The translations under genes were made by a program, and so were the position numbers. The notes below the pieces were generated by a model. The model saw only the letters and a program-made list of their open reading frames with translations. It had not been told where the DNA came from and did not search any database. Positions 1 through 64,000 of a DNA stretch of 64,000 nt are shown here, piece after piece; within the stretch, counting starts at the first letter, position 1; the number at the start of each line of letters is the position of its first letter. Source of the stretch: Candidatus Micrarchaeota archaeon (GTDB lineage: Archaea; Micrarchaeota; Micrarchaeia; Anstonellales; Bilamarchaeaceae); the NCBI GenBank assembly GCA_016212525.1, contig JACRGD010000007.1, forward strand, positions 15,112-79,111, read 5' to 3'.

Positions 1-571
1 GGTAATGAAAATGATGGGGATTAGCGAAATGACAATGACAGAACATTTCAAACTTTATAACGGATATGTAAACAAATACAACGAATGTATGGAAAAAACT
101 GCAGCCCTGAGCACAGATACAGTAAAGGCGGGACAAATAACATATAGCGACATTCGATCGCTCAAGATGGGACTCGCATTCGCATATGGCGGAATGATTA
201 ACCATGAAGTCTATTTTCACAACCTTGGCGGAAGCGGGGGCAAACCAACTGGAAAATTACTTGCACAAATAGAAAAAGACTTCGATTCATATGAAAGATT
301 CGAAGCAGAATTCAGAGGAACTGCAATGGCCGGACGCGGGTGGGCATTTTTGGTTTGGTGCCATGACATAAATCGACTAATGATAGTCATTGGAGACGAT
401 CAGTCATCATTTCCACCACACAATTCACACCTGATTCTTGCATGCGATGTCTATGAGCATGCGTATTATCTGGACCATAAAACAGCAAGAACGGCATATC
501 TTGATGCTTACTTCAAAAACATAGATTGGAAAGACGTCGAATCGAGATTCGAATCTGCAATCAAACACTAA
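1..571 (+). CDS. Fe/Mn superoxide dismutase-like protein (N-terminus at or beyond left window edge)
   Basis: ORF 5..571; SOD signature DVYEHAYYLD (cf. DVWEHAYY), NH metal-ligand region and YVNKYN helix motif; reading frame is open to the window edge; the canonical N-terminal LPxLPY hairpin is not present in the window. Confidence 0.7.
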   Translation, partial: VMKMMGISEMTMTEHFKLYNGYVNKYNECMEKTAALSTDTVKAGQITYSDIRSLKMGLAFAYGGMINHEVYFHNLGGSGGKPTGKLLAQIEKDFDSYERFEAEFRGTAMAGRGWAFLVWCHDINRLMIVIGDDQSSFPPHNSHLILACDVYEHAYYLDHKTARTAYLDAYFKNIDWKDVESRFESAIKH

Positions 572-572
572 A

Positions 573-1055
573 GTGGTGAAAATAATGGGAAATGATTGTT
601 GTTCTAATGCCACAAAGTGCAGCGAAGAAGAAGTAAAAAAACACGTCATGAAAAAGAGTGCCGGCCTTTTATTGATGAGATTGGCACTAGGGCTATTTAT
701 GATACATGGATATTCAAAACTTACAGACATAAACGGAACCACAGCATTCTTCAGTTCGCTTGGAGTTCCGATGCCTGGAATAATGGCATATGTAGTGGGA
801 CTTACCGAATTTTTAGGCGGACTTGCCATGATATTGGGAATTTTCACCAGCATAGCAGGAGTTCTGTTAGGCTCAGTAATGCTAGTTGCATTTTCCAGTA
901 ATTTCTCAGGAGGACTGATATCATACGAACTTGATCTGGTCTTTTTGATGCTCGCACTGGGAATCGGACTAATCGGACCCGGAAAATTTAGCCTTAAGGC
1001 GCTGATAAAAAACAAGTGCAATTGCGGCGGAAACTGTCCAGTCTGCAAACTCTAA
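573..1055 (+). CDS. DoxX-family membrane protein with Cys-rich N- and C-termini
   Basis: GTG-start ORF of 160 aa; 4 predicted TM helices typical of DoxX; CCxxxxxC at N-terminus and CNCGGNCPVC at C-terminus. Confidence 0.6.
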   Translation: MVKIMGNDCCSNATKCSEEEVKKHVMKKSAGLLLMRLALGLFMIHGYSKLTDINGTTAFFSSLGVPMPGIMAYVVGLTEFLGGLAMILGIFTSIAGVLLGSVMLVAFSSNFSGGLISYELDLVFLMLALGIGLIGPGKFSLKALIKNKCNCGGNCPVCKL

Positions 1056-1087
1056 ACTCTTTTATTCTTTCTTTTATTTATTCAATC

Positions 1088-1738
1088 ATGTATCTAATTG
1101 TTTTTGCACATCCAGACTCAGAAAAAAGCCATAATGCACTCTTACTCAAGTTCGTTCGGGAAAAACTCGAAAAAAACAGGGAGAAATATCAGATTATCGA
1201 TCTGTACAAAGAAAAATTCGATCCACTATTATCCAAAGAAGAATGGAAAGGGGAAAAGAATGCCCAAATCGAAAAATATCAAAAAATGGTCAAGGAAGCA
1301 GACAGACTTGTATTCATCTATCCAGTGTGGTGGTATAACATGCCATCGATCCTTAAGGGATTTTTCGATCGGGTTTTTACAAACGGATTTGCATATAACT
1401 TCCAAAAAGAATCCACATTTATAAAAATAGGAAGAATTTGTTTTGGTTGGGCGTTAGGAATAAGCCTTCTTTATCCGATCTATCGGAAAATGATGCCGAT
1501 TAAAAAACACCTAAAGGGCAAATGCGCACTTATAATAAACACATTTGGAGGGTTTGAACAGGGACCATACCTCTACCAAAATGCACACGAAAACTGCACG
1601 GACAAAGCAGTGCTCGATTTCTGCGGTATCTGGCCCATACACAGAGTAAACTGGTACGAGGTAAGAGGCGAGGCTAACGAAATACCCGAAAATATCCAGA
1701 AAAAGATCGAGCAGAAGATAGAAAAGATGAGCTGCTAA
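1088..1738 (+). CDS. flavodoxin-like fold NAD(P)H dehydrogenase (quinone) family protein
   Basis: ORF 1016..1738, probable true start at ATG ~1088 (MYLIVFAHPDSEKSHN); FMN-reductase-like motifs VFAHP and VFIYPVWWYNMPSILKGFFDRVF. Confidence 0.65.
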   Translation: MYLIVFAHPDSEKSHNALLLKFVREKLEKNREKYQIIDLYKEKFDPLLSKEEWKGEKNAQIEKYQKMVKEADRLVFIYPVWWYNMPSILKGFFDRVFTNGFAYNFQKESTFIKIGRICFGWALGISLLYPIYRKMMPIKKHLKGKCALIINTFGGFEQGPYLYQNAHENCTDKAVLDFCGIWPIHRVNWYEVRGEANEIPENIQKKIEQKIEKMSC

Positions 1739-1949
1739 TCAAGAACTAGCGGGAAACTTTTTCTTTAATACCATTAACGATAAATGCGGCACTAGTAAGA
1801 ACACAGAGGGGACATGGATGTGCAACTGAGCTAACGGCCCAGATCGCACCGATGGCAAGGCTCTCGTTCCCTTTTTTGATGAGGTTTTCCTTATTCACAT
1901 AGAAAATGAGTCTGAAAGAGAATAAAAATAAGATGGAAAATAAGTTTGA

Positions 1950-2125
1950 CCTTGCCGTTTTTTGCCGCTTTTCCGGCTTCATCTCGCGAAACCTGCTTTA
2001 GCACATGTAGCTTCGCAGACCTTCGCTCTGTTCAGGTCTGCTCGCGTCGCAAAACTAGTGCTTCGCTCAGCGTCGTCGTCCCTTCGGGACGACTCGCGCT
2101 TCCGCGGAAATGAGGTGTGCTGGTT
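1950..2125. repeat. GC-rich structured non-coding block of the GAGCGAAGC family (candidate ncRNA)
   Basis: about 60% GC island in AT-rich surroundings with no convincing ORF; minus strand reads CTGAGCGAAGCACT and CAGAGCGAAGGTCTGCGAAGCTACATG; a GUCGUCCC-UUCG-GGGACGAC tetraloop hairpin sits at ~2066-2085. Confidence 0.4.
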
Positions 2126-2170
2126 CTTCTTTATAAACAAGGCAAAAATAGTACTCTTTGGTGAAGAGAA

Positions 2171-2386
2171 ATGAAAGTTGAACAAAAGCTTGAATCGCTC
2201 ATGCAATATCGAAGTGAGTTGAGAGAGGATGACCGAAAGGTTTTGGATCGACTGATGAGCTTTGCCAGAGATCGGGTAAGAGCATGTGCAAAAGCAGACA
2301 ATTTGAGTGTCCTTGAATCGATGCTCCTTGCAATGGTCATAGAGCAGCAAAAAATTATAGAAGAAATACAGGTCCAAACCGCTTAG
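2171..2386 (+). CDS. hypothetical small protein
   Basis: 71-aa ORF immediately downstream of the GC-rich block; no recognisable motif. Confidence 0.3.
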   Translation: MKVEQKLESLMQYRSELREDDRKVLDRLMSFARDRVRACAKADNLSVLESMLLAMVIEQQKIIEEIQVQTA

Positions 2387-2484
2387 ATGAGCATTACACT
2401 TCTTGGTCAGGAGACAAATAGGTTGCCATAGGGGGTGCGCGGGACGGGAGACCCGCTACCCTCAAACCACAACAATAGGAATAG

Positions 2485-2844
2485 TTATTCAGACATCATC
2501 CCTAAAACAAACTGAATGAGAACAGGATGCTGAGCAGAGAGAACCTTGTCCATTTTGGCCTTAAGTACCTCGTCTTTTGAGTAGGCATGAAGAGCTTCCA
2601 GGATAGATCTTCGAGACTTAAGTGCATTAGATAGGTGAGTATTGACATCCTTGAACATATTGTCCATTTCAACGGCTTCTTTGCCTAAAGATGAGATATC
2701 GATAGTTTCACGTGGACCACCGCAGCAACCCCCGCCACCACAACCAGATGGAGAACATACATCAGAATCATCAGAACATTTATTAGCACAATTTTCATCA
2801 TCGTTGGAACAAGCCGAACCATCCTTACAACATTTACTTCCCAT
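2485..2844 (-). CDS. Cys-rich small protein, putative metal-binding
   Basis: 119-aa ORF; N-terminal third has 13 Cys (CCKDGSACS...CGGGGCCGG); last gene of the dtxR-ftr1 co-oriented cluster. Confidence 0.5.
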   Translation of the reverse strand: MGSKCCKDGSACSNDDENCANKCSDDSDVCSPSGCGGGGCCGGPRETIDISSLGKEAVEMDNMFKDVNTHLSNALKSRRSILEALHAYSKDEVLKAKMDKVLSAQHPVLIQFVLGMMSE

Positions 2845-2892
2845 AAAAATACCAGACTAGAAATAGAAGGAAATGTATTATAAACAGAAAAA

Positions 2893-3705
2893 TCAGGATT
2901 TGCTCCGATAAATCGCGTAGATAGTCAGAAGGTATCCGAAATAACTCAAAAGCTGTAGATCACTTGGATTTCCATCATAACCAATAAGACCCTTAAAGAT
3001 AGAACCAATAGGACCTTTTTCATGTAGCAAAGGATATGATCCATCTGAATTTTGTGGAGGATTGATGTCATATACATGTTCCACGTAGGTAGGAAGAATA
3101 TGAGCCTCCTGAAGTTCATGGATGCCTTGAGAGAAAAGGCCTGCAGCTAGCAAAATCAGAATAACAGTTGTGATCTTGAAAAATCTGCCAACATTGAAAT
3201 TTATTGCATATTCAAATATCAATACTCCTAAAACAATGGCAGCCACAGCGCCCATAAAACCTCCAACAAGAGAGATTGCACCAGTATTAACATAAATTCC
3301 GGCTAAAAAGAGAACGGATTCAACTCCCTCTCGAAGAGTAGACGTAAATGCGAGCAAAAAAAGCCCCAATGTTTCTTTTTTTTCGAGGGCCACCTTGACA
3401 TCCTTAGTAAGAGAGTCGACAACTTTTTTCTGACCCAGCATCCAAAGCACAAGCCAGCTAACAAGACCACTTGTGAGAATTAGAAAAAAACCTTCAAAAA
3501 GTTCTTCACTTGCACTAAAACCCCCCTGAACAAATTGAAAAATAAATGCAAGACCAATACTCGCAACCAGACCGGCCGCTACGCCTAACCAAACATGCTT
3601 TTCGTGATCCTCATTTTTTGTTTTGTGCAAATATGCAAGAATAATACTAACAACAAATGCAATCTCAAGACTTTCTCTAAATAGTACGATGAACTCAGCA
3701 AGCAT
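2893..3705 (-). CDS. FTR1-family high-affinity iron permease
   Basis: 270-aa polytopic membrane ORF with two REGxE-type motifs (FRESLE, LREGVE) diagnostic of FTR1/EfeU. Confidence 0.8.
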   Translation of the reverse strand: MLAEFIVLFRESLEIAFVVSIILAYLHKTKNEDHEKHVWLGVAAGLVASIGLAFIFQFVQGGFSASEELFEGFFLILTSGLVSWLVLWMLGQKKVVDSLTKDVKVALEKKETLGLFLLAFTSTLREGVESVLFLAGIYVNTGAISLVGGFMGAVAAIVLGVLIFEYAINFNVGRFFKITTVILILLAAGLFSQGIHELQEAHILPTYVEHVYDINPPQNSDGSYPLLHEKGPIGSIFKGLIGYDGNPSDLQLLSYFGYLLTIYAIYRSKS

Positions 3706-3742
3706 ATAAGATAACTAAACAGTTAGGACATTATAAGCAGTT

Positions 3743-3759
3743 ACCTAAATAAATTAGGT
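3743..3759. promoter_or_regulatory. candidate DtxR/MntR operator (ACCTAA-N5-TTAGGT inverted repeat)
   Basis: inverted repeat ACCTAAATAAATTAGGT about 40-55 bp upstream of the ftr1 start; half-sites resemble the TTAGG/CCTAA half-sites of DtxR-family boxes; a DtxR-family repressor is encoded immediately upstream. Confidence 0.4.
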
Positions 3760-3923
3760 TTTTAGAAAAAAACGAATATGTCAGACTCGACAAATCCGCA
3801 AATCTCTTAACTCTCCAAGCTCGACCGCCGCAGCACAGGTACGACTGTGTTCTGCGACTCCATTGACAGCATAAGAAAAAATAGAAATATCAGGATGAAA
3901 GAAAATGTTAAGACTCCCTGAGA

Positions 3924-4316
3924 TTAAGACTTTGTTTCTAATTTATTTACAAGATCGATGAGTTTGGAAACGGTTTCTTCGCTCAACTGATGCTCGAGAT
4001 AGCAGGCATCAAGATATGCAGTAGATTTGGAAACTCCAGCTATTTCAAAGAGCCGTAGGAAAACAAGATATCGCTTGCGAATGGAATCTGCCTTTTCTTT
4101 ACCATCAGAAGTAAGAGTTATCGCACCGCGCTTCTCGTAATTGATAAGGCCTGATTTCGAGAGTTTCTGGATCATTTGGGTAACACTGGGAGCAGAAACG
4201 CATAACGTTTTAGAGATATCACTAACCCGGGCATAACCTTTCTTATCGATTATCTCGGAAATTACACGAAGATAATTTTCAGATATTCGTGATATCGAAG
4301 CATCGGACACAGACAT
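3924..4316 (-). CDS. DtxR/MntR-family metal-dependent transcriptional repressor
   Basis: ORF 3924..4409; homology starts at internal Met (MSVSDASISRISENYLRVI, ~4316); winged HTH plus metal-binding and dimerisation region typical of the DtxR family. Confidence 0.75.
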   Translation of the reverse strand: MSVSDASISRISENYLRVISEIIDKKGYARVSDISKTLCVSAPSVTQMIQKLSKSGLINYEKRGAITLTSDGKEKADSIRKRYLVFLRLFEIAGVSKSTAYLDACYLEHQLSEETVSKLIDLVNKLETKS

Positions 4317-4441
4317 AGCAGATAATAATACTAACAAACAAGATATAAAGTCAGTCGAAAGGAGAAAGTAAACGCGGGATTTATAATCCAAAGGGCAGAT
4401 ATTAGTCACAGAAACAAGAAAATAACAAAATTCCTAGTTTT

Positions 4442-6514
4442 GTGATGATTATGAGTACAGCGGATGCAGCCCCCTCAATCAAAGTAGATCTTTCTGCATC
4501 AGTTGCAACTTTTGGCGAATTCTTCAGTGGTGCCTACAAAAAGAAGCTAGATCTCCTGCGTCAGGTCTATCCGACCGAAAGAAGCATATACATTTCATAT
4601 CCAGATCTGGAAAAATTCGATCCGGATCTGGCAGACGCACTAATAAAAAGCCCAGATTTGGTTCTTGAAGCCGCAGAACAGTCCATTAGGGACATGAATC
4701 TTCGAGTAGCTGCAGGAGGCGAGTTTTCACCGCGGGTCAGATTTATAGACGTACCATCTGATGACAAATTGATAGAGCAATTGAGCTCAAAAGAAATAAA
4801 CGAATTGGTATCTTACAAGTGTGTCGTAACCAAACGTGCAGAAGTGATGCATCGGATAAAAATTGCCGCGTTTAAATGCCAGTTATGCGAGTTTGAAATG
4901 ACAATCGCAGTTGGCAAGGATTTTGAGCCTCCAAAAAAATGCGATAACTGCAAAAAAATGGCACTAAAACAGATGGATGATCAGAGCACATTTGTCGATG
5001 TCCAAAAGGGCGAAGTGCAGGAATTACTTGAACGGGTTCGTGGAGGAGCACCAACTGCAAAAATCGAACTGATGATGGAAGAGGAGCTAGTAAACAAAAT
5101 AGCTCCAGGAGACACCATGATTATAGTCGGAATTCTACGACTTAGACCTCCACTAAAGAGCAGACAAAAGCAGGAATTAATGTACTCGCGATATGTAGAA
5201 GTAAACAGCATAACGAGCATGAAACGTGATTTCGAGCAGATAGAAATCACAAAAGAAGATGAAAAGAAAATACTAGAACTATCGAAAAAGCCGGATCTTG
5301 AAGAAATCATAATCAGCTCACTTGCTCCATCGATTTATGGACACACGGAAGTCAAACGCGCCATCACATTACAACTCTTTGGCGGAACGCGCGGCAAAAC
5401 AATGGTCGGTGGAATGCCGATTCGTGATGATATACATATCCTGCTTATCGGTGATCCTGGAATTGCGAAATCGAGATTTTTGATGAGCATAACAGAAATT
5501 GCACCCAAAAGTATCTATGTGAGTGGAAAGAGCGTTTCGGGAGCAGGACTTACCGTTTCGGCAGAAAAGGACGAATTGGGAGAAGGCGGATGGGTGCTTA
5601 AGGCAGGTGCATTGGTTCTTGCAAGCGGTGGAATGGCAACTATCGATGAATTTGACAAAATCGAGGAGGAGGATCGGGCTACATTGCACGAAGCGATGGA
5701 ATCTCAGTCAATTTCAGTTGCAAAGGCAGGTATAGTTGCAAAATTCAGAACTAAAACAGCCATACTCTCAGCAGCAAATCCCAAATATGGCCGATTCGAT
5801 ACAAGCAAAAATCTGGCAGAGCAGTTTGACATTCCTCCGACACTACTTTCGAGATTTGATCTGATCTTTCCAATAGTCGATGTGCTTGATGAAGAAAAAG
5901 ATTCGAAACTGGCAGACCACATACTCGCAACACATATGGGACGAGGTATAAAAGACACAGAAATTTTCGATCGGGAACTTTTACGTAAATATATATCATA
6001 CGCCAGAAGAAAGACATATCCCAAGCTCACGCAGATGGCATCTGATAAAATTAAGCAATTCTATGTTGATTTAAGAGGAAAGGGAAGATCGTCCGGTTCG
6101 GTTGCGATAACTCCAAGATACCTAGAAGGACTTGTAAGACTTGCAGAAGCCCATGCAAAAATACGATTAAGCGAAACGGTAGATGAGGCAGATGCCGAAG
6201 TCGCAATAGGGCTGCTAAACTACGTAATGAAACAGATAATGACGGATAAGGAAACAGGTCTCTTTGACGTCGATACTATTGCTACTGGAAAGCCCAAATC
6301 CGAGCGCGAAAAACTCCAGAAGGCAGATACAATACTTGACATAATCAGAGAGATACTAAGAAAGAATGAGTCTGCAGAAGTGGAACAGATCATAGCAGAT
6401 GCCAAAGGTTATGAAATAGAGGAGAATGCTGCCAAGAAGATTATTAATGATCTGCTAAGAAGAGGAATCATATACGAGAAAGAGTACGGCCATGTAAAAA
6501 TAGTAGGAGAGTGA
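4442..6514 (+). CDS. mcm: MCM replicative helicase
   Basis: 690 aa; C4 zinc finger (CQLCEF...CDNCKK), Walker A GDPGIAKS, Walker B DEFDKI, arginine finger SRFDL; no intein. Confidence 0.95.
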   Translation: MMIMSTADAAPSIKVDLSASVATFGEFFSGAYKKKLDLLRQVYPTERSIYISYPDLEKFDPDLADALIKSPDLVLEAAEQSIRDMNLRVAAGGEFSPRVRFIDVPSDDKLIEQLSSKEINELVSYKCVVTKRAEVMHRIKIAAFKCQLCEFEMTIAVGKDFEPPKKCDNCKKMALKQMDDQSTFVDVQKGEVQELLERVRGGAPTAKIELMMEEELVNKIAPGDTMIIVGILRLRPPLKSRQKQELMYSRYVEVNSITSMKRDFEQIEITKEDEKKILELSKKPDLEEIIISSLAPSIYGHTEVKRAITLQLFGGTRGKTMVGGMPIRDDIHILLIGDPGIAKSRFLMSITEIAPKSIYVSGKSVSGAGLTVSAEKDELGEGGWVLKAGALVLASGGMATIDEFDKIEEEDRATLHEAMESQSISVAKAGIVAKFRTKTAILSAANPKYGRFDTSKNLAEQFDIPPTLLSRFDLIFPIVDVLDEEKDSKLADHILATHMGRGIKDTEIFDRELLRKYISYARRKTYPKLTQMASDKIKQFYVDLRGKGRSSGSVAITPRYLEGLVRLAEAHAKIRLSETVDEADAEVAIGLLNYVMKQIMTDKETGLFDVDTIATGKPKSEREKLQKADTILDIIREILRKNESAEVEQIIADAKGYEIEENAAKKIINDLLRRGIIYEKEYGHVKIVGE

Positions 6515-6518
6515 AATC

Positions 6519-7361
6519 GTGAAAGCACTTACAAAACTAATGATAATATTTGTACTAGCCCAGATTCTGGGATTTTTAACCGGAATTACGGTTCTTCGGG
6601 ATTATTCACAAAATCAGTTTGCCCAGGCACTTTCAGTAACAGCTGACTCGCAAGACATTGGAAACGTCATTTTCTTCATAGGTTACATAATATTTAGCGC
6701 AGTTGCAATGATCCTTTTGATCAGGTATTTAGGAAAGCACAAAATCCTATTTAGGGCCATGGAATTTTTCATGATCTCTGGATCAAGCTCCATTGCATTC
6801 TATGCGATGCTTAGATTAGTACTTGGAATTGATGAGAGTACCATTGGAGGAATCATACTTGGCCTCATATTAGCCGCGATAAAAATCAGCAAAAAACTAG
6901 AGGTAAAAAATATTGCAGCCCTCATGGCCACTGCAGGAGTTGGAGTTGTATTTGGAATTTCGCTAGGTCCCATTCCGATGACAATATTCCTGATATTGCT
7001 TTCAATCTATGATTACATAGCAGTGTTTAAGACAAAGCACATGGTCGAGATGGCCAACTTCGTAGTAGAGCAGGACATGGCATTCACAGTAACTGCCACC
7101 ACAGATGAACCCCAGGAAGACGAAATGGACAAAAGAATTGATTTGGGAACCGGGGACTTGATAGCACCAATAATGATGGGAGTTGCAGTTCTTCCGATCA
7201 GTCCAATTGCATCAATTCTGACGTTTTTAGGAGCGATAGCCGCAATGATCGTGTTTATTTATATAGTACGAAAGAAGAAGATCGTACTTCCGGCATTGCC
7301 TCCAATAGTAGCAGGAATGTTCATGGTCCTTGTATTTGGAAAGATAGCGGGATTGTATTGA
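6519..7361 (+). CDS. presenilin/signal-peptide-peptidase-like intramembrane aspartyl protease
   Basis: 280-aa polytopic membrane ORF with YD (SIYDYIAV), GxGD (LGTGDLIAP) and PAL (LPALPP) motifs in the canonical order; starts 5 nt after the mcm stop. Confidence 0.65.
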   Translation: MKALTKLMIIFVLAQILGFLTGITVLRDYSQNQFAQALSVTADSQDIGNVIFFIGYIIFSAVAMILLIRYLGKHKILFRAMEFFMISGSSSIAFYAMLRLVLGIDESTIGGIILGLILAAIKISKKLEVKNIAALMATAGVGVVFGISLGPIPMTIFLILLSIYDYIAVFKTKHMVEMANFVVEQDMAFTVTATTDEPQEDEMDKRIDLGTGDLIAPIMMGVAVLPISPIASILTFLGAIAAMIVFIYIVRKKKIVLPALPPIVAGMFMVLVFGKIAGLY

Positions 7362-7394
7362 TCGGCATGAGATCAAAAAAGCAGAAGTTAATTT

Positions 7395-8426
7395 TTATTT
7401 TTTAACTCTTATATCCAAAACAACCTGAACTTCTTTTGGTGAATATGGCCGAACAATTCGTTTGCCAACAACCTCAATCTTAACGCCTGCTTTTCTGGCC
7501 TCGGTTTCTGCTTTCTCTAATGCATGAACAGACCAATCGATTTCCTTTACGATAGTATAGAAATGCACTATGCCACCAGATTTGATACCTGCAAATGCGA
7601 CATCAAGAAATTCATGCGCACTATGCGGAAGAGGCATAACAATCCGGTCGGCAAAGTCCAGGTATTTAGATAGGACAACTTTGCGGACATCACCGGCTAC
7701 AGCAGTAACGTTCGGAAGATGATTTAGCGAAATGTTTTCCTCAAGTGAGACAATAGCATCAGGATTCAATTCTATCGCAACTATTTGGGATTTCTTATGC
7801 TTCTTGGCCATAACAAGCGCAAATGGCCCTACTCCGGCAAAGAAAACAAGGACCTTTTCAGAAGGAGACATTAGGTCGGCAATTCTGCCACGCTCGTGAG
7901 CCAATCGAACCGAGAAATAGACTTTGGAAACATCGAATCGCATACGGACGCCACTTTCAACATAAGTAGCAAGAAGGTTTGGCCGACCTGCAATAAGAGA
8001 GAGCCTACGAACCCGAAATTCACCTTCCATGGCACCTAGTTTTTTATAGACAGATCTGACGTTTTTATGTGTCGTCAATACGGCCTCGCCGATTTGGGAA
8101 TCGTATTTGGAAAGTTTATCGGGAATTTCAACAATAGCGAGATTTCCTAGAATGTCGAAGGAAGAAATGAATTCACCAAGTTCTGATTGAGAAAGATGAG
8201 GCGACAGAAGGGATTTGACATCAAAGTTGGATTTAGGTCTTGCATCTGCAGCTAAGTCGACAATGTCAAAATCAGAGAAGTCAGAAGAAAGCACAGTAGA
8301 AGAGATAGGAAGGAAAACAAATTTGCTCTCGCGTACTATTGAATAGTCCGGGTTGAAAAATCCCTTTATTACTAGCCGCTTTCGGATCTCCTCAGCCCTA
8401 TCTTTTGGAATCCTAAGAAATTTCAT
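7395..8426 (-). CDS. Trm5/TYW2-type SAM-dependent tRNA (m1G37) methyltransferase
   Basis: 343 aa; class I SAM-binding motif VFFAGVGPFALVMAK and Met-10+-like C-terminal domain. Confidence 0.65.
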   Translation of the reverse strand: MKFLRIPKDRAEEIRKRLVIKGFFNPDYSIVRESKFVFLPISSTVLSSDFSDFDIVDLAADARPKSNFDVKSLLSPHLSQSELGEFISSFDILGNLAIVEIPDKLSKYDSQIGEAVLTTHKNVRSVYKKLGAMEGEFRVRRLSLIAGRPNLLATYVESGVRMRFDVSKVYFSVRLAHERGRIADLMSPSEKVLVFFAGVGPFALVMAKKHKKSQIVAIELNPDAIVSLEENISLNHLPNVTAVAGDVRKVVLSKYLDFADRIVMPLPHSAHEFLDVAFAGIKSGGIVHFYTIVKEIDWSVHALEKAETEARKAGVKIEVVGKRIVRPYSPKEVQVVLDIRVKK

Positions 8427-8434
8427 CTAATAAC

Positions 8435-8755
8435 CTACACCCAAGGACTCTGATTGAGCTCTTTTATTTGTTTCAAACTTGATGAAACAATTTCCTGCCA
8501 GTTTGGCCCCAGAGTATGTTTAAATTTCTCAATTAATTCGAAGGCAAGGGCATCCGATCCTGAGGGAAAATCCAGAAAAATATTTTTTTTGGAATAGAAC
8601 AGACAAAGCGACAGTATAGACTCAAGGCCCTGCAATTTTGCATCATCGGGAGGTGGATTTGATCCAAAGAGCAAAACAAATTTTTGCTTGTCAACAGCAT
8701 CAAACTTTAGATCGATCAGGATCTTTCTAATCAAAGAGGAATGTGGATTTGTCAT
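8435..8755 (-). CDS. hypothetical protein
   Basis: 106-aa ORF tightly packed between trm5 and leuS on the same strand. Confidence 0.4.
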   Translation of the reverse strand: MTNPHSSLIRKILIDLKFDAVDKQKFVLLFGSNPPPDDAKLQGLESILSLCLFYSKKNIFLDFPSGSDALAFELIEKFKHTLGPNWQEIVSSSLKQIKELNQSPWV

Positions 8756-8760
8756 GTTAA

Positions 8761-11520
8761 TTACTCCAAAATAATGGCTGGCTTGTTGGGCATTGCCGCC
8801 TTAGCTTTGGCATGAGTACACGAATCCTCAGCTAAAATCTCGATTTGACAGGATAGCTCAGAAGAGAGGAACTCAGAAGCATCTTTTAGAGACTCAAGTT
8901 CATCAGCACCCGATGAAATTGACCCCAGAGAATGGATGTTTTTCATCAGCTGCTTGGCGAGCGTTCCGACATCTTTCATAGGCATACCTTTTGCACTCGC
9001 CTCTTTCATGATTCCTTCGAACGATTTAAGCTTGCGTGCAATTTCATAGAGCTCGCGTTTCCAATCCGCGGCTACAACCAAAGTTACTTTAGTTGGCGAT
9101 TTACCAATAAGCTTTGCGATGCGCTCCACGTCGCTATGGACGGATTTGATAAGTTCTTCGCCCTGCTCAACATTATCGCGAATCAATGATGTATCTGCCT
9201 TAGGGAAATCGGACTGACAAACAAAGTCCTTGTTGCCCAGCATCTGCCAGAATTCCTGGGCGAAGTGGGGCATAATTGGCGAAAGCAAAACCAGCCATTT
9301 TTGGAAAAATTGTTTTAGATTGGTTCGTTTATTACGCTTGGCATACCATTGAAGATCCGTAATGGAATCGTAGAAAATTTCCATTGCCAATTCCCTCATT
9401 GCCAGTTGATCATATAACTTAGCGACACCGGAAATTCGGCGATTTAGACGCGATAGAATCCAGTCATCCATACGACTCGAAATAAGAAGGTCGTTGCTGG
9501 AGGCGATGATAAGTTTCTCAATAAAATCCATCCTGCCCTTAACCCCGTCAGCGACGCTGCGGTTAAAGTCAGTATCGCTAGCGAGCTCGGCTCCTGCAAC
9601 AACAGAGAATCGAACTACATCAGCCCCATATTCAGCAATCGCTTTTCGCAGGGGAAGAATGTTGCCCATGCTCTTACTCATCTTTGTCCCGTCCATCAGA
9701 ACAAAACCATTTGTAACGATCTGTCTTGGCCAGAATTTCTTTTCAAAGAGCGCCACATGATTGAATATATAGACAGTAAGATGATTTCGGATCAGATCTC
9801 CTGCACTATGACGAGAATCGACTGGATACCAATACGTAAAGCTGTCCCTAAGCGCAGCGAGTTTGTCGCTACCTTCACCTTTTCCAAGGAGCACATAATC
9901 GAATAGCTCGTCAGTAAGATCATATGATTCGAAATCTGCCAGCAAGTGAGACATAGTATAGAATGCCATGTAGATTGTAGAGTCAGAAAGCGCTTCAATC
10001 ATCTTGCTCTCGTCCAGAGGGAATTTAGTTCCAAGACCGGCAGCTCGAGTGCATGGCCGCTTTCGCAGCCAATCCAGAGTGTACTCGTATTCCTGTCTGC
10101 TTCGCTCTGGAACAACAGTCATACTCGAGAGAGCCTCTTTTGCCATCTCTTTCCATTGGGGCTTTCCATAATCGATGAACCACTGATCCTTGATTATGTT
10201 AACTACGACCCCAGCACCACAGCGACACTTGACTGGGCCATTGGAGATAGTGTGAATAGAGAATGCGTTTGATTCGCCCTTTAATTTCTGCGCGATTTTT
10301 TCTTTTGCAATGATGGCTTTGATACCTTTGAATTCGCCAATCGCCATGACACCTTCGTGTGCCTCTTTCGTGTAGATTTCTTTTGTGGCTTCTTCTGATT
10401 TGGGATCATTTTGGTCTTTGACACCGAGCCGCTCGACGATTTCTTTTGCTGGAGCAGACCCGTAACCCTCAACCTCAAGGACGTTAATAAGTTCCTGCTC
10501 GGTTTTTCCAGCGTCTCGTAAAGCAAGGTAATCCAAAGGAGCGTGAGCAGGGACACTCATAACCACCCCTGTTCCGACATCAGACTTGACAAATGAAGCA
10601 CTATAGACCGGCACCTTTTTTCCATTGATGGGATTTTTGCCCTTTAATTTAAGAAGCTTTTCAACGGAAACCGAATCGATCAGTTCGAGTTTAAGCTGAA
10701 GGTGGAGTGAATCGAACGCATCCTTAGAAAGAATGATAGTATCAGGACCATACTTGGCTCGAACATAATCAAGAGCAGGATTAATCCAAATGTTAGTTAC
10801 CCCATAGATCGTCTCTGGCCGATAAGTAGTTGCAACAAGATATTCGGACTTTGAGACCTCGAATTTTATGACACTAACCTCTTCGAGCTCTGGATCAACA
10901 TCACCCCGAGTGTCGTGTGCAGAAACAGCCTGCGAATCGGAGGGGCACCATGCAATAGGATATTCACCCTGCTCGACAAATCCCATCTGGAGCAAACGCC
11001 TAAACTGCCACTGGATGAACTTGTTGAATTTTTCATCATAGGAATAGAATTTTCGTCGCCAATCGATAGAGAAGCCCATCTCCTTCATACCCTCCTCGAT
11101 TTCAGCGGAAAAATATGACACTAGAGCTCGCGGCTGGGCAAGTGTAGCGGCCTTTTCGCGCGAAATGCCATAGATTTTCTCAAAGACAGAAAGAACATCC
11201 TCATCTTTCTTTCCAATTCGCTTTGCCATGGCGAGAATAGGAGTTCCAGTAACATGAAATGCCATGGGAAAAAGAACATTGTAACCCTTAAGCCGAAGAT
11301 AGCGAGCATAAATATCAGCAGTTGTATAAGTTCGCGCATGACCTATATGCTGAGGTGAATTGGGGTAAGGAAATGCAGCAGTAACAAATTTCTTTTCACG
11401 CTCATCTGGCTCGGAATCAAATAGATTTTTTTGAGCCCATATAGTCTGCCATTTTTTTTCAATTGAAGAAGTATCCATAAAGGGGATTTTTCGAGAACAG
11501 TTTTTATAGCTAACCTGCAA
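8761..11520 (-). CDS. leuS: leucyl-tRNA synthetase (archaeal type)
   Basis: 919 aa; HIGH motif (HIGHARTY), KMSKS motif, CP1 editing domain and archaeal C-terminal extension. Confidence 0.95.
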   Translation of the reverse strand: MQVSYKNCSRKIPFMDTSSIEKKWQTIWAQKNLFDSEPDEREKKFVTAAFPYPNSPQHIGHARTYTTADIYARYLRLKGYNVLFPMAFHVTGTPILAMAKRIGKKDEDVLSVFEKIYGISREKAATLAQPRALVSYFSAEIEEGMKEMGFSIDWRRKFYSYDEKFNKFIQWQFRRLLQMGFVEQGEYPIAWCPSDSQAVSAHDTRGDVDPELEEVSVIKFEVSKSEYLVATTYRPETIYGVTNIWINPALDYVRAKYGPDTIILSKDAFDSLHLQLKLELIDSVSVEKLLKLKGKNPINGKKVPVYSASFVKSDVGTGVVMSVPAHAPLDYLALRDAGKTEQELINVLEVEGYGSAPAKEIVERLGVKDQNDPKSEEATKEIYTKEAHEGVMAIGEFKGIKAIIAKEKIAQKLKGESNAFSIHTISNGPVKCRCGAGVVVNIIKDQWFIDYGKPQWKEMAKEALSSMTVVPERSRQEYEYTLDWLRKRPCTRAAGLGTKFPLDESKMIEALSDSTIYMAFYTMSHLLADFESYDLTDELFDYVLLGKGEGSDKLAALRDSFTYWYPVDSRHSAGDLIRNHLTVYIFNHVALFEKKFWPRQIVTNGFVLMDGTKMSKSMGNILPLRKAIAEYGADVVRFSVVAGAELASDTDFNRSVADGVKGRMDFIEKLIIASSNDLLISSRMDDWILSRLNRRISGVAKLYDQLAMRELAMEIFYDSITDLQWYAKRNKRTNLKQFFQKWLVLLSPIMPHFAQEFWQMLGNKDFVCQSDFPKADTSLIRDNVEQGEELIKSVHSDVERIAKLIGKSPTKVTLVVAADWKRELYEIARKLKSFEGIMKEASAKGMPMKDVGTLAKQLMKNIHSLGSISSGADELESLKDASEFLSSELSCQIEILAEDSCTHAKAKAAMPNKPAIILE

Positions 11521-11593
11521 AGATTTCAGTAACTAAAAATACAGCAGCAAGAAATACCCCAATAGTAACAAGGAACATTGGAGACCGGGAAAA

Positions 11594-12721
11594 ATGGAAA
11601 ATAAAGAACAAAAAAACTCATTCTCAGAATTATTGCTAACATATAGCATATACACTACACTGGGAATATTTCTAAGTTGTCTCTTTGAATCATACTTTTT
11701 CCAGATAGGCATGAGCATACCTGAGATAATAGCCACAGCAGGCCTCGTATATTTACCCCCACTAATCTGCATATTCGCATTAAAAGAATTTGATATGCGT
11801 AAGGGAGCAATAATTGCAAGCGGTTTTTGGGCCCTCTCAGCAGTTGCATTTTATCTGCTAGAGGGCAATCTTTCAGTAATTCTGGCAAAACTTCTTATCG
11901 GCATGAGCGTTGCATTTTTCTGGATGCCATTTAACACTAGCTATTATAGACACCGAAATGGGAACGAAGCATTTCTTGGATCCATATATTATGCAGTAAA
12001 TCCGGCAATATCGATTATACTGCCTCCATTAGCAGGGCTTATAGCCCAAATGTACGGTTTCAAGACAATCTTTGCAATTTCGGCACTTGCTTTTCTGGCA
12101 TTCATACCCTATCTGAGCAAAAAAATAAAAGCAGAAAAATTCACATACAAACCGATCGAATCACTCAAATCGATCGATGGACTAAAAACAATAATTTTCT
12201 TTGAAGGATTTGCCATCAACATAGTAGTATCAATAACCCTCTCAGCCATGATTCTTACATATGTGCAGACGCCGGTAGAATTTGGAGGATTTCTTTCTGG
12301 AACAACTATTTTTGCAATAATCGCATCCGGAATAACTGCAAAGATATCGGATCATTTCAAAGACCGAAAGAACATAATAATCGCATCTAGCATAGGTATG
12401 CTCGCTGGCGGCATAATCACTGCAAGTGCACAGAATATAGAAACATTCTTCATGGGATTTGGAATTTTAAGTTTTTTTAGAAGCATACTCCAGCCACTGC
12501 CGCTGGCGTTGGTAGTAGACAAAAGCAAAAACATAGGAGAAAGCATGATCGCCCGAGATATAATGCTTGGGTTTGGAAGAGCCAGCGCAGTCATTATAGG
12601 GGTCGCATTAATCCTGATATTTGACATAAGGGCCATGCTCATCGTTCAAACAGTCGCAGCCGCAATCTACATAGTACTTTTTGAAATAAAGAAAAACAAA
12701 CTGAAAAAATCAACGACGTGA
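11594..12721 (+). CDS. MFS-like polytopic membrane transporter
   Basis: 375 aa with about 12 predicted TM helices; no specific motif recognised. Confidence 0.45.
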   Translation: MENKEQKNSFSELLLTYSIYTTLGIFLSCLFESYFFQIGMSIPEIIATAGLVYLPPLICIFALKEFDMRKGAIIASGFWALSAVAFYLLEGNLSVILAKLLIGMSVAFFWMPFNTSYYRHRNGNEAFLGSIYYAVNPAISIILPPLAGLIAQMYGFKTIFAISALAFLAFIPYLSKKIKAEKFTYKPIESLKSIDGLKTIIFFEGFAINIVVSITLSAMILTYVQTPVEFGGFLSGTTIFAIIASGITAKISDHFKDRKNIIIASSIGMLAGGIITASAQNIETFFMGFGILSFFRSILQPLPLALVVDKSKNIGESMIARDIMLGFGRASAVIIGVALILIFDIRAMLIVQTVAAAIYIVLFEIKKNKLKKSTT

Positions 12722-12832
12722 AAATAAGACAAAAACAAAATGCAAAAGAAGATCAGACCAGAAAAATTAAGTTAACGGAATCGTCATAAAAGCCACGCAA
12801 TGATTTATATAGTTAACTGAGAAAAGTAGGCC

Positions 12833-14065
12833 ATGGCCACCAGTCTAAAAAGAGGCCTCCTAACAAAGTCCCATGCAAAGGAGGTCACAGAGGTAGAGGA
12901 AGAACTAGATGAGTTTGCGCAAGGAACGCGAGTTCGCAGTTCCGCTTCAAAATCAAAAACTCAAATTAAAGCTAAGATCGGCAAAGCTACAGCAGCACTA
13001 AAAACGCACGAAAGACACGCAGGCTTTAGCCACCTTGCCAAAATTCTCACAGCAGGAGAGCGAAATGATGCACTCAATGCAGTCGATCAATTAAAGGGGA
13101 GATCAAGAGTCCTCTATGAACTCGCATCATTTTCCAAACATCCATACGTAAGACTCGCAGCAATAACACATTTGTCAACAGACATGGAAGCACTAAAAGA
13201 GATTGCAAAATATTGTCACCACTCAGACACTAGAGCCGCAGCACTCGATGAGATGGCCAACAATGCCGAATCCCTGGTAGAAGTCGCATGCTCCTCCAAT
13301 TTCAAGGAAAGCAGAGTAGACGCAGTATTGCTTCTGGCAAATACCAAATCACTAGTGCAGGTGGCACTTCGTTCACCAAACTCAGATTCACGAGATGCAG
13401 CACTTGAAAAACTTTCGTTCGATCAGGGAGCACTAGAGCGAATAGTAGAAGAAGGAGCGTACAGAAAAACTAGAAATGAAGCTCTCAAGAAGTTAAGTGC
13501 AAACATTTCTTCGCTGCTAAACCTACTAGTACGATCAAGACATCCAGAGGTCAAAAAACACATTGCAGGATTGCTCGCAGCACAGGTCGAACACATAGAC
13601 GATATTCACGTACTAGTGGAGATGGCCAAGAATTGCACAAACCAGGATGCACGATATTTAGCAGTAGGCAAATTATGGAAATATCCTGAGGCTCTCAAAC
13701 GAATTGCGAACGAAACTGGATACAAAGATGCAAAAACAACTGCGCTTATGCTACTTTCGGACATGGTAGAAAATTTAGAAGACTCAACCGCACTGGTGGA
13801 GATAGCAAACACTTCGCCATACGAAGATTGCAGATTAGCAGCAATAGAGAAATTAGTCGGTGTTAGTTCGGCACTTTTATCAGTAGCATCCAAATCAAAA
13901 TTCAAAGATGCGCGAGAGATGGCACTAAAGAAGCTCAGTTCGGACGCAGATACGTTGAAGGATGTTCTGAAAATGTCAAAATACAAAGATACCAGAGCGC
14001 AGGCGTTCAAAATGGTATCCGATCCGCAGATATTCCAGCAACAACTATCAAGAATACTTGGATGA
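12833..14065 (+). CDS. HEAT/PBS-lyase-like repeat protein
   Basis: 410 aa containing about 11 imperfect ~30-aa repeats of the form xxTRxAALxxLS (E-Z type HEAT-like). Confidence 0.55.
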   Translation: MATSLKRGLLTKSHAKEVTEVEEELDEFAQGTRVRSSASKSKTQIKAKIGKATAALKTHERHAGFSHLAKILTAGERNDALNAVDQLKGRSRVLYELASFSKHPYVRLAAITHLSTDMEALKEIAKYCHHSDTRAAALDEMANNAESLVEVACSSNFKESRVDAVLLLANTKSLVQVALRSPNSDSRDAALEKLSFDQGALERIVEEGAYRKTRNEALKKLSANISSLLNLLVRSRHPEVKKHIAGLLAAQVEHIDDIHVLVEMAKNCTNQDARYLAVGKLWKYPEALKRIANETGYKDAKTTALMLLSDMVENLEDSTALVEIANTSPYEDCRLAAIEKLVGVSSALLSVASKSKFKDAREMALKKLSSDADTLKDVLKMSKYKDTRAQAFKMVSDPQIFQQQLSRILG

Positions 14066-14110
14066 ACTTAAAACGTCGTATTTTATTCTTTACTTTTCTT
14101 ATTTCAATAA

Positions 14111-14863
14111 GTGGGCAAAACAAAAACAAGACCAGAATTAAGAGAGATTACACTCAGAGTCATAGAGGGGTTTAGAACCCAGATACCGGTACTAGATCTG
14201 ACAGTGAGTAGTAAAAAAGGCACTCGAAAAATCGAAAGAGAGGAAAAAGATAAGCTCGAAAAAGCGATAGAAACGGGCTGTCAAAAAGAGTTTCGGGGAA
14301 TAACTACAGAGATAAGTACACTAATAGCCAATGAATATGATGTAGGGGAAATTATCGTTCCACTCGTTAAGAGACTCAGAACAGAAACGGATCAAAGCAT
14401 AAGAAATCAAATTTTAATAAACCTCATCAAAATAGAGAGAACTGGCCACAACACCGGAATGGCAAGCGGAGACATTACAGAACTCATAAATGCATATGGA
14501 GAGGACACACGATATTTGGCAGTTAATTATTTTCTTGAAAGAGTTCGAAACGGACATAGAATAAACCTGCAGATCGAAGAACTTTGCATTGCGGCATTTG
14601 ACTTGTCTCACCAAATACGAGAAATAGCATTAGAAACTCTCAAAAGATATGGGTCGAGAGGCGCGTTTGAGAAACAGGAAATAGAAGACGCATTAGAAGA
14701 TCCAAGAGTACTTACTAAAAAGGACGAACTAGTCAAAAATATCAGAAATAGCATGGAACGCGATCCAAAAGACATCAAACCAGCAGAACTCCAACGAGTC
14801 ATAAAAGAAACAATAAAGGCGGAGACAGTAGGACGAATTGAAGAACTACTCGAGCGAGAATAA
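14111..14863 (+). CDS. hypothetical protein (possibly HEAT-like)
   Basis: 250-aa ORF; its stop codon lies inside the first unit of the 24-bp tandem array. Confidence 0.45.
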   Translation: MGKTKTRPELREITLRVIEGFRTQIPVLDLTVSSKKGTRKIEREEKDKLEKAIETGCQKEFRGITTEISTLIANEYDVGEIIVPLVKRLRTETDQSIRNQILINLIKIERTGHNTGMASGDITELINAYGEDTRYLAVNYFLERVRNGHRINLQIEELCIAAFDLSHQIREIALETLKRYGSRGAFEKQEIEDALEDPRVLTKKDELVKNIRNSMERDPKDIKPAELQRVIKETIKAETVGRIEELLERE

Positions 14864-14990
14864 ATCTCGCATACTTCGCGAGAATAAATCTCGCATACTT
14901 CGCGAGAATAAATCTCGCATACTTCGCGAGAATAAATCTCGCATACTTCGCGAGAATAAATCTCGCATACTTCGCGAGAATAAATCTCGC
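14855..14990. repeat. perfect 24-bp tandem repeat, 5 full units plus a 16-nt partial unit, made of alternating palindromes
   Basis: unit CGAGAATAAATCTCGCATACTTCG repeated without a single mismatch; arms TCTCGC and GCGAGA alternate with loops ATACTTC and ATAAA; independently visible as (ARFILAKY)x5 in the antisense ORF track. Confidence 0.9.
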
Positions 14991-15030
14991 TCGTAGAGCC
15001 ACTGGAGCTGCGAACGAAGTTAAGTTATGA

Positions 15031-15154
15031 AGCCCCCGGAGGGATTTGAACCCCCGGCCTCCTCCTAGCTCGATACTTTTTATAATAAGTTTTTGATTAA
15101 ACTTTTTCCTAAAAAGTTTACGAGAGAGGCGCTCTACCACTGAGCTACAGAGGC
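15031..15154 (-). tRNA. tRNA-Thr (anticodon CGU) with ~52-nt intron at position 37/38
   Basis: hand-folded: acceptor GCCTCTG/CGGGGGC, D-arm GCTC-AGTGGTA-GAGC, anticodon stem CCTCT/GGAGG with loop CTCGTA|A, T-arm GGGGG-TTCAAAT-CCCTC; intron begins with a 9-bp AAACTTTTT/AAAAAGTTT hairpin. Confidence 0.8.
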
Positions 15155-15289
15155 ATTGCTAATAGAAACAGCTTAAGTGAATTTAAAGATTGGTTTTGGT
15201 CAGATGGAACACGTTCCTAGGAAAAACAGAATCTGCAGTCGGAAGTTGTTTTTCTCGATATTGAATTCAATCACTTTAGACAGAATCAG

Positions 15290-15393
15290 CATTCGGTCTC
15301 CGGATCGCAAACTCAGGACTTTTGACCAAACCATTTACTCGCGACCGGAGCGAAGCGACGGGAAGCACAGGAGGCGAAGCAAAGTAATTGGAA
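15290..15393. repeat. GC-rich structured block in the tRNA-Gly/tRNA-Thr spacer (GAGCGAAGC family)
   Basis: GGAGCGAAGCGACGG and GGAGGCGAAGCAAAGTAA; long-range stem CTCCGGATCGC...GCGACCGGAG enclosing TTTTGACCAAACC, a motif that recurs twice near tRNA-Ser. Confidence 0.4.
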
Positions 15394-15467
15394 TGCGGTC
15401 GTCGGGATTTGAACCCGAGTTATGGGGTTGGAAACCCCAAGTCCTAACCAGGCTAGACTACAACCGC
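15394..15467 (-). tRNA. tRNA-Gly (anticodon UCC)
   Basis: hand-folded: acceptor GCGGTTG/CGACCGC, anticodon stem TGGGG/CCCCA with loop TTTCCAA, T-arm TCGGG-TTCAAAT-CCCGA, discriminator A; no intron. Confidence 0.85.
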
Positions 15468-15561
15468 TAATGATAAGAGATAATTAGCATTTGAGGAGTA
15501 AAGAATATAAACCATTTTAAGGCTCAATAGAAAAAATAAAAAGAAGATATAAAAGAAAAAA

Positions 15562-16257
15562 TTAGAACTTAAAGTTCTTTCTAGTCGTTTTGATCAGGTC
15601 TTTAGCGTCTTCCTGTCCGCCAAATCCAAAGGCAATTGCGAATGCGAGTGCAACACCAAAAGCCATGGCCTGAATCAAGGTCAGGAAAATGCCAGTTATC
15701 AAAGTCGTGTTGAAACCAGTGGTTGCAAGACCCATAGTCACACCAACACAGACGATCATTAACTTGACACCACGAGCGACAAGCTTAACGGAATCGGACT
15801 TGTTGTTGAGCTCGGTTATGGATTCTTTTACATATTCACCCAGTAACACAGAAGCAAGAGCCACTAACAAGCCACCGATAAGAACAGGAACATAGAGCAA
15901 AAGAGTTGACAGGTATAGGGACAGAGTTCCAAGTTCAACAAATGAAACTGCAGCCTGAACAAAGATCAACAATACATAATATTTGATGATTTTTGTAAGC
16001 ACTTCACTTAGTTTCACAGTTCCAAGAGCATCATCAATTTTATTTTGTTTGAGAAATTCCTCGAATTTAATGAGTTTGAAAAGACGGGCAAACAATCTAC
16101 TCACGAGAATAGAAACTACCCAGCCCAATACGAGCACTAAAATTGCAGCAATAAAACCAGGAAGTAATGCCACAACCTGAGTAACAACAGTTTGTGCTGC
16201 CGCAGCCACAGGATCAATTATCAGATTTTGATTTATTTCTACTATATGAATCACCAA
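15562..16257 (-). CDS. membrane protein with conserved TM-helix repeats (MscS N-terminal-like)
   Basis: 231 aa, 5-6 TM helices, Gly/Ala-rich helix faces. Confidence 0.4.
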   Translation of the reverse strand: MVIHIVEINQNLIIDPVAAAAQTVVTQVVALLPGFIAAILVLVLGWVVSILVSRLFARLFKLIKFEEFLKQNKIDDALGTVKLSEVLTKIIKYYVLLIFVQAAVSFVELGTLSLYLSTLLLYVPVLIGGLLVALASVLLGEYVKESITELNNKSDSVKLVARGVKLMIVCVGVTMGLATTGFNTTLITGIFLTLIQAMAFGVALAFAIAFGFGGQEDAKDLIKTTRKNFKF

Positions 16258-16351
16258 ATCGAACGCTCACGTAATCGTTTTAAACGTTTCGAAGACCAAC
16301 AATGAAACACACCGAGCCAGTTTGAACCAAAAAACATAAGTTAAATGAGAC

Positions 16352-17002
16352 TCAGAAAGCTCCGGCCAAATCAGATAAGAAAGATTTTGGATCAGCAGAC
16401 TTAACAAAAGCGCTTGAGAGGAGAACGCCCTTTGCTCCTAGCTCCAAAGCTTTTACAACATCAGTTTTGTCGCTAACACCAGCACCACAAAGAACAGTAA
16501 TTCGGGAATTTATTTCCTCCACAGCCCGAACGGAATTGGAGATCACATCTGGTTTAACCTTTGAAACGCTGATCCCGCTGCTTATGAGCTCGGGTGGCTC
16601 CACAGCCAGATAGGTAGGTGAAAAAGAAGCAAGATCCCGCATTTCCATTGGGGTCGGTGCACAAACCAAACTTTCAAGACCGCACCGGTGCAGGTTGTTC
16701 ATTGCCAAAAGGAGGACCGGCCGGGGCAAACGCTTTTCCGAATGGTTAAGAATCGAACCCTTAACGCGAACAAATCGCAACAGATCAGCAGGAACAGAGC
16801 CAGTAAATGCCCCTGGGGGATCCCCATCACAGTGCTGGGCAAAAACATCAGAAAAACGATCAGCCGCATCGCGCAGAAATGGAGAAGGAGGGCAGATAAC
16901 AATTCGAACTCCTGTTTCGGCAACCACTTCCCGAGCCACATCAGTAAAAAAAAGTGAACGTTCGATCGATGGAGGATATGTTTTGAGATTTAGAACAATC
17001 AT
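16352..17002 (-). CDS. tpiA: triosephosphate isomerase (archaeal short form)
   Basis: 216 aa; NLKTY near N-terminus, ILNHSEKR catalytic His motif, AVEPPELISSG catalytic Glu loop; this gene is about 50% GC, above the local background. Confidence 0.85.
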   Translation of the reverse strand: MIVLNLKTYPPSIERSLFFTDVAREVVAETGVRIVICPPSPFLRDAADRFSDVFAQHCDGDPPGAFTGSVPADLLRFVRVKGSILNHSEKRLPRPVLLLAMNNLHRCGLESLVCAPTPMEMRDLASFSPTYLAVEPPELISSGISVSKVKPDVISNSVRAVEEINSRITVLCGAGVSDKTDVVKALELGAKGVLLSSAFVKSADPKSFLSDLAGAF

Positions 17003-17059
17003 AAAGAGGAATAGGAAAATAAGAGTAATAAAGAAATCGTTTTATTGACTAGAATAAAA

Positions 17060-17452
17060 AACCAATAAAGGTAGGCGAAGCAAAGTAAAGTGACTCCGAG
17101 GCTACGCGAGTCGACTAACCAGAGGAGATATTGACTAAGCAGATGTCTCAATTGTCATTTAGTAGGTCCTTGGATTTTTGACCAACCACTCGCCTAGCGA
17201 TCTGCAAAATCGCGACGGTTTAGCTACGCAGACATGAATGTCTGCTTGCGACTTTTGTAATAAGAGAAAAGAAGTCAAAAGTAATGTGACGCCACGCGAA
17301 ACGGCCTGAGCGAAGCAATGGACGCGAAGCTAAGCGAACGAGCGTATGACTAGGCGTTCTGAATGAGTTGGAGTGATGATTTGGTAATTCCTCAGGGCTT
17401 TGACCAACCCTTTTACTTTGCCATAATTTATGCTGAAGTCAAAGTAATGGGT
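17060..17452. repeat. about 400-nt GC-rich structured non-coding region between tRNA-Ser and tpiA (GAGCGAAGC family, multiple hairpins)
   Basis: contains GGCGAAGCAAAGTAA (identical 15-mer at 15370), CTGAGCGAAGCAATGGACGCGAAGCTAAGCG, two TTTGACCAACC copies, a perfect 8-bp hairpin GCAGACAT-GA-ATGTCTGC, hairpin GCGAT-CTGCAAA-ATCGC, and box C (GTGATGA) plus box D (CTGA) like elements; no ORF. Confidence 0.4.
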
Positions 17453-17587
17453 CGCCGACACCAGGATTTGAACCTGGAATCCACAAGGGATCAGTTCACC
17501 TGAACGTTTTTTAGTTCGTTTTTAGTCAAGCTTTTTCCTAAAAAACTTGTTCGAGACTGACGCACTACCGGGTTATGCGATGTCGGC
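17453..17587 (-). tRNA. tRNA-Ser (anticodon CGA) with ~54-nt intron at 37/38 and long variable arm
   Basis: hand-folded: acceptor GCCGACA/TGTCGGC, anticodon stem TCAGT/ACTGA with loop CTCGAA|A, 13-nt variable arm, T-arm CCAGG-TTCAAAT-CCTGG, discriminator G. Confidence 0.8.
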
Positions 17588-17648
17588 AAAAGTATAGGAA
17601 TTATGTGAAGAGAAGGGATTTAAATCGCTTAGGATCCCACAAACAAGA

Positions 17649-18236
17649 TTATTTGCTCTTTAGTATGGATTCGGAAAAATCTTCCGATTCAAAAGAATAG
17701 AATTTGAGATCTGAAAGATTGGTTTTCCAATAATTTAAAGGAAGGAGAGCATTTGCACAAAGTCTCGAGAGAAAATCTTCTTTGGAATTAAACTCTTTCC
17801 AAAGTATAGGCATCAGAATTGCAGATTTTTTACCGGATTTAACTAGAAGACCAGTTTTACCGACGCTAATTTTCTTAAGCAGATCTGCAGAAGATGAGAC
17901 CTCAAGCGGAACAAACTTAGTCAAGATAGAGATAGTGATTTTTATTCGATTAAGATCCAATGGAGTTAGTGGTGGAAGAACCGGATCATTAAAGGCAGCC
18001 AAAATCGAACTATGAATTACAGAATCGAGAATGGACCGGTTATCATCCAAATCACCCATAGAACCTGCAACCCGATCATGATTGAAAAGAGTTACGTAAG
18101 TATATCCATTTTGAAGGAGTTTTTTTGGAACAACTTCTGAAGCGTATTTGAGAACATCTCCAGTTCTTAAAATATTTTCCATTGATCTCCTAGAAGCCCT
18201 AAGAAGAAAAACCCGTTCAGATTGAGAAAGAGACAT
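17649..18236 (-). CDS. AMMECR1-like protein
   Basis: 195 aa of AMMECR1-family length and layout; signature RGCIG is degenerate (VAGSMG). Confidence 0.4.
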   Translation of the reverse strand: MSLSQSERVFLLRASRRSMENILRTGDVLKYASEVVPKKLLQNGYTYVTLFNHDRVAGSMGDLDDNRSILDSVIHSSILAAFNDPVLPPLTPLDLNRIKITISILTKFVPLEVSSSADLLKKISVGKTGLLVKSGKKSAILMPILWKEFNSKEDFLSRLCANALLPLNYWKTNLSDLKFYSFESEDFSESILKSK

Positions 18237-18244
18237 AAGAGACC

Positions 18245-18745
18245 TCAGGGAGATACGACCTTGGAAGTGATTCTTCCAGATATAAGATTAGAGTGGGTGG
18301 AACACTGCTCACCCAGTTCAGAAGCACAGATAGAATAGGTCAGATTACCAAAAAATCGCTCGGCTGAACCTGCAACCAAAGTAGAGGGAAATGTAGCAGT
18401 AAATGTCTGATTCGAACCACTCGACATATTTAAAGGAAGCGTACGGGAGTCAGAAGGCATTAAATCAAGCCTGCGCTCGTAGGTACTAGGAAGAACAGAG
18501 AAACTGTTTAAAGAAACCTTATATGGAAATGAATTAAACATCTGAACTGAAAGAACGGCAGTTGTACCATCGGAAACCAAAAGTGCACGGCAGGGCAAAT
18601 TGTTTCCAAAGTTGCATTCTTCGCCAACAATAACGGAGGGAGAAAAGAAGCTGGTGGATAAAAGCAAACTGGTTACCAGGACCAATGCCAGGATTGCCCA
18701 TCCGTAAGTAAACATAAATTCAATTGCAGCCTGGCCCTTTTTCAT
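18245..18745 (-). CDS. archaeal type IV pilin-like protein with class III signal peptide
   Basis: N-terminus MKKGQAAIEFMFTYGWAILALVLV matches the prepilin peptidase (PibD/FlaK) cleavage motif KG|QAA followed by a hydrophobic helix. Confidence 0.6.
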   Translation of the reverse strand: MKKGQAAIEFMFTYGWAILALVLVTSLLLSTSFFSPSVIVGEECNFGNNLPCRALLVSDGTTAVLSVQMFNSFPYKVSLNSFSVLPSTYERRLDLMPSDSRTLPLNMSSGSNQTFTATFPSTLVAGSAERFFGNLTYSICASELGEQCSTHSNLISGRITSKVVSP

Positions 18746-18825
18746 GACTAGCTATGCCGAACTAGCTATTAAATATCTTTCTATGGAATACTCTTGTTAC
18801 AACTGTTTTAAGATTACTTTAAGGA

Positions 18826-19023
18826 GTGAATTTGATGGCAATAGAAACATGTGAATTAACAGGCACCCAGAGCGCAAAGCTTGTAAAGTGCAACTACTGC
18901 TCAAAGAAGATCTGCATGGCAGCAGTAAAAAGCCAGAAGAGAAAGGAAGTTGGAATAAGATACATTTGCAAAACATGCTGGTGCAGCATGGCAAAGAGAG
19001 GCGCATATAAAAGCGCCAAGTAA
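18826..19023 (+). CDS. small zinc-ribbon-like protein
   Basis: 65-aa ORF with CxxxG...CNYC and CKTCWC cysteine pairs; basic C-terminus. Confidence 0.3.
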   Translation: MNLMAIETCELTGTQSAKLVKCNYCSKKICMAAVKSQKRKEVGIRYICKTCWCSMAKRGAYKSAK

Positions 19024-19145
19024 TCTTAAATTAAACTCGATATTCTTTTTATAATTTCTTGATCAGAACTGAGCAAAGGCTAATTTTAGGGGGCATTCAA
19101 AGAGCCCAAACACACTACTATTAAAGTCTAATTCGAAAATAACTA

Positions 19146-20090
19146 ATGGAAGAACTTGATTTTGCCACTGCATTTCCTTTTTCGGAGGGGGCAAAAAAAT
19201 ATATTTCTAATTCTCTCATAAACGAGAAGGTCATAGAGATCGCCATAGAGAGAATAAAACGTGGAATGGCTGGTGAAATTAGAACAACAGCACTATTTTC
19301 CGAAAATGATAAAATCGAGTGGATAGCGTCGTTTGCAACAGCGAGAATGATACTTGGATTTCTAAAGAACTCAAACATAACCAATCGATTCGCAGTAACT
19401 GAATCGAAAATAGCGCGCTCAATGCTCGATAAGATAGATGAAAAGACAGTGGAACGAGTTGGAGAGATATTTGGAATAACCACAATAAACGACGGTAAAA
19501 ACATAATAATTGATATGTGCGCCTTTTTGAAGAACAGTCCCCGATCAATCGATTACAAACTGATAAACAGAAAGCTGACCGGCGGGAGAATGGAAATTAA
19601 GGCCAGCGAAAAGAGAAGACTGATTGAAGAAGCAATAAGAAAACGAATCGAAATCATACCGCTTGTCAAAGACCCACCTCAGGAAATAAAGGCCGCTGCA
19701 AGCAGAATAGATGCACTAGTACCCAAGAGTTCGACAACAGTTGTCATAAAGGTCGATAATCACCCGCCATGCATTGCCAAACTCCTAGAGGGGGCTAAAA
19801 ATCACATAAATCTGAATCATCAGGCAAGATTCTACCTTGCAACATACTTAACCGGAATAAACGTATCTGAGGACGACATAACAAAGATATACTCGGATTT
19901 GCCAGATTTTAACGATAGAATAACAAGATACCAGATAGGTCAGATAAAAAAGAAAGGGTACACCACGCCCTCATGTGCCACAGTCATGACTTATGGCCTT
20001 TGTTGTGCAGTCTGTAAGATAGGAAGTCCGCTAAACTGGCACAAACTATCCAAAGATCGAAAAGAGGAGATAATCAATGGATCAAAATGA
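19146..20090 (+). CDS. priL: DNA primase large subunit PriL
   Basis: 314 aa; C-terminal Fe-S cluster cysteines (PPCIAKL, CATVMTYGLCCAVCK); overlaps priS start. Confidence 0.85.
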   Translation: MEELDFATAFPFSEGAKKYISNSLINEKVIEIAIERIKRGMAGEIRTTALFSENDKIEWIASFATARMILGFLKNSNITNRFAVTESKIARSMLDKIDEKTVERVGEIFGITTINDGKNIIIDMCAFLKNSPRSIDYKLINRKLTGGRMEIKASEKRRLIEEAIRKRIEIIPLVKDPPQEIKAAASRIDALVPKSSTTVVIKVDNHPPCIAKLLEGAKNHINLNHQARFYLATYLTGINVSEDDITKIYSDLPDFNDRITRYQIGQIKKKGYTTPSCATVMTYGLCCAVCKIGSPLNWHKLSKDRKEEIINGSK

Positions 20091-21171
20091 ACGAAAATTT
20101 GCATCCGAGGTATTTTCAGAATATTACAAAGGCGCGAAAATAGAGATACCCAAAATCGAACAGCGAGAGTTCGGCTTTGGGAACATAAAGAAGATAGATG
20201 CAAGACATCTGAGTTTTGGAACTCGGGAAGAATTTAGAAAATACCTGGTAAATAACACGCCCCTGTTCGTTTCGCATTCGGCATCATATTATGAATTTCC
20301 ATCAGGAACGCCGATGGTGAGAAAGGGATTTCTTGGAGCAGACCTGGTTTTCGACCTGGACATTCACGCCGAGGGAAAATATGGTGCATACGAAAAACTC
20401 GAAGCGGTCAAATCAGATGCAGTACGACTCTTGAAAGATTTTATAATGGGCGACTTTGGAGTCAAAAAGGAAAACCTCATAGTCGTCTTTTCGGGAAATC
20501 GGGGATACCACATCCACATAAGAGACGAACGATTTCGAAGTCTAATGGGGGAAGAAAGACGAGAGCTGGTGGATTATGTAATGGGAAATGGACTTAACTA
20601 TCGTGAGTTTTTTAGTCTTAGTGATACTAAACCGCAAAGACTACTTGGACCAACTCCATCAGAAGGCGGATATCGGGGCAGATTCGCAAAAGAGACAATA
20701 CGGGCAGTCCGGGAAAAACCATCAACGATCTCAAAAACACTAAAGGAAGATAAACTCGAATTTTTCATAAAAGGAATAGAGGAGGGAAACTGGAGCAGAA
20801 CCTCCATTGCATACGAAGATGTAATAAAGAGGCTCGGCGCAATCGCACAAACTCTGCCAGTTAGTAGCGTTGACACGGATGCCGGAGTAACCCAGGATCT
20901 AAGTAAACTTATCCGGGTACCCAACAGTATACATGGAGAAACTGGATTCATAGCACGAGTCATAGACATAGCAAATCTCGAAAATTTCGATCCTTTTAAC
21001 GATGCACTGGTAAATGATAAAAAAAGTATCAAGATCGAATTTTTAGAGGATGTACCAGAATTGAGATTTAGAAAAGAGACAGTTGGAAAGTTCAAAAAAG
21101 GAGACATTGCCGAATTTGAGACTCCGATTTCCATGTTTTATCTGTTAAAATCAAGCGCAAAGATGAGATAG
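20077..21171 (+). CDS. priS: DNA primase small catalytic subunit PriS
   Basis: 364 aa; catalytic DLVFDLDIH and FSGNRGYHIHI motifs of the archaeo-eukaryotic primase fold. Confidence 0.9.
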   Translation: MDQNERKFASEVFSEYYKGAKIEIPKIEQREFGFGNIKKIDARHLSFGTREEFRKYLVNNTPLFVSHSASYYEFPSGTPMVRKGFLGADLVFDLDIHAEGKYGAYEKLEAVKSDAVRLLKDFIMGDFGVKKENLIVVFSGNRGYHIHIRDERFRSLMGEERRELVDYVMGNGLNYREFFSLSDTKPQRLLGPTPSEGGYRGRFAKETIRAVREKPSTISKTLKEDKLEFFIKGIEEGNWSRTSIAYEDVIKRLGAIAQTLPVSSVDTDAGVTQDLSKLIRVPNSIHGETGFIARVIDIANLENFDPFNDALVNDKKSIKIEFLEDVPELRFRKETVGKFKKGDIAEFETPISMFYLLKSSAKMR

Positions 21172-21254
21172 ATCAAGAATAGCGCACAGAAGCAGAACCC
21201 GAAACAGATAATAAAATAAGAAAATAACAAGAAAAGAGAATTAAAAACTAGAAA

Positions 21255-21647
21255 TTATTTTGATTGGGCCTTACCGATCTGAATTCTTGGAGGAATTAGA
21301 GGAGCAGTAAGTCCAACTACACGAGCAAGAAGAGTACCATTTGCACTTCCGCTGTAATTAACTGCACTCAATATGACTTCTGCATAAGAGTCAGGAACTT
21401 TTTTGCTTTTCTTCCAAGTATCAATAATTTCTTTGGAAAGCTTTGCATCTTCCTTAGCAAGAAGAACGCCAGTTATTTTTAGTTCCCCGGCTGCTTCTTC
21501 GTAAGTAGCATGATAAGAGTATTTTATCTCTAATTCTTCCCCAGACATCGTTATGTCTTCAAGAGCAATATTAATACTTAGACCAGCAATAGGTAGTTTG
21601 TAGTCTCGTTTTCCACTAACTTCTAAGATTCTTTCGCCAACAATCAT
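21255..21647 (-). CDS. hypothetical protein
   Basis: 130-aa ORF; no recognisable motif. Confidence 0.4.
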   Translation of the reverse strand: MIVGERILEVSGKRDYKLPIAGLSINIALEDITMSGEELEIKYSYHATYEEAAGELKITGVLLAKEDAKLSKEIIDTWKKSKKVPDSYAEVILSAVNYSGSANGTLLARVVGLTAPLIPPRIQIGKAQSK

Positions 21648-21773
21648 TTTATCTCCTCTTATTTTTAGTAAGTAGAGTTAGACAAGAAGGTATTAAAAAT
21701 AATAACAGAAACCACAGAAGAGATATAAAGTAAAATATAGTGGAACCACTACCAAAACAGAATGAACAAAGAG

Positions 21774-21848
21774 TAGCGGGGAGTAGATTTGAACTACCGG
21801 TCTCTGGGTTATGAGCCCAGCGGGAACTCCAAGCTTCCCTACCCCGCT
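21774..21848 (-). tRNA. initiator tRNA-Met (anticodon CAU)
   Basis: A1:U72 pair (AGCGGGG/CCCCGCT), anticodon stem CTGGG/CCCAG with three G:C pairs next to loop CTCATAA, T-arm GGTAG-TTCAAAT-CTACT; these are hallmarks of archaeal initiator tRNA. Confidence 0.85.
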
Positions 21849-21988
21849 ATCAAAATTGGAATTTAGTTAACACTAGCTGATTTTCATAAGCTTAGTAAAC
21901 AGTATTTTGGGCTAAATGTTTATAATCCGAGTACATTACAACAATGGCAGGAAATTTAATAGACGGAAATAAACCAGAGAAAAGGAGG

Positions 21989-22570
21989 TCAGAGTTCTTT
22001 ATCTTTTCCTAGAGCAACCCTCTGGGCAATTTTTCTTACTGCCTCACGTTCGGCATCTCCAATCACACTTTCCGTGTCGGTTCTGAATTTGGCATTATGG
22101 TAATAGTAACCGGCAATGAACATAATCATCGCAAGACAAACCAGCACGAAAGGCATGCCAATAGTAAATAAAGGCAGTATGAACGTGAGAAGATCATTTC
22201 TTATACCAAAAATCTGGCTGGGAGTATCAAGACCACAAGCTGCAAGCTTTTGAGAGTCAGAAGATGCAAGAAAATCAAGAGTACCAAGTAGAACTTTTTG
22301 AGAATAGGCAAATACCACATAAGAACACGAGAGAATAATTAGAACTCCAAGAACAGTGAAAAAATAGCTAACCCAGCCTTCCTTTTTCATAAAACCACAC
22401 AGAGATATTAAAGAGTAGCTAAAATAAATATTAGCTAGGCAAGATATCAGATATAAAAACAAGAAAGGACGTGAAAATATGGCCGGAGCACAGATAGAAA
22501 GAAGAGGAAGAGAACAGGAACCTGAGCCAGACAATCTGGCCATGAGAATGGTACCAGTAAAGAATGTCAT
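21989..22570 (-). CDS. membrane protein
   Basis: 193 aa with about 5 TM helices. Confidence 0.45.
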   Translation of the reverse strand: MTFFTGTILMARLSGSGSCSLPLLSICAPAIFSRPFLFLYLISCLANIYFSYSLISLCGFMKKEGWVSYFFTVLGVLIILSCSYVVFAYSQKVLLGTLDFLASSDSQKLAACGLDTPSQIFGIRNDLLTFILPLFTIGMPFVLVCLAMIMFIAGYYYHNAKFRTDTESVIGDAEREAVRKIAQRVALGKDKEL

Positions 22571-22680
22571 GGCTGCAAATTATGATAGACAAACAGTTCA
22601 GGCAGTTTCAGTGGCAAGCGCAGCTTATGATCAGCTAACTCAAAGTCCTGCAGTAAGAAGGGCAATGTCAGGAAGCGGAC

Positions 22681-22941
22681 TTGAAAGAATATTTGGGTGA
22701 AAGCATGAAAACACAAGCAGAACTACTTAAAATCTTTAGAGATTGTAAAGTCCAATACGCAAAGGACAAGACGCAGAACACATATAGTGTAAAAATAATG
22801 CTTAGCAACAAACCTCAGATAGTAACTGTAAGAGTAGGCGAGAAATTCACAGAATTATCACTCGCAGACCAAGACGGAAATGTTCTGGAAATTTTACGAC
22901 AGGAAGAGAAGAAAGGAGTTACATTCACTAAAGTTGCATAA
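22681..22941 (+). CDS. hypothetical protein
   Basis: 86-aa ORF upstream of rpiA. Confidence 0.35.
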   Translation: MKEYLGESMKTQAELLKIFRDCKVQYAKDKTQNTYSVKIMLSNKPQIVTVRVGEKFTELSLADQDGNVLEILRQEEKKGVTFTKVA

Positions 22942-22979
22942 GACCAGACAACATGGGAAAAATAGATGCGGTGTAAGAT

Positions 22980-23645
22980 ATGGATCAGGAAGGTTCTTCG
23001 AAAATAAACGCAGCAAAGGGTGCCCTTGAATATGTAAAAGATGGTATGTGCGTAGGCCTTGGAAGCGGCAGCACAGCCAAAGAATTCATCAGACTCCTTA
23101 GTAAAAAGGTTCGCAGCGACAGATTAGATATTTCCTGTGTAACCAGCTCATTTGATTCTCGAATGCTCGCAATAAAAGAAGGACTATTTGTTACAGAAAC
23201 AGATGCGATTGAGAGGATTGATCTGACAGTAGATGGCGCAGACACAGTAACCAAAACAGCACTTCTAAAAGGAGGAGGCGGGGCACTGACACGGGAGAAG
23301 ATAATCGCATATAATTCCAAGAAGTTTATAGTTATAGTTGATGAAACCAAAATCTGCAGAGGGACATTACAAGGAGAAGTCAATATCGAAGTCCTGCCTT
23401 TTGCAGCACCTCTGGTAATGAAAGAGCTTATCAAATATCAACCCAGCATAAGAATGGCCAGGGCTAAACTGGGCCCCGTAATAAGTGATAACGGATGTTT
23501 CATTCTAGACTGCCAGATGAAGCTTGAGAACCCCAAGAACATGGAGAATTGGCTAAAGAGCATACCTGGAGTCATCGAAAACGGAATATTTACGAAATTT
23601 GATAAAATAATTATCGGGAATGAAAAGGGATATCGCACATTCTAA
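22980..23645 (+). CDS. rpiA: ribose-5-phosphate isomerase A
   Basis: 221 aa; GLGSGSTA, DGADTV and KGGGGAL motifs of RpiA. Confidence 0.9.
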   Translation: MDQEGSSKINAAKGALEYVKDGMCVGLGSGSTAKEFIRLLSKKVRSDRLDISCVTSSFDSRMLAIKEGLFVTETDAIERIDLTVDGADTVTKTALLKGGGGALTREKIIAYNSKKFIVIVDETKICRGTLQGEVNIEVLPFAAPLVMKELIKYQPSIRMARAKLGPVISDNGCFILDCQMKLENPKNMENWLKSIPGVIENGIFTKFDKIIIGNEKGYRTF

Positions 23646-23663
23646 AACAAAAAGGAATCAAAA

Positions 23664-24143
23664 ATGATCAAAATAAGTGAGCAGATCAAAAAGGAGTTAA
23701 AAAAACCCTTAGGCAGACTGGTTCAGATCCAAGACATAATTAGAATGAACAACAAGGGCCTCAAGATCATAACAATAGGAGACGTATGTACAATAGAGCT
23801 ATTAAAACATGGAATCCTACCCACACTGGCAGTGTTCGATTACAAAACCAAAAGGACCCAAATAGATCAGAAAGACGAGGAAATTTTGAGGATGAGTTTT
23901 GGCAAAGTGATGAAAATCAAAAACCCTCCCGGAATGATAAATAAACAAATAATAAAAGACGCTCGCAAGCTCATCGAAAATGGAGGCGCGATACAAATTG
24001 ATGGGGAGGAAGATCTCACAGCATTACCTTTGATACTCAATCTTGAAAACGAAGTGCTTGTTTATGGTCAGCCCAACGTAGGAATGGTGGCAGTAGAAAA
24101 AGACGAAAAACTCAATAGAAAGATAGAAAAATGGCTAAAATAA
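23664..24143 (+). CDS. DUF359-family protein (archaeal GTP-dependent dephospho-CoA kinase family)
   Basis: 159 aa; IGDVCT...GILPTLAVFDYKTKR matches the conserved core of DUF359. Confidence 0.6.
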   Translation: MIKISEQIKKELKKPLGRLVQIQDIIRMNNKGLKIITIGDVCTIELLKHGILPTLAVFDYKTKRTQIDQKDEEILRMSFGKVMKIKNPPGMINKQIIKDARKLIENGGAIQIDGEEDLTALPLILNLENEVLVYGQPNVGMVAVEKDEKLNRKIEKWLK

Positions 24144-24184
24144 GAGATGATGAACAATAAATAAAGAAAATAAATAAAGAGAGA

Positions 24185-24379
24185 TTATGAGTTGCTTTTT
24201 GTTATCGCGCTTAAGGAAACAAAGAGCGAGAGCGTAATGAGAATTCCGATTCCAAGCCTGATCATATCAGAAAGACCTGGAATCAAAGAAGTTCCAAGAA
24301 GCGTAACTCCTGCACCAAGAGCAGCAGACACTATAAATAAACCAACGTTCTTTGCAGTACTTCCCATGAAATTATGCAC
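24185..24379 (-). CDS. small membrane protein
   Basis: 64 aa, two hydrophobic helices. Confidence 0.3.
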   Translation of the reverse strand: MHNFMGSTAKNVGLFIVSAALGAGVTLLGTSLIPGLSDMIRLGIGILITLSLFVSLSAITKSNS

Positions 24380-24626
24380 CAGTAGTTGGAGTTGTAGTCT
24401 TTGAAACGACTATTACGTCTCCAACAGAGCGGACATTTTCATATTTGATACTCTTTTGTCGCAATGCATCGCGTGCAGCATCTTTTGCATTCGGTAGAGG
24501 AACCAAGAGAATTCTTGCAACGTTACCCGTTTCCAAATCCAAGATAAAATCTTCTGCCTTGCCTACAAAGAGACCAGAGTCAGTGAAGATTTCCATGTCG
24601 TAGAGCTTCGATAGTTTTGTTGCCAT
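24372..24626 (-). CDS. PRC-barrel domain protein
   Basis: 84 aa; YDMEIFTDSGLFVGKAEDFILD matches PRC-barrel topology. Confidence 0.55.
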   Translation of the reverse strand: MATKLSKLYDMEIFTDSGLFVGKAEDFILDLETGNVARILLVPLPNAKDAARDALRQKSIKYENVRSVGDVIVVSKTTTPTTGA

Positions 24627-24688
24627 ATAAAGTCACCTGCCCAAGTATTGCAAACAGAATTAAAAAACCTTTCTCTTACGGCTAAAGC

Positions 24689-25351
24689 ATGGATCGTGCA
24701 ACTGCAGTATATCTTGCATATGTCGGATTTTTTGTCATTCTTATGGGAATCATATTCGCAATCCCGTATCTTGCATTTAATAACGATGTGAATTCTGCAT
24801 ATAATGCATTCTCATATGCGTGTCATCAGAAAATTTCCCGGTCCCAATGCATTTTCCAATATAGTCAAATCGAAAGAGGAACATTGCTTGGATACTCGCT
24901 TGAAGACTGCACTAGCCAGGAAGGTAAATTTATAGAGAGTCAAAGTGATCGAACTCAAATCAAAATTGTCATGAGTGATGGAATCGGGACAAAAATAGGA
25001 TATAAATTACCAGTCTGCGCGCGAGACATCGGGATCTACGGAGGCATGCTAATTGGAGCGATAGTATATCTTGGAGTTAGGAAAATAAAGAACGAGAAAC
25101 TATGGCCTCCGATATTTCTAGTCTTGTCTATGGTACCCATGGGAATCGATGGCACGACGCAATTGATTTCGGAATTAGGACTTTTGCCCTTTGTTTATGA
25201 GAGTACCAACATGATAAGACTCGCAACCGGACTTATAGCAGGAATAATCGCATCATTTTATGCCATTCCAATATTAGTTGGAGCTGTTTCTGAATCAAGA
25301 GAGAACAAAAAAATGGCGACTAATGCCTCGGAAAAGACTAAAAAACAGTAA
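24689..25351 (+). CDS. membrane protein (DUF2085-like)
   Basis: 220 aa; 4-5 TM helices with Cys pairs in the first loop. Confidence 0.45.
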   Translation: MDRATAVYLAYVGFFVILMGIIFAIPYLAFNNDVNSAYNAFSYACHQKISRSQCIFQYSQIERGTLLGYSLEDCTSQEGKFIESQSDRTQIKIVMSDGIGTKIGYKLPVCARDIGIYGGMLIGAIVYLGVRKIKNEKLWPPIFLVLSMVPMGIDGTTQLISELGLLPFVYESTNMIRLATGLIAGIIASFYAIPILVGAVSESRENKKMATNASEKTKKQ

Positions 25352-25369
25352 ATTGAAGCAAAAAAGAAT

Positions 25370-26626
25370 TTAAAAATCGTCCAGACTTTTTTGTTTTTTA
25401 TCTACGGATTTTTTAGTTGCCGAGCCTGACGAATCGGAAAGAATCAGCTCTCCAAAAACACCATCATAACCTGGAACCCATTTTACATCCCCAGTTTTTA
25501 CCCGTAAAATAGAGTCGGCAATACTTGCAGAAGTCGCCAAACGAATCTTTTCTGCGTCCGATTCAAAGACAGCAAATTCGTTGCCAAAATAGCGAACCAG
25601 CTTATCATACTCCTCTTTCACGAATCTGGAGGTATCGGGTTTTTTGAGAGTCTTTGAAATGACAGTAGTTAGTGGCACAATACTCTGAAAAGGAACTGCG
25701 TCCTTGGGTTTATATCCGAATTTGCGATCGGCCAGATCAAAGACGCGGTGCATCACACCCACAGTAAGTTTCTTTTTGCAAACAGGACACATGTTTTTCT
25801 TTTGGGCTGCCTCCCAAGGAGTCATAAGAACATTGCATTTTCGATGACCATCGTAGTGATATTTTCCCTCTTCTGGATAGAATTCGTAGGTCTTTGTGAA
25901 TCCTTTTCTTGTCTTAAGTGCATCAACAATGTTTTTGAAAGTAGGCCGCTCAAGATCAAATACATTTGCCTCCCGACCCAGTTTCTCGAGACTGTGTGCA
26001 TCGCTATTTGAGACGAGAGTTATTCGATCGAGTTTGCTAAGCATCCAGTTCATTGCCGGATCACTGCTTAGACCCGTTTCCATACAAAAGATTTTGTCGG
26101 CCTTATCCTCAAACGCTTCCTCGATTGAATTAACTCCTCCGATCGATCCGAAAACGGAAAACCAGGGAGTCCAGGCGTGCGCAGGCATTATGACAATATC
26201 AGGTGAAATGGAGAACATTTCCTCTGCAAATGCAACACTTGAGATCTTGAGCATGGGCCGACCGTCTTCTTCTAGTTTACCATATTTTGCAAGCCGATCA
26301 TTTACCTGGGCGGCAATTTCGATGGATGGAACAAGAAGAATGTGATGCATTCGCTTTAGTTTTCCTTCAGAGTTATGGTAAATCACGCAAATTTCAGTCG
26401 AGAGAATGTACCGAATTCCCTTGTACGGGAATAGTCCTTCAGCATCAGCACCATCACCAAGAAGAGATTTTATCTCCGCAAAATAGGCAGGGTGAGTAAA
26501 GTCTCCAGTCGCCATTACATCGATTCCTTTTATCTTTGCACCTTCGGCAAGGCCTTCAATATCATTTCTGGGACTGGTAGCCCTTGCATATTTTGAATGA
26601 ACATGAAAATCAGCAACAATTCGCAT
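25370..26626 (-). CDS. PHP-domain phosphoesterase with C-terminal zinc ribbon
   Basis: 418 aa; N-terminal DFHVHS metal motif of the PHP fold; CPVCKKK zinc ribbon. Confidence 0.65.
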   Translation of the reverse strand: MRIVADFHVHSKYARATSPRNDIEGLAEGAKIKGIDVMATGDFTHPAYFAEIKSLLGDGADAEGLFPYKGIRYILSTEICVIYHNSEGKLKRMHHILLVPSIEIAAQVNDRLAKYGKLEEDGRPMLKISSVAFAEEMFSISPDIVIMPAHAWTPWFSVFGSIGGVNSIEEAFEDKADKIFCMETGLSSDPAMNWMLSKLDRITLVSNSDAHSLEKLGREANVFDLERPTFKNIVDALKTRKGFTKTYEFYPEEGKYHYDGHRKCNVLMTPWEAAQKKNMCPVCKKKLTVGVMHRVFDLADRKFGYKPKDAVPFQSIVPLTTVISKTLKKPDTSRFVKEEYDKLVRYFGNEFAVFESDAEKIRLATSASIADSILRVKTGDVKWVPGYDGVFGELILSDSSGSATKKSVDKKQKSLDDF

Positions 26627-26739
26627 AAATAGGAAAATCGGAAATAGATATTAAGCAGGTTTCGGTTCGAGAAAGACCAGCAGACAAGGAAACTTTAACA
26701 CTGCATAGAAATAAAAAAGTGAAACTGGAGATCTGAGCC

Positions 26740-27672
26740 ATGAAACCAAAGATCATTTTGATCCTTATTGCAATGCTGTTCGCATTCTCTTATGTTTTTG
26801 CAGAAGTTCCAATGCACAATCCGGATCTGGATAAGAACTGTCCGTCTGGGTTTCAATGGAGCAGAGATACGGCATCATGCAAACAGGCAGACTGCCCAGC
26901 AGGAGCTGGAAGAACTTACACAGATGATTGCAACTGTGGTGAAGCCTGGAGCAGACCATTTAGAACGTGCTATGACTCAAAGACACCTGGACTGGCAACT
27001 AGCTGCGTAGCAGCAGGTCAGAAATGTCCTGGAGAGAAGTCCACAACACAAGCGCCAACGCAGAAAGACCAGAATTACGCTGCCTCGATCGTAAGCTTTA
27101 GTGGAGATGTAGAGTACAGCAGCGATGGAGGAGTAACATTTGCACCACTTACACAAGACGTAAAACTAAAAAAAGGGGATTACATATCAACAGGATTTGA
27201 TAGCAGAGCGACAATGGATTTTGGATATGCCAAATTGGACGTCTATCAACTAACCCAGTTTAGAATTGATGATTTCACTTCGGAGCAGAACATAAACAAA
27301 ACACAACTATATCTTCGGATCGGGGCAGTACAGCCAAGAAACCTCTCACATACAGCGGCGATAAGAAGCGATTTTTCAGTAGTAACACCAACTGCAATTT
27401 CAAGTATCAGAGGGAGTGCGATGAAGGTTGAGTACGACAATCAAACAAGCCAGACCAGAGTAACAGTTATCGAAGATGAGGCATTTGTCAAAGGAAACAA
27501 TGATCAAAATGAAATGACCCTGAGTCAGGGCGAAGTTGCGCTAATAAGCTCGGATGGAAGAGCAAAACTCAGGCCGGGAGACAGAGTTGAACCCTCCGCA
27601 CCACCGTGTTGCGCTTCGCTTATAGTCCCATCAGCCATTATAGGCATACTGTTGCTAAGAAAAAAGTATTGA
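26740..27672 (+). CDS. secreted Cys-containing protein with C-terminal membrane anchor
   Basis: N-terminal signal peptide; C-terminus PSAPPCCASLIVPSAIIGILLLRKKY has a TM helix plus basic tail like archaeal C-terminal sorting signals. Confidence 0.55.
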   Translation: MKPKIILILIAMLFAFSYVFAEVPMHNPDLDKNCPSGFQWSRDTASCKQADCPAGAGRTYTDDCNCGEAWSRPFRTCYDSKTPGLATSCVAAGQKCPGEKSTTQAPTQKDQNYAASIVSFSGDVEYSSDGGVTFAPLTQDVKLKKGDYISTGFDSRATMDFGYAKLDVYQLTQFRIDDFTSEQNINKTQLYLRIGAVQPRNLSHTAAIRSDFSVVTPTAISSIRGSAMKVEYDNQTSQTRVTVIEDEAFVKGNNDQNEMTLSQGEVALISSDGRAKLRPGDRVEPSAPPCCASLIVPSAIIGILLLRKKY

Positions 27673-27720
27673 GGATATAAATACTTTTGAGCAACAAATA
27701 TTAAGTTCTGAGGTTTTACA

Positions 27721-28677
27721 ATGGCTTTTGATCCAAAAAAATTTATCCCAAAATCAGTTGAAGAGATAAAGAAACAAATAGGAAACGAACAAGCGATCTG
27801 TGCTCTTTCGGGAGGAGTCGATTCATTTGTTGCAGCAACACTCGTTGCAAAGGCAGTTCCAAATCAATTACACGCAGTCTATGTTGATAATGGACTGATG
27901 CGAAAAAACGAGACGCAGAAAGTCAAAGAAGCCGCGAAAAAAGCAGGCGTAAATCTGATTGTAATAGATGCCAAAAAAAGATTCCTTGATGAACTTAAAG
28001 GAATTGACGAACCCGAGAAAAAACGAAAGACAATAGGCCGGGTTTTTGTTGAAATATTTCAGGAAGAATCCAAAAAATATAATGTGAAGGTTTTGGTTCA
28101 GGGAACGATCGCGCCAGATTGGATCGAAAGTGGCGGAATGGGCCGGGATACAATAAAAAGTCATCACAACGTAGGTGGGCTTCCACCGGGAATGCACCTT
28201 AAATTGTGTGAACCGCTGCGGGAACTCTACAAACACGAAGTAAGAATGCTCGCAAGCGAGCTTGGTCTTGGAGATGCAATAGCACAAAGACAACCATTCC
28301 CAGGCCCTGGATTGGCAGTACGAGTAGTTGGTGAAATCACAGAAGAAAAAGTAGCAATAGTTCAAGAAGCATGCGAAATTGTAGAAACTGAACTCGAGCA
28401 GGCTGCACAAAGCGGAAAAATGGAAAAACCATGGCAATATTTTGCAGCACTTTTACCATCCAAAACAGTTGGCGTACGAGGAGATGAACGAGCTTATCAA
28501 TATACCGTCGTCGTCAGAGCAGTAAAGAGTTTAGATGGCATGACCGCAAATTTCTCACACATACCATTTGATATTCTCGAGCGTATTTCCACTCGCATCA
28601 CAAACGAAATACGAACGGTTGGTCGGGTTGTTTACGACATAACAAACAAGCCACCGGGAACTATCGAAATGGAATAA
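27721..28677 (+). CDS. guaAB: GMP synthase subunit B (ATP pyrophosphatase domain)
   Basis: 318 aa; PP-loop SGGVDSFV; GMP synthase C-terminal dimerisation domain; the glutamine amidotransferase subunit is not in this window. Confidence 0.9.
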   Translation: MAFDPKKFIPKSVEEIKKQIGNEQAICALSGGVDSFVAATLVAKAVPNQLHAVYVDNGLMRKNETQKVKEAAKKAGVNLIVIDAKKRFLDELKGIDEPEKKRKTIGRVFVEIFQEESKKYNVKVLVQGTIAPDWIESGGMGRDTIKSHHNVGGLPPGMHLKLCEPLRELYKHEVRMLASELGLGDAIAQRQPFPGPGLAVRVVGEITEEKVAIVQEACEIVETELEQAAQSGKMEKPWQYFAALLPSKTVGVRGDERAYQYTVVVRAVKSLDGMTANFSHIPFDILERISTRITNEIRTVGRVVYDITNKPPGTIEME

Positions 28678-28704
28678 TGAGTAAGAAAAATTAGGTAAAA
28701 AAAA

Positions 28705-28983
28705 TTAAACTCGCTCTAACATTCGCTCGAATCTATTGGCTAATGCAGGAGTTGTTGGGGAGATACCCAATTCATCCATATTTCTTCGGACATCTAAAAC
28801 AGAAGAAGCAACTGCAGGAGTCCGGGCATAGTCAGCAACAGAATTCATATAATTAGAATGTGTAGTGGAAAGAGTGGTAAAACAAACTGAAACGTCAGAC
28901 TCGATCTGGGGCCTAGACGCCAAAACTCCGCGTATTGGCGGACGTTCAGAGTGAATTTCAGGAGTCCTAAATGCTTCAACCAT
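28705..28983 (-). CDS. hypothetical protein
   Basis: 92-aa ORF. Confidence 0.25.
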   Translation of the reverse strand: MVEAFRTPEIHSERPPIRGVLASRPQIESDVSVCFTTLSTTHSNYMNSVADYARTPAVASSVLDVRRNMDELGISPTTPALANRFERMLERV

Positions 28984-29051
28984 ATAATCACAATTGCTAC
29001 GACACTAATTTACCCAGAAGATTTTATAATACTGTAGGTAAGGTCATATTC

Positions 29052-29567
29052 ATGAAAGAACTGGAGCTAGCAAAAACATTAGTTGCTCAATCCAAGTACG
29101 AAGAAGCAAATCAGATACTTGAAAGACTCTTAACTAGCGGCATGGAAAACGATGAATTGTTCTATCTAAAGGGAATGATTGCACTACGAGCAAAATCATA
29201 CGAAAGCGCACTCATGTATTTTGAAAAGGCCATCTCTGAAAACAAAAAAGCAGAATATTATAGAATGAAAGGAATGACGCACTTCGAACTTTTTGAAACT
29301 GAGGATGCAATAGAAGAGTTTGAAAAATCGCTCGAGATTGATAAGGAGAACCACATAACAAACTTTTTTATGGCACTTTGTCTGATGATGAAGGATGACC
29401 CGGATGCATCAAAATATCTGACAAAGGCCAGAGAGATAGATCAGAAAAAAACTAACGTATTACTCTCTAACTTCTACTCATTATTTATCAAAAAGGATCC
29501 AAAAATAAGCGAAGAGAGAAAACTAAATATCGAGAGAAAAATACTTGGAAAAAGAGATCAGAAATAA
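29052..29567 (+). CDS. TPR-repeat protein
   Basis: ORF 28971..29567, likely start at MKELELAK (~29052); 3-4 TPR-like repeats. Confidence 0.55.
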   Translation: MKELELAKTLVAQSKYEEANQILERLLTSGMENDELFYLKGMIALRAKSYESALMYFEKAISENKKAEYYRMKGMTHFELFETEDAIEEFEKSLEIDKENHITNFFMALCLMMKDDPDASKYLTKAREIDQKKTNVLLSNFYSLFIKKDPKISEERKLNIERKILGKRDQK

Positions 29568-29569
29568 AT

Positions 29570-29623
29570 TAATAAAAATCGCTTCGCTCTCAATTAAATC
29601 CATAGCTTCGCTCTGGCCTTAAT
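29570..29623. repeat. two direct copies of AGAGCGAAGC in the tRNA-Ala 3' trailer (GAGCGAAGC family)
   Basis: minus strand reads CCAGAGCGAAGCTATGG ... GAGAGCGAAGCGATTTT. Confidence 0.45.
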
Positions 29624-29695
29624 TGGACTCAGGGGGACTCGCACCCCCGGCCTCTCGGATGCAAACCGAGCGCTCTGCTGCTGAGCTATGAGCCC
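29624..29695 (-). tRNA. tRNA-Ala (anticodon UGC)
   Basis: acceptor GGGCTCA/TGAGTCC with the G3:U70 alanine identity pair, anticodon loop TTTGCAT, T-arm GGGGG-TGCGAGT-CCCCC (G at position 55 instead of the near-universal U), discriminator A. Confidence 0.75.
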
Positions 29696-29752
29696 ATTGA
29701 TACATGCCAGAAATAAATCTGAACAGATAAGTGGACAATAATAAACATAGAA

Positions 29753-30499
29753 ATGTTAATAAACATGCAATTTAGAGTCAGATTCATGACACAGGACAAA
29801 GAAGCGCCCCAAAATCACAAAATACAGCTCGGAATGCTCATAAGAAATATAATTTTAGGAGGGCAGGATGGATTAGTCAACGTCCTTGGAATAATATTGG
29901 GAGTTGCGACGGCAACGTCTTCAACCAACATCGTTCTTCTAGCCGGACTTGCAGCAACATTTGCAGAAAGCGTAAGTATGGCCGCAGTCGCATATACATC
30001 TTCAAAGGCAGAGCAGGAACATTATGAGTCTGAAATTCTCAAGGAAACACAAGAGATAGAAAAAAGACCAGCCGATGCCAGAGAAGACGTAGTAACGATA
30101 TACAAAGAAAAAGGATTTAGCGGAAAACTTCTTGATGAGGTCGTAGAAAAAATCTGTTCAAATAAAAAACTCTGGCTAAAAACAATGATGAGCGAGGAAT
30201 TGGGATTGCAGAATCCTGAGGATCAGATGACTCCACTAAAACAAGGAATAATAGTTGGAGGAAGTGCGCTTATTGGATCTTTTGTTCCGCTCTTTCCATA
30301 TTTCTGGATCCCAGTAAAGGAGGCCATACTTCCATCTCTAATCATCTCATTATTACTTCTATTTGGAGGAGGAGCGTATAAGAGCCACATAACAAGCGGT
30401 AAATGGCTAAGAGGAGGCCTTGAACTGATGATAATAGGCGGGGTTGCAGCACTGGCAGGATATCTAGTAGGGGTCTTTTTCCAAGTACCCGTTGTCTAG
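29753..30499 (+). CDS. VIT1/CCC1-family iron/manganese transporter
   Basis: 248 aa; GGQDGLVNVLGIILGVA and FAESVSMAAVAY motifs of the VIT family. Confidence 0.75.
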   Translation: MLINMQFRVRFMTQDKEAPQNHKIQLGMLIRNIILGGQDGLVNVLGIILGVATATSSTNIVLLAGLAATFAESVSMAAVAYTSSKAEQEHYESEILKETQEIEKRPADAREDVVTIYKEKGFSGKLLDEVVEKICSNKKLWLKTMMSEELGLQNPEDQMTPLKQGIIVGGSALIGSFVPLFPYFWIPVKEAILPSLIISLLLLFGGGAYKSHITSGKWLRGGLELMIIGGVAALAGYLVGVFFQVPVV

Positions 30500-30564
30500 T
30501 AGGTCGTTTAAAGGCTTTAGGAGAGTAATATAAACAGACAAACAGATCAAGAGAGGTAATACTT

Positions 30565-31848
30565 ATGCAAGATTTCGATCGGGGAGAGCCAAGAAAATTT
30601 TTTGATAAGCGTGCGATGTTCCTTAAAAAATCCAAGGACACAGTAAGAGAAGCACTCAAAAGCAGAGATATGCTCCTTAGTGGAGTCACAAAAACGATTG
30701 TCGATCTGGACCAGATAATAAATATGCTCGGCGAACGATTGGAGCATTGGTACGAGATATATTTCCCGGAAATATACATGGAAGACAAGGTAAAATATGC
30801 CCAGGCAGTACTTGCGATAGACCGGCAGAATCCAAATGAAGAACAACTGTCAGCACTCTTTGGACCTAAAAAGGCACAGGAAATAATCGACAAATCGAAA
30901 ACAAGTCTTGGAGCCAATCTCGCGATCGAAGACTTGGAAAAATGCAGAGCGCTTGCAGACGAAATAATATCTATGAAAGAGCTCAAGAACAATCTCGAAG
31001 ACTACCAGAAAGACTTAGCTGGACAGATCTGTCCAAATTTAACCGCACTCGCAGGGGCAGAAATAGCAGCAAGAATGCTCGCGCACATTGGATCGCTCAA
31101 GAGACTCGCAATACTCCCGGCAAGCACATTGCAGGTCATCGGAGCCGAGAATTCATTATTTAAACACTTAAAAAATAGACGAATTCCTCCACCTAAGCAC
31201 GGAATTATTTTCCAACATCCAAAGATCTCATCTTCTCCAAAAGCAGTGCGCGGAAAGATTGCACGCGCACTCTCAAACAAGATGGCTCTTGCACTTAAGG
31301 CAGATGCATATACGAAGAACGATTTGAGCAAGATGTTAATTGAAGGATTCGAAAAGAGAGTCAGTCAGATAATGAAGGACTACGAACGAAACAAGAACAA
31401 GCCAAAGAAGTTCCCGGAACAACAGATGCAACCTCAAACACAGTACCGTGAAGATAGAGACGAACCACCACGGGAGAGAAGACCATTTCAACAAAATAAC
31501 AGACGCGACTTTGAAAGAGCTCCACCTAGAGAGGATCGTTATAGTGGAGATCGGGATAGAGCTCCGCCACGACCCCAACAATCTCAGTATCGGGATCGTG
31601 AAGGAGATCGGGAACGAAGACCATTCCCACCAAGTCGGGATCGATACTCGGCCCCTGCACCAGCTCAGTCATCATCTCAATATCGAGATCGCAGAGAAGA
31701 CACACGTGAACGGGGATCTTATCCGCCACAGAATCGGGATCGCGGCTCACCATATGGACGCGACCGAGATGATTCGGATAATCGATCAGGCGGAAGTTAC
31801 AGTGGCAGACGAAGAGACAACAGAAGACGAGATCGACCAAGATACTAG
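30565..31848 (+). CDS. nop5: Nop5/Nop56 C/D box RNP protein with long RD/RE-rich C-terminal tail
   Basis: 427 aa; Nop domain (ICPNLTALAGAEIAARMLAHIGSLKRLAILPASTLQVIGAE); the last ~150 aa are low-complexity R/D/E/Y/P/S-rich repeats (YRDRE, RDR, DRY). Confidence 0.85.
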   Translation: MQDFDRGEPRKFFDKRAMFLKKSKDTVREALKSRDMLLSGVTKTIVDLDQIINMLGERLEHWYEIYFPEIYMEDKVKYAQAVLAIDRQNPNEEQLSALFGPKKAQEIIDKSKTSLGANLAIEDLEKCRALADEIISMKELKNNLEDYQKDLAGQICPNLTALAGAEIAARMLAHIGSLKRLAILPASTLQVIGAENSLFKHLKNRRIPPPKHGIIFQHPKISSSPKAVRGKIARALSNKMALALKADAYTKNDLSKMLIEGFEKRVSQIMKDYERNKNKPKKFPEQQMQPQTQYREDRDEPPRERRPFQQNNRRDFERAPPREDRYSGDRDRAPPRPQQSQYRDREGDRERRPFPPSRDRYSAPAPAQSSSQYRDRREDTRERGSYPPQNRDRGSPYGRDRDDSDNRSGGSYSGRRRDNRRRDRPRY

Positions 31849-31862
31849 CACACTCGAGGCAG

Positions 31863-32501
31863 ATGAAATCCATGAATCTGCTAATCTTCTCTGATCTTCA
31901 TGAAGATGACCAGGCACTAGATCGCCTCGGAGTCCACTCATCCAAATACGACTACGTTTTAGGAGCCGGGGATCTTTGTGACACCAACTGGTTTGCAGAA
32001 AAGATGCTCGAGACATTCGATTCGAAAAAATACTTTTTTGTAGCAGGAAATGCAGATACAAAAGTAGCCAATGAGGCATATAGGAAAAGCGGCTCGTTTA
32101 TTCATGGGAGGAAAGTAGAAATTGAAAACGAACTGAACATAGCAGGATTTGGGATGAGTACGCCAACCCCATATGGAACGTATGGCGAACTGTCCGAAGA
32201 AGAGTTTGAAGAGGGGTTGACGAACCTGAAGATCGATCAGAACACACTACTTTTACTACATTGTCCTCCTAAGGGGCATTTTGACCTTACACCAAAAGGG
32301 AACATTGGGAGCAGAGCGGTGCTTTGGGCAATAGAAGAATTCGAGCCAAAAATGGTGTTCTTTGGCCATATTCATGAACGAATGGGCTGTGCTAAGATAG
32401 GACAGAGCACACTGGTAAAATTGCCACCAGCGAACAGAAACATGGCCGCTTCAGTTAGATTAGATGGACAAAATATTGATGTGGAGTTTATTGGAATATG
32501 A
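31863..32501 (+). CDS. calcineurin-like metallophosphoesterase (MJ0936/YfcE-like)
   Basis: 212 aa; LIFSDLH, GAGDLCD, GNAD and GHIHE metal-binding motifs. Confidence 0.7.
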   Translation: MKSMNLLIFSDLHEDDQALDRLGVHSSKYDYVLGAGDLCDTNWFAEKMLETFDSKKYFFVAGNADTKVANEAYRKSGSFIHGRKVEIENELNIAGFGMSTPTPYGTYGELSEEEFEEGLTNLKIDQNTLLLLHCPPKGHFDLTPKGNIGSRAVLWAIEEFEPKMVFFGHIHERMGCAKIGQSTLVKLPPANRNMAASVRLDGQNIDVEFIGI

Positions 32502-32899
32502 CAGAACAGATACGGATAATACAGGCAAATGAGGGAGAGTTGGATAAAGTAAAACAACTCATATTCAAAATATTTCCAAGCTCATTAGTCAACATATTAG
32601 AGGGAGACATAGTACTTGTGGCAAAGCAGGACAAAAAAACAATAGGATTCTTGCACATAAGCGAGCGGGAGAGCGCATTTCTCATAAAAGGAATAGGAGT
32701 CGATCCGACATGTCGGAGCAAAGGCATCGCATCAATGCTCCTAAGCGAAGCCATAAACGTGATTGGAGACTTTGAAAAGCCAATATATCTGAAGGTAAAA
32801 CAGGAAAATTCGGCAGTTCAGATTTACATAAAACATGGCTTCTTCCTAAAAAAGCAACAGGAAGAAACACTGATTCTGATCAGAAAACAAAATAATTAG
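32498..32899 (+). CDS. GNAT-family N-acetyltransferase
   Basis: 133 aa; acetyl-CoA-binding motif A (GVDPTCRSKGIASMLL). Confidence 0.65.
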   Translation: MTEQIRIIQANEGELDKVKQLIFKIFPSSLVNILEGDIVLVAKQDKKTIGFLHISERESAFLIKGIGVDPTCRSKGIASMLLSEAINVIGDFEKPIYLKVKQENSAVQIYIKHGFFLKKQQEETLILIRKQNN

Positions 32900-32964
32900 A
32901 TTTAAATATTATTGTTACAACATTATCACTCTGATCATTCTTAGATTATAGCGAGCCCCGAGAG

Positions 32965-33078
32965 TTAAGGGGGGATGAGCTAACCTGGTATGCTGCTAGC
33001 TTTGGGACGCAAGCCGGTCTTTAGATCGGCGAAGCTGCAAAAGAGCTAGTTGTCTGTGTTCAAATCACAGTCCCCCCA
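32965..33078 (+). tRNA. tRNA-Pro (anticodon UGG) with ~37-nt intron at 37/38
   Basis: acceptor GGGGGGA/TCCCCCC, anticodon stem CTAGC/GCTAG with loop TTTGGG|A, T-arm CTGTG-TTCAAAT-CACAG, discriminator A; the intron contains GATCGGCGAAGCTGC; coordinates uncertain by ±4 nt. Confidence 0.75.
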
Positions 33079-33124
33079 ATCTTCTTATGAAAAACAAAAC
33101 CTTCGCGACCCTTCGAGATCGCTC

Positions 33125-33159
33125 GGTGTGTCTGTGTTCAAATCACAGTCCCCCCAATC
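33125..33159 (+). repeat. 31-bp direct duplicate of the tRNA-Pro 3' end (T-arm plus acceptor), att-site-like
   Basis: TGTCTGTGTTCAAATCACAGTCCCCCCAATC occurs at the tRNA 3' end and again ~78 bp downstream; visible as SVFKSQSPQS twice in ORF 33050..33598. Confidence 0.8.
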
Positions 33160-33189
33160 ATATTTAAATCGACCGAGTCAAAATGAGAA

Positions 33190-33598
33190 CATGAATCAAA
33201 ATGATATGTTTAGACTCGTACCAGTCTACATGTACGGACTATTTTTTGGAATTGTAATTTTTCTCTCAATGAATGGCCCACTAGGAATCCCTGCATTTTC
33301 CTTTGAAAATATCATTAACCCATTCTTAGGAGAAAAGGGAAATATAGGAATTGCACTTTTTGCAGTTAGCATAATTGAGGTAGTGATATTAGACAAACTG
33401 TTTCTACCAGAGGCACTTAAAGATCAGAAGAAAGAGATGGTCGTCATAGGACTAGCTGAAATGCCAGGACTACTAGGTTTTGTGTTTTGCTTCTTAATTC
33501 GCAATCCGTGGCCATTTCTTGCGTTTGCAGTCATCGGACTTTGCAACTACGCATATGTGTTAATGAAACTCAGAAACGAGAGCCAAAGAACAGAATAG
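33190..33598 (+). CDS. small membrane protein (paralog 1 of a tandem pair)
   Basis: ORF 33050..33598 has an N-terminal extension that just translates the tRNA duplicate; likely start is MNQNDMFRL; 4 TM helices; C-terminal IRNPWPFLAFAVIGLCNYAYVLMKLR is shared with the next gene. Confidence 0.5.
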
Positions 33599-33610
33599 AG
33601 AGATCACGAT

Positions 33611-34054
33611 ATGAAAGATCCTTTTTTGAGGACCGTGCCTCTGATCTCATTCTTTTTAGTTACACTGCTTCTAATTCTGACATTTGCAACAAGCATCAGA
33701 ATCCCTGGATTGACAATGGAATCATTGAGTGAGCCATTCTCAAATAAGTACGAATTACTCAGAAACATTTTCCTAAGCATAACGATAATCGATTTTTTGG
33801 TACTAAACTTTATTTTTCTTCCCAAAGCACAAAACGAGATCAGATCGGCAAGTTTGGTAATTGGACTAATACAGATCGTACCAATCTGCGGATATATTTA
33901 CGCAGTTTTGATAAGAAATCCCTGGACATATGTACCATTTGCATTGGTGACATATCTAAACTATTTATACATACTAAGAAAAGTAAGAGTATCTGCACTT
34001 GGCAAACGAAGTTCTGAACTCAAATCTAGCATTGAATCCAAGAAAAACGATTAG
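33611..34054 (+). CDS. small membrane protein (paralog 2)
   Basis: 147 aa; C-terminal IRNPWTYVPFALVTYLNYLYILRKVR is homologous to the preceding gene. Confidence 0.5.
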   Translation: MKDPFLRTVPLISFFLVTLLLILTFATSIRIPGLTMESLSEPFSNKYELLRNIFLSITIIDFLVLNFIFLPKAQNEIRSASLVIGLIQIVPICGYIYAVLIRNPWTYVPFALVTYLNYLYILRKVRVSALGKRSSELKSSIESKKND

Positions 34055-34083
34055 GGGGTAGCAAGTAGATGAAAACAGGTATA

Positions 34084-35097
34084 TCATAAATCCGATTTTT
34101 GATCAAAAAGAAGTTCCGCAACGACCGCCCTGTGATCTGAAGTAGGAGTCGGATCAACTTCATATCTTGCAAATTGAACCCCTGGACCTGCAAGGAATAT
34201 GTAATCTAAAGTTCGATTTGGTGCTACTGCCGGATAGGTATGAAATCCATCAAGAAGATCAGGGTTTGCATTGGCAGTTAGGTCAAATGGTGGAATAAAT
34301 AGTTTTTGTTCGATGATGTGCTGCATTGCAGGATCATGAGTATAGTCATCAGGATCGCCAGATAAATGACTGGGAAATGCCATTAGTCTTGAGGAGCGGG
34401 GTATCGCATTAAAGTCGCCGGCAATAACCATTGGCATATCAAAGCGTCTTAAAGCGCTTCGCACCTTTGTATGTAGTTTTTGTATCTGCCAGCCCCTGCC
34501 AAACGTATTTCCCCGAAGTTCAGGACCAAGATAGCGGATGATTTGATAAAATATGTCACTTAGGAGATGGGTACTATATACCCCAAAATCAGGACCGTCA
34601 GGAGGAGAGACCATTACAAAGGTAAAACCTTTGCATTCATTGAGCAATTTGACAAGATAATTCACCGGGAGATGAGGAGAAAAGGATTGACCAAAATCAT
34701 AACTGGTGTGTTCAGAAAGCGGATATTTAGAGATTACAACAGTACCAAGATCTCGCCCAAGCACAGTGTTTGAAACAAACGATTTCAACACACCTGGAAG
34801 CGGACTTCTTAGATGCGAAGACCCATGATAAAAACTAAAACCCAGACGATGAACAAGATATTCAAGTTGATTTATTCCTGCAGTCCTAAGAGAGAAAAAA
34901 TCAACCTCCTGCAGACACACAACCACTGCGCCCGAGGCAATAATTCTCTCGGCAATAACATCCAGATTTCGAAAAACTTGTTTTTTTGTTATCGGTTGAC
35001 GCAATTCTCCAAAAGGCCCATGAGCAGTATTGATGTTTTGAGAATATAGAATCACTCTGCAGGGCTCTTTGGCAAGTGCCATAATAGATAAGTACAA
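34084..35097 (-). CDS. endonuclease/exonuclease/phosphatase (EEP) family protein
   Basis: 337 aa; VVCLQEVD and TSDHRAV catalytic motifs of the EEP fold. Confidence 0.7.
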   Translation of the reverse strand: MYLSIMALAKEPCRVILYSQNINTAHGPFGELRQPITKKQVFRNLDVIAERIIASGAVVVCLQEVDFFSLRTAGINQLEYLVHRLGFSFYHGSSHLRSPLPGVLKSFVSNTVLGRDLGTVVISKYPLSEHTSYDFGQSFSPHLPVNYLVKLLNECKGFTFVMVSPPDGPDFGVYSTHLLSDIFYQIIRYLGPELRGNTFGRGWQIQKLHTKVRSALRRFDMPMVIAGDFNAIPRSSRLMAFPSHLSGDPDDYTHDPAMQHIIEQKLFIPPFDLTANANPDLLDGFHTYPAVAPNRTLDYIFLAGPGVQFARYEVDPTPTSDHRAVVAELLFDQKSDL

Positions 35098-35130
35098 AGA
35101 AGCTATAAAAGAAACGCAAAGTTACAAAGA

Positions 35131-35150
35131 TATTTATAGTGGGAAAGACA
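35131..35150 (+). promoter_or_regulatory. promoter-like 20-mer TATTTATAGTGGGAAAGACA (TATA box plus downstream element), copy 1, upstream of the hisD cluster
   Basis: TTTATA archaeal TATA consensus; 19/20 identical to a second copy at 42510, 70-95 bp upstream of hisF. Confidence 0.45.
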
Positions 35151-35292
35151 CAGACATTGTGTTAGTTAATGATTAGGTGAAAATAATGGTGAACAAAAGA
35201 GGTATGGAAAGGGGTTTACTTCACCCCGATAAAGGAAAAGGATTTACTTCATCCGTCTGGATGCCAAAGCAAGACTAGTTTTACCGCTGTCA

Positions 35293-35484
35293 GTGCGGGA
35301 TCGATTAAACATCAAACCCAAAGACCAAATTTTACTTAGCGTTAGCAGTTTTTCGGATTCGGGGGATAAACAAACAATTACTTTAGTATTAGCGAAAGCC
35401 CCGGAAGATTTCCAGACTGAATCATATTCGTATTCGCGCAACGGGCGAGTTGTAGGAAAAAAATTTCGAGGTGGATTTGAATGA
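35293..35484 (+). CDS. small AbrB/MazE-like (swapped-hairpin) protein translationally coupled to hisD
   Basis: 63-aa GTG-start ORF; N-terminus RDRLNIKPKDQILL resembles the AbrB-type LxIKPGDxL motif; its stop overlaps the hisD start codon. Confidence 0.3.
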   Translation: MRDRLNIKPKDQILLSVSSFSDSGDKQTITLVLAKAPEDFQTESYSYSRNGRVVGKKFRGGFE

Positions 35485-36839
35485 CTATTTTGAAAGTTCA
35501 GAGGTTAATTGATGCTGATTTATCTAAATTATTGGATCGCGGGACAACTAAGACAAATGTTATGCAGACAGTTCAATCGGTTTTTGAAGCGATTAAACTA
35601 CGTGGATTAACTGCAGCATTAGAATTTACAAAGCAGTTTGATGGAGTTACATTTAAATTTGCAAGTGAACTTTGCGTTTCAGATGCTTCGATAAAAGAGG
35701 CATATTCAAAATTGTCTAAAGAGCAAATAAGTGCAATTAAAGATTCGATAACCCGGGTTCGGGCATTTTGCATTGCTCAACTTCAAAATGTTCAAAACAC
35801 AAAACTCAAAACTGCAGAAGGTATCACTGAGCTTCGATGGCTTCCAATAGAGAGAGTCGGAATATATGCGCCAGCTGGCCGAGCTCCGCTTCCATCTTCA
35901 GTAATAATGGGTGCAATTACAGCTAAAGTTGCCGGAGTACGAAAACTGATCTTATGCGCTCCACCTCAAAAAGATGGGACTATAAATCCTGCAATTCTTG
36001 TTGCAGCTAATGAATGTGGAATAACTGAAATTTATAAAATTGGAGGAGCTCAAGCGATAGCTGCGATGACTTATGGATTATCAGCATCGAACATCGAGTT
36101 TCCGGCAGTGGATATGATTTGCGGGCCGGGAAACGCTTATGTTGCATACGCAAAGCAATACGCCGCATCTGAGGGGAGAGTAAAAATTGATACTATTGCA
36201 GGTCCGTCTGAAGTCTTAATTTTAGCAGATAAAACTGCAAACCCAAAACTCGTTGCAGCCGACATGCTTGCTCAAGCAGAGCACGGACCAACTTCGGCTG
36301 CAATATGCGTTTCGTGTTCAGAGAGTTTTTCCCAAAGTTTGGCAATCGAATTAGATCGCCAGCTTAACGCTTTTGGAGAAGGAGAAAAACAGGAACCCAT
36401 GCGAACTTCACTTAGAAATTGGGGTGCAATTTTGGTTGCTGAATCATTAGATCAGGCAATCGATTTTGTGAATGATTTTGCATCCGAGCACGTCGAACTT
36501 TATCTTGAAAATGCTGATAAAGTAGCCAATCGAATTACCTTTGCCGGAGCAATCTTTATAGGAACTGGAGAAGTCTTTGGCGATTATGGTATGGCTGGAG
36601 GAAATCACATTCTTCCAACTGGCAGATCTGCAAGATTTGCCTCTCCAGTTAGCGTGTATTCATTCCTGCGACAGCAACAAATCGAAAAGATGAATACCGA
36701 TGCACAAGCGCAACTTGCAGAAGCAACTGCTGATTTTGCCAGGGTTGAAACACTTGAAGCACATGCGCGCTCGGCTGAGGTTAGGGCTAGTGAATCTAAC
36801 ATTGCAAAAAATAATAATAATACAAAAGAGGAGGAGTAA
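35481..36839 (+). CDS. hisD: histidinol dehydrogenase
   Basis: 452 aa with HisD zinc/NAD-binding motifs (QAEHGP, GPGNAYV). Confidence 0.95.
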   Translation: MTILKVQRLIDADLSKLLDRGTTKTNVMQTVQSVFEAIKLRGLTAALEFTKQFDGVTFKFASELCVSDASIKEAYSKLSKEQISAIKDSITRVRAFCIAQLQNVQNTKLKTAEGITELRWLPIERVGIYAPAGRAPLPSSVIMGAITAKVAGVRKLILCAPPQKDGTINPAILVAANECGITEIYKIGGAQAIAAMTYGLSASNIEFPAVDMICGPGNAYVAYAKQYAASEGRVKIDTIAGPSEVLILADKTANPKLVAADMLAQAEHGPTSAAICVSCSESFSQSLAIELDRQLNAFGEGEKQEPMRTSLRNWGAILVAESLDQAIDFVNDFASEHVELYLENADKVANRITFAGAIFIGTGEVFGDYGMAGGNHILPTGRSARFASPVSVYSFLRQQQIEKMNTDAQAQLAEATADFARVETLEAHARSAEVRASESNIAKNNNNTKEEE

Positions 36840-36840
36840 A

Positions 36841-37893
36841 ATGACTGAAATTGATGTTTTAGTTCGAGATAGTATTAAACAAATAAAGGAATATTCAAGG
36901 CCGCCAATACTAGATACCGGAATAAAACTGAATCAAAATGAATCGCCTTATGGCTTACCTTTAGAAGTAGTTAGGGAATTTGAGAAAAGACTTGCAAAAC
37001 TTGCCTTCAATAGATATCCTGAAGGTTCATCTGAAAAACTACGAATTAAAATCGCAAGAAAATTCAAAACAAATCCAGATCAAATAGTAGTAGGTTGTGG
37101 AATCGATGAGATTCTTTATTATCTTTTGATGGCCTTTGTTGAAAAGGGAGACAAACTAGTAAGGCCGGTTCCAAGTTTTGGGATGTATCCAATTTGCGCT
37201 CAGGTTAGTGCTGCAAAAGATGTTCCAGTTCAACTTAGTGATAAATTTGATTTGACTGAAGAATTTGTAACCCAGAGCAAAGATGCCAAAATGACAATTA
37301 TTTGCAGTCCAAACAATCCAACCGGAAATTGTATGAATAAGAAACTAATTGAACGAATAATTCAGGGGACTTTGGGTTTAGTTGTAATAGATGAAGCATA
37401 TGCAGATTTTGCAGAATCAGATTGCATGGATTTTCTTAAATACGACAATGTGATTTTACTAAGGACTTTTTCTAAAGCAGGTTCATTTGCTTCCGGAAGA
37501 CTAGGATTTTCTGTTTCCAGTAAGAAAATTGCCGATTATATTAACCGAGTCAGACTTCCCTGGAACGTTAGTGCCATGGTTCAGGAACTAGGTGAATTGA
37601 TTTTGGATTATGAACCTCTTTTCCTTGAAAAAATTGAACAAATTAAAAAAGACCGGAATGTTTTGCTTTCAGAATTGAAAAAGATCGTAAAGACATATCC
37701 AACTGATTGTAATTTCTTTCTTTTTGAAGTGAAAGACCCTAAAAAAGTTTTTGAAAAACTGATTTCAGAAGGAGTTCTTACCCGAAATATAAGTGGAAAT
37801 TCTCCAAGACTAAAAAACTGCCTTAGAGTCTGTGTTGGAACCAGAGAAGAAAACGAAAAATTCCTTCGCGCACTTAAGAGGTGTTTGGAATGA
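36841..37893 (+). CDS. hisC: histidinol-phosphate aminotransferase
   Basis: ORF 36700..37893 starts inside hisD; the real ATG at 36841 lies 2 nt after the hisD stop; class II aminotransferase with PLP-lysine region TFSKAGS. Confidence 0.9.
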   Translation: MTEIDVLVRDSIKQIKEYSRPPILDTGIKLNQNESPYGLPLEVVREFEKRLAKLAFNRYPEGSSEKLRIKIARKFKTNPDQIVVGCGIDEILYYLLMAFVEKGDKLVRPVPSFGMYPICAQVSAAKDVPVQLSDKFDLTEEFVTQSKDAKMTIICSPNNPTGNCMNKKLIERIIQGTLGLVVIDEAYADFAESDCMDFLKYDNVILLRTFSKAGSFASGRLGFSVSSKKIADYINRVRLPWNVSAMVQELGELILDYEPLFLEKIEQIKKDRNVLLSELKKIVKTYPTDCNFFLFEVKDPKKVFEKLISEGVLTRNISGNSPRLKNCLRVCVGTREENEKFLRALKRCLE

Positions 37894-38543
37894 AATTTGA
37901 TGCAATAATTTTTGATGTGGATGGAGTTTTAATTGATGTAAGTCAGTCGTACCGGATTGCAATAATCAGAACGGTCAAACAATTTAGTGGCAAGCAAATC
38001 AGCAATGCTGATATTGATTTGCTTAAGCAAACCCCTGGTTTCAATAATGACTGGGATGCGTCATTTGCACTAAACAAAGAAATAACTGACCCAAAACAGG
38101 TTGACCGTACTTCTGATGAATACAAAAAAATGAAGGACTATTTTCAAAGTCAATATTTAGGCGAACTTATCTTTAAAGAAAAATCCCTAATTGATTTAAA
38201 AACTCTTGAACTTCTTAGTTCAAAAGGTCTGAAAATGGGGGTTGCAACCAGCAGGCCAAGAGAGGAAGCTTTCATTGCGTTAAGAACTGCCGGAATCAGT
38301 CCAAAATACATCTTAGAAAGAAATGTTGTTGCACAGGAAGATGCGCCAGAAAAACCTTCTCCAGAACCACTTCTTTTAGCAAAGAAAAAAATCAATGCAA
38401 CAAATCCTGTTTATGTTGGGGATACTTCCAGTGACAAACTGGCAGCAGAGCGGGCAAAAATGCCCTTTATTTATTGTAAGAAAAATCCCCAGATTGAGCT
38501 GATGGAAATTGAGAATGTGAATCAATTAATTGATGTGATTTAA
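37881..38543 (+). CDS. HAD-family hydrolase, putative histidinol-phosphatase
   Basis: 220 aa; HAD motif I FDVDGVL; sits between hisC and hisB and no other HolPase is present in the operon. Confidence 0.6.
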   Translation: MFGMKFDAIIFDVDGVLIDVSQSYRIAIIRTVKQFSGKQISNADIDLLKQTPGFNNDWDASFALNKEITDPKQVDRTSDEYKKMKDYFQSQYLGELIFKEKSLIDLKTLELLSSKGLKMGVATSRPREEAFIALRTAGISPKYILERNVVAQEDAPEKPSPEPLLLAKKKINATNPVYVGDTSSDKLAAERAKMPFIYCKKNPQIELMEIENVNQLIDVI

Positions 38544-39203
38544 ATGGTAAATCGAACTGCAAAAATAACCCGGAAAACAAAGGAAACAGAAATAGAAGTC
38601 GAACTTAATTTAGATGGAAGCGGGAAAAGCGACATTAAAATCGGAGTTGGTTTTCTTGAGCACATGCTAACCTTATTTGCCGCACGAGGGATGTTTGACC
38701 TAAAAGTTTTCGCAAATGGCGATTTAGATGTCGATGATCACCACACAATCGAGGACATAGGAATCTGTATCGGTCAGGCATTTTCAGAGGCAATAGGAGA
38801 CAAGCGAGGCATACGCAGGTACGGGTTTTGGATTCTTCCGATGGACGAAACGCTTGCAACTATTGCACTTGATCTTAGCGGACGCAGTGCTTTGGTTTGG
38901 AACGTCCAGTTCGAACGCGAGAAAATTGGCGATATGAGTACAGAAATGCTCTATGACTTTTTCGACGCATTTTCACGTAATGCCCAGGTAAATTTACACA
39001 TGAAAATCGAGTATGGAAGAAACGAGCACCACAGAGCCGAAGCCCTCTTTAAGGGGTGGGGAATGGCAATGCGCATGGCTTGCGAGATTGATCCACGACA
39101 GATTGGAATTCCAAGCACAAAGGGAATTCTTAGCGAAAGTACCGACACAGCTAAGTCGAAAGTAGAGGTGAAAAACTATGATACGTTTAGCAATTCCAAA
39201 TAA
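38544..39203 (+). CDS. hisB: imidazoleglycerol-phosphate dehydratase
   Basis: 219 aa; DDHHTIEDIGI and EHHRAEALFK metal-binding motifs. Confidence 0.95.
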   Translation: MVNRTAKITRKTKETEIEVELNLDGSGKSDIKIGVGFLEHMLTLFAARGMFDLKVFANGDLDVDDHHTIEDIGICIGQAFSEAIGDKRGIRRYGFWILPMDETLATIALDLSGRSALVWNVQFEREKIGDMSTEMLYDFFDAFSRNAQVNLHMKIEYGRNEHHRAEALFKGWGMAMRMACEIDPRQIGIPSTKGILSESTDTAKSKVEVKNYDTFSNSK

Positions 39204-40062
39204 AGGCCGCATTTCAACTGAAGTTTTGCGGCTTCTATCAAAAATCGGGCTTGAAGTCCCGGAAAACGGAAGAAAGCTTTATGCAAATACAAACAATCCT
39301 AACATTCAGATTGTTTATGCGCGTGCAGCAGATATTCCGTTTTTTGTCTCTGCAGGAGTAGCGGATGCCGGGATTACTGGAGAAGATATGATTTTGGAAA
39401 GCTCGGAGGAAGTAAGTGAAGAAAATGCAAAAAAATCGATAACGAAGTTACTACGATTGAATTTTGGAAAATGCAAAATCGTTGTCGCAGCGCCAAATAA
39501 TTCGAAGATAAATTCAACACAAGATTATCCAGCTAAAGTTCGGGTTGCAACCAAACTTACAAACATAACTTCGAGGTATTTTAGATCAAAGAAAATCAAT
39601 GCAAAAATCATCAGACTCTCAGGTGCAACTGAACTAGCCCCAGCACTTGGTATTGCTGATTTAATTGTAGATCAGGTTAGTACGGGAACAACTTTGGCAG
39701 CAAATAATCTAAAAATTGTCGATGAAATTTTCGAATCTGAGATCTATCTGTTTGCAAATAGCCGGTCTTTGAAAGAAAAAACCGAAGATCTGGATTCACT
39801 GAAGACCTCATTTGAAAGTGTAATTACTGCCGAATCCAAACGATATATCATGGTGAATGCTGATGGCGAAGATACTTTAGCACGAGTTACTGCCGTGATG
39901 CCTGCATTAGACAGTCCAACCATTCTTAAACTTGCAAAAGTCGGGTCTTATGCAGTTCACAGCGTCGTCGATGCCAATGAACTAATCGGCACCATTTGCA
40001 AGATAAAAAAGGCAGGCGGAACTGGAATTTTGGTCATGAACGCATCGCGCGTAGTCGAATGA
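39178..40062 (+). CDS. hisG: ATP phosphoribosyltransferase (long form)
   Basis: 294 aa with C-terminal regulatory domain. Confidence 0.9.
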   Translation: MIRLAIPNKGRISTEVLRLLSKIGLEVPENGRKLYANTNNPNIQIVYARAADIPFFVSAGVADAGITGEDMILESSEEVSEENAKKSITKLLRLNFGKCKIVVAAPNNSKINSTQDYPAKVRVATKLTNITSRYFRSKKINAKIIRLSGATELAPALGIADLIVDQVSTGTTLAANNLKIVDEIFESEIYLFANSRSLKEKTEDLDSLKTSFESVITAESKRYIMVNADGEDTLARVTAVMPALDSPTILKLAKVGSYAVHSVVDANELIGTICKIKKAGGTGILVMNASRVVE

Positions 40063-40075
40063 TGAGGCTAAACCT

Positions 40076-40723
40076 ATGACTCAGATTACCATCATTGATT
40101 ATGGCGCAGGAAATGCAGTAAATGTGCAAAATGCCCTGCAAAAACTGGGTGCCAATTGCAAGATTAGCGCAAGCGAAACTGACTGGTTAAATGCAGATGG
40201 CATTATTTTTCCAGGAGTCGGTGCCTTTGGCCCGGCCATGCAAAATTTAGGGAAGCGTAGCCAAATTCTCAGAAGAATCATTAACGAATCTGATCGCCCG
40301 TTTCTTGGCATATGCCTTGGAATGCAACTTCTCCTTGAAAAAAGTGAGGAAAGCCCAAGTACAGAAGGCCTGGGGGTTTTGGAAGGGTCGGTTTTGCGTT
40401 TTGAATCCAATGCTTTGGGTTCTGAAACTAAATCTCTTCCAGTTCCACAAATTGCATGGAATGAGGTTAATGTAGTTAGTAACTCGGGTAAATGTTCTCC
40501 GCTTTTTGATGGTCTTGCAGATAGATTCTACGCGTATTTTGTTCACTCATATTACTGCAAAGTTAGTGATCGTTCATTAGTTGCTGCTACGGCTAAATAT
40601 GGAATTGAATTCGATTCTTCAATCTGGAAAAAGAATCTTTTTGCAACTCAGTTTCACCCTGAAAAAAGCGGAAACGATGGGTTAACGATATTGCAAAATT
40701 TCCTAGATGAGGTGAAATGCTAA
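40076..40723 (+). CDS. hisH: imidazole glycerol phosphate synthase glutaminase subunit
   Basis: 215 aa; class I GATase catalytic triad (GICLGMQ). Confidence 0.9.
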   Translation: MTQITIIDYGAGNAVNVQNALQKLGANCKISASETDWLNADGIIFPGVGAFGPAMQNLGKRSQILRRIINESDRPFLGICLGMQLLLEKSEESPSTEGLGVLEGSVLRFESNALGSETKSLPVPQIAWNEVNVVSNSGKCSPLFDGLADRFYAYFVHSYYCKVSDRSLVAATAKYGIEFDSSIWKKNLFATQFHPEKSGNDGLTILQNFLDEVKC

Positions 40724-41434
40724 ATGGTTATTGATAAATTTCAGGTTATTCCGGCAATCGACTTGATGGGTGGTCAATGCGTTCGATTGGTCAAGGGTGA
40801 AAAACAGAATAAAATCGAGTATGCGATTTCACCGTATGAAATGGCTAAGAGCTATCTTGAATATGGTGCAAAACTCATCCACATAGTTGATTTAGATGGC
40901 GCATTTACTGGTCAGATGACCAACCTTCCAATTATTTCAAAACTCGCAAGCGAATATCCAATCCAGGTCGGAGGTGGAATACGCAATGAAGAGCGAATTA
41001 GAGAATTGCTTTTGCTTGGAGTGAAAAGAGTAGTTGTGAGTTCGCTTCTACTAAAAAATCAGGAATTGGCAACTGAACTAAAAACCAAATACAAAGGAAA
41101 GCTCGTTGGCTCATTTGATTTTAAAAATGGCAGATTAGCTTATGCAGGTTGGACAAAAGAAAGTGAACTCAAATTTAACGAGGTCGTTGCAGGTTTAGAT
41201 GAAATTGTTGTGACTGACACCAATAAAGATGGAACGTTTGAAGGACCCAATCTCGAATTGCTTTCATCGCTTCGGGCGAGCTACCCGAACATCAAAATCA
41301 TCTCAGCTGGAGGAGTCAAAGATGAATCTGATCTTGCTGCCTTAGAAGGAATCGGAATTGATGGGGTTATCATAGGCAGAGGATTTTTCGAGAAGATGAT
41401 AAAACTGTCTGTTCTTGGAGGGTGTAAAAGATGA
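40724..41434 (+). CDS. hisA: ProFAR isomerase
   Basis: 236 aa (beta/alpha)8 barrel; VIPAIDL and VGGGIR motifs. Confidence 0.9.
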   Translation: MVIDKFQVIPAIDLMGGQCVRLVKGEKQNKIEYAISPYEMAKSYLEYGAKLIHIVDLDGAFTGQMTNLPIISKLASEYPIQVGGGIRNEERIRELLLLGVKRVVVSSLLLKNQELATELKTKYKGKLVGSFDFKNGRLAYAGWTKESELKFNEVVAGLDEIVVTDTNKDGTFEGPNLELLSSLRASYPNIKIISAGGVKDESDLAALEGIGIDGVIIGRGFFEKMIKLSVLGGCKR

Positions 41435-41640
41435 CATGTTTGAATCGGATATCGATTCAAGAAAAGAGAGGGTAGAAGTTTAGTATCGAATACGGCAGCC
41501 AAAAATAGCAACGAAAACTGGTTAAATATCTGATTGAATTGGAATTAATTTTGACGCAAGGCCGTAAGTTGCACGAAGTATTTAAGCATCTGACACCAAC
41601 TGAACAAGCTATGCTTGAATTTCAAGCCAGGAATATTCTT

Positions 41641-42306
41641 TTATCTTGAAAATGGACTAATCGCATTCAATTGCCTTACAGCCAGCTCAAGATTGCCCGC
41701 TCCAAGTGCTGCTTGCGCGTTTGCAAAATGAGGTGAGCTTGCTATTGCAGATGCGGATACGTGATGGGTCCTAACTAAAAACGACTCACATAATTCACGT
41801 CGGTATTCTTCAGTATACCGCTCAGGATGTGCTAAAACACGTCTAGCTTCTGCATAAGCCATTTGGAAATAGAATCCATCAGCACCAGTTTCTCGTATGG
41901 GTTGAGGTATAGCTTGCTCAGGACTCGTGCTAAATGGTTGCTCCCTAAGGCGCGGTAATGCCGCATCTAGCCTAGATAAAATTGTCGTAAGCATTCGCCA
42001 AGCAGTTTGAACAGAACAATTCTCTGGTGGGGTTGGAGGCAGTCGCAATTGGGAGAGAGCAGTTAATTCTGCTGGACTCATTTGATCTCTATGATTATAC
42101 AAAATATCTCCAACCCTTCCCCTGGCTTCATTTATTGCATTTAATAAATCGTCTCGGACGTGAGGTGTGTTTGGTAGATTATATTTATATCGTTCGTATA
42201 TTTGTCTGGCAAAATTATACTTAACCATGACCTCTGCAGGCAAAAGCATTCGTTCCGAAGGCTGAAGCCTTGTGCTGTGCTCCTGAATTATTTGGAATAG
42301 AAACAT
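41641..42306 (-). CDS. hypothetical protein, compositionally foreign, antisense insertion inside the his operon
   Basis: 221 aa; Arg/Ala/Leu/Pro-rich and Lys-poor; about 47% GC against ~39% locally; opposite strand to the hisA and hisF genes flanking it. Confidence 0.55.
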   Translation of the reverse strand: MFLFQIIQEHSTRLQPSERMLLPAEVMVKYNFARQIYERYKYNLPNTPHVRDDLLNAINEARGRVGDILYNHRDQMSPAELTALSQLRLPPTPPENCSVQTAWRMLTTILSRLDAALPRLREQPFSTSPEQAIPQPIRETGADGFYFQMAYAEARRVLAHPERYTEEYRRELCESFLVRTHHVSASAIASSPHFANAQAALGAGNLELAVRQLNAISPFSR

Positions 42307-42509
42307 GTCACCATTTATCGGTCATAGTTTAAATCATTTTGGCTCAAAAAAATAAATGACTTTTAACTACTGCATAAGTGCGTATCGCTTTGAGTAGGAA
42401 AGTTTCGCGTAGTTCCTAATATCAAGGAAGATCAAAAATGTATCGAGTGCTTAAAGTTGGAAATCGTGAAACCCGACACTCAGCTTAAGTTCTCTTCCGG
42501 TCACAAATT

Positions 42510-42529
42510 TATTTATAGTGGGAAAGATA
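42510..42529 (+). promoter_or_regulatory. promoter-like 20-mer TATTTATAGTGGGAAAGATA, copy 2, upstream of hisF
   Basis: 19/20 identical to 35131..35150; TATA box ~70-95 bp upstream of the first conserved hisF codon. Confidence 0.45.
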
Positions 42530-42605
42530 ACTAATTATGTTAAGGTTGTAAAAATGGAAAAGGATATACTTCACAAAAATTAGGACTTCTAAATCGCCAC
42601 TTTGT

Positions 42606-43358
42606 AAACGGATTATTCCCTGTCTTGATGTCAAAAACGGTCGGGTAGTTAAAGGCACTAATTTTGTTGGTCTTAAAGATGCCGGAGATCCGATCGAACT
42701 TGCAAGGAAATATTACGAAGACGGGGCAGACGAGCTGGTTTTTCTTGATATTACTGCTAGTAGTGAAGGTCGAAACACGGTAGTTGAACTAGCTAAAGCA
42801 GTTGCGCAGGAAGTCTTCATTCCGTTTACTATCGGTGGGGGCATTCGAACTATCAAAGATATTGAAGCGCTACTTAAGGCAGGAGCAGATAAAGTTTCCA
42901 TCAATACGGCCGCAATAGTTAATCCCAAACTGCTAACAGATGCGGCTTGTGAATTCGGAAATCAGGCCATCGTCATTGCAATCGATGCCAAACAAAACGA
43001 ATCAGGGAGTTGGAATGTTTACAAAATGGGCGGGTGCATTGACACTAACTTTAATGCCATGGAATGGGCAAAAAAGGCAGTTTCTCTAGGAGCCGGAGAA
43101 GTTCTTCTAACAAGCATGGATAGAGATGGAACTCAAAGTGGATTCGACATCGAGCTAACTCGTGCGATTGTTAAGGCTGTGAACGTTCCAGTTATTGCGT
43201 CAGGCGGTGGCGGAAAAGTCGATGACTTCATTAATGTTTTTCAAAAAACAAACGTTTCGGCAGCACTTGCAGCCGGAATTTTCCACTATGGAAAAATAAC
43301 AATTGGTGGCCTAAAAAAAGAATTAAAATTAGCGGGAGTTGATATTCGTGAAATCTGA
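42606..43358 (+). CDS. hisF: imidazole glycerol phosphate synthase cyclase subunit (start codon unresolved)
   Basis: in-frame translation from ~42597 gives [17 protein letters not shown]...AIDAKQ...SGGGGK, full-length HisF; the ORF track only reports the C-terminal 110 aa (43026..43358) because there is no in-frame ATG/GTG/TTG between the upstream stop (42549) and 43026. Confidence 0.8.
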
Positions 43359-43989
43359 AAACAATAATTTTGACAAAGACATTCAAAAGGATAAAAGTAG
43401 GGTCGATCAAATCAAGTTCGATAACGATGGATTAGTTCCAATTATAGTTCAGGATGCAAATACAGGAGTAGTGCTCTCACTCGTCTATGCCAATTCGGAT
43501 GCAGTCTGCCGGATGCAGGAAACTGGTTTTGTCTGGCGCTATAGTCGCTCGAAGAAAAAAATAATGCAAAAAGGAGAAGAAAGCGGGAACGTTCAGAGGA
43601 TCGTTTCAATCGATTTAGACTGTGACAAAGATGCTCTGCTAGTTCGAGTATTACCTGAAGGACCTGCATGCCACCTGAGTACGGTTTCATGTTTTGGATC
43701 TGAAGAGGTAGCAGATATGCTTTCTGAACTTGCACTCATAATAAAAGACCGAAGACAAAATCAAGACTCAAATCAAAATTCATACACCGCAAAGGTAGTT
43801 TCAAATCGGGAGCTCGCAATCGAAAAGCTACGTGAAGAATGCGAGGAATTGATCGAAGCTAAAGAAAAGAAGGATCTGATCTGGGAGGCGGCTGATCTTC
43901 TCTACTTTACGCTAGTTTATTTTGAGAATCGCGAGGTTGAATTTGGGGATGTCTTGAAGGAACTAAGACGAAGACGTCTAAGTCACTAA
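43339..43989 (+). CDS. hisIE: bifunctional PR-AMP cyclohydrolase / PR-ATP pyrophosphohydrolase
   Basis: 216 aa; HisI N-terminal half (LVPIIVQD...C..C) fused to HisE C-terminal half (EExEL...AADLLYF). Confidence 0.9.
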
Positions 43990-44080
43990 ACCTAACCGCG
44001 CCAGGTTATGCAGTCTTATGGTCAGTAAAATAGAAGCACCAATCCCGATCGGGGTAAGAGGGAGCAGTATGAAACGAAAC

Positions 44081-44839
44081 TTATCGCTCGAGTAGTTGAT
44101 CAATTGTCGCCCGCATTGTCCCGATCGGCTGTGCTCCGATAATTGGAACGACATCCCTGCCATCTCTGCGGGCAATAAAGAAATAGGGAGTCCCATCGAC
44201 TCCGATCGATTTGCCGTAATTAATATCGGACTGGATCTTAGATATCCCATCTTCTGAGTTAATACAGATGTCAAAGACACTCCGATTTAGACCTATTTCG
44301 CTCGCCCAAACCTTAAAGTCATTGACAGTTATCGGATAGGTACTAAGGCCCAATTGAGCCTGCTTATCGTAAATGATATTATGCATCTGCCATTGCTTGC
44401 CCTGCAACTTTGCACATTCAACAGCCTGAGCGGCACCCATTGCACCTGGATGAATATTAGTATAGGGGAAATTACGATAGACCAGTTCTAGTTTACCTTT
44501 GTTGACATAATCAGCAGTTAAATTTGGCAGAACCAAAGTCGTGAATCTTCGACAAAAGGGGCATTGATAATCGGAGAACTCAACCAGAACCACAGGAGCA
44601 GATGCATTACCCATACGCATGTCTCCCCTGATAAGCTCGCTGACGTTTATATTTGGACCAAATTGAGAAATCGGAACAACTCCCACAGCAGAGGGATTAG
44701 GAGAAGAATTTAGATTAGAAAGTGATGAGTTTGGATTTGTAGGCGAGATATTCTTTGAGCCTGAATTTTGAGAAACACAACCAAATCCAATTATGAAAAC
44801 CAATAACACCGCCAGAACAATGACCTTTTTCATAAACAA
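44081..44839 (-). CDS. DsbA/thioredoxin-fold thiol:disulfide oxidoreductase with N-terminal membrane anchor
   Basis: 252 aa; N-terminal TM helix; CPFC active-site motif (SDYQCPFCRRF). Confidence 0.7.
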   Translation of the reverse strand: MFMKKVIVLAVLLVFIIGFGCVSQNSGSKNISPTNPNSSLSNLNSSPNPSAVGVVPISQFGPNINVSELIRGDMRMGNASAPVVLVEFSDYQCPFCRRFTTLVLPNLTADYVNKGKLELVYRNFPYTNIHPGAMGAAQAVECAKLQGKQWQMHNIIYDKQAQLGLSTYPITVNDFKVWASEIGLNRSVFDICINSEDGISKIQSDINYGKSIGVDGTPYFFIARRDGRDVVPIIGAQPIGTMRATIDQLLER

Positions 44840-44899
44840 TACCCTAACAGAATAATTGCAACCAACAGGAACTTAAACAATATACAAAATTAAATGGAA

Positions 44900-46177
44900 C
44901 TAAAATTCAGAAAGAACCCATTTCCAGATTGGAACATAACGGATTTTTCTCTGTGCCAACACTTTTTCCTCCTCGTGATCGAGAGTTAATATAAGTCCTT
45001 CTTCCAGATCATTTGCCTTAAGAGTCTTAAATAAACCACCTTCTTCTCGTGTTCTTGTTTCGATATCAGTCAGTTCAAGGCAAACCTGGATAGCTAGTTC
45101 AATTTTCGGACTGTTTTGAGCCACAACCACAAAATCAGTTTCCGTTCCGTCTGAGTTTACATAGTAGTAAAATTTTTTGCCTCTTCGGAAAAGTTCTATG
45201 GCGACAAAATTTTCGAGCAGAACACCAAGAGGTTGAACTGCAGTATCACTATATCGGAGGACAAGACCATTATCAATACAGTATAGTTTCTTTGGATTTT
45301 TGTCAAATAACTTAGCCTTTTTCTCATATTTATTTACCTGAAATAAAAGATAAGTATCCTGTAGATAATTAAGATATTTTTGAATGGTTTTTTCGCTCTT
45401 AATTGCAAAATTTTTTGAAACACCTGAATAGGTGATCTTACGTGCAGTATTGCGTATGAGGAATTTGATCACAGTTAGAAGTTCATCTGGTTTTCTTATC
45501 TGATACCGCTTTATTATGTCTTTTTGTACAATATCACCTAGGAGCTGAGCCAACAGATCAGGATTGGTATACTTAAGAACATCTGGAAAGCCTCCAGAGA
45601 GCAAATATTCCTTAAAGGCTTCCAAAAGAGCCACCCGTGAAGAGGTACTTATATGATCGGACTGATTGAAATTGGGTTTTTTGAGTGACAAAAATTCCCT
45701 AAAGGAGAAGGGAAATAGTTCGAAATCCACGTGTCTTCCAGTTAAATGAGTACCCAGTTCAACACTAAGAAGATCGGCATTAGAACCAGTAATGAGGATT
45801 AAGTTGTTTGAACGAAGAAGACGATTTATGAATAATTCCCAGCCCGAAATATTCTGTATTTCATCAAAAAGATAAGAAGTCGTATTTTCTCCATTCTCAA
45901 GTAAAAATGCCTCCATGAGCAGCTGGAAATCATCCACACTAAAATTAGCGATCCGGTCATCATCAAAATTTAGATAATTAAGATTGACGATTTTTCTAAG
46001 GAGCTGCTTAGCAAAGGTACTTTTACCAGAACGCCTAACACCCTTGATTATAATTGCTGTTCCGCCAACATTTAGAGAAACAGAATCTCTTAGATCGCGA
46101 TCGATTTCTCCAACACCAGTCACCAGTTCTTTCTTCTGTTCTCTAATGACCCGAATGAGAATTTCTTTATTGATCAT
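44900..46177 (-). CDS. AAA+ ATPase of the COG1373/DUF4143 family
   Basis: 425 aa; Walker A GVRRSGKST; C-terminal DUF4143-like domain. Confidence 0.7.
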   Translation of the reverse strand: MINKEILIRVIREQKKELVTGVGEIDRDLRDSVSLNVGGTAIIIKGVRRSGKSTFAKQLLRKIVNLNYLNFDDDRIANFSVDDFQLLMEAFLLENGENTTSYLFDEIQNISGWELFINRLLRSNNLILITGSNADLLSVELGTHLTGRHVDFELFPFSFREFLSLKKPNFNQSDHISTSSRVALLEAFKEYLLSGGFPDVLKYTNPDLLAQLLGDIVQKDIIKRYQIRKPDELLTVIKFLIRNTARKITYSGVSKNFAIKSEKTIQKYLNYLQDTYLLFQVNKYEKKAKLFDKNPKKLYCIDNGLVLRYSDTAVQPLGVLLENFVAIELFRRGKKFYYYVNSDGTETDFVVVAQNSPKIELAIQVCLELTDIETRTREEGGLFKTLKANDLEEGLILTLDHEEEKVLAQRKIRYVPIWKWVLSEF

Positions 46178-46185
46178 AGTATAAT

Positions 46186-46259
46186 AATACGGTAAAAAGA
46201 TTTATATAGAGTAAGGTAATACGTAAAATAGATGATTATTCTGGAATATATTACGGAAT
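46186..46259. promoter_or_regulatory. three evenly spaced TACG-core repeats flanking a TTTATATA box
   Basis: TAATACGGTAAAAA, TAATACGTAAAATA and TATTACGGAATAAT centred about 31 bp apart; TATA box ~28 bp upstream of the ATPase ATG; lies immediately downstream of orc1/cdc6. Confidence 0.4.
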
Positions 46260-46309
46260 AATACCAATAGATACAAGGTAAATACTAGCGACAAAAACAA
46301 ACCAGAGGT

Positions 46310-47539
46310 TTAGTTCACTTTCAAAAACAGGACAGAATCCAAAACAGTTTGTATGTCTTTTGCATTCTGACCAATCTGGATAAGGGTCGTCTGACCGCGG
46401 ATTCCTTTGCCGCTGGGTTTAGTTGCAATAAGACCTAAAACCTCCAATTCAGAGAGATATTCCTTATACCATCTAAGACTCCTTGCACGCTTTCCGACCT
46501 TATTACAGACGCGCTCATACTCTTCATAGGCCTCACCGGAAAACAGATAGCAAGGAGCAGAATAACCATTTTGCTCGGAATTGTTTTCTAATGACAAGCG
46601 TGAGTATTTGCTGCCCTTAACTGCCAGAGAAGCTATCGAATAGAGCGTGAGTTGATGCATCTCGGGAAGAGTAACGATCGTCTCTTTTGTAAGATCTATT
46701 TCGACGCGTTTGCGTGCAGATTCGACATCTCGGTCAGTTATCTTGTTTCGTTTTTCAAAATCGGCAATCTCACCGGCTTTGTTTATGAGTTTTAGGGCAT
46801 ATCGGGCATCACCAGTCTCCTGGGAGGTAATGGCCGCGGCCAGATTTATTGCCGAGGAATCAACAGATTCTGGGGCAAATCCTTCTTTTGATCGCTCAGA
46901 TAAGATGCGCTGAATTTGCTCTGCTGTGTAAGGTGGAAATACCATCTCCGTTTCATAGAGACTGCTCTTGCTTCGGGGGTCAAGAGTATCTTTGAAAGAG
47001 AGTTTGTTTGAAATACCAACAATACTTACTCCACCATAGCTCAGTTCATCGTTCGATCGGGTAAGAGTGTAGACGAGTTCGTCCAGATCCTTTATCATAT
47101 CGATCTCATCTAGGACGATAATCATCTGCTTGCCATCGGAAACGAGTTCGAGAAGTTTTTCATAAAAGAAAGGAAGGCCAAAACCGGATTTATCGGCTTC
47201 TGGGCAGTAATTCTTGAGTATTTTCTGGAGAATCCGATATCGGGAATTGTAAATCCTGCAGTTGACATACTGAATTAGCGCCTTTGTATCGCCCGAGCCT
47301 TTGGTGGAATTTTCAAAATCCTCCATTATGCGCTTCATGCAGCAGGTTTTTCCAGTTCCGGTTTTACCATAAAGTATGATATTTCTTGGTTTTTGTGATC
47401 TTAGGGCGGGTGAAAGAACTGAAACGATCTGGTTGATCTGATGGTCCCTAAAGGGCAAATCTTTTGGAACATAATGAGGCGAGAGAACACTCGGATTTCT
47501 AAAAATAGTTCGTTTGGACATCACATCCTCAAATAACAT
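46310..47539 (-). CDS. cdc6: Orc1/Cdc6 replication initiator
   Basis: 409 aa; Walker A GKTGTGKT, Walker B DEID, C-terminal winged helix. Confidence 0.9.
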   Translation of the reverse strand: MLFEDVMSKRTIFRNPSVLSPHYVPKDLPFRDHQINQIVSVLSPALRSQKPRNIILYGKTGTGKTCCMKRIMEDFENSTKGSGDTKALIQYVNCRIYNSRYRILQKILKNYCPEADKSGFGLPFFYEKLLELVSDGKQMIIVLDEIDMIKDLDELVYTLTRSNDELSYGGVSIVGISNKLSFKDTLDPRSKSSLYETEMVFPPYTAEQIQRILSERSKEGFAPESVDSSAINLAAAITSQETGDARYALKLINKAGEIADFEKRNKITDRDVESARKRVEIDLTKETIVTLPEMHQLTLYSIASLAVKGSKYSRLSLENNSEQNGYSAPCYLFSGEAYEEYERVCNKVGKRARSLRWYKEYLSELEVLGLIATKPSGKGIRGQTTLIQIGQNAKDIQTVLDSVLFLKVN

Positions 47540-47647
47540 AAATTATTCACCCGCAGAATGGTATTTTTACATTCAAGCTTTAATAGGTTGCGAAAAAAAC
47601 AACCATTTACGAGAGACCCGAAGATAAAATCAAAAATCATTCAGTCA

Positions 47648-48550
47648 TCACTCCAGATCACTAAGCTTCTTTTGCATCTGATTTAACCAAATTCGCTCGC
47701 GCACAAGAACAGGCGTAATTGTCCGGGCCAACTTATCCAGAATAGTTTTACGCTCATGCGAAAGCCATTTGTCCTTTGTTTTTATACTCATAAGAAAAGA
47801 TGGATTAGCCAATAGGATCTGATGGGTGAATTTCTCATAATGCATAATTTTCTGTTTTAACTTCTCAATTCGTTTAAGAGCGGCAGTCTCCATGACAGTT
47901 CCGCGACCAGAAGCTTTATGGGATTCTTTTGTTGCAAGAATCAAACGATAGCCATAGTGACTGAGCTTATCAAGATATTTTGAGAGGGGAATCTTGATAA
48001 GTGTTTTAGTGAGGAGAAGCAACCAGCCTTCCCGAAGCAAAATACGATCAAATTGATCCAGAGCTACAAATGCATCTTCACGTACCATGTTTTCTCGCAA
48101 TCGACCCCGAAGAAAAGGATATTGCTTAAGAATGGAAGTAAGATCGATTTTACCATGCGAACCTCGTAACACGAGCCGAACTTCCTTAATTCCCTGTCTC
48201 TGGCGCCGTAACTGGCCAAGCAAAAAAGAGGCTTCAGATGCAGGAAGTTCCTTAAAATCCAAAAGCCACAGACGCGTCTCGAGTATTGGACCAATATTAG
48301 GATCGGATTGGAATGAGATGAGAAGATCGGGGTAGTATTTGCGAAGATAACGCAACTCGTCAAGATGGACCAGCAGATATTCTTTGATAGTCGCAGAAAA
48401 TTTCTTGAGTTCTACTTTCTTTCTTGAGAGATCACGCCGCAGATCAGAATCACTTATTTTGAGAAATTGTTGTTTTATTGAATGGATTTCATCCTGCATT
48501 TTAGCAATTTTGATAGAGGCATCATCAAGATATTCGATAAGCAGCATCAA
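47648..48550 (-). CDS. hypothetical protein
   Basis: 300-aa ORF upstream of and co-oriented with cdc6; basic and helical; no known motif. Confidence 0.45.
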   Translation of the reverse strand: MMLLIEYLDDASIKIAKMQDEIHSIKQQFLKISDSDLRRDLSRKKVELKKFSATIKEYLLVHLDELRYLRKYYPDLLISFQSDPNIGPILETRLWLLDFKELPASEASFLLGQLRRQRQGIKEVRLVLRGSHGKIDLTSILKQYPFLRGRLRENMVREDAFVALDQFDRILLREGWLLLLTKTLIKIPLSKYLDKLSHYGYRLILATKESHKASGRGTVMETAALKRIEKLKQKIMHYEKFTHQILLANPSFLMSIKTKDKWLSHERKTILDKLARTITPVLVRERIWLNQMQKKLSDLE

Positions 48551-48615
48551 AGACTAAACGAAGGACAAAAATATAAAGAATTAGGCTTGGGATTGAAAAA
48601 ATAGAAAAGAAAGAA

Positions 48616-49497
48616 TTATTGGCAAAGATGGGTGTTCTGGTTGCAGACTTCACCTACATTGCAGTTCTGATTATCATTGCAGAATCCGACCTTGGGAGTG
48701 CATGCATGAGACTCGCAAATCTGATAGGATGCATCACAATCTGCAGTTGTCGCACATTTACCTGCGCTGGGAGTGCATCGGTGAGTTGAGGTCGAGCAGT
48801 ATTCCCAGTCAGTACATTCATTGTCAACACCGCAGAAACCAACCTTTGCGACGCATTTGTTTGTTCGTCCATCGCACTTGGCCCAGGTCTTATCGCAGTT
48901 ATTATCGTTTATGCAGAAACCGGCCTTTGGTTTGCATTGGTGAGTCTTTGGTTCGCAAGTCTGCCAGGTTGTGCAGTCTCCATCAAAGTCGCATCGATCT
49001 GGAAGATAGACACATTTACTCGATTGCTGATCGCAGCGTTTCCATGAATCACAATCAGTGTCTTTTACGCAGAAGCCGGGAGCAGGACCGCATCGGTGAG
49101 TACTAGGACTACAATACTCGACTACAGGCTGGCATTGAGTATCGCCATCGCAGAAACCTGGACCGGGTCTGCAATATTTTGAGGAATCACACACCTGCCA
49201 GCTTTGACAATCGACATTAGTACCACATCGACCGGCAGTATAGATACATTTGTAGGATTTGCCCACATCACAGGTCAAAAGAGAAGCATTGCCAGTATTA
49301 TTGCCGCAGTCTGCAGGAGACTCGCAGTAGCCAGGTAGTTTCATGCATGTTTTTGTACCAAGATTGCATGACTGCCATGGCCGACAATCCTTATCTGCAC
49401 TGCATGAAGGAGCAGTGTTAATACATCCAAAAATAAATATTGACGCCAAAAGAGCAGCTAATATAAGTAATCTCATAAAGGAGATATTTCCGGCCAA
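48616..49497 (-). CDS. secreted protein of seven tandem Cys-rich modules
   Basis: signal peptide, then ~7 repeats of about 38 aa with pattern G(F/Y/R)C-x2-D-x-DC-x2-W-x2-C-x6-C-x3-PG; 48 Cys in 293 aa. Confidence 0.7.
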   Translation of the reverse strand: MAGNISFMRLLILAALLASIFIFGCINTAPSCSADKDCRPWQSCNLGTKTCMKLPGYCESPADCGNNTGNASLLTCDVGKSYKCIYTAGRCGTNVDCQSWQVCDSSKYCRPGPGFCDGDTQCQPVVEYCSPSTHRCGPAPGFCVKDTDCDSWKRCDQQSSKCVYLPDRCDFDGDCTTWQTCEPKTHQCKPKAGFCINDNNCDKTWAKCDGRTNKCVAKVGFCGVDNECTDWEYCSTSTHRCTPSAGKCATTADCDASYQICESHACTPKVGFCNDNQNCNVGEVCNQNTHLCQ

Positions 49498-49593
49498 TGT
49501 TTTTTAAAGCTCCCGCAATCGATCGGGGGTTGCGAAACATTTGAACTCCAAATACGCGATATTAAGAGAGAGTTATTCAGTTAAAATACGAAA

Positions 49594-50271
49594 CTAGAGG
49601 CGTCTCCAGCGATCAAGGGTTGCAAGAAGCATTCCAAAATCGGAAATAGTCGCATCTGCTTTGGACGAGCGACTATTTGCATATTTTCCAGAAAGTATGC
49701 GAATAGTTTTCATGCCGGCTTTCTTAGCTGGAATTATGTCGGCATCTTCTCGATCACCAATCATTAGCGACTCTGTTGGCTTGGCCCTTAGATTCGAGAG
49801 AATGCGCGTGAAAAAGAGTTCATCTTTGGAGCGACCGACATCTTCTGAAACAAAAACATCATCGAAAAAAAGTGCTATACTTAATCGAATGAGTTTATCC
49901 CATTGTTTAATCGACGTACCGTTTGTAGCGACATATAAATTGTAACCCTTTTGACGCAGATTAAGAAGAGTGCTTGGAACCTGAGGATAGGGGGCGATTG
50001 TTGTCTTGGTATCGTGATAAGCAGCGATAGCAGCAGAAACGAATTTAGCACTTTTTTTGATTTTTAGGGATTTGCACAAATCATCAAAATGATGAGTGTA
50101 ATTTGAACCCTTTTTTTGGATTATTTTTGAAAGAGAATGCTCGAGATCGGAATAGGTTGCATCTAAACCCATGCCAATCATTGCATTAATTGCGTTTTTT
50201 CTGGCCAAGGAACTAAAATCAGTAGTCGGAAAGAGGGTATCATCGATATCGAAGAAGATATTTTTTATCAT
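49594..50271 (-). CDS. HAD-superfamily hydrolase
   Basis: 225 aa; motif I FFDIDDTL, motif II TNG, motif IV GDREDADI. Confidence 0.7.
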   Translation of the reverse strand: MIKNIFFDIDDTLFPTTDFSSLARKNAINAMIGMGLDATYSDLEHSLSKIIQKKGSNYTHHFDDLCKSLKIKKSAKFVSAAIAAYHDTKTTIAPYPQVPSTLLNLRQKGYNLYVATNGTSIKQWDKLIRLSIALFFDDVFVSEDVGRSKDELFFTRILSNLRAKPTESLMIGDREDADIIPAKKAGMKTIRILSGKYANSRSSKADATISDFGMLLATLDRWRRL

Positions 50272-50302
50272 GAAAAAATAGAAAGAAAGAAATTAATAAA
50301 CT

Positions 50303-52801
50303 CTATTGATTGGACTCGACAAAGATAGTTGGAGTGTATCCTGTGCCAGTCTGTCTTGGAGAACGTGGTCTTCGTGCTCCTGCATCAGAAGGTACTGGGG
50401 CAGGAACTGCCGCCACTGGAACAACTACAGGAGCTGGAACCACTACCGGAGGCGCAACAACTGCAGGAACTGTGGTATCAGCAGGAACTGAAGAATCTAC
50501 TTGTACCGATGCATCTGCGCTTGGCAAAGGTGCACCTATTGGAGCGCCCAAGGGAACAGATCTACGCGGAGCAGATTCAACAACTGCCGGAGTTGGATGT
50601 GTTTGCGGAGTTCTTGTAGATTTCCACCAAATACCGAAAACACCACCGCCAAGTATTCCAACAACCACAGCAGCTACCCAGGCTTTAAAGGTTCTTGGTC
50701 TGGATGGCAACGCGGATGGATCAACCTCGACAGTGCTTTCTGGATCGACTATAGGGTCGGCGGGAGCTGATGGTGAGAAATCAGCCCTCAAAGTAGTCCC
50801 GTCTCGTGGGCTAGGTCTTTGGGCAACCGGTTCCGAACCAGTATTAGATGTGCCACGAACAGCTCTCGAGGGAGCACCTACAGCAAAGACCTCATCATCC
50901 CAAGGACCAGCCTTAGGGGATGCACGAGTTGTGGGTGGACTAACCGGAGCGTGCGGACCGCTCACGGATGCAGGACCCGGAAGAACACCACCTGGACCGC
51001 GTCTAGTTGCAGTATCTGATGCAACAGGAATCGGAGCAGGAGCCCTTGCTGGAGGCTCAGAACCAAAGGCACCACCCATCATCAGCGTACCACTTGGTGA
51101 TGGAGGTTCACGAAGCACTGGAACAGCTGCCTCATTTGAATTGAAAAGATTTAACCTTAGAAGTCTTCCAGGACCCACTAAAACCTGACCAGATAGTTTA
51201 TCAGTAACGTTAAACATATCCGAACGTCCGGTAATATAGTTCAAATGGAAGGGAGTTGAATCATGCCCATAAGTAACTACGTCAGAATCAGTGGCTATCA
51301 CAACCCGAGCACCAGTAGAATCAGAAAGCACATAGGGAACATTTGGAGCAATATCAGCCATGGATTTAGTTGCATTGACTACTTGCGCACCCCTAAGAAA
51401 TTCGATATTTGAACCCTCATCTGAGTTAGTAACTCGAACCACATCAGAACCAACTTTGGCATATTTAGTTTCGCCAATTTCGACCTTCAAAAAAGCATCG
51501 ACCCTGCCTCCAGAGAAAACAACAAACTCATTAGAACCATACCTAACCAGATTGAGACTAGCAGAAAGAGCAACTACAGTATTGGTATCTTCTAATTTGC
51601 ATTCATAAACAGAAGGACAACCTGATTTCTCTGCTACTTCTTCCAAATTTAGAAGACGAACTGAAACCTTATCAGGAAGACGTCGTGAAACCTCAACTGC
51701 ATAATCGTTACCCATCAAAGATAGTTTTGCATATCGAACTTCTTGGAAGTCAATGGATACCAACTGGTCAGGAGAGCCTAAAGCACAGACCTGAACTTCA
51801 TGGGCATTTGAGAAATAAACGTTCAAAGCAGGACCAAAATTCCTAGATTCACCAACAACCAAATCAGATTTGTTTGGCCGCTCAACTAGACAGTATGAAC
51901 CCTGCGAATCAACATATTCAGAAGTATAGACAACCCCTCTTAAAAGAGCCAAACCAGCTACATCATATTGAACAGAACCGCCGGGAGTGTCTGAAACATC
52001 AAAGTGATGGTCGCCACTACCAGTATAGACCAAATCAACATATCCCGAAGGAGATGCTGCCCTACCATCGCGTACAGGAGTTACCGTAGATGCAGTAGGT
52101 AAAGCAGGAGGAAGTTCATTTTCTGTCCAGACCGAATAATAACGAGTACCGGAGTTTTCCCATCCCAAAACATACGCATCAACACCTGCAGCCATGGCCG
52201 GAGGAACATAGGAAGCAAGTTTAGCTTCAAATACGGCCGGATGATCAGGAACAGAAGCAAGGAAATCCCCGTCTAATTCAGTTATAGTCACATCAGACCC
52301 AGAAGTATCAACATAGATACCCAAAGGCAATCGAACTCCATTTGTATATATGTTAGAGTCAGGAACAATTTCGGCCGGACCGTATCGATGAACAGTTCGA
52401 GTAACATCGACACTAAGTTCACCATTCTTAACAGTAAGCGTGGCATCAAAACCAGTATTACCATGACGAACAAGAATAGACGCTGAATCATTATTAGAGT
52501 TAACATCAAGTTCGGTTCTTGGAATTAGATCATCTAGATTCTTCAGGTAAAAAGGTACATAATTATTGGCAGAATCACGAAGTTCTACAGATCCGACTCC
52601 AGATGAAGTGACATTAGAACAAACAAGCTTCAAATCACCCGGCAAAGTACAGTATTCTTTTACTTCCAAGGATTTGCGAGTTGTTTCTGGACCAGCTGCA
52701 CGAGCAGCAGCAGCTAGAGGCGGAGGCAATGCCACATTACCACCAGTAACATGCGCTGGAACTTCAGAAGCAATTCTTGCACCTATTAATTTTTTTGCCA
52801 T
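50303..52801 (-). CDS. large membrane-anchored protein (single C-terminal TM helix, Pro/Val/Ala-rich tail)
   Basis: 832 aa; TM helix WVAAVVVGILGGGVFGIWW near the C-terminus followed by PAVVAPPVVVPAPVVVP repeats; no known domain. Confidence 0.6.
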   Translation of the reverse strand: MAKKLIGARIASEVPAHVTGGNVALPPPLAAAARAAGPETTRKSLEVKEYCTLPGDLKLVCSNVTSSGVGSVELRDSANNYVPFYLKNLDDLIPRTELDVNSNNDSASILVRHGNTGFDATLTVKNGELSVDVTRTVHRYGPAEIVPDSNIYTNGVRLPLGIYVDTSGSDVTITELDGDFLASVPDHPAVFEAKLASYVPPAMAAGVDAYVLGWENSGTRYYSVWTENELPPALPTASTVTPVRDGRAASPSGYVDLVYTGSGDHHFDVSDTPGGSVQYDVAGLALLRGVVYTSEYVDSQGSYCLVERPNKSDLVVGESRNFGPALNVYFSNAHEVQVCALGSPDQLVSIDFQEVRYAKLSLMGNDYAVEVSRRLPDKVSVRLLNLEEVAEKSGCPSVYECKLEDTNTVVALSASLNLVRYGSNEFVVFSGGRVDAFLKVEIGETKYAKVGSDVVRVTNSDEGSNIEFLRGAQVVNATKSMADIAPNVPYVLSDSTGARVVIATDSDVVTYGHDSTPFHLNYITGRSDMFNVTDKLSGQVLVGPGRLLRLNLFNSNEAAVPVLREPPSPSGTLMMGGAFGSEPPARAPAPIPVASDTATRRGPGGVLPGPASVSGPHAPVSPPTTRASPKAGPWDDEVFAVGAPSRAVRGTSNTGSEPVAQRPSPRDGTTLRADFSPSAPADPIVDPESTVEVDPSALPSRPRTFKAWVAAVVVGILGGGVFGIWWKSTRTPQTHPTPAVVESAPRRSVPLGAPIGAPLPSADASVQVDSSVPADTTVPAVVAPPVVVPAPVVVPVAAVPAPVPSDAGARRPRSPRQTGTGYTPTIFVESNQ

Positions 52802-52803
52802 AG

Positions 52804-54171
52804 TTAAGCACCCTCTTTAGGAACTATAGATATAAGTGTCTCGTATGCATCACGAATACTAGCAGCCAGATCAGCCATTGCATCAGGCTTAAGAACATGG
52901 GGAATCTGAACATGTTCAACTGGAAGAAGTTCATCTGTCTTCCTTGGATTAGGAACATTATCAGATGGAACGAACAAAGCATCCCCATAAGATCCCACAA
53001 CCAAAGCTGCAATTCTCATCATAGATGCAGAATTACCATAGGTCAAACTTCTTGCAGCTGCCAGTCCGGAATCTGGATGATTAGATAAAAAGTCTTGGAA
53101 CTGATCTCCATGAGAACGACCTCTACCATCATCAAGTGCGATTTCTACCAGTTGGCGATGTAACTCTAAATCAGAAAGATGTGGATACTCATGAACCATT
53201 TGAGGAGTTACAAACCTAGCTGCAATGGCCATAACATGTGCAACGGTTGTGGTTGAAAGCTGATCATAAAGAGTCTGCAGATCGCCAACTGATCCGGAAG
53301 TAATTGCAGCCGCGGCACTATCATATGCAGCAGGAGCAACAGCAGTTGAGACGTATCGATGAACATCAACAGCAAATGCAGGATCAAGGATAATTGAAAC
53401 CGCTCTATCTAGATTCATATAAGAAGCAACAGCACATAAATTAACATGATATTGCAACTGGTCAGAATAATTTGGATCTGCCGGATTCATACCAAGAAAC
53501 ACAGGAACGTGTGGATCGAGAGCTTGGGCCAAAGCCAATTTTCTTTCAGAAGCAGCAACCTGAGCCTTAAGATCTGCGACTTGGGTTACTAGAGCATCGT
53601 GTTTATCGACACGAGCAACTACTTCTCGAACAGCCTTTGCTACAACAGCCAAACGACTTTTTGAAGCTCCATCACGAGCAACAGCTTCAGTTCTCGTAAG
53701 TGCGGTACTAAGAGTATCGACACGAGCTGCTATATCGGAAACACGAGAAACTGCCTGAGTTACGGCAACAGGAACTTTAGGAACTACGACGTCATTTACA
53801 AACTCGCCAAATACAGATCTTGCTGTTATTGCTTCTTCAGTTCGCTCCTCAGCTGGTGCTCGCATAGCAGCGACTCCGGTTCTTGCAATGGCAAATAGAG
53901 CAGCGCCCAAAGTACTACGAACACTTCGTTCATCCTCAGAAAGATCAGTAGCACCAACCAAACGAGTAGCTGCAGAAACAGTGAGAGAAATTACACTAGA
54001 GGCAAGAACACCTCTCATGCTTGGAACAGATTTATCATCTGCATCAATAGAATCTGAACCACGAACATCTCCTGCAGCTCGAGCAAATGTCTTTACTAAT
54101 TTTAGAGCATCGTTGAACTTACCTATTTCCTTCGGATTCGTAATAACCGGTTTTGTTGTAGTAGCACTCAT
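52804..54171 (-). CDS. Ala-rich hypothetical protein
   Basis: 455 aa; no known motifs; start is 12 bp after the stop of the upstream gene. Confidence 0.55.
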   Translation of the reverse strand: MSATTTKPVITNPKEIGKFNDALKLVKTFARAAGDVRGSDSIDADDKSVPSMRGVLASSVISLTVSAATRLVGATDLSEDERSVRSTLGAALFAIARTGVAAMRAPAEERTEEAITARSVFGEFVNDVVVPKVPVAVTQAVSRVSDIAARVDTLSTALTRTEAVARDGASKSRLAVVAKAVREVVARVDKHDALVTQVADLKAQVAASERKLALAQALDPHVPVFLGMNPADPNYSDQLQYHVNLCAVASYMNLDRAVSIILDPAFAVDVHRYVSTAVAPAAYDSAAAAITSGSVGDLQTLYDQLSTTTVAHVMAIAARFVTPQMVHEYPHLSDLELHRQLVEIALDDGRGRSHGDQFQDFLSNHPDSGLAAARSLTYGNSASMMRIAALVVGSYGDALFVPSDNVPNPRKTDELLPVEHVQIPHVLKPDAMADLAASIRDAYETLISIVPKEGA

Positions 54172-54183
54172 ATTTCATCCCCC

Positions 54184-56562
54184 CTATACAGATTTTATTT
54201 TATCAAGATCAGTTTCAGTTAATGCCTCTGAATTGACAAAGATTGCTTCACCAAAGGCAACAAAAACAGTCCTAAACGCAGTTGCAAATGCAGCAGGATC
54301 GGATTTAGAACCCTCCAGACCAGTCATACGCGTAGCAACCTGGGCAGCATCAATATCCCCGTGAGAAGTTGCAACTTGACCAAATGCCCTCAATTTGCCA
54401 AATAATCCATCGACCGGACTACCACCATTGGTTGGTTTTTGGAGTTCGGTAATCAGTGCAGCAGGAATTTCTGTTCTTCCACCTGAACTGGAATTGGATA
54501 AGATCTTAGCCAATCGAGCAGAAGTAAAGAACCCATCAACTGCAGTTGCTAATGCAGTTACCGGAGTCATATCGACAACTGGAGCCGGAGCGGCTTTTAC
54601 AGAAGGATCTGAAACCAACTGATCTCCAGTAACTTCAACTTTGAAACGTGGTTTGTTTGATTCAGAAGTTCCCAGATAAGTGACTTTTACGGTTCGTTTT
54701 GTGTAACCACCAGTTTCGAAAGTGTGAGACTCACCAACTACAAGCGAGTTCTGGGTTTTACCAACTCGCTCGGTTCGCGCAGTTGGATCAAAAGAACTGC
54801 CATTTGTCTTGGCATAAGTATAACCTAATGCAGTAAGTACACCGGCAGGATCAAAATCCTTGGATTTTACTTCCAAAGACAAATCAGCACGTCCAGGAAT
54901 GGCCAAACGAACCCAGTCAGATCTGGAAGCAGAAGCAACATCGAAGACCATTTCGCAAGTAGATGGTTCGGTCGTTATTACAGGACCAGATGGCGCTTTA
55001 ACAGCGGCCGGAGCAACAGCTGACTTAGCAGGTTCGGGTGCTCTTGCAGCTTCGGCTCTTGCTTCAACCCGAGCAGGAGCAACTGGAGGTGCTGCTAATT
55101 CAGATGGAGCTGGAGTTCGTACCGCTGCAACTCGTGCTTCGAATTCTTGGATTCGACGCTGTAAGTCAGCTTCGGCCTCACTAAGAGCTCGCTCTCGCTT
55201 ATCCAATGCGCCCAATCTTTGGTTAGCAGCTTCTAATCGAGCTTCAGCTTCAGAAGCAGCAGTTAGAGCAGCAGATTTTCTTGCATCAGCCGAATTAGCA
55301 GCTTCAACTGCAGCAGTCTTTCTTCCTTCCTGTTCATCGGCTTCAGCTTGAGCAGCACTTCGTCTTAACTCTGCAGCAGAAGCAAGACCACTCATTTGAG
55401 TCAAACTCTCATTCGCTTCATCAATTTTAGCAGTAACAGCAGACAAAGCAGATCGTTTTTCACCAAGTGCAAGCCCGAGAGCAGCATCTGATGTTCGACC
55501 TTCAAGTAACGTTCTTTCTAAATTTTCGACTTCAGCCTTAAGAGCATCACGTTTGCCTTCCAAACTAGCAACCTCAGAAGTAAGAGCAGTTGAAGGTCTT
55601 AATGGAGCACGTGGAGGTTTTGGTTTTTGAGGTATCTCAACTGGAGCAAGCATCTGAGAAACATCCAATGGCATGTCAATAGATGTAACTTCAATTGCCA
55701 TCACCGCAGATACAACTGCATCAGAACGTACTGATTCTGAACTTGGCAAAGGAGCCGCAGATGGAAGAGAAGCCAAAAACTCAACAGGAGAAACTACATC
55801 TGGATAATTGCCAGCAGGTAATGGTATTTCTGATCCGGTAAGTGGATTGTTGAGCAAGTCAGAAACATCCTTAATTGAAGAGGTGGCACCATCTAAAGCA
55901 GCTACAGCAGCAGCAGATGCAGCGAGTTGAGCCTCTAATCTTCTACGAACAGTATCAGTTTTTTTTATGGCAGCAGCAACTTCGCCAACAAGTCTTTTCT
56001 TTAACTCACTAACCTCGCCATCGAGTTCTAATCTTCGAGCATCAAGAGCATCACGATCTTTTTCATAAGCAGCAGAAACAGTTTCTCTTTCTCTTGCAAG
56101 TGAAGATTCAGCAGCGATCAAAGCATGAAGAGTCGCAGTGGCAGAAGTAAAAATTTCAGAACCTAAATCAGAGAGAGCCGTGCCGGAAATAGACTGAGGT
56201 TGGGAACTTCCCTCAACATTCAGTACAAAAGTAGCATCGATAGCAGCAGCAACAAGGCCGGGAAGTCTATCTGCATTGAATAGATCAGTGTCTACCTCCA
56301 CAGGACCTGATGAAACAGAACGTATTGGAGTTGTGGGTTTTGGAACGCCTTCGGGAAGTTGTTCTCTAACGGCCAAAACGGAATTGATTGCGGGGCTTAG
56401 TCTAGCTGCCAATTCAGCAGCTGCAGCCATGGCACCAAGACGAACACCATCTTCCAAAAGACCAGTTAAATGTTCATTTAGCTTTGCGCCTGAACCCCTA
56501 GGAACATATTTAACAGCAGACGACGGACCTTTCAAAACCATAGACGTATTTTTTTCTGACAC
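54184..56562 (-). CDS. Ala-rich coiled-coil protein
   Basis: 792 aa; about 350-aa central region of heptad-like Ala/Glu/Arg/Leu repeats (SMC-like coiled coil) flanked by non-repetitive domains. Confidence 0.55.
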   Translation of the reverse strand: MSEKNTSMVLKGPSSAVKYVPRGSGAKLNEHLTGLLEDGVRLGAMAAAAELAARLSPAINSVLAVREQLPEGVPKPTTPIRSVSSGPVEVDTDLFNADRLPGLVAAAIDATFVLNVEGSSQPQSISGTALSDLGSEIFTSATATLHALIAAESSLARERETVSAAYEKDRDALDARRLELDGEVSELKKRLVGEVAAAIKKTDTVRRRLEAQLAASAAAVAALDGATSSIKDVSDLLNNPLTGSEIPLPAGNYPDVVSPVEFLASLPSAAPLPSSESVRSDAVVSAVMAIEVTSIDMPLDVSQMLAPVEIPQKPKPPRAPLRPSTALTSEVASLEGKRDALKAEVENLERTLLEGRTSDAALGLALGEKRSALSAVTAKIDEANESLTQMSGLASAAELRRSAAQAEADEQEGRKTAAVEAANSADARKSAALTAASEAEARLEAANQRLGALDKRERALSEAEADLQRRIQEFEARVAAVRTPAPSELAAPPVAPARVEARAEAARAPEPAKSAVAPAAVKAPSGPVITTEPSTCEMVFDVASASRSDWVRLAIPGRADLSLEVKSKDFDPAGVLTALGYTYAKTNGSSFDPTARTERVGKTQNSLVVGESHTFETGGYTKRTVKVTYLGTSESNKPRFKVEVTGDQLVSDPSVKAAPAPVVDMTPVTALATAVDGFFTSARLAKILSNSSSGGRTEIPAALITELQKPTNGGSPVDGLFGKLRAFGQVATSHGDIDAAQVATRMTGLEGSKSDPAAFATAFRTVFVAFGEAIFVNSEALTETDLDKIKSV

Positions 56563-56677
56563 TCATCCCACCTCAATACTTAGCGAACCACGACGTTTAT
56601 CGGGGCTCGCAACATAAACATTATTGTTATTATCAGTATAAATATGTGTAATCCTCTATTTAAACCTTTCTAACACC

Positions 56678-59600
56678 TTAGAAGTGCCTAAATTCGAAGT
56701 TAAGACGCCCACCAGTTCCAAACTCCATACTCAATTGAACATGCTTGTTTGCTACATCAGGGCATACGCCCGAAGCATATAGTGCATTATCACTCGCACG
56801 GACAAATGTATTGACCGAAGGGTTAAAGGAACCCATACCCAGATGGTTGGAATATACAAATACACCACCTTCAGAACCGGTCATACCATACAAGCTAAGT
56901 TTAGTTGCAACATCCGATTCGTTAACTCCGACTCTACCCGCACCGCAGGTTAGAGTCTGAAGAACACCACCCTGAATAAAGGAAACCGCAATGCTTACAG
57001 TCACTGGATCAGAACGCCAGAGTTTAGCGTTGAGCTCGTTAAGCTGTCGGTCTGCAAGACCAACTATACCAATGACATCGTTCATTGATCCCACCCAGCC
57101 CAATGTTGCAGCCATTTCAAATGAAGATTTTATCATTCCTACAGTCTGTGCACAGAAAACACTATCGGGTTGTCCAGATGATGCGTGCACCACTAAGTCC
57201 AGATTGATAACAGGAAGGGCATCAATAGTCAACGAAAGACGCGAACGATCTTTGAAGGGTGAATTATCAAAGTCGGCAGAAGAATTTCTTGGAGTGGTGG
57301 AGAATCCAACTCGCTCGACTGGGACATAGCCCATAAATTCCAAAAGACAAATGAGTTCGAGCTCAGATGCTGCTGCACCAGCAACAGAAACATTATTCTC
57401 ATATCTGACTTTGGTAAGGGCAGCAGTAACACTGGAAGAATTTGCTTTAATTAACTCGAACCCAGCATCGACCGGGTTAAGAGAAGGTGCATAATTTGCA
57501 ATACCAGTCAAAAACACATCCTGATAGCCAGTCTTATACGAAGCAAATTCAGAGCTCTTTAAGAAGGCAAGCTTCTCTGCGAGACTTGGTTCATCAAGCG
57601 CACATAAGGAATACAGTCTTTCTTTTGCCAAGCGGGCTCGCTCATATCGGGTAGCCGCAGGAACACTCGCATCACCACTACGGATTCGCTTTGCTGATAC
57701 AAGACTAAGAAGAAATTCACGCTTTGCCGGAGGCATATCTAGGAATTCCTGAATTTGAGCCGCTGAAACATCCGAAGAAGCTCCCGAAGCAGATTCACCT
57801 TTGTTTGTAGCCAGAACAACTGCAATCAAATCCTTTTCAGATACAGACATTTCAGCAATCATTCGCTCTGGAGTCTTTCTTCGAACTATTGCAAGGGCAA
57901 GCTCGGATAAAGTAGAATCGAATCGCTCGGTAGGCACACTAGCTGCAACGTTTGCAAGAACATACATCGCATCCATAGTAGAACTATAATATGGACCAGT
58001 TAGACTAGGTCTCCCACGTACATAGCCATCTTTTAAGGCGGCAACATAGCGTCTTGAGAGGGTTTGTGCACGATTAACCTCACGAGACTCGGACATCGGA
58101 GCAAAAACATAGGCCACTGCAGAGGAAGGAGGGAATGATCCATCAGTTACGCCAGCAAGACGGGCAACAATATTCATAATAGATCGGGCACTATCGGCAC
58201 GAACTGGAAGATGAACCGCAGCTGAGCTAGTAAGGACTTTTCCACCAGCATAGGGAGCTTCCAGATCGCCTAAAAGTGAATCGAACGAGGAAACTGCAGC
58301 ATCCAGTCTAGTTCTATAGGCAAGGCGTTTAGTTTTAGCAGCAACCCCAAGCAGAGGTTTGTTAAAGACGCCCGCAAGATCAGGATTCTTAACGATCGCT
58401 TCATTATTCATTGCAATAGCCAGTGCGTATCGCGGATTCTGGGCATAGTCAAGTCCGAAAGCAGAAACATCATAAGCATGCAATTTATCGAAACCAGCAT
58501 TGATGCGAACACTGGCAGAAAGCAGTGCTGAAATATCGGAATTAAATTCTGCATCGGCAAGAGAATGCTCAGTGGGCCCAACAATACCAGTTGCCCAGCC
58601 CTCATAAACAGCTGAAGGAGTCATTGTTCCGATTGTTCCCGCGTGTCGATACCATTTATCTTCATAACGATAAGCAACAAAAGAGTAAACTTTTGCGGAT
58701 TTAGAATCGGTTTTGGGTTTTACTACCCGAACCGGAACAACTGGAACCTTAGTTCCGTTTGGAAGAATCATAACCAAAGGTTTTCCTATTGAAACAGTTT
58801 TACCGTTGACAGAGAGGTCATTATTAGAATCAAAGGTAAAGCAGTCTGCATTTTGGGTTGCTAAAGTTGCAAGTTTTGCCTCTTCACCAGACCTCCAGCC
58901 GCCATCTGCAGGAGTTTCTCCAAAGTCAGCATGCATAAGAATTGAGAATCTCTGAGCTACCCCTGCACGCGCCTGTTTATAGGTCGCATCAAGAGCAGAG
59001 CGAACTGCACCCGTATTTGGAGTCTGGGATTCTAGCATCTTAAATGCAACTAAATAATCTGCACCAGTTGCCTTGGCCATGAATTCAGCAGCAAGACCAA
59101 AATTAGTCTGCCTGAAAACGGAATTTCTCAATTTCAAATCAAAGCTGGATGGGGTAGTACGAGCAATTGGATTGTAATCATGAATAATGGCACATAGTTG
59201 AGTGTAGGCAGGAGAGTTTGGAATTGCTTCTGCTGCTGCATCTGCCGAAAGGCGATCTACCCGATTTACAGCCAGTGCAGCTTCTTCGTATGCTTCAACG
59301 GCCGCAACGAACCGGTCGACAAATGGCTTGGATTCAGGCGCAGTAAAATGAGTCCTTACGAAATCAATAACATCAAGAGAATCCTCATTCGCCGCACCAT
59401 TAAGAAGGAAGTTAGATCTAAAGTGTTGCGACTCGACAATTGGAACTGTTGCAGCAGCAAGCTCTTTGGCTTTTTGAGTAAGAGCGGCTTTGAGTTTTGC
59501 CTGATCTGGAGATAACCGAGTTATATTAGTACGAATATCAGAACGGGCACTGGCATAACCATCAGCGACCGGGGTTGTTCCATCATTAACTAAAATAGAA

Positions 59601-60817
59601 ATAACACATTCTAATTTTTCAGAAAGCGATCCCGAACTGGGATATCTTCGGTGAAGTACATTATTCGCAACGTTGTCAGTAGCGTTTGAGGTAAACCGAT
59701 GTTGACCTCGCATATGAGCATCAAGAGAAGCAACTACTGCGGAAGCAAAAACAGCCAGATCGAAATTAACAGCACGACCACTAGTACTTTCAGCAACTAC
59801 ATACCCGGGTTCAGAAAGAAGCGATCCATCGGAAGCTCGCTTTGTGAGTTTGAAACCAAGGAAATTTCTCGCGGCAGAAGTTGTCATTTGCTCTGGAGTA
59901 ATAGGGGTTGCAGCTACTGGTTTATGAGCAGGACGGGCAACTGGAGCTGGAGCGGGTGCTACGGGAGCTGGAGAAACCGGAGCTGGCGCGGGAGAAACGA
60001 ATCCAGTCGGAGGATGCAAAACATCAACACCAGGTGGGGCAGGAGACGGAGATCTAGGAGCAGCAGGCAGAGTAGGTTGCTCGAAATCGATGACTTCGGG
60101 AGGAGATGCAGGCGCAAACGAACCAGACCCGGAAGGAACGACAATAGAACCAGAATTAGAAGCGGAAACTGGATGTAATGAACCTGTAGTAGCTGCATCA
60201 TCAACTAAAGTATCGGGCTCAGCTGCAGGTTCCGAACCAGGTCTTCGTCTTCGCACATCAGTAGCTTCATCATCCCGAACAACGCGGACTGGAAGTCCTT
60301 CTCCGGGAATTACCGGAGCACCAGGAACTCGATCCACACGAAGAAGAGAAACGCCTGGGCTGGCAGGTTCATCTAGAACCGGAGGTTGCTCAGCTGAAAA
60401 CGGAGGAGTAAATGGAATTGGAGGACGAACGACATAAGGATCAGATGGAGTTGCCGCACGATTTGGTTGTGAAAACCCGACAAGACCCATGACAAGCCCA
60501 AGTCCGGAATTGGGACTTATAGGCCCAGCTGGAGATAATGAAGATGCTGGAGGAACTAAAGAAGCACGAGCAGCATCATCAACCGCAGTAACATCATCAG
60601 GACCCAGATCAACAGGAAGAGGCGGCGGTCCTCGAGTTTCTTGAGGAGTAGGGGAAACGGGAACTGGCGCAGTAGAGGGAGGGTTTGCTTCATGCAGAGA
60701 AGCTGCCTTTGCAGAGCGAATCTGACGAACAAAAGAATCAGTTGCAGCTCTAAATGGATTGAGTGGATGACCATACCTTACATCACGACTATTTCTATAT
60801 CTAACCATAAATATCAC
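56678..60817 (-). CDS. giant hypothetical protein with Pro-rich disordered N-terminal region
   Basis: 1379 aa; first ~300 aa Pro/Ser/Ala-rich (PAPAPVSPAPVAPAPAPVARP); the remainder is not repetitive and has no known motif; start overlaps the upstream gene by 4 nt. Confidence 0.6.
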   Translation of the reverse strand: MIFMVRYRNSRDVRYGHPLNPFRAATDSFVRQIRSAKAASLHEANPPSTAPVPVSPTPQETRGPPPLPVDLGPDDVTAVDDAARASLVPPASSLSPAGPISPNSGLGLVMGLVGFSQPNRAATPSDPYVVRPPIPFTPPFSAEQPPVLDEPASPGVSLLRVDRVPGAPVIPGEGLPVRVVRDDEATDVRRRRPGSEPAAEPDTLVDDAATTGSLHPVSASNSGSIVVPSGSGSFAPASPPEVIDFEQPTLPAAPRSPSPAPPGVDVLHPPTGFVSPAPAPVSPAPVAPAPAPVARPAHKPVAATPITPEQMTTSAARNFLGFKLTKRASDGSLLSEPGYVVAESTSGRAVNFDLAVFASAVVASLDAHMRGQHRFTSNATDNVANNVLHRRYPSSGSLSEKLECVISILVNDGTTPVADGYASARSDIRTNITRLSPDQAKLKAALTQKAKELAAATVPIVESQHFRSNFLLNGAANEDSLDVIDFVRTHFTAPESKPFVDRFVAAVEAYEEAALAVNRVDRLSADAAAEAIPNSPAYTQLCAIIHDYNPIARTTPSSFDLKLRNSVFRQTNFGLAAEFMAKATGADYLVAFKMLESQTPNTGAVRSALDATYKQARAGVAQRFSILMHADFGETPADGGWRSGEEAKLATLATQNADCFTFDSNNDLSVNGKTVSIGKPLVMILPNGTKVPVVPVRVVKPKTDSKSAKVYSFVAYRYEDKWYRHAGTIGTMTPSAVYEGWATGIVGPTEHSLADAEFNSDISALLSASVRINAGFDKLHAYDVSAFGLDYAQNPRYALAIAMNNEAIVKNPDLAGVFNKPLLGVAAKTKRLAYRTRLDAAVSSFDSLLGDLEAPYAGGKVLTSSAAVHLPVRADSARSIMNIVARLAGVTDGSFPPSSAVAYVFAPMSESREVNRAQTLSRRYVAALKDGYVRGRPSLTGPYYSSTMDAMYVLANVAASVPTERFDSTLSELALAIVRRKTPERMIAEMSVSEKDLIAVVLATNKGESASGASSDVSAAQIQEFLDMPPAKREFLLSLVSAKRIRSGDASVPAATRYERARLAKERLYSLCALDEPSLAEKLAFLKSSEFASYKTGYQDVFLTGIANYAPSLNPVDAGFELIKANSSSVTAALTKVRYENNVSVAGAAASELELICLLEFMGYVPVERVGFSTTPRNSSADFDNSPFKDRSRLSLTIDALPVINLDLVVHASSGQPDSVFCAQTVGMIKSSFEMAATLGWVGSMNDVIGIVGLADRQLNELNAKLWRSDPVTVSIAVSFIQGGVLQTLTCGAGRVGVNESDVATKLSLYGMTGSEGGVFVYSNHLGMGSFNPSVNTFVRASDNALYASGVCPDVANKHVQLSMEFGTGGRLNFEFRHF

Positions 60818-63030
60818 CGATTGGACCTCTCAGAAATTTTCCGAATTTGTCTTTGTATCTGATCGGAAATTGATGAGGGATTAGCAGAATCATACATTGA
60901 GCGGATGTCACAAACTGGAAGTAAAAGTTCTGGAGGAAGTAAAAGTAAATCTCCTTTATAGTAGGAAGAAAGATAATAGAGCGTCCGGAACAACACGCGG
61001 TCAGTTCCAGAGGGAAGAGAGGTTTCTAAATCAGATGGAGCTGGAATTGAACCAAAAATATCCCAAAGAGAAACAGTTGTACCTCCAGGCGCTAACCCGC
61101 TTAGGTAGGCAAGTGAAACTGTAGCCCGGAAAAGAGCAGTATGTAAATCAGATCCGGTTTTACCACGAATAAGGGGCATATATGGTTCATAAATCTGTGG
61201 ATATGCATCAGCAGAAGTCGCATAGCTGAAAAGATCTCGGGCGATAACAGACGCAACAGCGCAGAAGGGACCGTTGAAGCGACCGTTGGGGTAAAACTCC
61301 TGGACTATAAAAGCCTCGAAGGATAGATCAGAAGAACTAGTAGCAAGGTACCCATAGTTTCCTTTAGATTTGGAAGTACCAATCTGGAGTGAATTAGAAA
61401 CAGTCAAAGGCAACTCGAATTCCCTAATTGGAGCAGGGGCAGTAACTTCGCCCCGTGAGAGGGCAGTTGCAGTAGAATATGCGTTTCTAAGGATATCAAT
61501 TCGACGAAGATTACAGGACATGTCGCGCGTGTCTGCTGCACCTCTCTCGCCAACTACATAGCGCAAATGCTCATCATCTGAGCCAAGCGGATCGATAACT
61601 AAAATTCCACCCACTGAATTGGTATAGAGTGTCGCCAGCCCGCCATCAACGCAAATTACCCGGCCGCGAGTGCGATCGGTTCGGCCTTCATGAACATCAA
61701 GAATCTTTCGCGCTCTTCTATGGCCAACATAAAAAGTATATGAACCCATTTGGGTGAGCCACGATGAAAGAGCAGAATCAAGAGACCATGCAGCAGGAAG
61801 TTTTCCCGGTAGTTGAACGGGTTCACTGTGATACATCATCGAATAGTCCCTCTTAGTTACAGCCAGAGCATGAGAACGGGTTTTAGAAGACACATCTATA
61901 TCAGCCCAGGAACAGAAAAGTGCAGTTGTACCTTTAGAATCGCCAAGCAAGTTTGCAAAATAATCATCTAATGCATCAATAGAATCGACAGAAAGTACCG
62001 GCCCTCCGTGGATAAAGAGAGCGTCATCGATCCGTATTGCTGCCTTGGTAGAGCGAACAAAATCCAATGTTCCATCCCTCTCCATTTCCTCGCATGCAAA
62101 TCTCCAGAGGTCCATCTCGCCATGATCAACAAGGTATGAAAAAGAGGATCGCTCACGAAGGAGAAAGTTTGCTAGCGAACGAGGATCATAACCGATCAAA
62201 GCGCGGGTTCGATCACATGCCGCTTTATCTTCATCATAGGCATCTTTGAATTTTTTCTCATACGAGCGAAGAATTGAATCCAGCGTATTGGAATCGAAAA
62301 GCTTTCCGATACCAGAATCGTTTATAGCTTTATCAGCAGGACCAAATAATTTGAATTCCTTCCAGGCGGAATTGAGATGACTTAGATCCAAAACAACGCG
62401 AAGTAGATATGAAAAATCATCAGCATTTGCAAAGATTTCGCGGACCTTATCAAGTGGAGTTGTCCTAAGGAGTTCGACTAAGCGCAGGAACATTGCCTCG
62501 TGATTTCCCCGAAGAGTATGAATGCGAATTTTGCCATCGGTTTCATCAGCCTGACATTGGAGATCCTGTACAAAGTCTAATACGTCCATGCCTTCTGTCC
62601 CGCGATCAACATAATCGCCCGCAAAGACGATTTGGGTTCCTTTGGGCAGATCAGTATTCAAAGAATATCGCTCGAAATAGGGGGCAGTGGGGTCAGATCC
62701 CAGATTGGCCACGATGACACCGGCTTCCATAAGTTCGCGAACTAACTCTTTTGCGTCTCCCTGGACATCTCCTATGACATAAATACGGGAGGCGTTGGAA
62801 ACTCGATCAATAGTTTGACCCGATCGGTAAGTAGGTTCTATTTTATTTAGATGATCAGCATAGGGATTGATTTTAGAATTTGTAATTTTGGGCTTCGCGT
62901 CTTTTCTGGTTCTCCAATAAGCCCTATAAGCACAGATTGCAGGAGTGTCAGCAATACCAGCACCGGAAATGTTAAGACTTCGATAAAGCCGACCATAAGG
63001 ACTAGTATGCTTCAACAATCTTCCACCCAT
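60814..63030 (-). CDS. PPP-family Ser/Thr phosphatase-like metallophosphoesterase fused to a ~400-aa unknown C-terminal region
   Basis: 738 aa; GDVQGD...GDYVDRG...GNHE motif series of calcineurin-like/PPP phosphatases in the N-terminal third. Confidence 0.65.
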   Translation of the reverse strand: MGGRLLKHTSPYGRLYRSLNISGAGIADTPAICAYRAYWRTRKDAKPKITNSKINPYADHLNKIEPTYRSGQTIDRVSNASRIYVIGDVQGDAKELVRELMEAGVIVANLGSDPTAPYFERYSLNTDLPKGTQIVFAGDYVDRGTEGMDVLDFVQDLQCQADETDGKIRIHTLRGNHEAMFLRLVELLRTTPLDKVREIFANADDFSYLLRVVLDLSHLNSAWKEFKLFGPADKAINDSGIGKLFDSNTLDSILRSYEKKFKDAYDEDKAACDRTRALIGYDPRSLANFLLRERSSFSYLVDHGEMDLWRFACEEMERDGTLDFVRSTKAAIRIDDALFIHGGPVLSVDSIDALDDYFANLLGDSKGTTALFCSWADIDVSSKTRSHALAVTKRDYSMMYHSEPVQLPGKLPAAWSLDSALSSWLTQMGSYTFYVGHRRARKILDVHEGRTDRTRGRVICVDGGLATLYTNSVGGILVIDPLGSDDEHLRYVVGERGAADTRDMSCNLRRIDILRNAYSTATALSRGEVTAPAPIREFELPLTVSNSLQIGTSKSKGNYGYLATSSSDLSFEAFIVQEFYPNGRFNGPFCAVASVIARDLFSYATSADAYPQIYEPYMPLIRGKTGSDLHTALFRATVSLAYLSGLAPGGTTVSLWDIFGSIPAPSDLETSLPSGTDRVLFRTLYYLSSYYKGDLLLLPPELLLPVCDIRSMYDSANPSSISDQIQRQIRKISERSNR

Positions 63031-63229
63031 CCCCCATTCTGTTTATATTAATAGTAAGTTATGGAAAGTGTTTATTAAGGGATGTGCTCGACCACGATAG
63101 CGCAGGAAACGATTAAATACATAGTCTCAGACGATGGGAAGCTCAAAAGACGGAAAATTTAGGTGAATAAAAATATTTGTTACTTTTTAGTGCCAAAATA
63201 GATTCAATTTGGATTAAAAAAGGGACAAA

Positions 63230-64000
63230 TTATTCCAAAAGAAGAGTTTTTATCTGATAATCACCAATTAAGATAGTTTCAAACTGATTAAATTCGCTCA
63301 ATTGAATTTTTGTCTTTGAATTTCCTCCAATTTCAATCACAATTTTCTCTCCATTAATATTGACTATATAGTCGGGAGATTTTTTAGCTCCCTTTAGAGT
63401 ATTAACCACTCCACCTATCGATTCTAAACCAAATAAAACTGATTCTTCCCGTATGCTTCCGATATCAAAAGGAACGTGCAATTGCCTGCATATGGCAACC
63501 CTCAAATTAGGATGAGTAAATAATATTTTAGGTTCTGCACGGATAAGTTTTGCCCCCCTGGCATATGGAAGAATTAACCGGATCACTTTCATTTCTTCCA
63601 AAACTTTCACAATTTCTGCCACAGATGTTTTTGAAATACGCAGATTATTTGATAAAGAGGAAAGACTTAGTTCACCTGGCGGCGAAGTTGCAAGTCGTAT
63701 TAAGAGCGATTCCATGGCATGAGTTTTTTCTAACGATAATTTTGTTATGGAAACACTATCTTCCCTTACAGATTTACGAATTGTATTGAAAATAGAATTG
63801 AGTGCATCGTCTTTATTATAATTTAAAGAAACAGGAAACCCACCGATTTCAACATACTCTTTATAGGCACGTTCAACATCATCGTTTTTTGCAACAAACT
63901 CAAGTGATTTGTCCCGATCGATCCAAAGATTTTTGGCCTCTTGCTCTTTTGCGTATTTAATATACAAAAATTCTCTTAGAGTCATAGGCAGGATAGTGTA
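63230..64000 (-). CDS. COG1373/DUF4143-family ATPase, C-terminal part (gene continues beyond right window edge)
   Basis: ORF 63230..63985 has an open frame upstream to the window end (YTILP precedes the first Met); DUF4143-like domain; second member of this family in the window. Confidence 0.6.
   Translation of the reverse strand, partial: YTILPMTLREFLYIKYAKEQEAKNLWIDRDKSLEFVAKNDDVERAYKEYVEIGGFPVSLNYNKDDALNSIFNTIRKSVREDSVSITKLSLEKTHAMESLLIRLATSPPGELSLSSLSNNLRISKTSVAEIVKVLEEMKVIRLILPYARGAKLIRAEPKILFTHPNLRVAICRQLHVPFDIGSIREESVLFGLESIGGVVNTLKGAKKSPDYIVNINGEKIVIEIGGNSKTKIQLSEFNQFETILIGDYQIKTLLLE

Follow-up and report, generated by a model that had tools for sequence, protein, structure and literature searches.

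Gene content and layout of the block

The window analysed here, a 64,000-nt stretch of a Candidatus Micrarchaeota MAG (JACRGD010000007.1:15112-79111) to which its proteins match exactly, carries core genes (Orc1/Cdc6, a his operon, Nop56/58, and GMP synthase) as neighbours of a block of five ORFs at 50303-63030, all on the minus strand. The five ORFs of the first-pass annotation proved to be real, with their lengths and positions as reported. Read in the direction of transcription, they encode a 738-aa PPP-phosphatase (60814..63030), a 1379-aa orphan giant that begins with GTG (56678..60817), a 792-aa Ala-rich coiled-coil protein (54184..56562), a 455-aa Ala-rich orphan with no detectable domains (52804..54171), and an 832-aa protein with a single transmembrane (TM) helix (50303..52801). 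A 31-nt junction on the same strand (50272..50302) separates the stop of the 832-aa gene from the start of a HAD hydrolase gene of the TIGR02253 family (49594..50271, minus strand), which lies outside the cluster and is a conserved synteny anchor. At the other end, upstream of the phosphatase gene, a 199-nt AT-rich spacer (63031..63229, minus strand) is likely the promoter region. An independent assembly matches the window at 100% identity over 19 kb, spanning the HAD junction. It stops inside the phosphatase-upstream spacer, at 63202.

The first 2 genes overlap by 4 nt, the start of the 1379-aa gene lying on the stop of the 738-aa gene; the sequence of the overlap is GTGA, not the ATGA first reported. 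Because the GTG start overlaps the 738-aa stop in this way, the 2 genes are probably translationally coupled. Operon-like packing with spacers of 2-12 bp had been claimed for the whole block, and the packing is indeed tight except between the 1379- and 792-aa genes, where 115 nt (56563..56677, minus strand) contain their own TTTAAATA box (56657-56664, minus strand) and a GAGGTG Shine-Dalgarno sequence. From this spacer and its 2 elements, we infer that the block probably comprises two transcription units, with the TTTAAATA box as the likely internal promoter of the 792/455/832 trio. The 792-aa gene starts within a conserved 23-nt initiation block, TATTGAGGTGGGATGNNTGTCAG (56556..56578, minus strand), in which the GAGGTG is followed by an out-of-frame ATG and then by a GTG/TTG-type start. 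A 25-nt intergenic motif is common to the block region and another spacer.

Features of the five proteins

Metallophos (PF00149) is the sole Pfam domain among the five proteins, in agreement with the earlier statement that only the 738-aa protein has a recognisable domain, a calcineurin-like PPP phosphatase. The Pfam match spans residues 82-207 (35.2 bits against a cut-off of 21.5, E 2e-8). The phosphoesterase domain as a whole has a helical insert, and a C-terminal region of about 250 aa has no assignment. Profile and structure-database matches place the limits of the phosphatase core at residues ~76-480 (61591..62805, minus strand), and the motifs read from the sequence are GDVQGD (87-92), GDYVDRG (138-144), GNHE (175-178), IHGG (340-343), and VGH (435-437). 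The best matches are a PHROG of NinI-like Ser/Thr phosphatases (E 3e-13), the phosphatase domain of bacterial Pnkp, and, weakly, the Shewanella cold-active phosphatase (2zbm/1v73). Motif I has Gln90 where PPPs have a metal-binding His, and given this substitution the phosphatase may be inactive. A homologue search with the protein gave no matches, and its AlphaFold2 single-sequence model was too poor for a fold search (mean pLDDT 33.6). No relationship was found to the other Metallophos gene of the window (31863-32501). A Mre11-Rad50/SbcCD-like pair was rejected, since the Walker A motif is absent from all five proteins and the phosphoesterase motifs are PPP-type (GDxVDRG, GNHE).

The 1379-aa protein opens with a Pro-rich (17-25% Pro) low-complexity stretch of 299 residues (59921..60817, minus strand) that forms a local GC peak. 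A word-based homologue search returned only the protein itself, and a full HMMER search with residues 300-1379 found no relatives among 1.84 billion cluster representatives. The sole extra match, P0009, was spurious, its score being the sum of a weak 55-aa match over the units of a 10-fold repeat. Searches of Pfam, the PDB, phages, and plasmids with the giant were likewise negative. A degenerate J-domain at its N-terminus ("RYGHPLNP") was considered and dropped, there being no Pfam signal and no HPD motif.

The 792-aa protein (16.8% Ala) has predicted coiled coils at about residues 139-232 and 327-483, judged from helix-former stretches and coiled-coil-only matches, together with Pro-rich linkers and a C-terminal mixed domain. 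Its matches to SMC, SbcC, and LmuB span the coiled coil only. The 455-aa protein (15.8% Ala) yielded nothing detectable in domain and database searches, including the PDB. The 832-aa protein consists of a short basic N-terminus, a beta-rich region at about residues 57-500 (secondary structure taken from a low-confidence AlphaFold2 model), a Pro/Ser/Ala stalk with 19% Pro at residues 561-700, a TM helix, and a 105-aa tail. The helix, residues 704-727 (WVAAVVVGILGGGVFGIWW; 50621..50692, minus strand), scores 2.01 in a 19-residue Kyte-Doolittle window and is the lone TM segment of the block; the tail, residues 728-832 (50306..50620, minus strand), carries Pro/Ala/Val repeats, RRPRSPR, and a Gly/Thr-rich end. 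The single C-terminal TM anchor and PAVV-repeat tail previously noted are thus both present. A hydropathy scan revealed no N-terminal signal peptide in any of the five proteins. Viral, phage, plasmid, and PDB searches found no homologues of the 832-aa protein, and its AlphaFold2 single-sequence model (mean pLDDT 35.9) was too poor for a fold search. A stretch of 87 aa aligned by BLASTP at 33% identity (E 7e-4) is suggestive of a weakly shared domain in the 792-aa protein (residues 534-615; 54718..54963, minus strand) and the 832-aa protein (residues 238-322; 51836-52090, minus strand).

Novelty and absence of mobile-element genes

For all but the phosphatase, searches of Pfam, NCBIfam, PHROGs, PADLOC, the PDB, and phage and plasmid collections yielded no relatives, and with the giant standing alone among 1.84 billion representatives the description of the block as a previously undescribed multi-protein block holds. 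PHROGs matched the phosphatase domain and the coiled coil and nothing further. IMG/VR pattern scans, tblastn against 50,697 phage records, lenient Pfam searches on sub-domains, and JGI metagenome scans with either a relative's family alignment or the 23-nt DNA block were all negative, and plasmid collections gave no match.

Integrase, capsid, P-loop, and defence signatures are lacking in all five proteins, and Pfam, NCBIfam, PHROGs, PADLOC, and Walker A checks bear out the initial reading that no integrase, ATPase, or capsid-like signature is visible. Nor did Pfam, NCBIfam, and PHROGs detect mobility genes (integrase, transposase, conjugation) within the block or next to it. There is no adjacent tRNA, the nearest lying at 29.6 kb, and the block boundaries show no att-like or flanking direct repeats. 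Without capsid, packaging, or integrase genes, and with viral collections negative, the block does not look like a standard provirus, in line with the first-pass annotation. The flanking COG1373 genes were considered as element-bounding repeats and discarded, their mutual identity being 24%, and a diversity-generating retroelement was set aside as no template/variable repeat pair was found.

An undescribed anti-virus system, carried as defence-island cargo between two COG1373 ATPases, deserves consideration. Both AAA_14/DUF4143 ATPases that flank the block hit the PADLOC candidate PDC-S01 (E 3e-98 and 9e-17), the genes are fast-evolving and lineage-specific, and some defence systems include metallophosphoesterases and long coiled coils. 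Against this, the five proteins match no PADLOC model beyond one coiled-coil-only hit to LmuB (E 8e-4), consistent with the earlier view that this does not look like a standard defence island, and effector domains such as nuclease, ATPase, TIR, or Sir2 are absent from them. The two COG1373 genes lie 17 kb apart, one of them past Orc1, and in the relative described below the corresponding genes sit between VIT1 and HAD, not among defence genes. We regard a defence role of this kind as very unlikely.

Composition and codon usage

The GC content of the block is 45.5%, compared with 40.8% for the remaining window (+4.7 points), and not the roughly 52% that had been claimed across 50.3-63.0 kb. Only 12% of 500-nt windows in the block reach 50% GC, and peaks of 53-55% are limited to two Pro-rich segments, at 50.4-51.2 kb and 59.8-60.4 kb. 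The excess sits wholly at codon positions 1 and 2, where GC1 is 0.60-0.63 and GC2 0.46-0.52 (about 0.61 and 0.50). At third positions, four of the genes have GC3 values of 0.22-0.29, under the 0.35 expected from host codon usage and under those of their neighbours; the phosphatase gene is observed at 0.354 against an expected 0.356.

The same split is seen in the proteins. Relative to the 47 other ORFs of the window, four are outliers in both G+A+R+P content (GARP, z = 2.5-3.6) and F+Y+M+I+N+K content (FYMINK, z = -2.3 to -3.3), so the reported Ala/Pro/Arg/Val-rich, Lys-poor composition applies to these four. It does not extend to the 738-aa phosphatase, whose composition is host-like (GARP z = 1.4). 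Since the outlying proteins are rich in Ala, Pro, Val, Arg, Ser, and Gly, their codons are GC-rich at positions 1 and 2, and the GC step is a by-product of this amino acid content.

A bias toward T-ending codons is common to every minus-strand gene in the window and was therefore dropped as a foreign signature, being a strand effect. The block prefers the same codons as minus-strand host genes, slightly more strongly; measured against those genes, the log-likelihood per codon exceeds expectation by +0.045 to +0.075 (host sd 0.039). The donor-like deviation in codon usage looked for as a sign of a horizontally acquired island was not found. The codon-usage comparison that the first-pass annotation had called for thus turned against its own reading: synonymous codons are chosen as in host genes of that strand, with GC3 lower than in neighbouring genes. 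Synonymous sites track the AT-biased, strand-specific mutation pattern of the genome, if anything more closely than the neighbours do.

These patterns bear directly on whether a GC-rich donor recently supplied the 12.7-kb block by horizontal transfer. Such an event would account for the 4.7-point GC excess, for the displacement of four genes by 2.5-3.6 sd in amino acid composition from their neighbours, and for a set of tightly packed genes without homologues. It sits poorly with GC3 below that of host genes and codon choice that fits the host's strand-specific pattern, with the lack of an integrase, transposase, adjacent tRNA, or flanking repeats, and with the failure to match any donor, phage, or plasmid. 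A relative at only 71% Orc1 identity also has a positional counterpart of the downstream trio, alike in composition and with a start block that does not differ. Recent import is largely refuted by this evidence and is highly improbable.

A GC step alone is a poor marker of foreign DNA. Here, splitting GC by codon position and correcting for strand-specific mutation bias reversed the foreign-DNA inference, and the same check would weed out many spurious "islands" where a genome is AT-rich and strongly skewed.

A counterpart of the trio in a syntenic relative

The comparison covers one related lineage, represented by three contigs (L040, L041, and L042), in which the nearest syntenic relative is CAZPWA010000013.1. 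Identities to the window are 71% for Orc1, 54% for HAD, 52% for a Cys-rich protein, and 37% for a Lys-rich protein. Directly upstream of HAD and on the same strand, the relative has genes of 657, 505, and 608 aa with 11-17% Ala, against ~6% in neighbours, and with GC1 of ~0.6, GC2 of 0.40-0.47, and GC3 of 0.16-0.22. Order and architecture of the trio are the same in both lineages. The 608-aa protein has the layout of the 832-aa protein, with a Pro-rich stalk, one TM helix, and a Pro/Ala/Val tail that ends in an Arg cluster, and the tails are collinear, that of the 608-aa protein having a PAVV-type stretch, RRRR, and GGFGNFEGM. Global alignment of the C-terminal modules gives z = 3.5, a score matched by 1 of 500 shuffles, and hhalign aligns the juxtamembrane and TM regions with E 0.0037 at a probability of only 9%. 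There is no statistically significant protein similarity between the two trios, with BLASTP, phmmer, and hhalign negative or marginal.

At the DNA level, the window and all three contigs carry TATTGAGGTGGGATGNNTGTCAG unchanged where the first trio gene begins; it is unique within the window and missing from 37 other Micrarchaeota loci. The TTTAAATA box is also present in the relative, 75 nt upstream of the first trio gene, and the trio/HAD junction there is 32 nt long and partly alignable with the 31 nt here. The conserved leader shows no RNA structure (z-scores -0.6 and +0.3).

Upstream of the trio, the two loci differ. The 738- and 1379-aa genes have no counterpart in the relative, in which the upstream partner is a 1387-aa giant with an N-terminal J-domain (PF00226), encoded on the strand opposite to the trio; the outer neighbour is COG1373 here and VIT1 there. 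No sign of orthology between the two giants was found, their sequences showing no similarity (z = -1). Two observations bear on how long the block has been resident. Its orientation with respect to TPR-VIT1 differs between the genomes, one being inverted against the other, and its four-fold sites have come to equilibrium with the opposite strand bias in each. Synteny at the HAD junction thus supports continuity for the trio and not for the 738/1379 pair, which could be a later addition. Close relatives carrying the same five genes with host-like GC and codon usage had been named beforehand as the finding that would argue against a foreign island, and for three of the five genes this situation is nearly reached.

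Between L040 and L041, dN/dS of the cluster genes is 0.34-0.52, raised along their whole length, compared with 0.07-0.08 for VIT1 and HAD. With proteins evolving 4-6-fold faster and HAD already at 54% identity, detectable similarity between the trios would be expected to have been lost. In the same comparison, dS differs between genes by a factor of three to five, a hint of recombination that makes extrapolation of these rates less secure. With no significant protein similarity between the trios, their proposed orthology rests on position, architecture, composition, and the 23-nt block.

Independent capture of unrelated cassettes at a recombination or integration hotspot beside HAD would also place different genes at the same site in two lineages. 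The lack of significant protein similarity between the trios, the different upstream neighbours (phosphatase plus giant versus an opposite-strand J-domain giant; COG1373 versus VIT1), and the break of an independent assembly just upstream of the block are in keeping with it. Unrelated cassettes would not be expected to share an identical, otherwise unique 23-nt block at the first trio gene, a three-gene order with similar sizes and a special C-terminal module, an unusual composition, and a HAD spacer of similar length that is partly alignable. A hotspot of this sort is quite unlikely.

Acquisition further back, in which the common ancestor took the genes from, say, a virus or plasmid and then domesticated them while their synonymous sites ameliorated, would be compatible with a cluster found only in two syntenic lineages, with nothing similar within 10 kb of the other 35 Micrarchaeota Orc1 loci, and with a composition unlike the remaining proteome. 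Orphan status is typical of archaeal mobile-element genes. Absence at those other loci is uninformative, because synteny there is wholly lost, and no virus-like or plasmid-like gene is present. The proteins have moreover diverged to saturation, by which point a donor's amino acid bias should have been erased; persistence of the bias in both lineages points to selection rather than history. An ancient foreign origin is unlikely on this evidence, if less remote than the hotspot. An Ala/Pro/Val-rich composition that outlasts AT mutation pressure and fast protein turnover suggests selection on composition and not on sequence.

The explanation that we favour, and hold to be reasonably probable, is that the genes form a chromosomal cluster restricted to one Micrarchaeota clade, inherited vertically and evolving very fast, and are not a recent import. 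The proposal of a compositionally foreign, horizontally acquired island is not supported, given host-like synonymous sites, the lack of mobility genes, tRNA, and repeats, and a trio counterpart at the same junction. As judged from the two gene orders, the conserved core is the downstream trio of the 792-aa (predicted coiled-coil), 455-aa (Ala-rich), and 832-aa (predicted single-pass membrane) proteins, and the upstream partner is lineage-specific, phosphatase plus 1379-aa giant here and the 1387-aa J-domain giant in the relative.

A putative membrane-anchored apparatus

An ancestral and hyper-divergent cluster of this kind probably encodes a membrane-anchored scaffold, and the anatomy of the proteins would be compatible with the first-pass suggestion of a phosphatase-regulated complex at the membrane or cytoskeleton. 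In the mechanism that we propose, the lone TM helix of the 832-aa protein would tether a large assembly to the cytoplasmic membrane. The beta-rich domain of this protein would face the cytoplasm, because the protein has no signal peptide, its operon partners have neither signal peptide nor TM helix, and a weak domain match links it to the soluble 792-aa protein; the 105-aa Pro/Ala/Val tail would then project outward. On this anchor, the 792-aa coiled coil could combine with the 455-aa protein into an elongated scaffold, with assembly or turnover governed by a giant and its enzymatic or co-chaperone "head", which would be the phosphatase here and the J-domain in the relative. Rapid divergence would fit low constraint on coiled-coil and disordered scaffolds or, alternatively, an arms race through host contact or virus exposure in an episymbiont.

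Taken further, trio and giant may constitute an undescribed clade-specific membrane-anchored apparatus with interchangeable regulatory heads (PPP phosphatase versus J-domain), whose fast-evolving components keep only position, architecture, composition, and the 23-nt start element. We offer this as a speculative and rather unlikely proposal. DPANN archaea depend on physical contact with hosts, yet hardly any of the proteins involved are known, since orphans make up much of their gene content. If the proposal is correct, the apparatus could underlie symbiont-host contact or unexplained structures in ARMAN-type cells, one of which is a cytoplasmic tubular organelle (PMC6098224). The locus illustrates how a conserved cluster masked by extreme divergence can be recovered through synteny, composition, and an initiation element, and for Micrarchaeota machinery associated with an envelope or scaffold it supplies a set of candidate genes together with a 23-nt sequence to search with.

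Comparison with known systems

Horizontally acquired islands resemble the block in being contiguous, with a step in GC and amino acid composition and with orphan genes. In contrast to such islands, the step is reversed at synonymous sites, mobility genes, tRNA, and repeats are missing, and a counterpart occupies the same site in a relative.

With bacterial-type PPPs (lambda phosphatase/NinI, Shelph, Pnkp), the 738-aa protein has the GDYVDRG, GNHE, HGG, and GH motifs in common. It differs from them in motif I, which is GDVQGD instead of GDxHG, in having a helical insert of ~130 aa and ~330 further residues with no assignable domain, and in the predicted translational coupling of the phosphatase to an orphan giant.

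C-terminally anchored archaeal surface (S-layer-type) glycoproteins (reviewed in PMC6098224) offer a parallel for the 832-aa protein, which has a large, putatively beta-rich domain, a Pro/Ser/Thr-rich stalk (residues 561-700), a single C-terminal TM helix (704-727), and basic residues after it. Unlike those proteins, neither it nor the 608-aa protein has an N-terminal secretion signal in the hydropathy scan, its post-TM tail is long at 105 aa, and its operon partners have no export signals.

Streptomyces Scy/FilP and crescentin are coiled-coil-rich scaffold or cytoskeletal proteins. No sequence relationship to them was detected, and the likeness would be one of working principle only: the 792-aa protein has long Ala-rich coiled coils without ATPase heads, associated with a putative membrane anchor, and its sequence has diverged rapidly with the architecture kept.

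A parallel in arrangement is the J-domain (DnaJ, PF00226) giant of the relative. The 1379-aa protein differs from it in having no J-domain, HPD motif, or sequence similarity, and in lying on the other strand relative to the trio. In both lineages, a putative regulatory "head" and a protein of ~1380 aa stand beside the trio, and the phosphatase and giant pair here is comparably arranged.

Organization and composition of the gene block

Five minus-strand open reading frames encoding 738, 1379, 792, 455, and 832 amino acids occupy positions 50303-63030, exactly where the first-pass annotation had placed them. The overlap between the 738- and 1379-aa genes reads GTGA, not ATGA as described, and the spacers are not 2-12 bp throughout, since 115 nt separate the 1379- and 792-aa genes. 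Because this spacer holds its own TTTAAATA box and GAGGTG Shine-Dalgarno sequence, the block probably comprises two units, 738+1379 and 792+455+832. As had been noted, Metallophos is the sole recognizable domain in the five proteins and only the 832-aa protein has a transmembrane (TM) helix; neither a signal peptide nor a Walker A motif was found in any of the five.

The GC content had been put at about 52%, but measures 45.5% across 50303-63030 versus 40.8% elsewhere. Only 12% of the 500-nt windows in the block reach at least 50% GC, and the peaks of 53-55% coincide with two Pro-rich segments. The proposed amino acid bias holds for four proteins (G+A+R+P share z = 2.5-3.6 and F+Y+M+I+N+K share z = −2.3 to −3.3 relative to the 47 other ORFs of the window) but not for the phosphatase protein (z = 1.4). 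By codon position, GC1 is ~0.61 and GC2 ~0.50, while GC3 is 0.22-0.29 in four genes versus a host average of 0.36; GC3 falls below the expectation set by minus-strand genes by ~0.09-0.14 in three genes and by 0.065 in the 1379-aa gene, with a host standard deviation of 0.055. With the excess confined to the first 2 codon positions and codon choice like that of the host, the rise in GC is an amino acid effect.

Favored codons in the block end in T (GCT, GGT, TCT, ACT, GTT, CGT), whereas A-ending codons are the preferred ones when the whole window is considered. We rejected this as a mark of foreign origin, since it is a strand effect common to all minus-strand genes of the window: at four-fold sites every one of them has T3 of ~0.31-0.53 and A3 of ~0.2, and the pattern is reversed in every plus-strand gene. 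Compared with minus-strand genes alone, the block favors identical codons, slightly more strongly. The asymmetry is very strong across positions 1-64000 (A3 ~0.47 and T3 ~0.18 in plus-strand genes, reversed on the minus strand), and the plus strand stays A-rich along the whole window with no switch anywhere, including around Orc1/Cdc6 (46310-47539). The block is thus not compositionally foreign; its synonymous sites look like native sequence near local mutational equilibrium, and no mobility genes, adjacent tRNA, or boundary repeats were found at it.

Genomic setting

The surroundings are ordinary chromosome. They include Orc1/Cdc6, a TIGR02253 HAD hydrolase (49594-50271) adjoining the 832-aa gene, Nop56/58, GMP synthase, a DsbA-like thioredoxin, a histidine operon at 35-44 kb, and two COG1373-type ATPases (AAA_14 + DUF4143) on the minus strand at 44900-46177 and 63230-64000, which are 24% identical to each other and both match the PADLOC defence candidate PDC-S01. 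The histidine operon (35481-43989; hisD, hisC, hisB, hisG, hisH, hisA/F, hisIE) is apparently complete, and DPANN archaea are usually described as poor in biosynthesis. Two minus-strand tRNA genes, at 15031-15154 (124 nt) and 17453-17587 (135 nt), are detected by Rfam and not by ARAGORN; presumably both contain introns.

A 25-nt A-rich intergenic motif, TGAAAAAATAGAAA..GAAAGAA.TTA, occurs at 48594-48618 and 50271-50295 in copies that are 84% identical, in the spacers upstream of a 300-aa ORF (47648-48550) and of the HAD gene, whose start codon shares base 1 with the second copy. The motif may be a promoter or terminator element common to both genes.

Of the five proteins, four have exact matches in a Candidatus Micrarchaeota MAG, as do two neighbors (NCBI MBI52232xx, a 377-kb contig). 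These sequences recur in a Logan assembly made independently from run SRR12113407, which yielded a 30-kb contig 100% identical to window positions 44184-63202. It spans the block and its downstream neighbors, so the junction between them is reproduced. This contig (SRR12113407_418289) stops at 63202, within the 199-nt spacer that precedes the phosphatase gene, so the upstream junction is supported by the MAG contig alone.

A syntenic counterpart without significant sequence similarity

A word-indexed search of 5.8 billion proteins with the 1379-aa protein returned only the query itself. A full HMMER search with its 1080 non-Pro-rich residues against 1.84 billion representatives returned itself and one repeat protein, an artefact in which ten weak matches were summed into the score. 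The homologue search with the 738-aa protein returned no match, and viral, phage, plasmid, PDB, PADLOC, and lenient Pfam searches gave no relatives for any of the five.

A synteny scan with Orc1 as the query and one genome per species gave 37 Micrarchaeota loci, in which the neighborhood was kept in a single lineage, represented by CAZPWA010000013.1 (L003/L040) and two Logan contigs (L041 and L042). Identity to the window is 71% for Orc1, 54% for HAD, 52% for a Cys-rich protein, and 37% for a Lys-rich protein. The Cys-rich repeat protein (48616-49497; L040 11989-12843) has a weak DUF5885 match and lies between HAD and Orc1 in both lineages; the relative's version carries a hydrophobic signal-like segment at its N-terminus.

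Directly upstream of HAD, on the same strand, the relative encodes proteins of 657, 505, and 608 aa, which show no significant similarity to the 792-, 455-, and 832-aa proteins by BLASTP, phmmer, or hhalign. The two trios nevertheless agree in the size class of their members and in their order, in which an Ala-rich protein follows an Ala-rich coiled coil and precedes a membrane-anchored protein. In both lineages the third protein has a short basic N-terminus followed by a beta-rich body, a Pro-rich stalk, and an acidic juxtamembrane patch. Beyond its single TM helix come a Pro/Ala/Val tail, then a cluster of Arg ~15 residues short of the C-terminus, and finally a Gly-rich end. When the C-terminal modules were aligned globally, z was 3.5, a score that 1 of 500 shuffles also reached. 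The relative's trio also combines 11-17% Ala and GC1 of ~0.6 with GC2 of 0.40-0.47 and GC3 of 0.16-0.22, in a genome of 36% GC whose neighboring genes encode ~6% Ala. In CAZPWA010000013.1 the 608-aa protein has a 31-aa insert (L003 3120-3524, P0010 residues 47-77) absent from its two closest homologues; a second copy of this peptide is encoded a short distance downstream, on the antisense strand, an inverted duplication that is probably an assembly artefact.

The two lineages share, without a single difference, a 23-nt block at the start of the first trio gene, TATTGAGGTGGGATGNNTGTCAG (window 56556-56578, minus strand; L040 5935-5957; L041 5258-5280; L042 1479-1501). It has no second copy in the window and does not occur at the other 37 loci; its 11-nt core is likewise unique. 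Conservation is perfect within the block and does not extend into the coding sequence beyond; the block includes an out-of-frame ATG 4 nt ahead of the GTG/TTG start, and no significant RNA fold was found. A TTTAAATA box lies 75-95 nt upstream in both lineages, and the trio-HAD spacers, 31 and 32 nt long, are alignable in part. Only its position, architecture, composition, and this short initiation element reveal that the cluster is conserved.

Evolutionary rate and residence

Between L040 and L041, dN/dS for VIT1 and HAD is 0.07 and 0.08, respectively. The trio genes reach 0.34, 0.52, and 0.52, and the adjacent giant 0.36; in each cluster gene dN/dS is raised over the full length and nowhere clearly exceeds 1. 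With proteins evolving 4-6-fold faster and HAD already at 54% identity, saturation is predicted. Complete turnover of the protein sequences means that the richness in Ala, Val, and Pro common to both lineages must be kept by selection in each and is not a relic of a donor genome. The rapid evolution could reflect weak constraint on scaffold sequences or an arms race with a host or virus.

The block is inverted relative to TPR-VIT1 between the genomes, the window's homologues of TPR-VIT1 lying on the plus strand at 29.0-30.5 kb. Four-fold sites on the coding strand are T-rich in the window's block and A-rich in the relative's, so both copies have been in place long enough to come into equilibrium with their respective replication strands. 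Host-like synonymous sites, the lack of mobility genes, and the trio counterpart leave the earlier interpretation as a foreign island without support; the observation behind it was partly confirmed.

Lineage-specific upstream genes

Upstream of the trio, the window has the phosphatase gene overlapping the orphan 1379-aa gene on the same strand. In the relative this place is taken by one gene on the opposite strand, encoding a 1387-aa protein whose N-terminal J-domain (E 3e-23) is followed by a long Ala-rich body. Comparison of the two giants found no similarity. The lineages may differ through an inversion and a swap of heads, or through independent gain. Within the block, it is the 738- and 1379-aa genes that may have been acquired later, although their synonymous sites are host-like too.

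Matches of the 738-aa protein are to PPP enzymes of the lambda/NinI, Pnkp, and Shewanella types, and its profile score places it in the PPP/Metallophos superfamily with one deviant motif. The deviant one is motif I (GDVQGD), where Gln90 replaces the metal-binding His of the family; GDYVDRG, GNHE, HGG, and GH all occur. The protein may be an active phosphatase with changed metal binding or a pseudo-enzyme.

A possible membrane-tethered assembly

The proteins could form an assembly that faces the cytoplasm, with the 832-aa protein tethering it to the membrane by its TM helix and its Pro/Ala/Val tail lying outside. An elongated scaffold would be made of the 792-aa coiled coil together with the 455-aa protein, and the giant protein with its "head" would regulate assembly. 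An opposite topology, with the beta-rich domain of the 832-aa protein outside as in S-layer-type proteins, is possible given the ambiguous charge distribution around the TM helix. We favor the cytoplasm-facing arrangement because the partner proteins carry no export signal and because the 792- and 832-aa proteins weakly share a domain of ~85 aa (E 7e-4).

Comparison with known systems

The block departs in at least one tested defining feature from each of a genomic island, a provirus, and a known defence system, and likewise from Mre11-Rad50-like systems and secreted S-layer-type proteins. The flanking COG1373 ATPases match candidate PDC-S01, but the relative's trio is without such flanking genes. 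What the block represents is a real cluster of orphan proteins, undescribed and lineage-restricted. DPANN genomes commonly carry orphan clusters; the unusual aspects of this one are its compositional paradox and its conserved start block.

Follow-up and report, generated by a model that had tools for sequence, protein, structure and literature searches.

In the S-layer of the Sulfolobales, SlaA is the large outer protein and SlaB is the stalk anchored by a transmembrane (TM) segment, and the archaeal S-layer proteins known so far are rich in beta structure. Tape-measure proteins, in turn, are long and mostly helical. In a cultivated Micrarchaeon, the S-layer protein possesses S-layer domains that match TIGRFAM models together with an N-terminal signal or TM segment (10.1101/2021.04.28.441871). 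In Nanohaloarchaeota, the SPEARE proteins contain protease, adhesion (laminin-G) and restriction-endonuclease domains, most of them have a TM helix towards the C-terminus, and homologues occur in several DPANN lineages (PMC6642349). DPANN archaea typically carry lineage-specific proteins of unknown function which are suspected to be related to symbiosis (PMC8204110; PMC6642349).

We analysed a stretch of 64,000 nucleotides from Candidatus Micrarchaeota archaeon (GCA_016212525.1, JACRGD010000007.1:15112-79111), called the window in the following, and within it a 1379-residue protein encoded by the second gene (gene 2) of a five-gene operon. With SlaA/SlaB and the S-layer protein of Candidatus Micrarchaeum harzensis, the gene 2 product has in common that it is large, acidic and poor in Cys and that its operon also encodes a stalked partner with a C-terminal membrane anchor. 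However, it differs from them by the absence of a signal peptide, of an S-layer domain and of sequon enrichment as well as by its helical prediction, and its operon comprises three genes more than the SlaA/SlaB pair. Similarly to SPEARE proteins, the gene 2 product is large, lacks a functional annotation and comes from a symbiont whose genome is very small, and the 832-aa operon partner has its TM helix towards the C-terminus, but the gene 2 product has neither a recognisable domain nor a homologue. The lack of a functional annotation is shared with DPANN-specific protein families (PMC8204110). As is the case for tape-measure and other long helical proteins of tailed viruses, gene 2 is the longest local open reading frame (ORF) and its product is Ala-rich, predicted to be mostly alpha-helical and has few or no homologues; in contrast, no tail, capsid or terminase genes are nearby, there is no PHROG match or IMG/VR relative, and a proline-rich N-terminus of 300 aa is not a feature of tape-measure proteins. 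With PPP phosphatases (lambda NinI phosphatase, the cold-active phosphatase of Shewanella (1V73/2Z72) and PP2A), the product of gene 1 is comparable, and not that of gene 2. Gene 1 presents GDxxDRG, GNHE, HGG and GH in the correct order but deviates by a GDVQG motif, an insert of about 160 aa and an additional C-terminal region of about 260 aa.

Gene content and organisation of the operon

Gene 2 is a genuine protein-coding gene on the chromosome of a Micrarchaeota (DPANN) archaeon. Its ORF comprises 1379 codons when read from the GTG at 60817, whereas the NCBI annotation starts at the ATG at 60808 and yields 1376 aa. The GTG overlaps the stop codon of the upstream gene (GTGA) and a GAGGT is located 7 nt 5' of it. 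As stated in the original prediction, this is the largest ORF in the window, the second being that of leucyl-tRNA synthetase (919 aa). With the local base composition, a run of 1379 codons without a stop has a probability of about 1e-29; the remaining five frames contain 42-123 stops across the gene. GC content by codon position is strongly periodic (GC1 0.60, GC2 0.50, GC3 0.29), also in the proline-rich first 310 codons, which contain 0 in-frame stops but 9 and 25 stops in the two alternative frames. The same locus junctions are present in an independent Logan assembly, made from run SRR12113407. The operon is known from one sample only and therefore conservation, the usual argument for function, is absent. 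Although this single sample might suggest that the ORF results from an error of assembly or annotation or is decaying and non-functional, such an explanation is extremely improbable in view of the length of the open frame, the codon periodicity over the entire gene, the agreement of two independent assemblies and the run of five intact long ORFs with operon-like spacing.

The five genes form a tightly packed operon of 12.7 kb on the minus strand (63030..50303) with spacings of -4, 115, 12 and 2 nt. Chromosomal genes within the window are those for MCM, leucyl-tRNA synthetase, Nop56/58, TIM and Orc1/Cdc6 as well as a His operon, and a HAD hydrolase, Orc1/Cdc6 and AAA_14/DUF4143 ATPases are encoded in the area of the operon. 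Genes for the latter ATPases are located at 44900-46177 (two genes beyond the gene for Orc1/Cdc6, which occupies 46310-47539) as well as at 63230->64000, immediately upstream of the operon, where the flanking gene (63230-63985) matches the PADLOC candidate PDC-S01. No tRNA gene occurs within 20 kb, the nearest being at 29623-29696. The AT-rich region preceding gene 1 is presumed to be the operon promoter, and the TATA-box-like element between genes 2 and 3 may be an internal promoter. The T-rich motif behind gene 5, which is found again at 48594-48618 after another minus strand gene, is likely the operon terminator and next promoter. About 7 kb away from gene 2, a 293-aa protein (48616..49497) displays a classical signal peptide that ends in a lipobox-like sequence.

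Table 1. Features of the operon and of the gene 2 product (positions are those of the window).
Feature	Position	Strand	Remarks
AT-rich intergenic region upstream of gene 1, presumed promoter	63031..63229	-	199 nt; TATA-like TTAATATAAA at ~63051-63042
Gene 1, PPP-type (calcineurin-like) phosphatase-like protein, 738 aa	60814..63030	-	stop overlaps GTG start of gene 2
Gene 2	56678..60817	-	MBI5223256.1 / HY990_02445, hypothetical protein, Candidatus Micrarchaeota archaeon
Gene 2, proline-rich N-terminal ~310 aa, probably disordered	59891..60817	-	20% Pro; PxP/PAPAPV tracts with short non-Pro islands between them
Gene 2, predicted helical region, aa ~310-659	58841..59890	-	helices of ~10-25 residues; low-confidence model
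Gene 2, small predicted all-beta domain, aa ~660-735	58613..58840	-	isolated model with pLDDT 51, pTM 0.47
Gene 2, second predicted helical region, aa ~736-1169	57311..58612	-	low-confidence model
Gene 2, C-terminal region, aa ~1170-1379	56681..57310	-	predicted strands, little helix; lowest model confidence; no motif match
Archaeal TATA-box-like element TTTAAATA	56657..56664	-	within the 115-nt gap between genes 2 and 3
Gene 3, coiled-coil protein, 792 aa	54184..56562	-	Ala-rich coiled coils, Pro/Ala linkers
Gene 4, helical Ala/Val-rich protein, 455 aa	52804..54171	-	MBI5223254.1; no full-length relative in the collections searched
Gene 5, beta-rich singleton, 832 aa	50303..52801	-	MBI5223253.1
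Gene 5, sole TM helix of the operon, aa 707-727	50621..50683	-	AWVAAVVVGILGGGVFGIWW; KD19 = 2.0
T-rich motif	50271..50295	-	25 nt; just past the stop of gene 5

Genes 2 to 5 (50303-60817) resemble each other. Their products are rich in Ala, Val, Ser and Pro, poor in Lys (2.5-4.7%) and Ile (2.4-3.7%) and contain Pro-rich linkers, and at the codon level GC1 amounts to 0.60-0.63, GC2 to 0.46-0.52 and GC3 to 0.22-0.29. These genes use the host's own synonymous codon preferences, as their strand-controlled relative synonymous codon usage (RSCU) correlates with that of minus strand core genes (r=0.86), with values of 0.73-0.90 for the individual genes when compared to 0.49-0.78 for core genes in a leave-one-out calculation.

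The phosphatase-like domain of gene 1 (aa ~80-470) shows the motifs GDVQG, GDYVDRG, GNHE, IHGG and VGH, which are of the PPP and not of the Mre11/SbcD type. A score of 35.2 bits was obtained with Pfam PF00149 (cut-off 21.5), the best PHROG match was phrog_246, the NinI-like Ser/Thr phosphatase family (3e-13), and the protein likely belongs to the PPP fold. Motif I is GDVQG instead of GDxHG, and the protein is possibly inactive because a Gln replaces the metal-binding His. The insert of gene 1 lies between GNHE and HGG; for the C-terminal ~260 aa no relatives and for the whole protein no full-length homologue were found.

In the gene 3 product, Ala-rich coiled coils (aa ~150-230 and 330-500) with Pro/Ala linkers between them precede a beta domain (aa 534-615), and a further domain forms the C-terminus. 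Matches to SMC, Rad50, SbcC, LmuB and JetC-like proteins are weak (E 1e-5 to 0.1) and confined to residues ~160-480 of the coiled coil, and no Walker A motif is visible in the 792 aa. A P-loop NTPase of the SMC-Rad50-SbcC type, with Walker A motif and ABC-type head domains, was considered because of these matches and rejected for the products of genes 2 and 3. Gene 5 encodes a beta-rich N-terminal part of ~560 aa, a Pro-rich linker, the TM helix and a Pro/Val-rich C-terminal part of ~105 aa, and its topology is ambiguous because the charges on both sides of the helix are similar. A beta domain common to the products of genes 3 and 5 is possible. Hydropathy and manual inspection revealed no signal peptide in the five gene products and a TM helix in one of them.

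Sequence and predicted structure of the gene 2 product

The description of the gene 2 product as an orphan was borne out, as database-wide scans returned only the protein itself. These scans comprised a full HMMER run over 1.84 billion cluster representatives as well as collections of genomes, metagenomes, viruses, phages and plasmids. Among ~15 billion known proteins no full-length relative was detected for the gene 2 product or for its four operon partners, of which the 792-aa and the 455-aa protein were searched less deeply than the others. The protein has no match in Pfam, PHROGs, PADLOC, NCBIfam or PDB, in agreement with the claim that it lacks a known domain. When it was cut into six segments, nothing appeared in Pfam or PHROGs at E<=10, and the whole protein gave nothing with NCBIfam (including TIGRFAM-derived models) and Pfam at E<=0.1 or 0.01. 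In PADLOC-DB v2, the gene 2, phosphatase-like and 832-aa proteins had 0 matches, and those of the 792-aa and 455-aa proteins were weak (E >= 8e-4). None of the five gene products had a relative in close-relative scans of IMG/VR, and tblastn of the gene 2 product against phage and plasmid records gave no match. At the sequence level, the protein is unlike anything known.

The proline-rich N-terminus was confirmed, with 61 Pro in residues 1-300 (20%) and stretches such as SPAPAPVSPAPVAPAPAPVARP at ~283-300. This N-terminal arm contains 14 [ST]P sites where 9.3 are expected, a marginal excess (p=0.05) that was not found in the other Pro-rich regions. The body of ~1070 aa that follows is free of internal repeats. 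Also in accordance with the original prediction, the Walker motif [AG]xxxxGK[ST] is absent from the protein and its maximum Kyte-Doolittle hydropathy over 19-residue windows (KD19) is 1.51, indicating that there is no TM helix. Its composition (Ala 13%, Ser 10%, Val 9%, Pro 8%, Lys 3.3%, Ile 3.2%) differs, in support of the original prediction, from that of the housekeeping proteins of this genome, Lys and Ile being well below the genome-typical ~8% each. The protein has a mass of 146 kDa, an acidic pI of 6.2 and 8 Cys only.

A single-sequence AF2 model of the whole protein reached a pLDDT of 34.8, which is too poor for fold comparison. In this low-confidence model the protein is mainly alpha-helical, with one beta domain of ~75 aa and a beta-rich C-terminal part of ~210 aa, and the beta-helix or Ig-like fold suggested earlier is not seen. 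Fold searches with the low-confidence models gave nothing at E<=0.001 and every TM-score was <0.4; the top PDB fold matches of the small beta domain were SH3/OB-like and non-significant (E>0.3), and the faint matches to Cren7 and SSB had E values of 0.2-0.5. Neither a conserved catalytic-looking motif nor a nucleotide-binding loop is present and no enzyme family is detectable from the sequence, in line with the original view that the protein resembles structural proteins rather than enzymes. Confident structural homology to an enzyme was not obtained with the low-confidence models.

Possible roles of the operon

The original prediction had likened the gene 2 product to cell-surface or virion-associated structural proteins, and neither comparison was supported. 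A secreted S-layer-like protein or adhesin, held by the TM-anchored 832-aa protein in analogy to SlaA/SlaB, seems highly improbable. Mass, pI and low Cys content, together with a hydrophobic composition rich in small residues, agree with the loose criteria for S-layer proteins (10.1101/2021.04.28.441871), the beta-rich domains, Pro-rich stalk and near-C-terminal TM helix of the 832-aa partner are reminiscent of SPEARE proteins (PMC6642349), and surface proteins of DPANN archaea evolve fast. However, a signal peptide is missing from all five gene products, whereas the 293-aa protein has an obvious one, and the N-terminus of the gene 2 product (MVRYRNSRDVRYGHPLNPFR...) was judged manually, from hydropathy only, to be without a hydrophobic core. 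N-x-S/T sequons are not in excess (7 versus 8.1 +/- 2.6 expected from composition), no S-layer model of the TIGR01564/TIGR01567 type in NCBIfam or Pfam is matched, unlike in the case of the Micrarchaeum harzensis S-layer protein, and the low-confidence structure is mainly helical. If the operon were instead a structural or entry module of an unidentified archaeal virus or of a mobile element fixed in the chromosome, gene 2 might encode a particle protein assembled in the cytoplasm, tape-measure-like or an internal scaffold, and cytoplasmic assembly would account for the absent signal peptides. Orphan status of all five proteins, a composition closer to structural than to housekeeping proteins, the NinI-like top PHROG match of gene 1, a long and, in the low-confidence model, mostly helical gene 2 product and AAA_14/DUF4143 ATPase genes on both sides of the operon would fit such an origin. 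It is nevertheless unlikely, as no relative of the five proteins was found in close-relative scans of IMG/VR, the gene 2 product is unmatched in phage and plasmid records and in PHROGs even at E<=10, the adjacent genes include none for an integrase, capsid, portal, terminase or replication protein, viral hallmark genes are lacking nearby, flanking direct repeats and a close tRNA gene are absent and the operon cannot be told apart from the host by its synonymous codons.

A new anti-virus or conflict system, with the gene 2 product as sensor or scaffold and the metallophosphoesterase-like protein as effector, appears very unlikely. Patchiness and fast evolution are common in defence systems, the region looks variable, with two PDC-S01 (AAA_14/DUF4143) matches directly upstream and ~4 kb beyond the downstream end, and the operon includes a calcineurin-like phosphoesterase domain and a coiled-coil protein with LmuB/JetC/SbcC-like matches. 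Yet these last matches are weak (E about 1e-3 to 0.1), limited to the coiled coil and not accompanied by a Walker A motif, the motifs of gene 1 are not of the Mre11/SbcD type, and PADLOC gave no significant match for the gene 2, phosphatase-like, 455-aa and 832-aa proteins. Furthermore, the operon lacks nuclease, NTPase, protease, TIR, SIR2 or similar domains, and its low-complexity, Pro-rich and Lys-poor composition is atypical of known defence proteins. Very unlikely, too, is that the ~1070-aa body constitutes a highly diverged enzyme or nucleic-acid-binding machine with a fold invisible to sequence methods. Very remote homologues do escape such methods, the model is too poor for fold comparison and the faint SH3/OB-like matches of the small beta domain point in this direction, but catalytic-looking motifs and a nucleotide-binding loop are missing, only 8 Cys are present, all fold matches are non-significant and the operon partners, with their coiled coil, linkers and TM anchor, have a structural appearance.

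We tentatively favour, as one possible explanation, that the gene 2 product is a cytoplasmic scaffold without enzymatic function, one subunit of a membrane-tethered, phosphatase-controlled assembly that is specific to the lineage. Operon context, shared composition, native codon usage, the lack of catalytic motifs and of signal peptides, the mostly helical low-confidence model, the coiled coil of gene 3, the possible beta domain common to genes 3 and 5, the TM anchor of gene 5 and the PPP motifs of gene 1 with its stop overlapping the start of gene 2 are consistent with such a scaffold. The marginal [ST]P excess, the Gln in motif I of gene 1, the ambiguous topology of the gene 5 product and the occurrence in one sample only speak against it. 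The disordered proline-rich arm of ~300 aa would act as flexible spacer and docking region, the largely alpha-helical body of ~1070 aa would join the 792-aa coiled-coil and the 455-aa helical proteins, and the single-pass 832-aa protein, with Pro-rich stalks on either side of its TM helix, would tether the complex to the cell membrane. The phosphatase-like protein, which is probably coupled translationally to gene 2, might control assembly by binding to the disordered arms rich in Ser/Thr-Pro or by dephosphorylating them. Because the genome is small and belongs to an obligate symbiont, the most plausible role would be that of a fast-evolving structure which is specific to the lineage and associated with the envelope, for example at the host contact site. 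Quite unlikely in its full extent is the more specific proposal that the operon encodes a novel membrane-tethered structure of one Micrarchaeota lineage, for example an apparatus on the cytoplasmic side where symbiont and host are in contact, built from proteins whose ancestry is not detectable by sequence among ~15 billion others and controlled in its assembly by a dedicated PPP-type phosphatase acting on the proline-rich arms.

A large reading frame and its product

The minus-strand reading frame at the centre of this study exists as the original prediction had described; it comprises 1379 codons when counted from a GTG codon, and it is the largest in the window, the runner-up encoding a 919-aa leucyl-tRNA synthetase. 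For the local base composition, the probability of 1379 stop-free codons amounts to about 1e-29, the five other frames of the gene contain 42-123 stops, and GC content is strongly periodic over its whole length (GC1 0.60, GC2 0.50, GC3 0.29), so that this reading frame did not arise by chance. Over the first 310 codons, which encode the proline-rich part, GC periodicity is seen as well and there is no in-frame stop, whereas the two alternative frames contain 9 and 25. Clearly, the gene is real and native-looking. Its start is ambiguous between the GTG at 60817, which shares the sequence GTGA with the stop of the upstream gene and is preceded by a GAGGT at a distance of 7 nt, and the ATG at 60808, which is the start given by NCBI. 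The product has the same sequence as MBI5223256.1 ('hypothetical protein HY990_02445'), which is encoded on a contig of 377,554 bp in the MAG of a Candidatus Micrarchaeota archaeon.

The predicted proline-rich N-terminus was found (61 prolines in residues 1-300, with a PAPAPV-type tract at about residues 283-300), the remainder is non-repetitive in that no internal repeats were detected in the protein, and neither a Walker A motif nor a hydrophobic segment above KD19 = 1.51 was encountered, in line with the claimed absence of TM helices. Also, the protein had been said to lack known domains, and searches against Pfam, PHROGs, PADLOC, NCBIfam and PDB sequences gave no match; the result was the same for Pfam and PHROGs at E<=10 with the protein divided into six segments. 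No defining feature of the families tested was detected in it. Proline-directed phosphosites of the [ST]P type number 14 in the N-terminus when 9.3 are expected (p = 0.05), a marginal enrichment that is absent elsewhere and that we take as a hint at most.

As the protein has no homologues, an alignment for structure prediction was impossible, and AlphaFold2 without alignment led to a failed model for aa 310-1379 (pLDDT 34.8, pTM 0.24). In this low-confidence model, aa ~350-650 and ~740-1160 are predicted to be helical, a beta domain of ~75 aa would be located at ~660-735, and the C-terminal ~210 aa contain strands. When the beta domain was modelled by itself in the same way (aa 640-760), a pLDDT of 51.5 was obtained. 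Foldseek comparisons of the low-confidence models with the PDB yielded nothing at E<=0.001, and faint matches of the beta domain to Cren7 and SSB (E 0.2-0.5, TM<0.4) are not evidence for an SH3/OB-like identity.

The operon and its partner proteins

The gene is the second in an operon of five minus-strand reading frames that are spaced by -4, 115, 12 and 2 nt; the features discussed here are listed in the table.

Coordinates of the five-gene operon and of other features in the window
Feature	Coordinates	Strand	Length	Description
Operon gene 1	63030..60814	-	738 aa	PPP-type phosphatase-like
Operon gene 2	60817..56678	-	1379 aa	protein under study
Operon gene 3	56562..54184	-	792 aa	Ala-rich coiled coils, Pro/Ala linkers
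Operon gene 4	54171..52804	-	455 aa	Ala/Val-rich, no matches
Operon gene 5	52801..50303	-	832 aa	beta-rich, single TM helix
Similar region, 792-aa protein	54613-54975	-		residues 534-615
Similar region, 832-aa protein	51836-52090	-		residues 238-322
T-rich motif, operon end	50271-50295	-	25 nt	
T-rich motif, other copy	48594-48618	-	25 nt	
Cys-rich protein gene	48616..49497	-	293 aa	signal peptide
Orc1/Cdc6 gene	46310-47539	-		
Palindrome	46235-46262		18 nt	AT-rich
AAA_14/DUF4143 ATPase gene	44900-46177	-		
AAA_14/DUF4143 ATPase gene	63230->64000	-		runs past window end
Orphan reading frame	41641-42306	-	221 aa	

The 738-aa protein scores above the gathering score of Pfam PF00149, matches a NinI-like phosphatase PHROG at 3e-13, and has a Shewanella cold-active phosphatase and PP2A as its closest PDB matches. 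It carries the motifs GDYVDRG, GNHE, IHGG and VGH, and motif I reads GDVQG, with Gln replacing the metal-ligand His; it also contains an insert of ~160 aa and a C-terminal part of ~260 aa without assignment. Since both the motifs and the PDB matches point to a PPP protein phosphatase, an Mre11/SbcD-like nuclease was rejected. For the 792-aa protein, an SMC, Rad50, SbcC or Lamassu-like identity was rejected, since weak matches to SMC, SbcC and LmuB were limited to the coiled coil and no Walker A or other ATPase motif was found. In the 832-aa protein, a beta-rich N-terminal part of ~560 aa is followed by a Pro-rich linker, by the sole TM helix encoded in the operon, at aa 707-727 with KD 2.0, and by a tail of ~105 aa rich in Pro and Val. 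The similar regions of these last two proteins are 33% identical (pairwise E = 7e-4) and have an LVVGES-x-F motif in common, and these two operon members may therefore be linked by a shared beta domain of ~85 aa.

The 115-nt gap after the gene under study contains a TTTAAATA element. The two copies of the T-rich motif, which reads TAATT(C/T)TTTCTTT(T)CTATTTTTTCA on the minus strand, are 84% identical, and each is located directly after a minus-strand stop codon and before the next minus-strand gene. Common to both sites, the motif is likely a module consisting of a terminator and the next promoter.

Searches for relatives and codon usage

A word-seeded search of 5.8 billion proteins with the 1379-aa protein retrieved only the protein itself, as did searches of GTDB genomes, IMG/VR and JGI metagenomes. 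When all 1.84 billion cluster representatives were scanned by phmmer with residues 310-1379, the protein itself was accompanied by one spurious match. This match, P0002 (E=2e-9), was the sole further hit in this exhaustive HMMER comparison and was discarded as a repetitive PTPAP-rich protein aligned in 10 short pieces. By tblastn, phage and plasmid records contained no relative, and a literature search found no paper mentioning the accession, the locus tag or the run.

The partner proteins gave a similar picture. Both the 832-aa and the 455-aa proteins form singleton clusters in a collection of 15 billion proteins and occur only in the MAG and in the independent Logan assembly of the same run; the former has no full-length relative in the 5.8-billion-protein collection and the latter no relative in GTDB genomes. 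Nothing was retrieved by a word-seeded search of the 5.8-billion-protein collection with the 738-aa protein, and metagenome contigs contained two short phosphatase-motif fragments and nothing full-length. Comparison of the 792-aa protein was confined to IMG/VR, the PDB and four family libraries. Close-relative scans of IMG/VR yielded no relative for any of the four partners, and no paralogues were found within the window. The exact 738-aa sequence is absent from the 15-billion-protein collection, in which its four operon neighbours are present, and the Logan gene call gives a 734-aa product; the deposited annotation therefore probably has a different start or no call for this gene. As far as sequence comparison can tell, the five operon proteins have no full-length relative in the collections searched, and the 1379-aa protein and its operon appear to lie outside every known family. 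Orphan hypothetical proteins are frequent in DPANN MAGs, and the operon is known from one sample.

The window represents an ordinary archaeal chromosome with genes for MCM, LeuRS, Nop56/58, triose-phosphate isomerase, a histidine operon, Orc1/Cdc6 and three tRNAs, and the Logan assembly of SRR12113407 contains the same locus, from the His operon up to and including the five-gene operon, which makes a chimeric assembly unlikely. The four genes at 50303-60817 are distinct from all others in the window (GC1 0.60-0.63, GC2 0.46-0.52, GC3 0.22-0.29), and their products contain 10-17% Ala, 8.5-13% Val, 2.5-4.7% Lys and 2.4-3.7% Ile, compared to roughly 8% each of Lys and Ile for housekeeping genes. 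Horizontal transfer from a GC-rich donor was suggested by the raised GC at 48-62 kb and by an RSCU correlation of r = 0.57 between the operon and all core genes. When compared with minus-strand core genes alone, however, the operon reached r = 0.86, with per-gene values of 0.73-0.90 versus 0.49-0.78 for the core genes (leave-one-out). Operon codon usage is thus host-like, the apparent foreign signal is an artefact of third-position strand asymmetry, and the transfer was rejected. This asymmetry is strong over the window (1-64000) whatever the gene, with T3/(A3+T3) of 0.52-0.70 for minus-strand genes, which favour T, and of 0.29-0.49 for plus-strand genes, which favour A; the plus strand is A-rich throughout, without a switch of polarity at the Orc1/Cdc6 gene, and mixing strands can mimic a 'foreign codon usage' signal in the window. 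As the GC excess resides at codon positions 1 and 2, GC3 is low and codon usage is host-like, the raised regional GC reflects amino-acid composition and not recent transfer. The operon genes are either long resident in the lineage or derived from an element under the same mutational regime.

Proposed role and surroundings of the operon

Four operon proteins have a common composition and Pro-rich linkers, and the operon encodes one single-pass membrane protein, one coiled-coil protein and one PPP-phosphatase-like protein. We tentatively propose that the 1379-aa protein might be a cytoplasmic, non-enzymatic scaffold in a membrane-tethered assembly, in which a disordered proline-rich arm would serve as docking region and a large helical body would join the complex; the coupled phosphatase-like protein may regulate or bind Ser/Thr-Pro-rich arms. 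DPANN archaea, whose genomes measure about one megabase, rely on hosts through molecules of which few are known. Lineage-specific hypothetical proteins of obligate symbionts are thought to include symbiosis factors (PMC8204110; PMC6642349), and a role in the envelope or at a contact site therefore seems most plausible.

A domesticated or remnant structural module of a virus or mobile element is an unlikely explanation, given that viral hallmarks were not found in the operon and that its five proteins lack IMG/VR relatives. Viral tape-measure proteins, which are long and helical, resemble the 1379-aa protein in architecture only and, unlike it, are found in viral contexts. The PDC-S01-like ATPase genes nearby would be consistent with a new defence or conflict system, which is distinctly unlikely as the operon is equally devoid of defence hallmarks. 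It is highly doubtful that the protein is secreted to the cell surface, as proposed in the original prediction: by inspection or hydropathy, no N-terminal signal peptide was found in any of the five operon proteins, and N-glycosylation sequons are at the level of chance expectation. Neither this reading nor the virion-associated one gained positive support. Secreted proteins of this organism are recognisable, since the 293-aa protein encoded ~7 kb away has a classic signal peptide (MRLLILAALLASIFIFGC) whose end resembles a lipobox. The SlaA/SlaB S-layer pair, a large protein with an anchored stalk, offers a likeness of architecture only; SlaA and SlaB, however, have signal peptides and beta-rich folds. 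In a cultivated Micrarchaeon, the S-layer protein combines TIGRFAM-matching S-layer domains with a signal or TM segment at its N-terminus (10.1101/2021.04.28.441871); the 1379-aa protein has neither. Giant DPANN proteins such as SPEARE (PMC6642349) are again analogous in architecture only, having recognisable domains and homologues whereas the 1379-aa protein has none.

There is little likelihood of a cryptic enzyme, and the description as an orphan with no obvious enzymatic nature was supported. An artefact is hardly credible in view of the stop-free length of the reading frame and its reproduction in the Logan assembly. This operon of large proteins, 12.7 kb long, remains intact, and its codon usage is fully host-adapted; as no full-length relatives were found in the collections searched, it is either lineage-specific machinery that evolves extremely fast or the remnant of an unfamiliar mobile element. 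If the scaffold belonged to a contact or envelope apparatus, the operon would provide a molecular handle on the interaction of Micrarchaeota with their hosts. At present it is chiefly well-documented protein dark matter, whose novelty lies in the absence of relatives rather than in a demonstrated mechanism.

No Rfam matches were obtained in 41-64 kb. The 221-aa orphan reading frame, located on the minus strand among plus-strand histidine-biosynthesis genes, has no Pfam match and contains 0.9% Lys. The DUF4143 parts of the two AAA_14/DUF4143 ATPases are 23% identical, both match the PADLOC candidate PDC-S01, and their genes bracket Orc1/Cdc6, two orphans, a HAD hydrolase and the five-gene operon. 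Near Orc1/Cdc6, neither the adjacent intergenic regions nor the 42.3-43.0 kb gap showed convincing origin-recognition-box repeats; cumulative GC skew flattens at ~44-50 kb. After its signal, the 293-aa protein consists of about eight Cys-rich repeats with a CxxxxDCxxWxxC pattern, encoded by DNA repeats every ~156-159 nt. It has a weak DUF5885 match and probably represents a Cys-knot-like protein of the cell surface, either secreted or lipid-anchored.

Follow-up and report, generated by a model that had tools for sequence, protein, structure and literature searches.

Identification of the phosphatase gene

Does a phosphatase gene whose stop codon overlaps the start of a gene for a much larger protein act together with its neighbor, or is its position incidental? 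We considered this question for a 64,000-nucleotide stretch (hereafter, the window) of a Candidatus Micrarchaeota assembly (GCA_016212525.1, contig JACRGD010000007.1). A sequence-only reading had proposed a PPP-type phosphatase, translationally coupled to a 1379-aa protein, that regulates or processes the giant proteins encoded downstream. That reading took the host to be AT-rich and archaeal, and it is indeed an archaeon with ~40% GC.

The 738-aa open reading frame is a real gene, as its best homologs reach E-values down to 1.5e-51 against 1.84 billion proteins, which is far beyond chance. Its start is uncertain by 4 codons, with another gene caller using a TTG at 63018 to give 734 aa. Upstream of the ATG, the TATA-like sequence TATTAATATAAA is a putative archaeal promoter of the operon. 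Coordinates of all features are given in Table 1.

Table 1. Features of the phosphatase gene and its operon, in window coordinates.
Feature	Coordinates	Strand	Basis or details
PPP-type metallophosphoesterase gene, 738 aa	60814..63030	-	ORF; Metallophos E 2e-8; homologs down to E 1.5e-51
TATA-like element TATTAATATAAA	63042..63053	-	12-23 nt 5' of ATG; read from sequence
Catalytic PPP-fold domain, ~residues 65-500	61531..62838	-	Family alignment, AF2 model, Foldseek
Motif I GDVQGD, residues 87-92	62755..62772	-	Base-by-base check and alignment; D88 metal ligand, Q90 in place of canonical His
Motif II GDYVDRG, residues 138-144	62599..62619	-	D139 bridging ligand, R143 first Arg of phosphate clamp; G138, D139, R143, G144 invariant
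Motif III GNHE, residues 175-178	62497..62508	-	Invariant in family alignment
Helical insert ("cap"), ~150 aa, ~residues 185-330, between motifs III and IV	62041..62478	-	AF2 secondary structure
Motif IV IHGGP, residues 340-344	61999..62013	-	H341 invariant
Motif V VGH, residues 435-437	61720..61728	-	H437 invariant; aligned with VGH of Shewanella PTPase
VDGG, residues 461-464	61639..61650	-	Counterpart of bacterial-type (I/L/V)D(S/T)G; D462 invariant
Conserved post-domain segment, ~residues 503-527	61450..61524	-	Family consensus DFTxGRxRxxVLxNxIS.AA
C-terminal helical domain, ~residues 570-738	60817..61323	-	AF2 pLDDT 50-76
Junction of cistrons 1 and 2	60814..60829	-	GAGGT 60829-60825, 7 nt, GTG 60817-60815 overlapping stop TGA 60816-60814
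Second cistron, 1379 aa	56678..60817	-	~300-aa Pro/Ala/Ser-rich N-terminus, then ~1,060 aa with no recognizable domain; orphan
Third cistron, 792 aa	54184..56562	-	16.8% Ala; weak coiled-coil-type matches; GAGGTGG before GTG start
Fourth cistron, 455 aa	52804..54171	-	GGGGGGAT 5 nt before ATG
Fifth cistron, 832 aa	50303..52801	-	Val/Ser/Thr-rich region, Pro-rich linker, one transmembrane helix; GAGGGTG before ATG
Transmembrane helix of 832-aa protein, residues 704-726	50624-50692	-	
T-rich stretch after last stop codon	50272..50302	-	Likely operon transcription end; putative terminator

Catalytic domain and predicted structure

The proposed PPP-type domain was borne out by matches to Pfam (Metallophos, residues 82-207, E = 2.1e-8, above the curated cutoff), PHROG, Foldseek, and the family profile. 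The PHROG matches included a "NinI-like Ser/Thr phosphatase" (3e-13) and an "RNA ligase" multidomain family, and weak NCBIfam matches were found to the bacterial Pnkp phosphatase domain (6e-8) and ApaH (7.8e-5). The family profile matched the Shewanella PTPase (2zbm/2z72/1v73) at 1.7e-12, which was better than its match to PP2A. An AF2 model that used the family alignment as input (pLDDT 71.5, pTM 0.65) had pLDDT mostly of 84-97 at residues 61-200 and 251-360, and lower values (60-91) at residues 361-500. Searching this model with Foldseek returned 1v73 as the top match (2e-7), followed by calcineurin, PP2A, and PP5.

Motifs GDYVDRG and GNHE were present as claimed when verified base by base. 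However, the catalytic part is not confined to the N-terminal third, because motifs IV, V, and VDGG come after the helical insert, the C-terminal half of which is conserved across the family. What had been described as a ~400-aa unknown region is mostly the remainder of the catalytic domain, and just ~200-240 C-terminal residues are without assignment. Here, the conserved post-domain segment and a linker lead into a ~170-aa helical C-terminal domain, which had no Pfam match. Residues ~596-676 weakly resemble a collinear segment downstream of the phosphatase module in four giant relatives (blastp E-values of 5e-4 to 8e-3 in an 81-protein database).

The family alignment shows no variation at eight catalytic positions (D88, D139, R143, N176, H177, H341, H437, and D462) or at the family-specific residues W375, D395, and W415, and Y400 is nearly invariant. 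Between motifs IV and V, we saw no conserved residue corresponding to the second Arg of the "two-arginine clamp" of bacterial PPPs. The bacterial-type motif to which VDGG corresponds was defined previously (PMC535813). Judging from these features, the product is probably a soluble, active, two-metal phosphatase of the bacterial-like (Shewanella-like) PPP branch. By itself, the enzyme is ordinary and resembles bacterial-type protein phosphatases.

Glutamine at motif I

The catalytic alignment departed from the expected motif series at a single site, where the "GDxxGD" of the earlier reading conceals a Gln at the canonical metal-ligand His of GDxHG. This position could be located in 63 homologs, 60 of which retain His, and Gln was found only in P0001/P0079. 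Such a replacement of the canonical metal-1 ligand might indicate a catalytically impaired pseudo-phosphatase, in which the fold survives to bind phosphate or metal or to act as a scaffold for the large partners. We consider this improbable, since the other catalytic and metal residues are all intact and the identical Gln is kept, along with all other motifs, in a relative at just 29% identity. Furthermore, the active ADPRibase-Mn family of metallophosphoesterases conserves D[V/I]Q, with the carbonyl of Gln27 binding metal 1, and its Q27H swap altered kcat/Km only 11-27-fold (PMC4334965). By analogy, DVQ at motif I appears compatible with catalysis, and most likely alters metal or substrate handling rather than abolishing activity.

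Organization of the operon

The phosphatase is the first of five cistrons, the other four of which encode products of 1379, 792, 455, and 832 aa (3,458 aa in total). As the earlier reading held, the 1379-aa ORF lies directly next and overlaps the phosphatase gene by 4 nt, although the overlapping sequence is GTGA rather than ATGA. Tight coupling of the two genes was upheld by the GAGGT Shine-Dalgarno-like element 7 nt before the overlapping GTG. The frame of the second cistron is open merely 4 codons 5' of this GTG, and its first ATG, the 4th codon (60808), is the start used in the NCBI annotation, which gives 1376 aa. All four internal starts are preceded at 5-7 nt by a GAGGT(G)-type or G-rich (GGGGGGAT) element, and the reading frames of the operon genes are closed 0-5 codons 5' of each start. 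Separately, a 25-nt element (family D13) similar to the T-rich stretch after the last stop codon lies 3' of the 293-aa gene.

All five genes are alike in their unusual composition (GC1 of 0.54-0.63 and GC3 of 0.22-0.35), which differs from that of neighboring host genes. The four downstream proteins are Ala/Pro/Ser-rich, with an Ala content of 10-17% versus 8.3% in the phosphatase, and they had no detectable homologs, neither among the giant relatives nor elsewhere. No signal peptides were found in the five-gene set, and its one transmembrane helix is predicted to anchor the 832-aa protein in the membrane. No protein kinase motif was found within the window.

It is conceivable that the phosphatase is an independent regulatory or housekeeping enzyme that came to precede the four large orphan genes by coincidence, for instance if a foreign or fast-evolving cassette landed downstream. 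A second promoter, serving the last three genes, could lie in the 115-nt AT-rich spacer that separates the 792-aa gene from the 1379-aa gene, and the partner genes lack homologs anywhere that would show co-occurrence. The 4-nt overlap with its well-placed GAGGT and the shared, atypical codon-position composition argue against this alternative, on which the relatives described below also bear.

Compositional difference from the neighboring genes and orphan, fast-evolving products would also fit a cassette carried by a mobile element or virus, or a set of effectors that this episymbiotic archaeon delivers to its host cell, with the phosphatase as a toxic or manipulative enzyme. An Orc1/Cdc6 gene flanks the region, as do two AAA_14-DUF4143 (PDC-S01) ATPase genes (one an incomplete 251-aa copy), and giant proteins serve host interaction in other DPANN lineages (PMC10266531). 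However, att-like flanking repeats and an integrase were both absent, and the cassette had no PHROG or PADLOC matches besides the phosphatase domain and one weak LmuB match to the 792-aa protein, in its coiled-coil region. A scan of viral contigs gave generic phosphatase relatives only, and GC3 is equal to or below that of host genes. Given also the lack of signal peptides, the single transmembrane helix, and the conserved chromosomal location of the family's giants (see below), we find delivery as mobile or effector cargo highly doubtful.

Relatives and giant proteins

An exhaustive homolog search recovered ~23 strong relatives (n = 23 at E ≤ 1e-10). The family is small, and every member with a named organism (5/5) belongs to Micrarchaeota. 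In most strong relatives, the phosphatase is an internal module of a large protein of ~1,460-7,250 aa, and this module is the sole block common to all giants. Metallophos was the sole domain recognized by Pfam in the five long members scanned. A simple hydropathy scan revealed essentially no transmembrane segments in the giants, and no signal peptide was evident by eye at their N-termini. Our full-text literature search found no description of Micrarchaeota giants carrying a phosphatase module. Giants of the family occupy a conserved chromosomal locus adjoining ribosomal protein genes. The giants evolve fast. Where two of them share a syntenic locus, the proteins on either side are 55-71% identical, but the two giants can be aligned only in patches of 31-43% identity.

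The closest homolog, P0001/P0079 (29% identity), is a stand-alone gene of 509-525 aa without the C-terminal domain. It is flanked by housekeeping genes, DsbB on one side and PRC/RNase HII on the other, with ribosomal genes also nearby, and has no large neighbor. This arrangement is what would be expected of an independent enzyme. Nevertheless, in most other members of the family the module is joined to very long sequences, and the C-terminal domain that is missing in P0001 weakly resembles segments of the giants. Weighing these observations with those from the operon, we judge independence from the downstream genes to be unlikely. Two further relatives show split arrangements, with co-directional or overlapping neighbors. 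P0005 is part of a series of overlapping genes and shares 4 nt with one whose product starts with a transmembrane helix, while ORFs of 1567, 122, 271, 114, and 823 aa precede P0013 in the same direction. A crude neighbor-joining tree grouped the 738-aa protein with P0001 near the family base, a placement compatible with either fission or fusion.

Accordingly, the link claimed between the phosphatase and the large downstream proteins is partly supported. It holds at the level of the family, through embedding of the module in giants, and at one other locus at least (P0005), with its similar gene chain. Its support is only partial because the closest stand-alone homolog sits among housekeeping genes.

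A proposed role for the phosphatase

We give an even chance to the explanation that an active phosphatase works in complex with its large operon partners, with the operon being a split counterpart of the giant proteins. Whereas the module is otherwise mostly embedded in giants, here it is a separate cistron at the head of an operon, which would make the operon a multi-subunit counterpart of the single-chain giants. The phosphatase would be co-produced with its partners from an operon having its own putative promoter and Shine-Dalgarno-coupled internal starts. Its C-terminal domain would probably dock onto the large partners, after which the enzyme would dephosphorylate them or a target bound by them. 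In this manner, the phosphatase may regulate or process the downstream proteins, as originally suggested. The four partners have no detectable similarity to the giants, and hence the only arguments for equivalence between operon and giants are those of composition, size, and gene order.

Relatives of the fold also hydrolyze Ap4A, RNA ends, and ADP-ribose, so protein is only a putative substrate of the 738-aa enzyme. The substrate might instead be dinucleoside polyphosphates, RNA 2',3'-cyclic or 3'-phosphate ends, or ADP-ribose-type nucleotides, rather than a protein phosphorylated on Ser, Thr, or Tyr, and this would be compatible with the link to the operon. The Pnkp, ApaH, and "RNA ligase" matches point in this direction, as do the conserved motif-I form that DVQ shares with the nucleotide-hydrolyzing ADPRibase-Mn family and the lack of a conserved second clamp Arg. 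The large helical insert between motifs III and IV is likewise suggestive, since ApaH presumably has a comparable cap. On the other hand, the best sequence and fold matches are all protein phosphatases (Shewanella PTPase, PP2A, calcineurin, and PP5), none of the Pnkp and ApaH scores comes near the cutoff of its family, and GDxxDRG and the bacterial-type D motif are PPP features. Hence, a non-protein substrate seems a minority prospect, and we favor a protein phosphatase.

Comparison with known systems

The best solved relative by both sequence and fold is the prototype of the Shewanella-like PPPs (Shelph/SLP), a cold-active protein-tyrosine phosphatase from Shewanella sp. (PDB 1V73, 2Z72, 2ZBM). 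It matched at E = 0.006 when the single protein was the query, at 1.7e-12 when the family profile was used, and at 2e-7 in Foldseek. Both proteins have GDxxDRG, GNHE, HGG, VGH, the bacterial-type xD(S/T)x, a Trp before motif V, and inserts relative to eukaryotic PPPs. They are only ~15% identical, and motif I is DxH in the Shewanella enzyme but DVQ here. Relative to that enzyme, the 738-aa protein has a helical insert that is ~100 aa longer, an additional C-terminal helical domain, and relatives embedded in giants.

Lambda phosphatase/NinI-like proteins (PHROG 246), ApaH, and Pnkp are alike in the N-terminal subdomain with motifs I-III, where only ~100 residues match. The Pnkp and ApaH matches fall far under their equivalog cutoffs (31 versus 750 bits and 22 versus 176 bits, respectively). 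Kinase and ligase domains are absent from the 738-aa protein, which is also unlike these three in size and architecture. Similarity to ADPRibase-Mn, an active Mn2+-dependent enzyme with D[V/I]Q at motif I (PMC4334965), concerns how the site may work rather than membership. Neither by sequence nor by fold was that family matched specifically, whereas the 738-aa protein has the PPP-specific GDxxDRG and its best matches are PPP enzymes.

A PPP phosphatase in an archaeon had been considered notable, but PPP-family enzymes are already established in archaea, including PP1-arch1/2, Py-PP1, and "BacterialPPP-like" sequences (PMC535813, PMC8249667). PP1-arch is eukaryotic-like and lacks the bacterial (I/L/V)D(S/T)G Asp, which is present in the family of the 738-aa protein (D462). 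PPPs are reported to be rare in DPANN, with Kerk et al. 2021 recovering just three sequences from this group, and Euryarchaeota supplied nearly all of the bacterial-like archaeal PPPs in that study (PMC8249667).

Giant proteins are also known from the DPANN lineage Nanohaloarchaeota, in which the lineage-specific SPEARE proteins reach up to 9,409 aa and are thought to be important for symbiosis (PMC10266531). The features of SPEARE proteins include a Sec signal peptide and a membrane anchor, together with Ig/fibronectin-like domains and a VirB4/TraG-like ATPase (PMC10266531). In contrast, the Micrarchaeota giants are essentially without transmembrane-like segments in a simple hydropathy scan, have no signal peptide evident by eye, and, in the five long members scanned, carry the PPP phosphatase as their only Pfam-recognized domain.

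A divergent PPP phosphatase domain in w738

The sequence-only reading had placed a PPP-type phosphatase at this locus, and an open reading frame of that kind, w738, is indeed present there. The domain search proposed at the time recovered the Pfam family Metallophos (PF00149; calcineurin-like phosphoesterases) over residues 82-207 (E 2.1e-8), at 35.2 bits against a gathering cutoff of 21.5. In its homologue P0001, residues 92-420 covered model positions 2-188. PHROG 246, annotated as 'NinI-like Ser/Thr phosphatase', matched w738 at 3e-13. NCBIfam equivalog cutoffs were not reached for the Pnkp phosphatase domain (31.3 versus 750 bits) or ApaH (22.1 versus 176 and 15.2 versus 222.85 bits).

All five metallophosphoesterase motifs are present, four of them canonical and motif I a variant (D88-V-Q90). 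The PPP signatures GDXXDRG and GNH(E/D) both occur, as GDYVDRG and GNHE, and the signature GDXHG is unmatched because w738 reads GDVQG (definition in PMC535813). Two elements of the GDxxGD/GDYVDRG/GNHE series initially reported stand as described, and the first is GDVQGD, with the metal-ligand His replaced by Gln. The same reading confined the phosphatase to the N-terminal third and considered the remaining ~400 aa motif-free, which proved incorrect, as motifs IV and V and a VDGG motif lie further on.

Features of w738, its operon, the surrounding window and related loci. Coordinates refer to the window unless a protein or another locus is named.
Feature	Location	Strand	Sequence or size	Remarks
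w738 gene	60814..63030	-	738 aa
Five-gene operon	50303..63030	-	738, 1379, 792, 455, 832 aa
Stop of w738	60816-60814	-	TGA
Start of 1379-aa gene	60817-60815	-	GTG
Element at 1379-aa gene	5-7 nt 5' of start	-	GAGGT	Shine-Dalgarno-like
Element at 792-aa gene	5-7 nt 5' of start	-	GAGGTGG	Shine-Dalgarno-like
Element at 455-aa gene	5-7 nt 5' of start	-	GGGGGGAT	G-rich
Element at 832-aa gene	5-7 nt 5' of start	-	GAGGGTG	Shine-Dalgarno-like
Motif I	w738 residues 87-92		GDVQGD	family alignment
Motif II	w738 residues 138-144		GDYVDRG	checked base by base; invariant in family alignment
Motif III	w738 residues 175-178		GNHE	checked base by base; invariant in family alignment
Motif IV	w738 residues 340-344		IHGGP	H341; family alignment
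Motif V	w738 residues 435-437		VGH	G436-H437; family alignment
Bacterial-type D motif	w738 residues 461-464		VDGG	D462 invariant; family alignment
Conserved post-domain segment	w738 residues, about 503-527
Helical C-terminal domain	w738 residues, about 570-738
hisF	42552-43358	+
AAA_14-DUF4143 gene, complete copy	44900-46177	-		PDC-S01, E 2.6e-98
Orc1/Cdc6 gene	46310-47539	-
Cys-rich protein gene	48616-49497	-	293 aa
T-rich element, two copies	48594-48618; 50271-50295	-	TAATT(T)CTTTCTTT(T)CTATTTTTTCA	25 nt
AAA_14-DUF4143 gene, partial copy	63230-63985	-	251 aa	model positions 156-375 only
ORFs antisense to operon	53888-54364; 54860-55351; 56276-56617; 59699-60178; 60090-60437	+
Giant, locus L007	12-14279
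Giant, locus L170	9335-27859
Small proteins, locus L006	5029-5565; 7309-8283			downstream of a giant
Small proteins, locus L007	14292-14831; 14901-15884			downstream of a giant

The (I/L/V)D(S/T)G motif is found in bacterial-type PPPs and absent from eukaryotic/archaeal-type PPPs (Andreeva and Kutuzov, PMC535813). Its counterpart in w738, following motif V and corresponding to Asp202 of lambda phosphatase, is V461-D462-G-G. In the Shewanella PTPase, the Asp of a VDSS segment falls in the D462 column, and the S/T position varies (A, V or G) within the w738 family. A helical insert of ~150 aa separates motifs III and IV. R143, the first Arg of the two-arginine clamp of bacterial-like PPPs, is invariant in the family alignment; between H341 and H437, where the second (R162 in lambda phosphatase) would be expected, the sequence alignment showed no conserved Arg. 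The motif IV-V region does contain family-specific positions, with W375, D395 and W415 invariant and Y400 nearly so.

AlphaFold2 modeling from w738 as a single sequence was unusable (pLDDT 33.6) and required the family alignment, which gave a mean pLDDT of 71.5 and pTM of 0.65. Confidence was high at residues 61-200 and 251-360, and lower, mostly >60, to about residue 530. When the model was compared to the PDB with Foldseek, the Shewanella cold-active protein-tyrosine phosphatase ranked first (2e-7), followed by calcineurin, PP2A and PP5. There were 49 fold matches at E ≤ 0.001, and all 50 among the matches listed were PPP phosphatase catalytic chains. The family profile also had the Shewanella enzyme as its best sequence match (1.7e-12), aligned over motifs I, II-III, V and the D motif. 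Taken together, the motif alignment, predicted fold, and structural and profile matches show that the catalytic domain spans about residues 65-500 and place it on the bacterial-like side of the PPP family, with the Shewanella-like enzymes. The identity of w738 as a divergent, new member of a known enzyme class is near-certain. A conserved segment follows the domain, and then come a linker modeled with low confidence and a C-terminal domain that is helical.

Glutamine in motif I and catalytic competence

We next consider the metal-ligand His of canonical GDxHG, which is Gln (Q90) in w738. Among homologues where this position could be located, it is His in 60, and nearly all of the very long Micrarchaeota proteins described below (giants) have His. 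Gln occurs only in w738 and its closest relatives, the stand-alone genes P0001 and P0079. Aligning the catalytic residues, as the sequence-only reading had suggested, thus found all but this one retained. Replacement of a metal ligand could signify a pseudo-enzyme, which we regard as a minor rival. Against it, P0001/P0079 share the Gln at 29% identity to w738, yet keep all other catalytic residues, which favors selection rather than decay. Moreover, D[V/I]Q is the conserved form of motif I in the active ADPRibase-Mn family; there, metal 1 is bound by the carbonyl of Gln27, and a Q27H swap shifted kcat/Km only 11-27-fold (PMC4334965). Because the Gln is retained in relatives of only 29% identity and has this precedent, w738 is probably an active enzyme, although it may handle metal or substrate differently. 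With it, PPP motif I gains a naturally occurring DVQ form.

In most relatives the phosphatase module is embedded in giant proteins

When 1.84 billion representative proteins were searched exhaustively with HMMER, w738 had 78 matches at E ≤ 0.001, with 23 at E ≤ 1e-10. In blastp alignments to the homologues P0001-P0018, the matched part of w738 ranged from residues 37-485 up to 74-692, at 26-32% identity and E values of 1e-27 to 1e-58. We defined the module as a ~450-aa collinear match including the cap and the family-specific W375, D395 and W415, a definition that w738 fits. In most of the strong homologues, the match lies inside a very long protein, with lengths including 4755, 7252, 4349, 2980, 4502, 5846, 4783, 6948 and 6174 aa. 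Named family members are all from Micrarchaeota: MFH0884322.1, MCI0504168.1, MBD3390004.1, VVC04782.1 (Candidatus Bilamarchaeum dharawalense) and the window genome. The giants among P0002-P0018 range from roughly 2,000 to 7,250 aa.

Pfam recognized Metallophos alone in the five long members scanned. Giants are essentially without transmembrane-like segments and rich in Ala, Arg and Glu. An all-against-all comparison of giants revealed the ~500-aa phosphatase module as the only block common to all, and residues 596-676 of w738, within its C-terminal domain, weakly matched a collinear segment in four of them (E 5e-4 to 8e-3, small database). Two giants, P0002 and P0013, occupy one syntenic locus beside RTC, NAC, S3Ae, S15 and Ham1. 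There, flanking proteins are 55-71% identical, whereas the giants align in just three patches at 31-43% identity. Such conserved neighbors around divergent giants mark the giants as chromosomal, vertically inherited and fast-evolving. The window shares no synteny with the RTC-NAC-S3Ae-S15 loci.

Two different giants are each followed immediately by two conserved small proteins, of about 178 aa (32% identity) and about 325 aa (68% identity). In locus L006, a 293-aa ORF is similar to the C-terminal end of giant P0002.

Other searches added little to the family. The word-indexed homologue search gave no matches with w738 as query and two generic phosphatases only with the family alignment. Scanning genome contigs for w738 relatives yielded one distant bacterial match. 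Metagenome and viral scans with generic GDxxDRG/GNHE patterns recovered ordinary phosphatases, among which there were neither family members nor operon homologues. In the literature searched, we found no account of the giants and nothing linking Micrarchaeota to metallophosphoesterases or giant phosphatase proteins.

w738 heads a five-gene operon

Five co-directional ORFs fill the operon. A TATA-like element lies 12-23 nt 5' of the first ATG, a T-rich run follows the last stop, and a 115-nt AT-rich spacer that could contain an internal promoter precedes the 792-aa gene. We considered whether the operon might be a broken giant pseudogene. This was ruled out by the Shine-Dalgarno-like or G-rich elements at every internal start and by reading frames closed 0-5 codons upstream of each, which indicate cistrons translated separately instead of the remains of one degenerated giant gene. 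Although in one frame, the 792- and 455-aa ORFs are split by two stops (TAG, TGA) and a G-rich ribosome-binding site. A programmed -1 frameshift joining the 738- and 1379-aa ORFs is unlikely, as their frames overlap by just 4 open codons and contain no slippery heptamer. The stop/start overlap noted previously at this junction exists, as GTGA rather than ATGA. The first ATG of the 1379-aa ORF is its 4th codon, and NCBI places the start at this ATG, which results in 1376 aa.

All five genes are unusual in composition in the same way (GC1 0.54-0.63, GC3 0.22-0.35), which accounts for the slightly raised GC of the region; overall GC is about 40%. Ala makes up 10-17% and Pro 4.8-9.6% of the four downstream proteins, and Ala makes up 8.3% of w738. 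Long ORFs antisense to the operon are most likely by-products of its Ala/Pro-rich coding strand (high GC1, low GC3), not genes. The N-terminal about 300 residues of the 1379-aa protein are Pro/Ala/Ser-rich, the 792-aa protein has weak coiled-coil-type matches only, and the 832-aa protein has a single transmembrane helix (residues 704-726).

No homologues of the four downstream proteins were detectable among the giants, the fetched loci, PDB, Pfam, PHROG, NCBIfam or PADLOC. The word-indexed search with the 1379-aa protein matched only itself, which left no relatives for the co-occurrence analysis that the sequence-only reading envisaged. The operon was rejected as a defense system, given that PADLOC left the 738-, 1379-, 455- and 832-aa proteins unmatched and paired the 792-aa protein weakly with the coiled-coil-type LmuB (E 8e-4). 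It was also rejected as a repeat-bounded integrated element, since att-like repeats were not found. We sought a kinase partner in the window and found no HRD-type motif.

Genomic surroundings

The window belongs to a Candidatus Micrarchaeota archaeon MAG and lies on a contig of 377,554 bp. Its genes carry locus tags HY990_02430-02445, and the Logan assembly of SRR12113407 contains the same region. Neighbors of the operon include a histidine-biosynthesis operon and Orc1/Cdc6, the latter 3 kb away between a PDC-S01 ATPase gene and two orphan genes. On either side of the region lies an AAA_14-DUF4143 ATPase gene, the two being paralogues assigned to the PADLOC candidate system PDC-S01; the partial copy is N-terminally truncated or runs past the window end. 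The hisF gene is one intact frame with no ATG/GTG/TTG start before 43026 and an out-of-frame ATG at about 42583. As a consequence, gene callers give only a 110-aa C-terminal fragment, which points to a non-canonical start, 5' frameshift or assembly error. The 293-aa protein near the operon has 14% Cys, an N-terminal hydrophobic segment and a weak, sub-threshold DUF5885 match, and is probably secreted or membrane-bound. Copies of a T-rich element, possibly a shared terminator or promoter element, sit just past the stops of the 293-aa and 832-aa genes.

Does the phosphatase act with large partners?

The sequence-only reading tied w738 closely to its large neighbors. In support, the module is fused to very long polypeptides in most relatives, which is classical evidence of joint function. 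w738 itself is a separate cistron rather than part of a >2,000-aa protein, and the next four cistrons total 3,458 aa. These cistrons have no homology to giant flanks; however, the flanks are unconserved even between giants, so this dissimilarity is not strong evidence against equivalence. Other members also show split arrangements: P0005 (898 aa) belongs to a series of overlapping genes and has a 4-nt overlap with a gene starting in a transmembrane helix, and P0013 has co-directional ORFs of 1567, 122, 271, 114 and 823 aa upstream. The giant of locus L005 is broken by a frame change. Counting against the link, P0001/P0079 (509-525 aa) lie between DsbB and PRC/RNase HII housekeeping genes and have neither the C-terminal domain nor a large neighbor. 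A crude neighbor-joining tree groups w738 with P0001 near the family base, a placement compatible with either fusion or fission.

On balance, we put at even chances the proposal that the operon encodes a large assembly of several proteins in which w738 is the phosphatase subunit; the association of w738 with the partners, like its substrate, is something we infer. The w738 gene alone is a modest find because its enzyme class is well known, and the novelty lies in the family context. This PPP subfamily is rare, with about 23 strong representative clusters among 1.84 billion proteins. In most members, the module is the sole recognizable and sole universally conserved part of fast-diverging giants. 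What sets w738 apart is its DVQ motif, its long cap insert and its membership in a Micrarchaeota family otherwise built into giants.

DPANN archaea live in dependence on host cells, an interaction for which their largest genes are foremost candidates. A lineage-specific Micrarchaeota system can be imagined in which signal-peptide-less, fast-evolving giants (2,000-7,250 aa), or operon-split equivalents like the five genes here, have a Shewanella-like PPP as their sole conserved catalytic core and serve to interact with the host archaeon or to manipulate it. Conflict or recognition would drive the evolution of their variable flanks, and the phosphatase would act on host or partner phosphoproteins. 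We judge this scenario improbable as a whole. The module offers a defined, assayable enzymatic handle on otherwise opaque giants, and the split operon supplies tractable parts in the form of a 738-aa enzyme and separate partners. The Micrarchaeota giants differ in kind from the SPEARE proteins of nanohaloarchaea, the known DPANN giants, in which a signal peptide and a membrane anchor occur together with Ig-like domains and a VirB4-like ATPase (PMC10266531).
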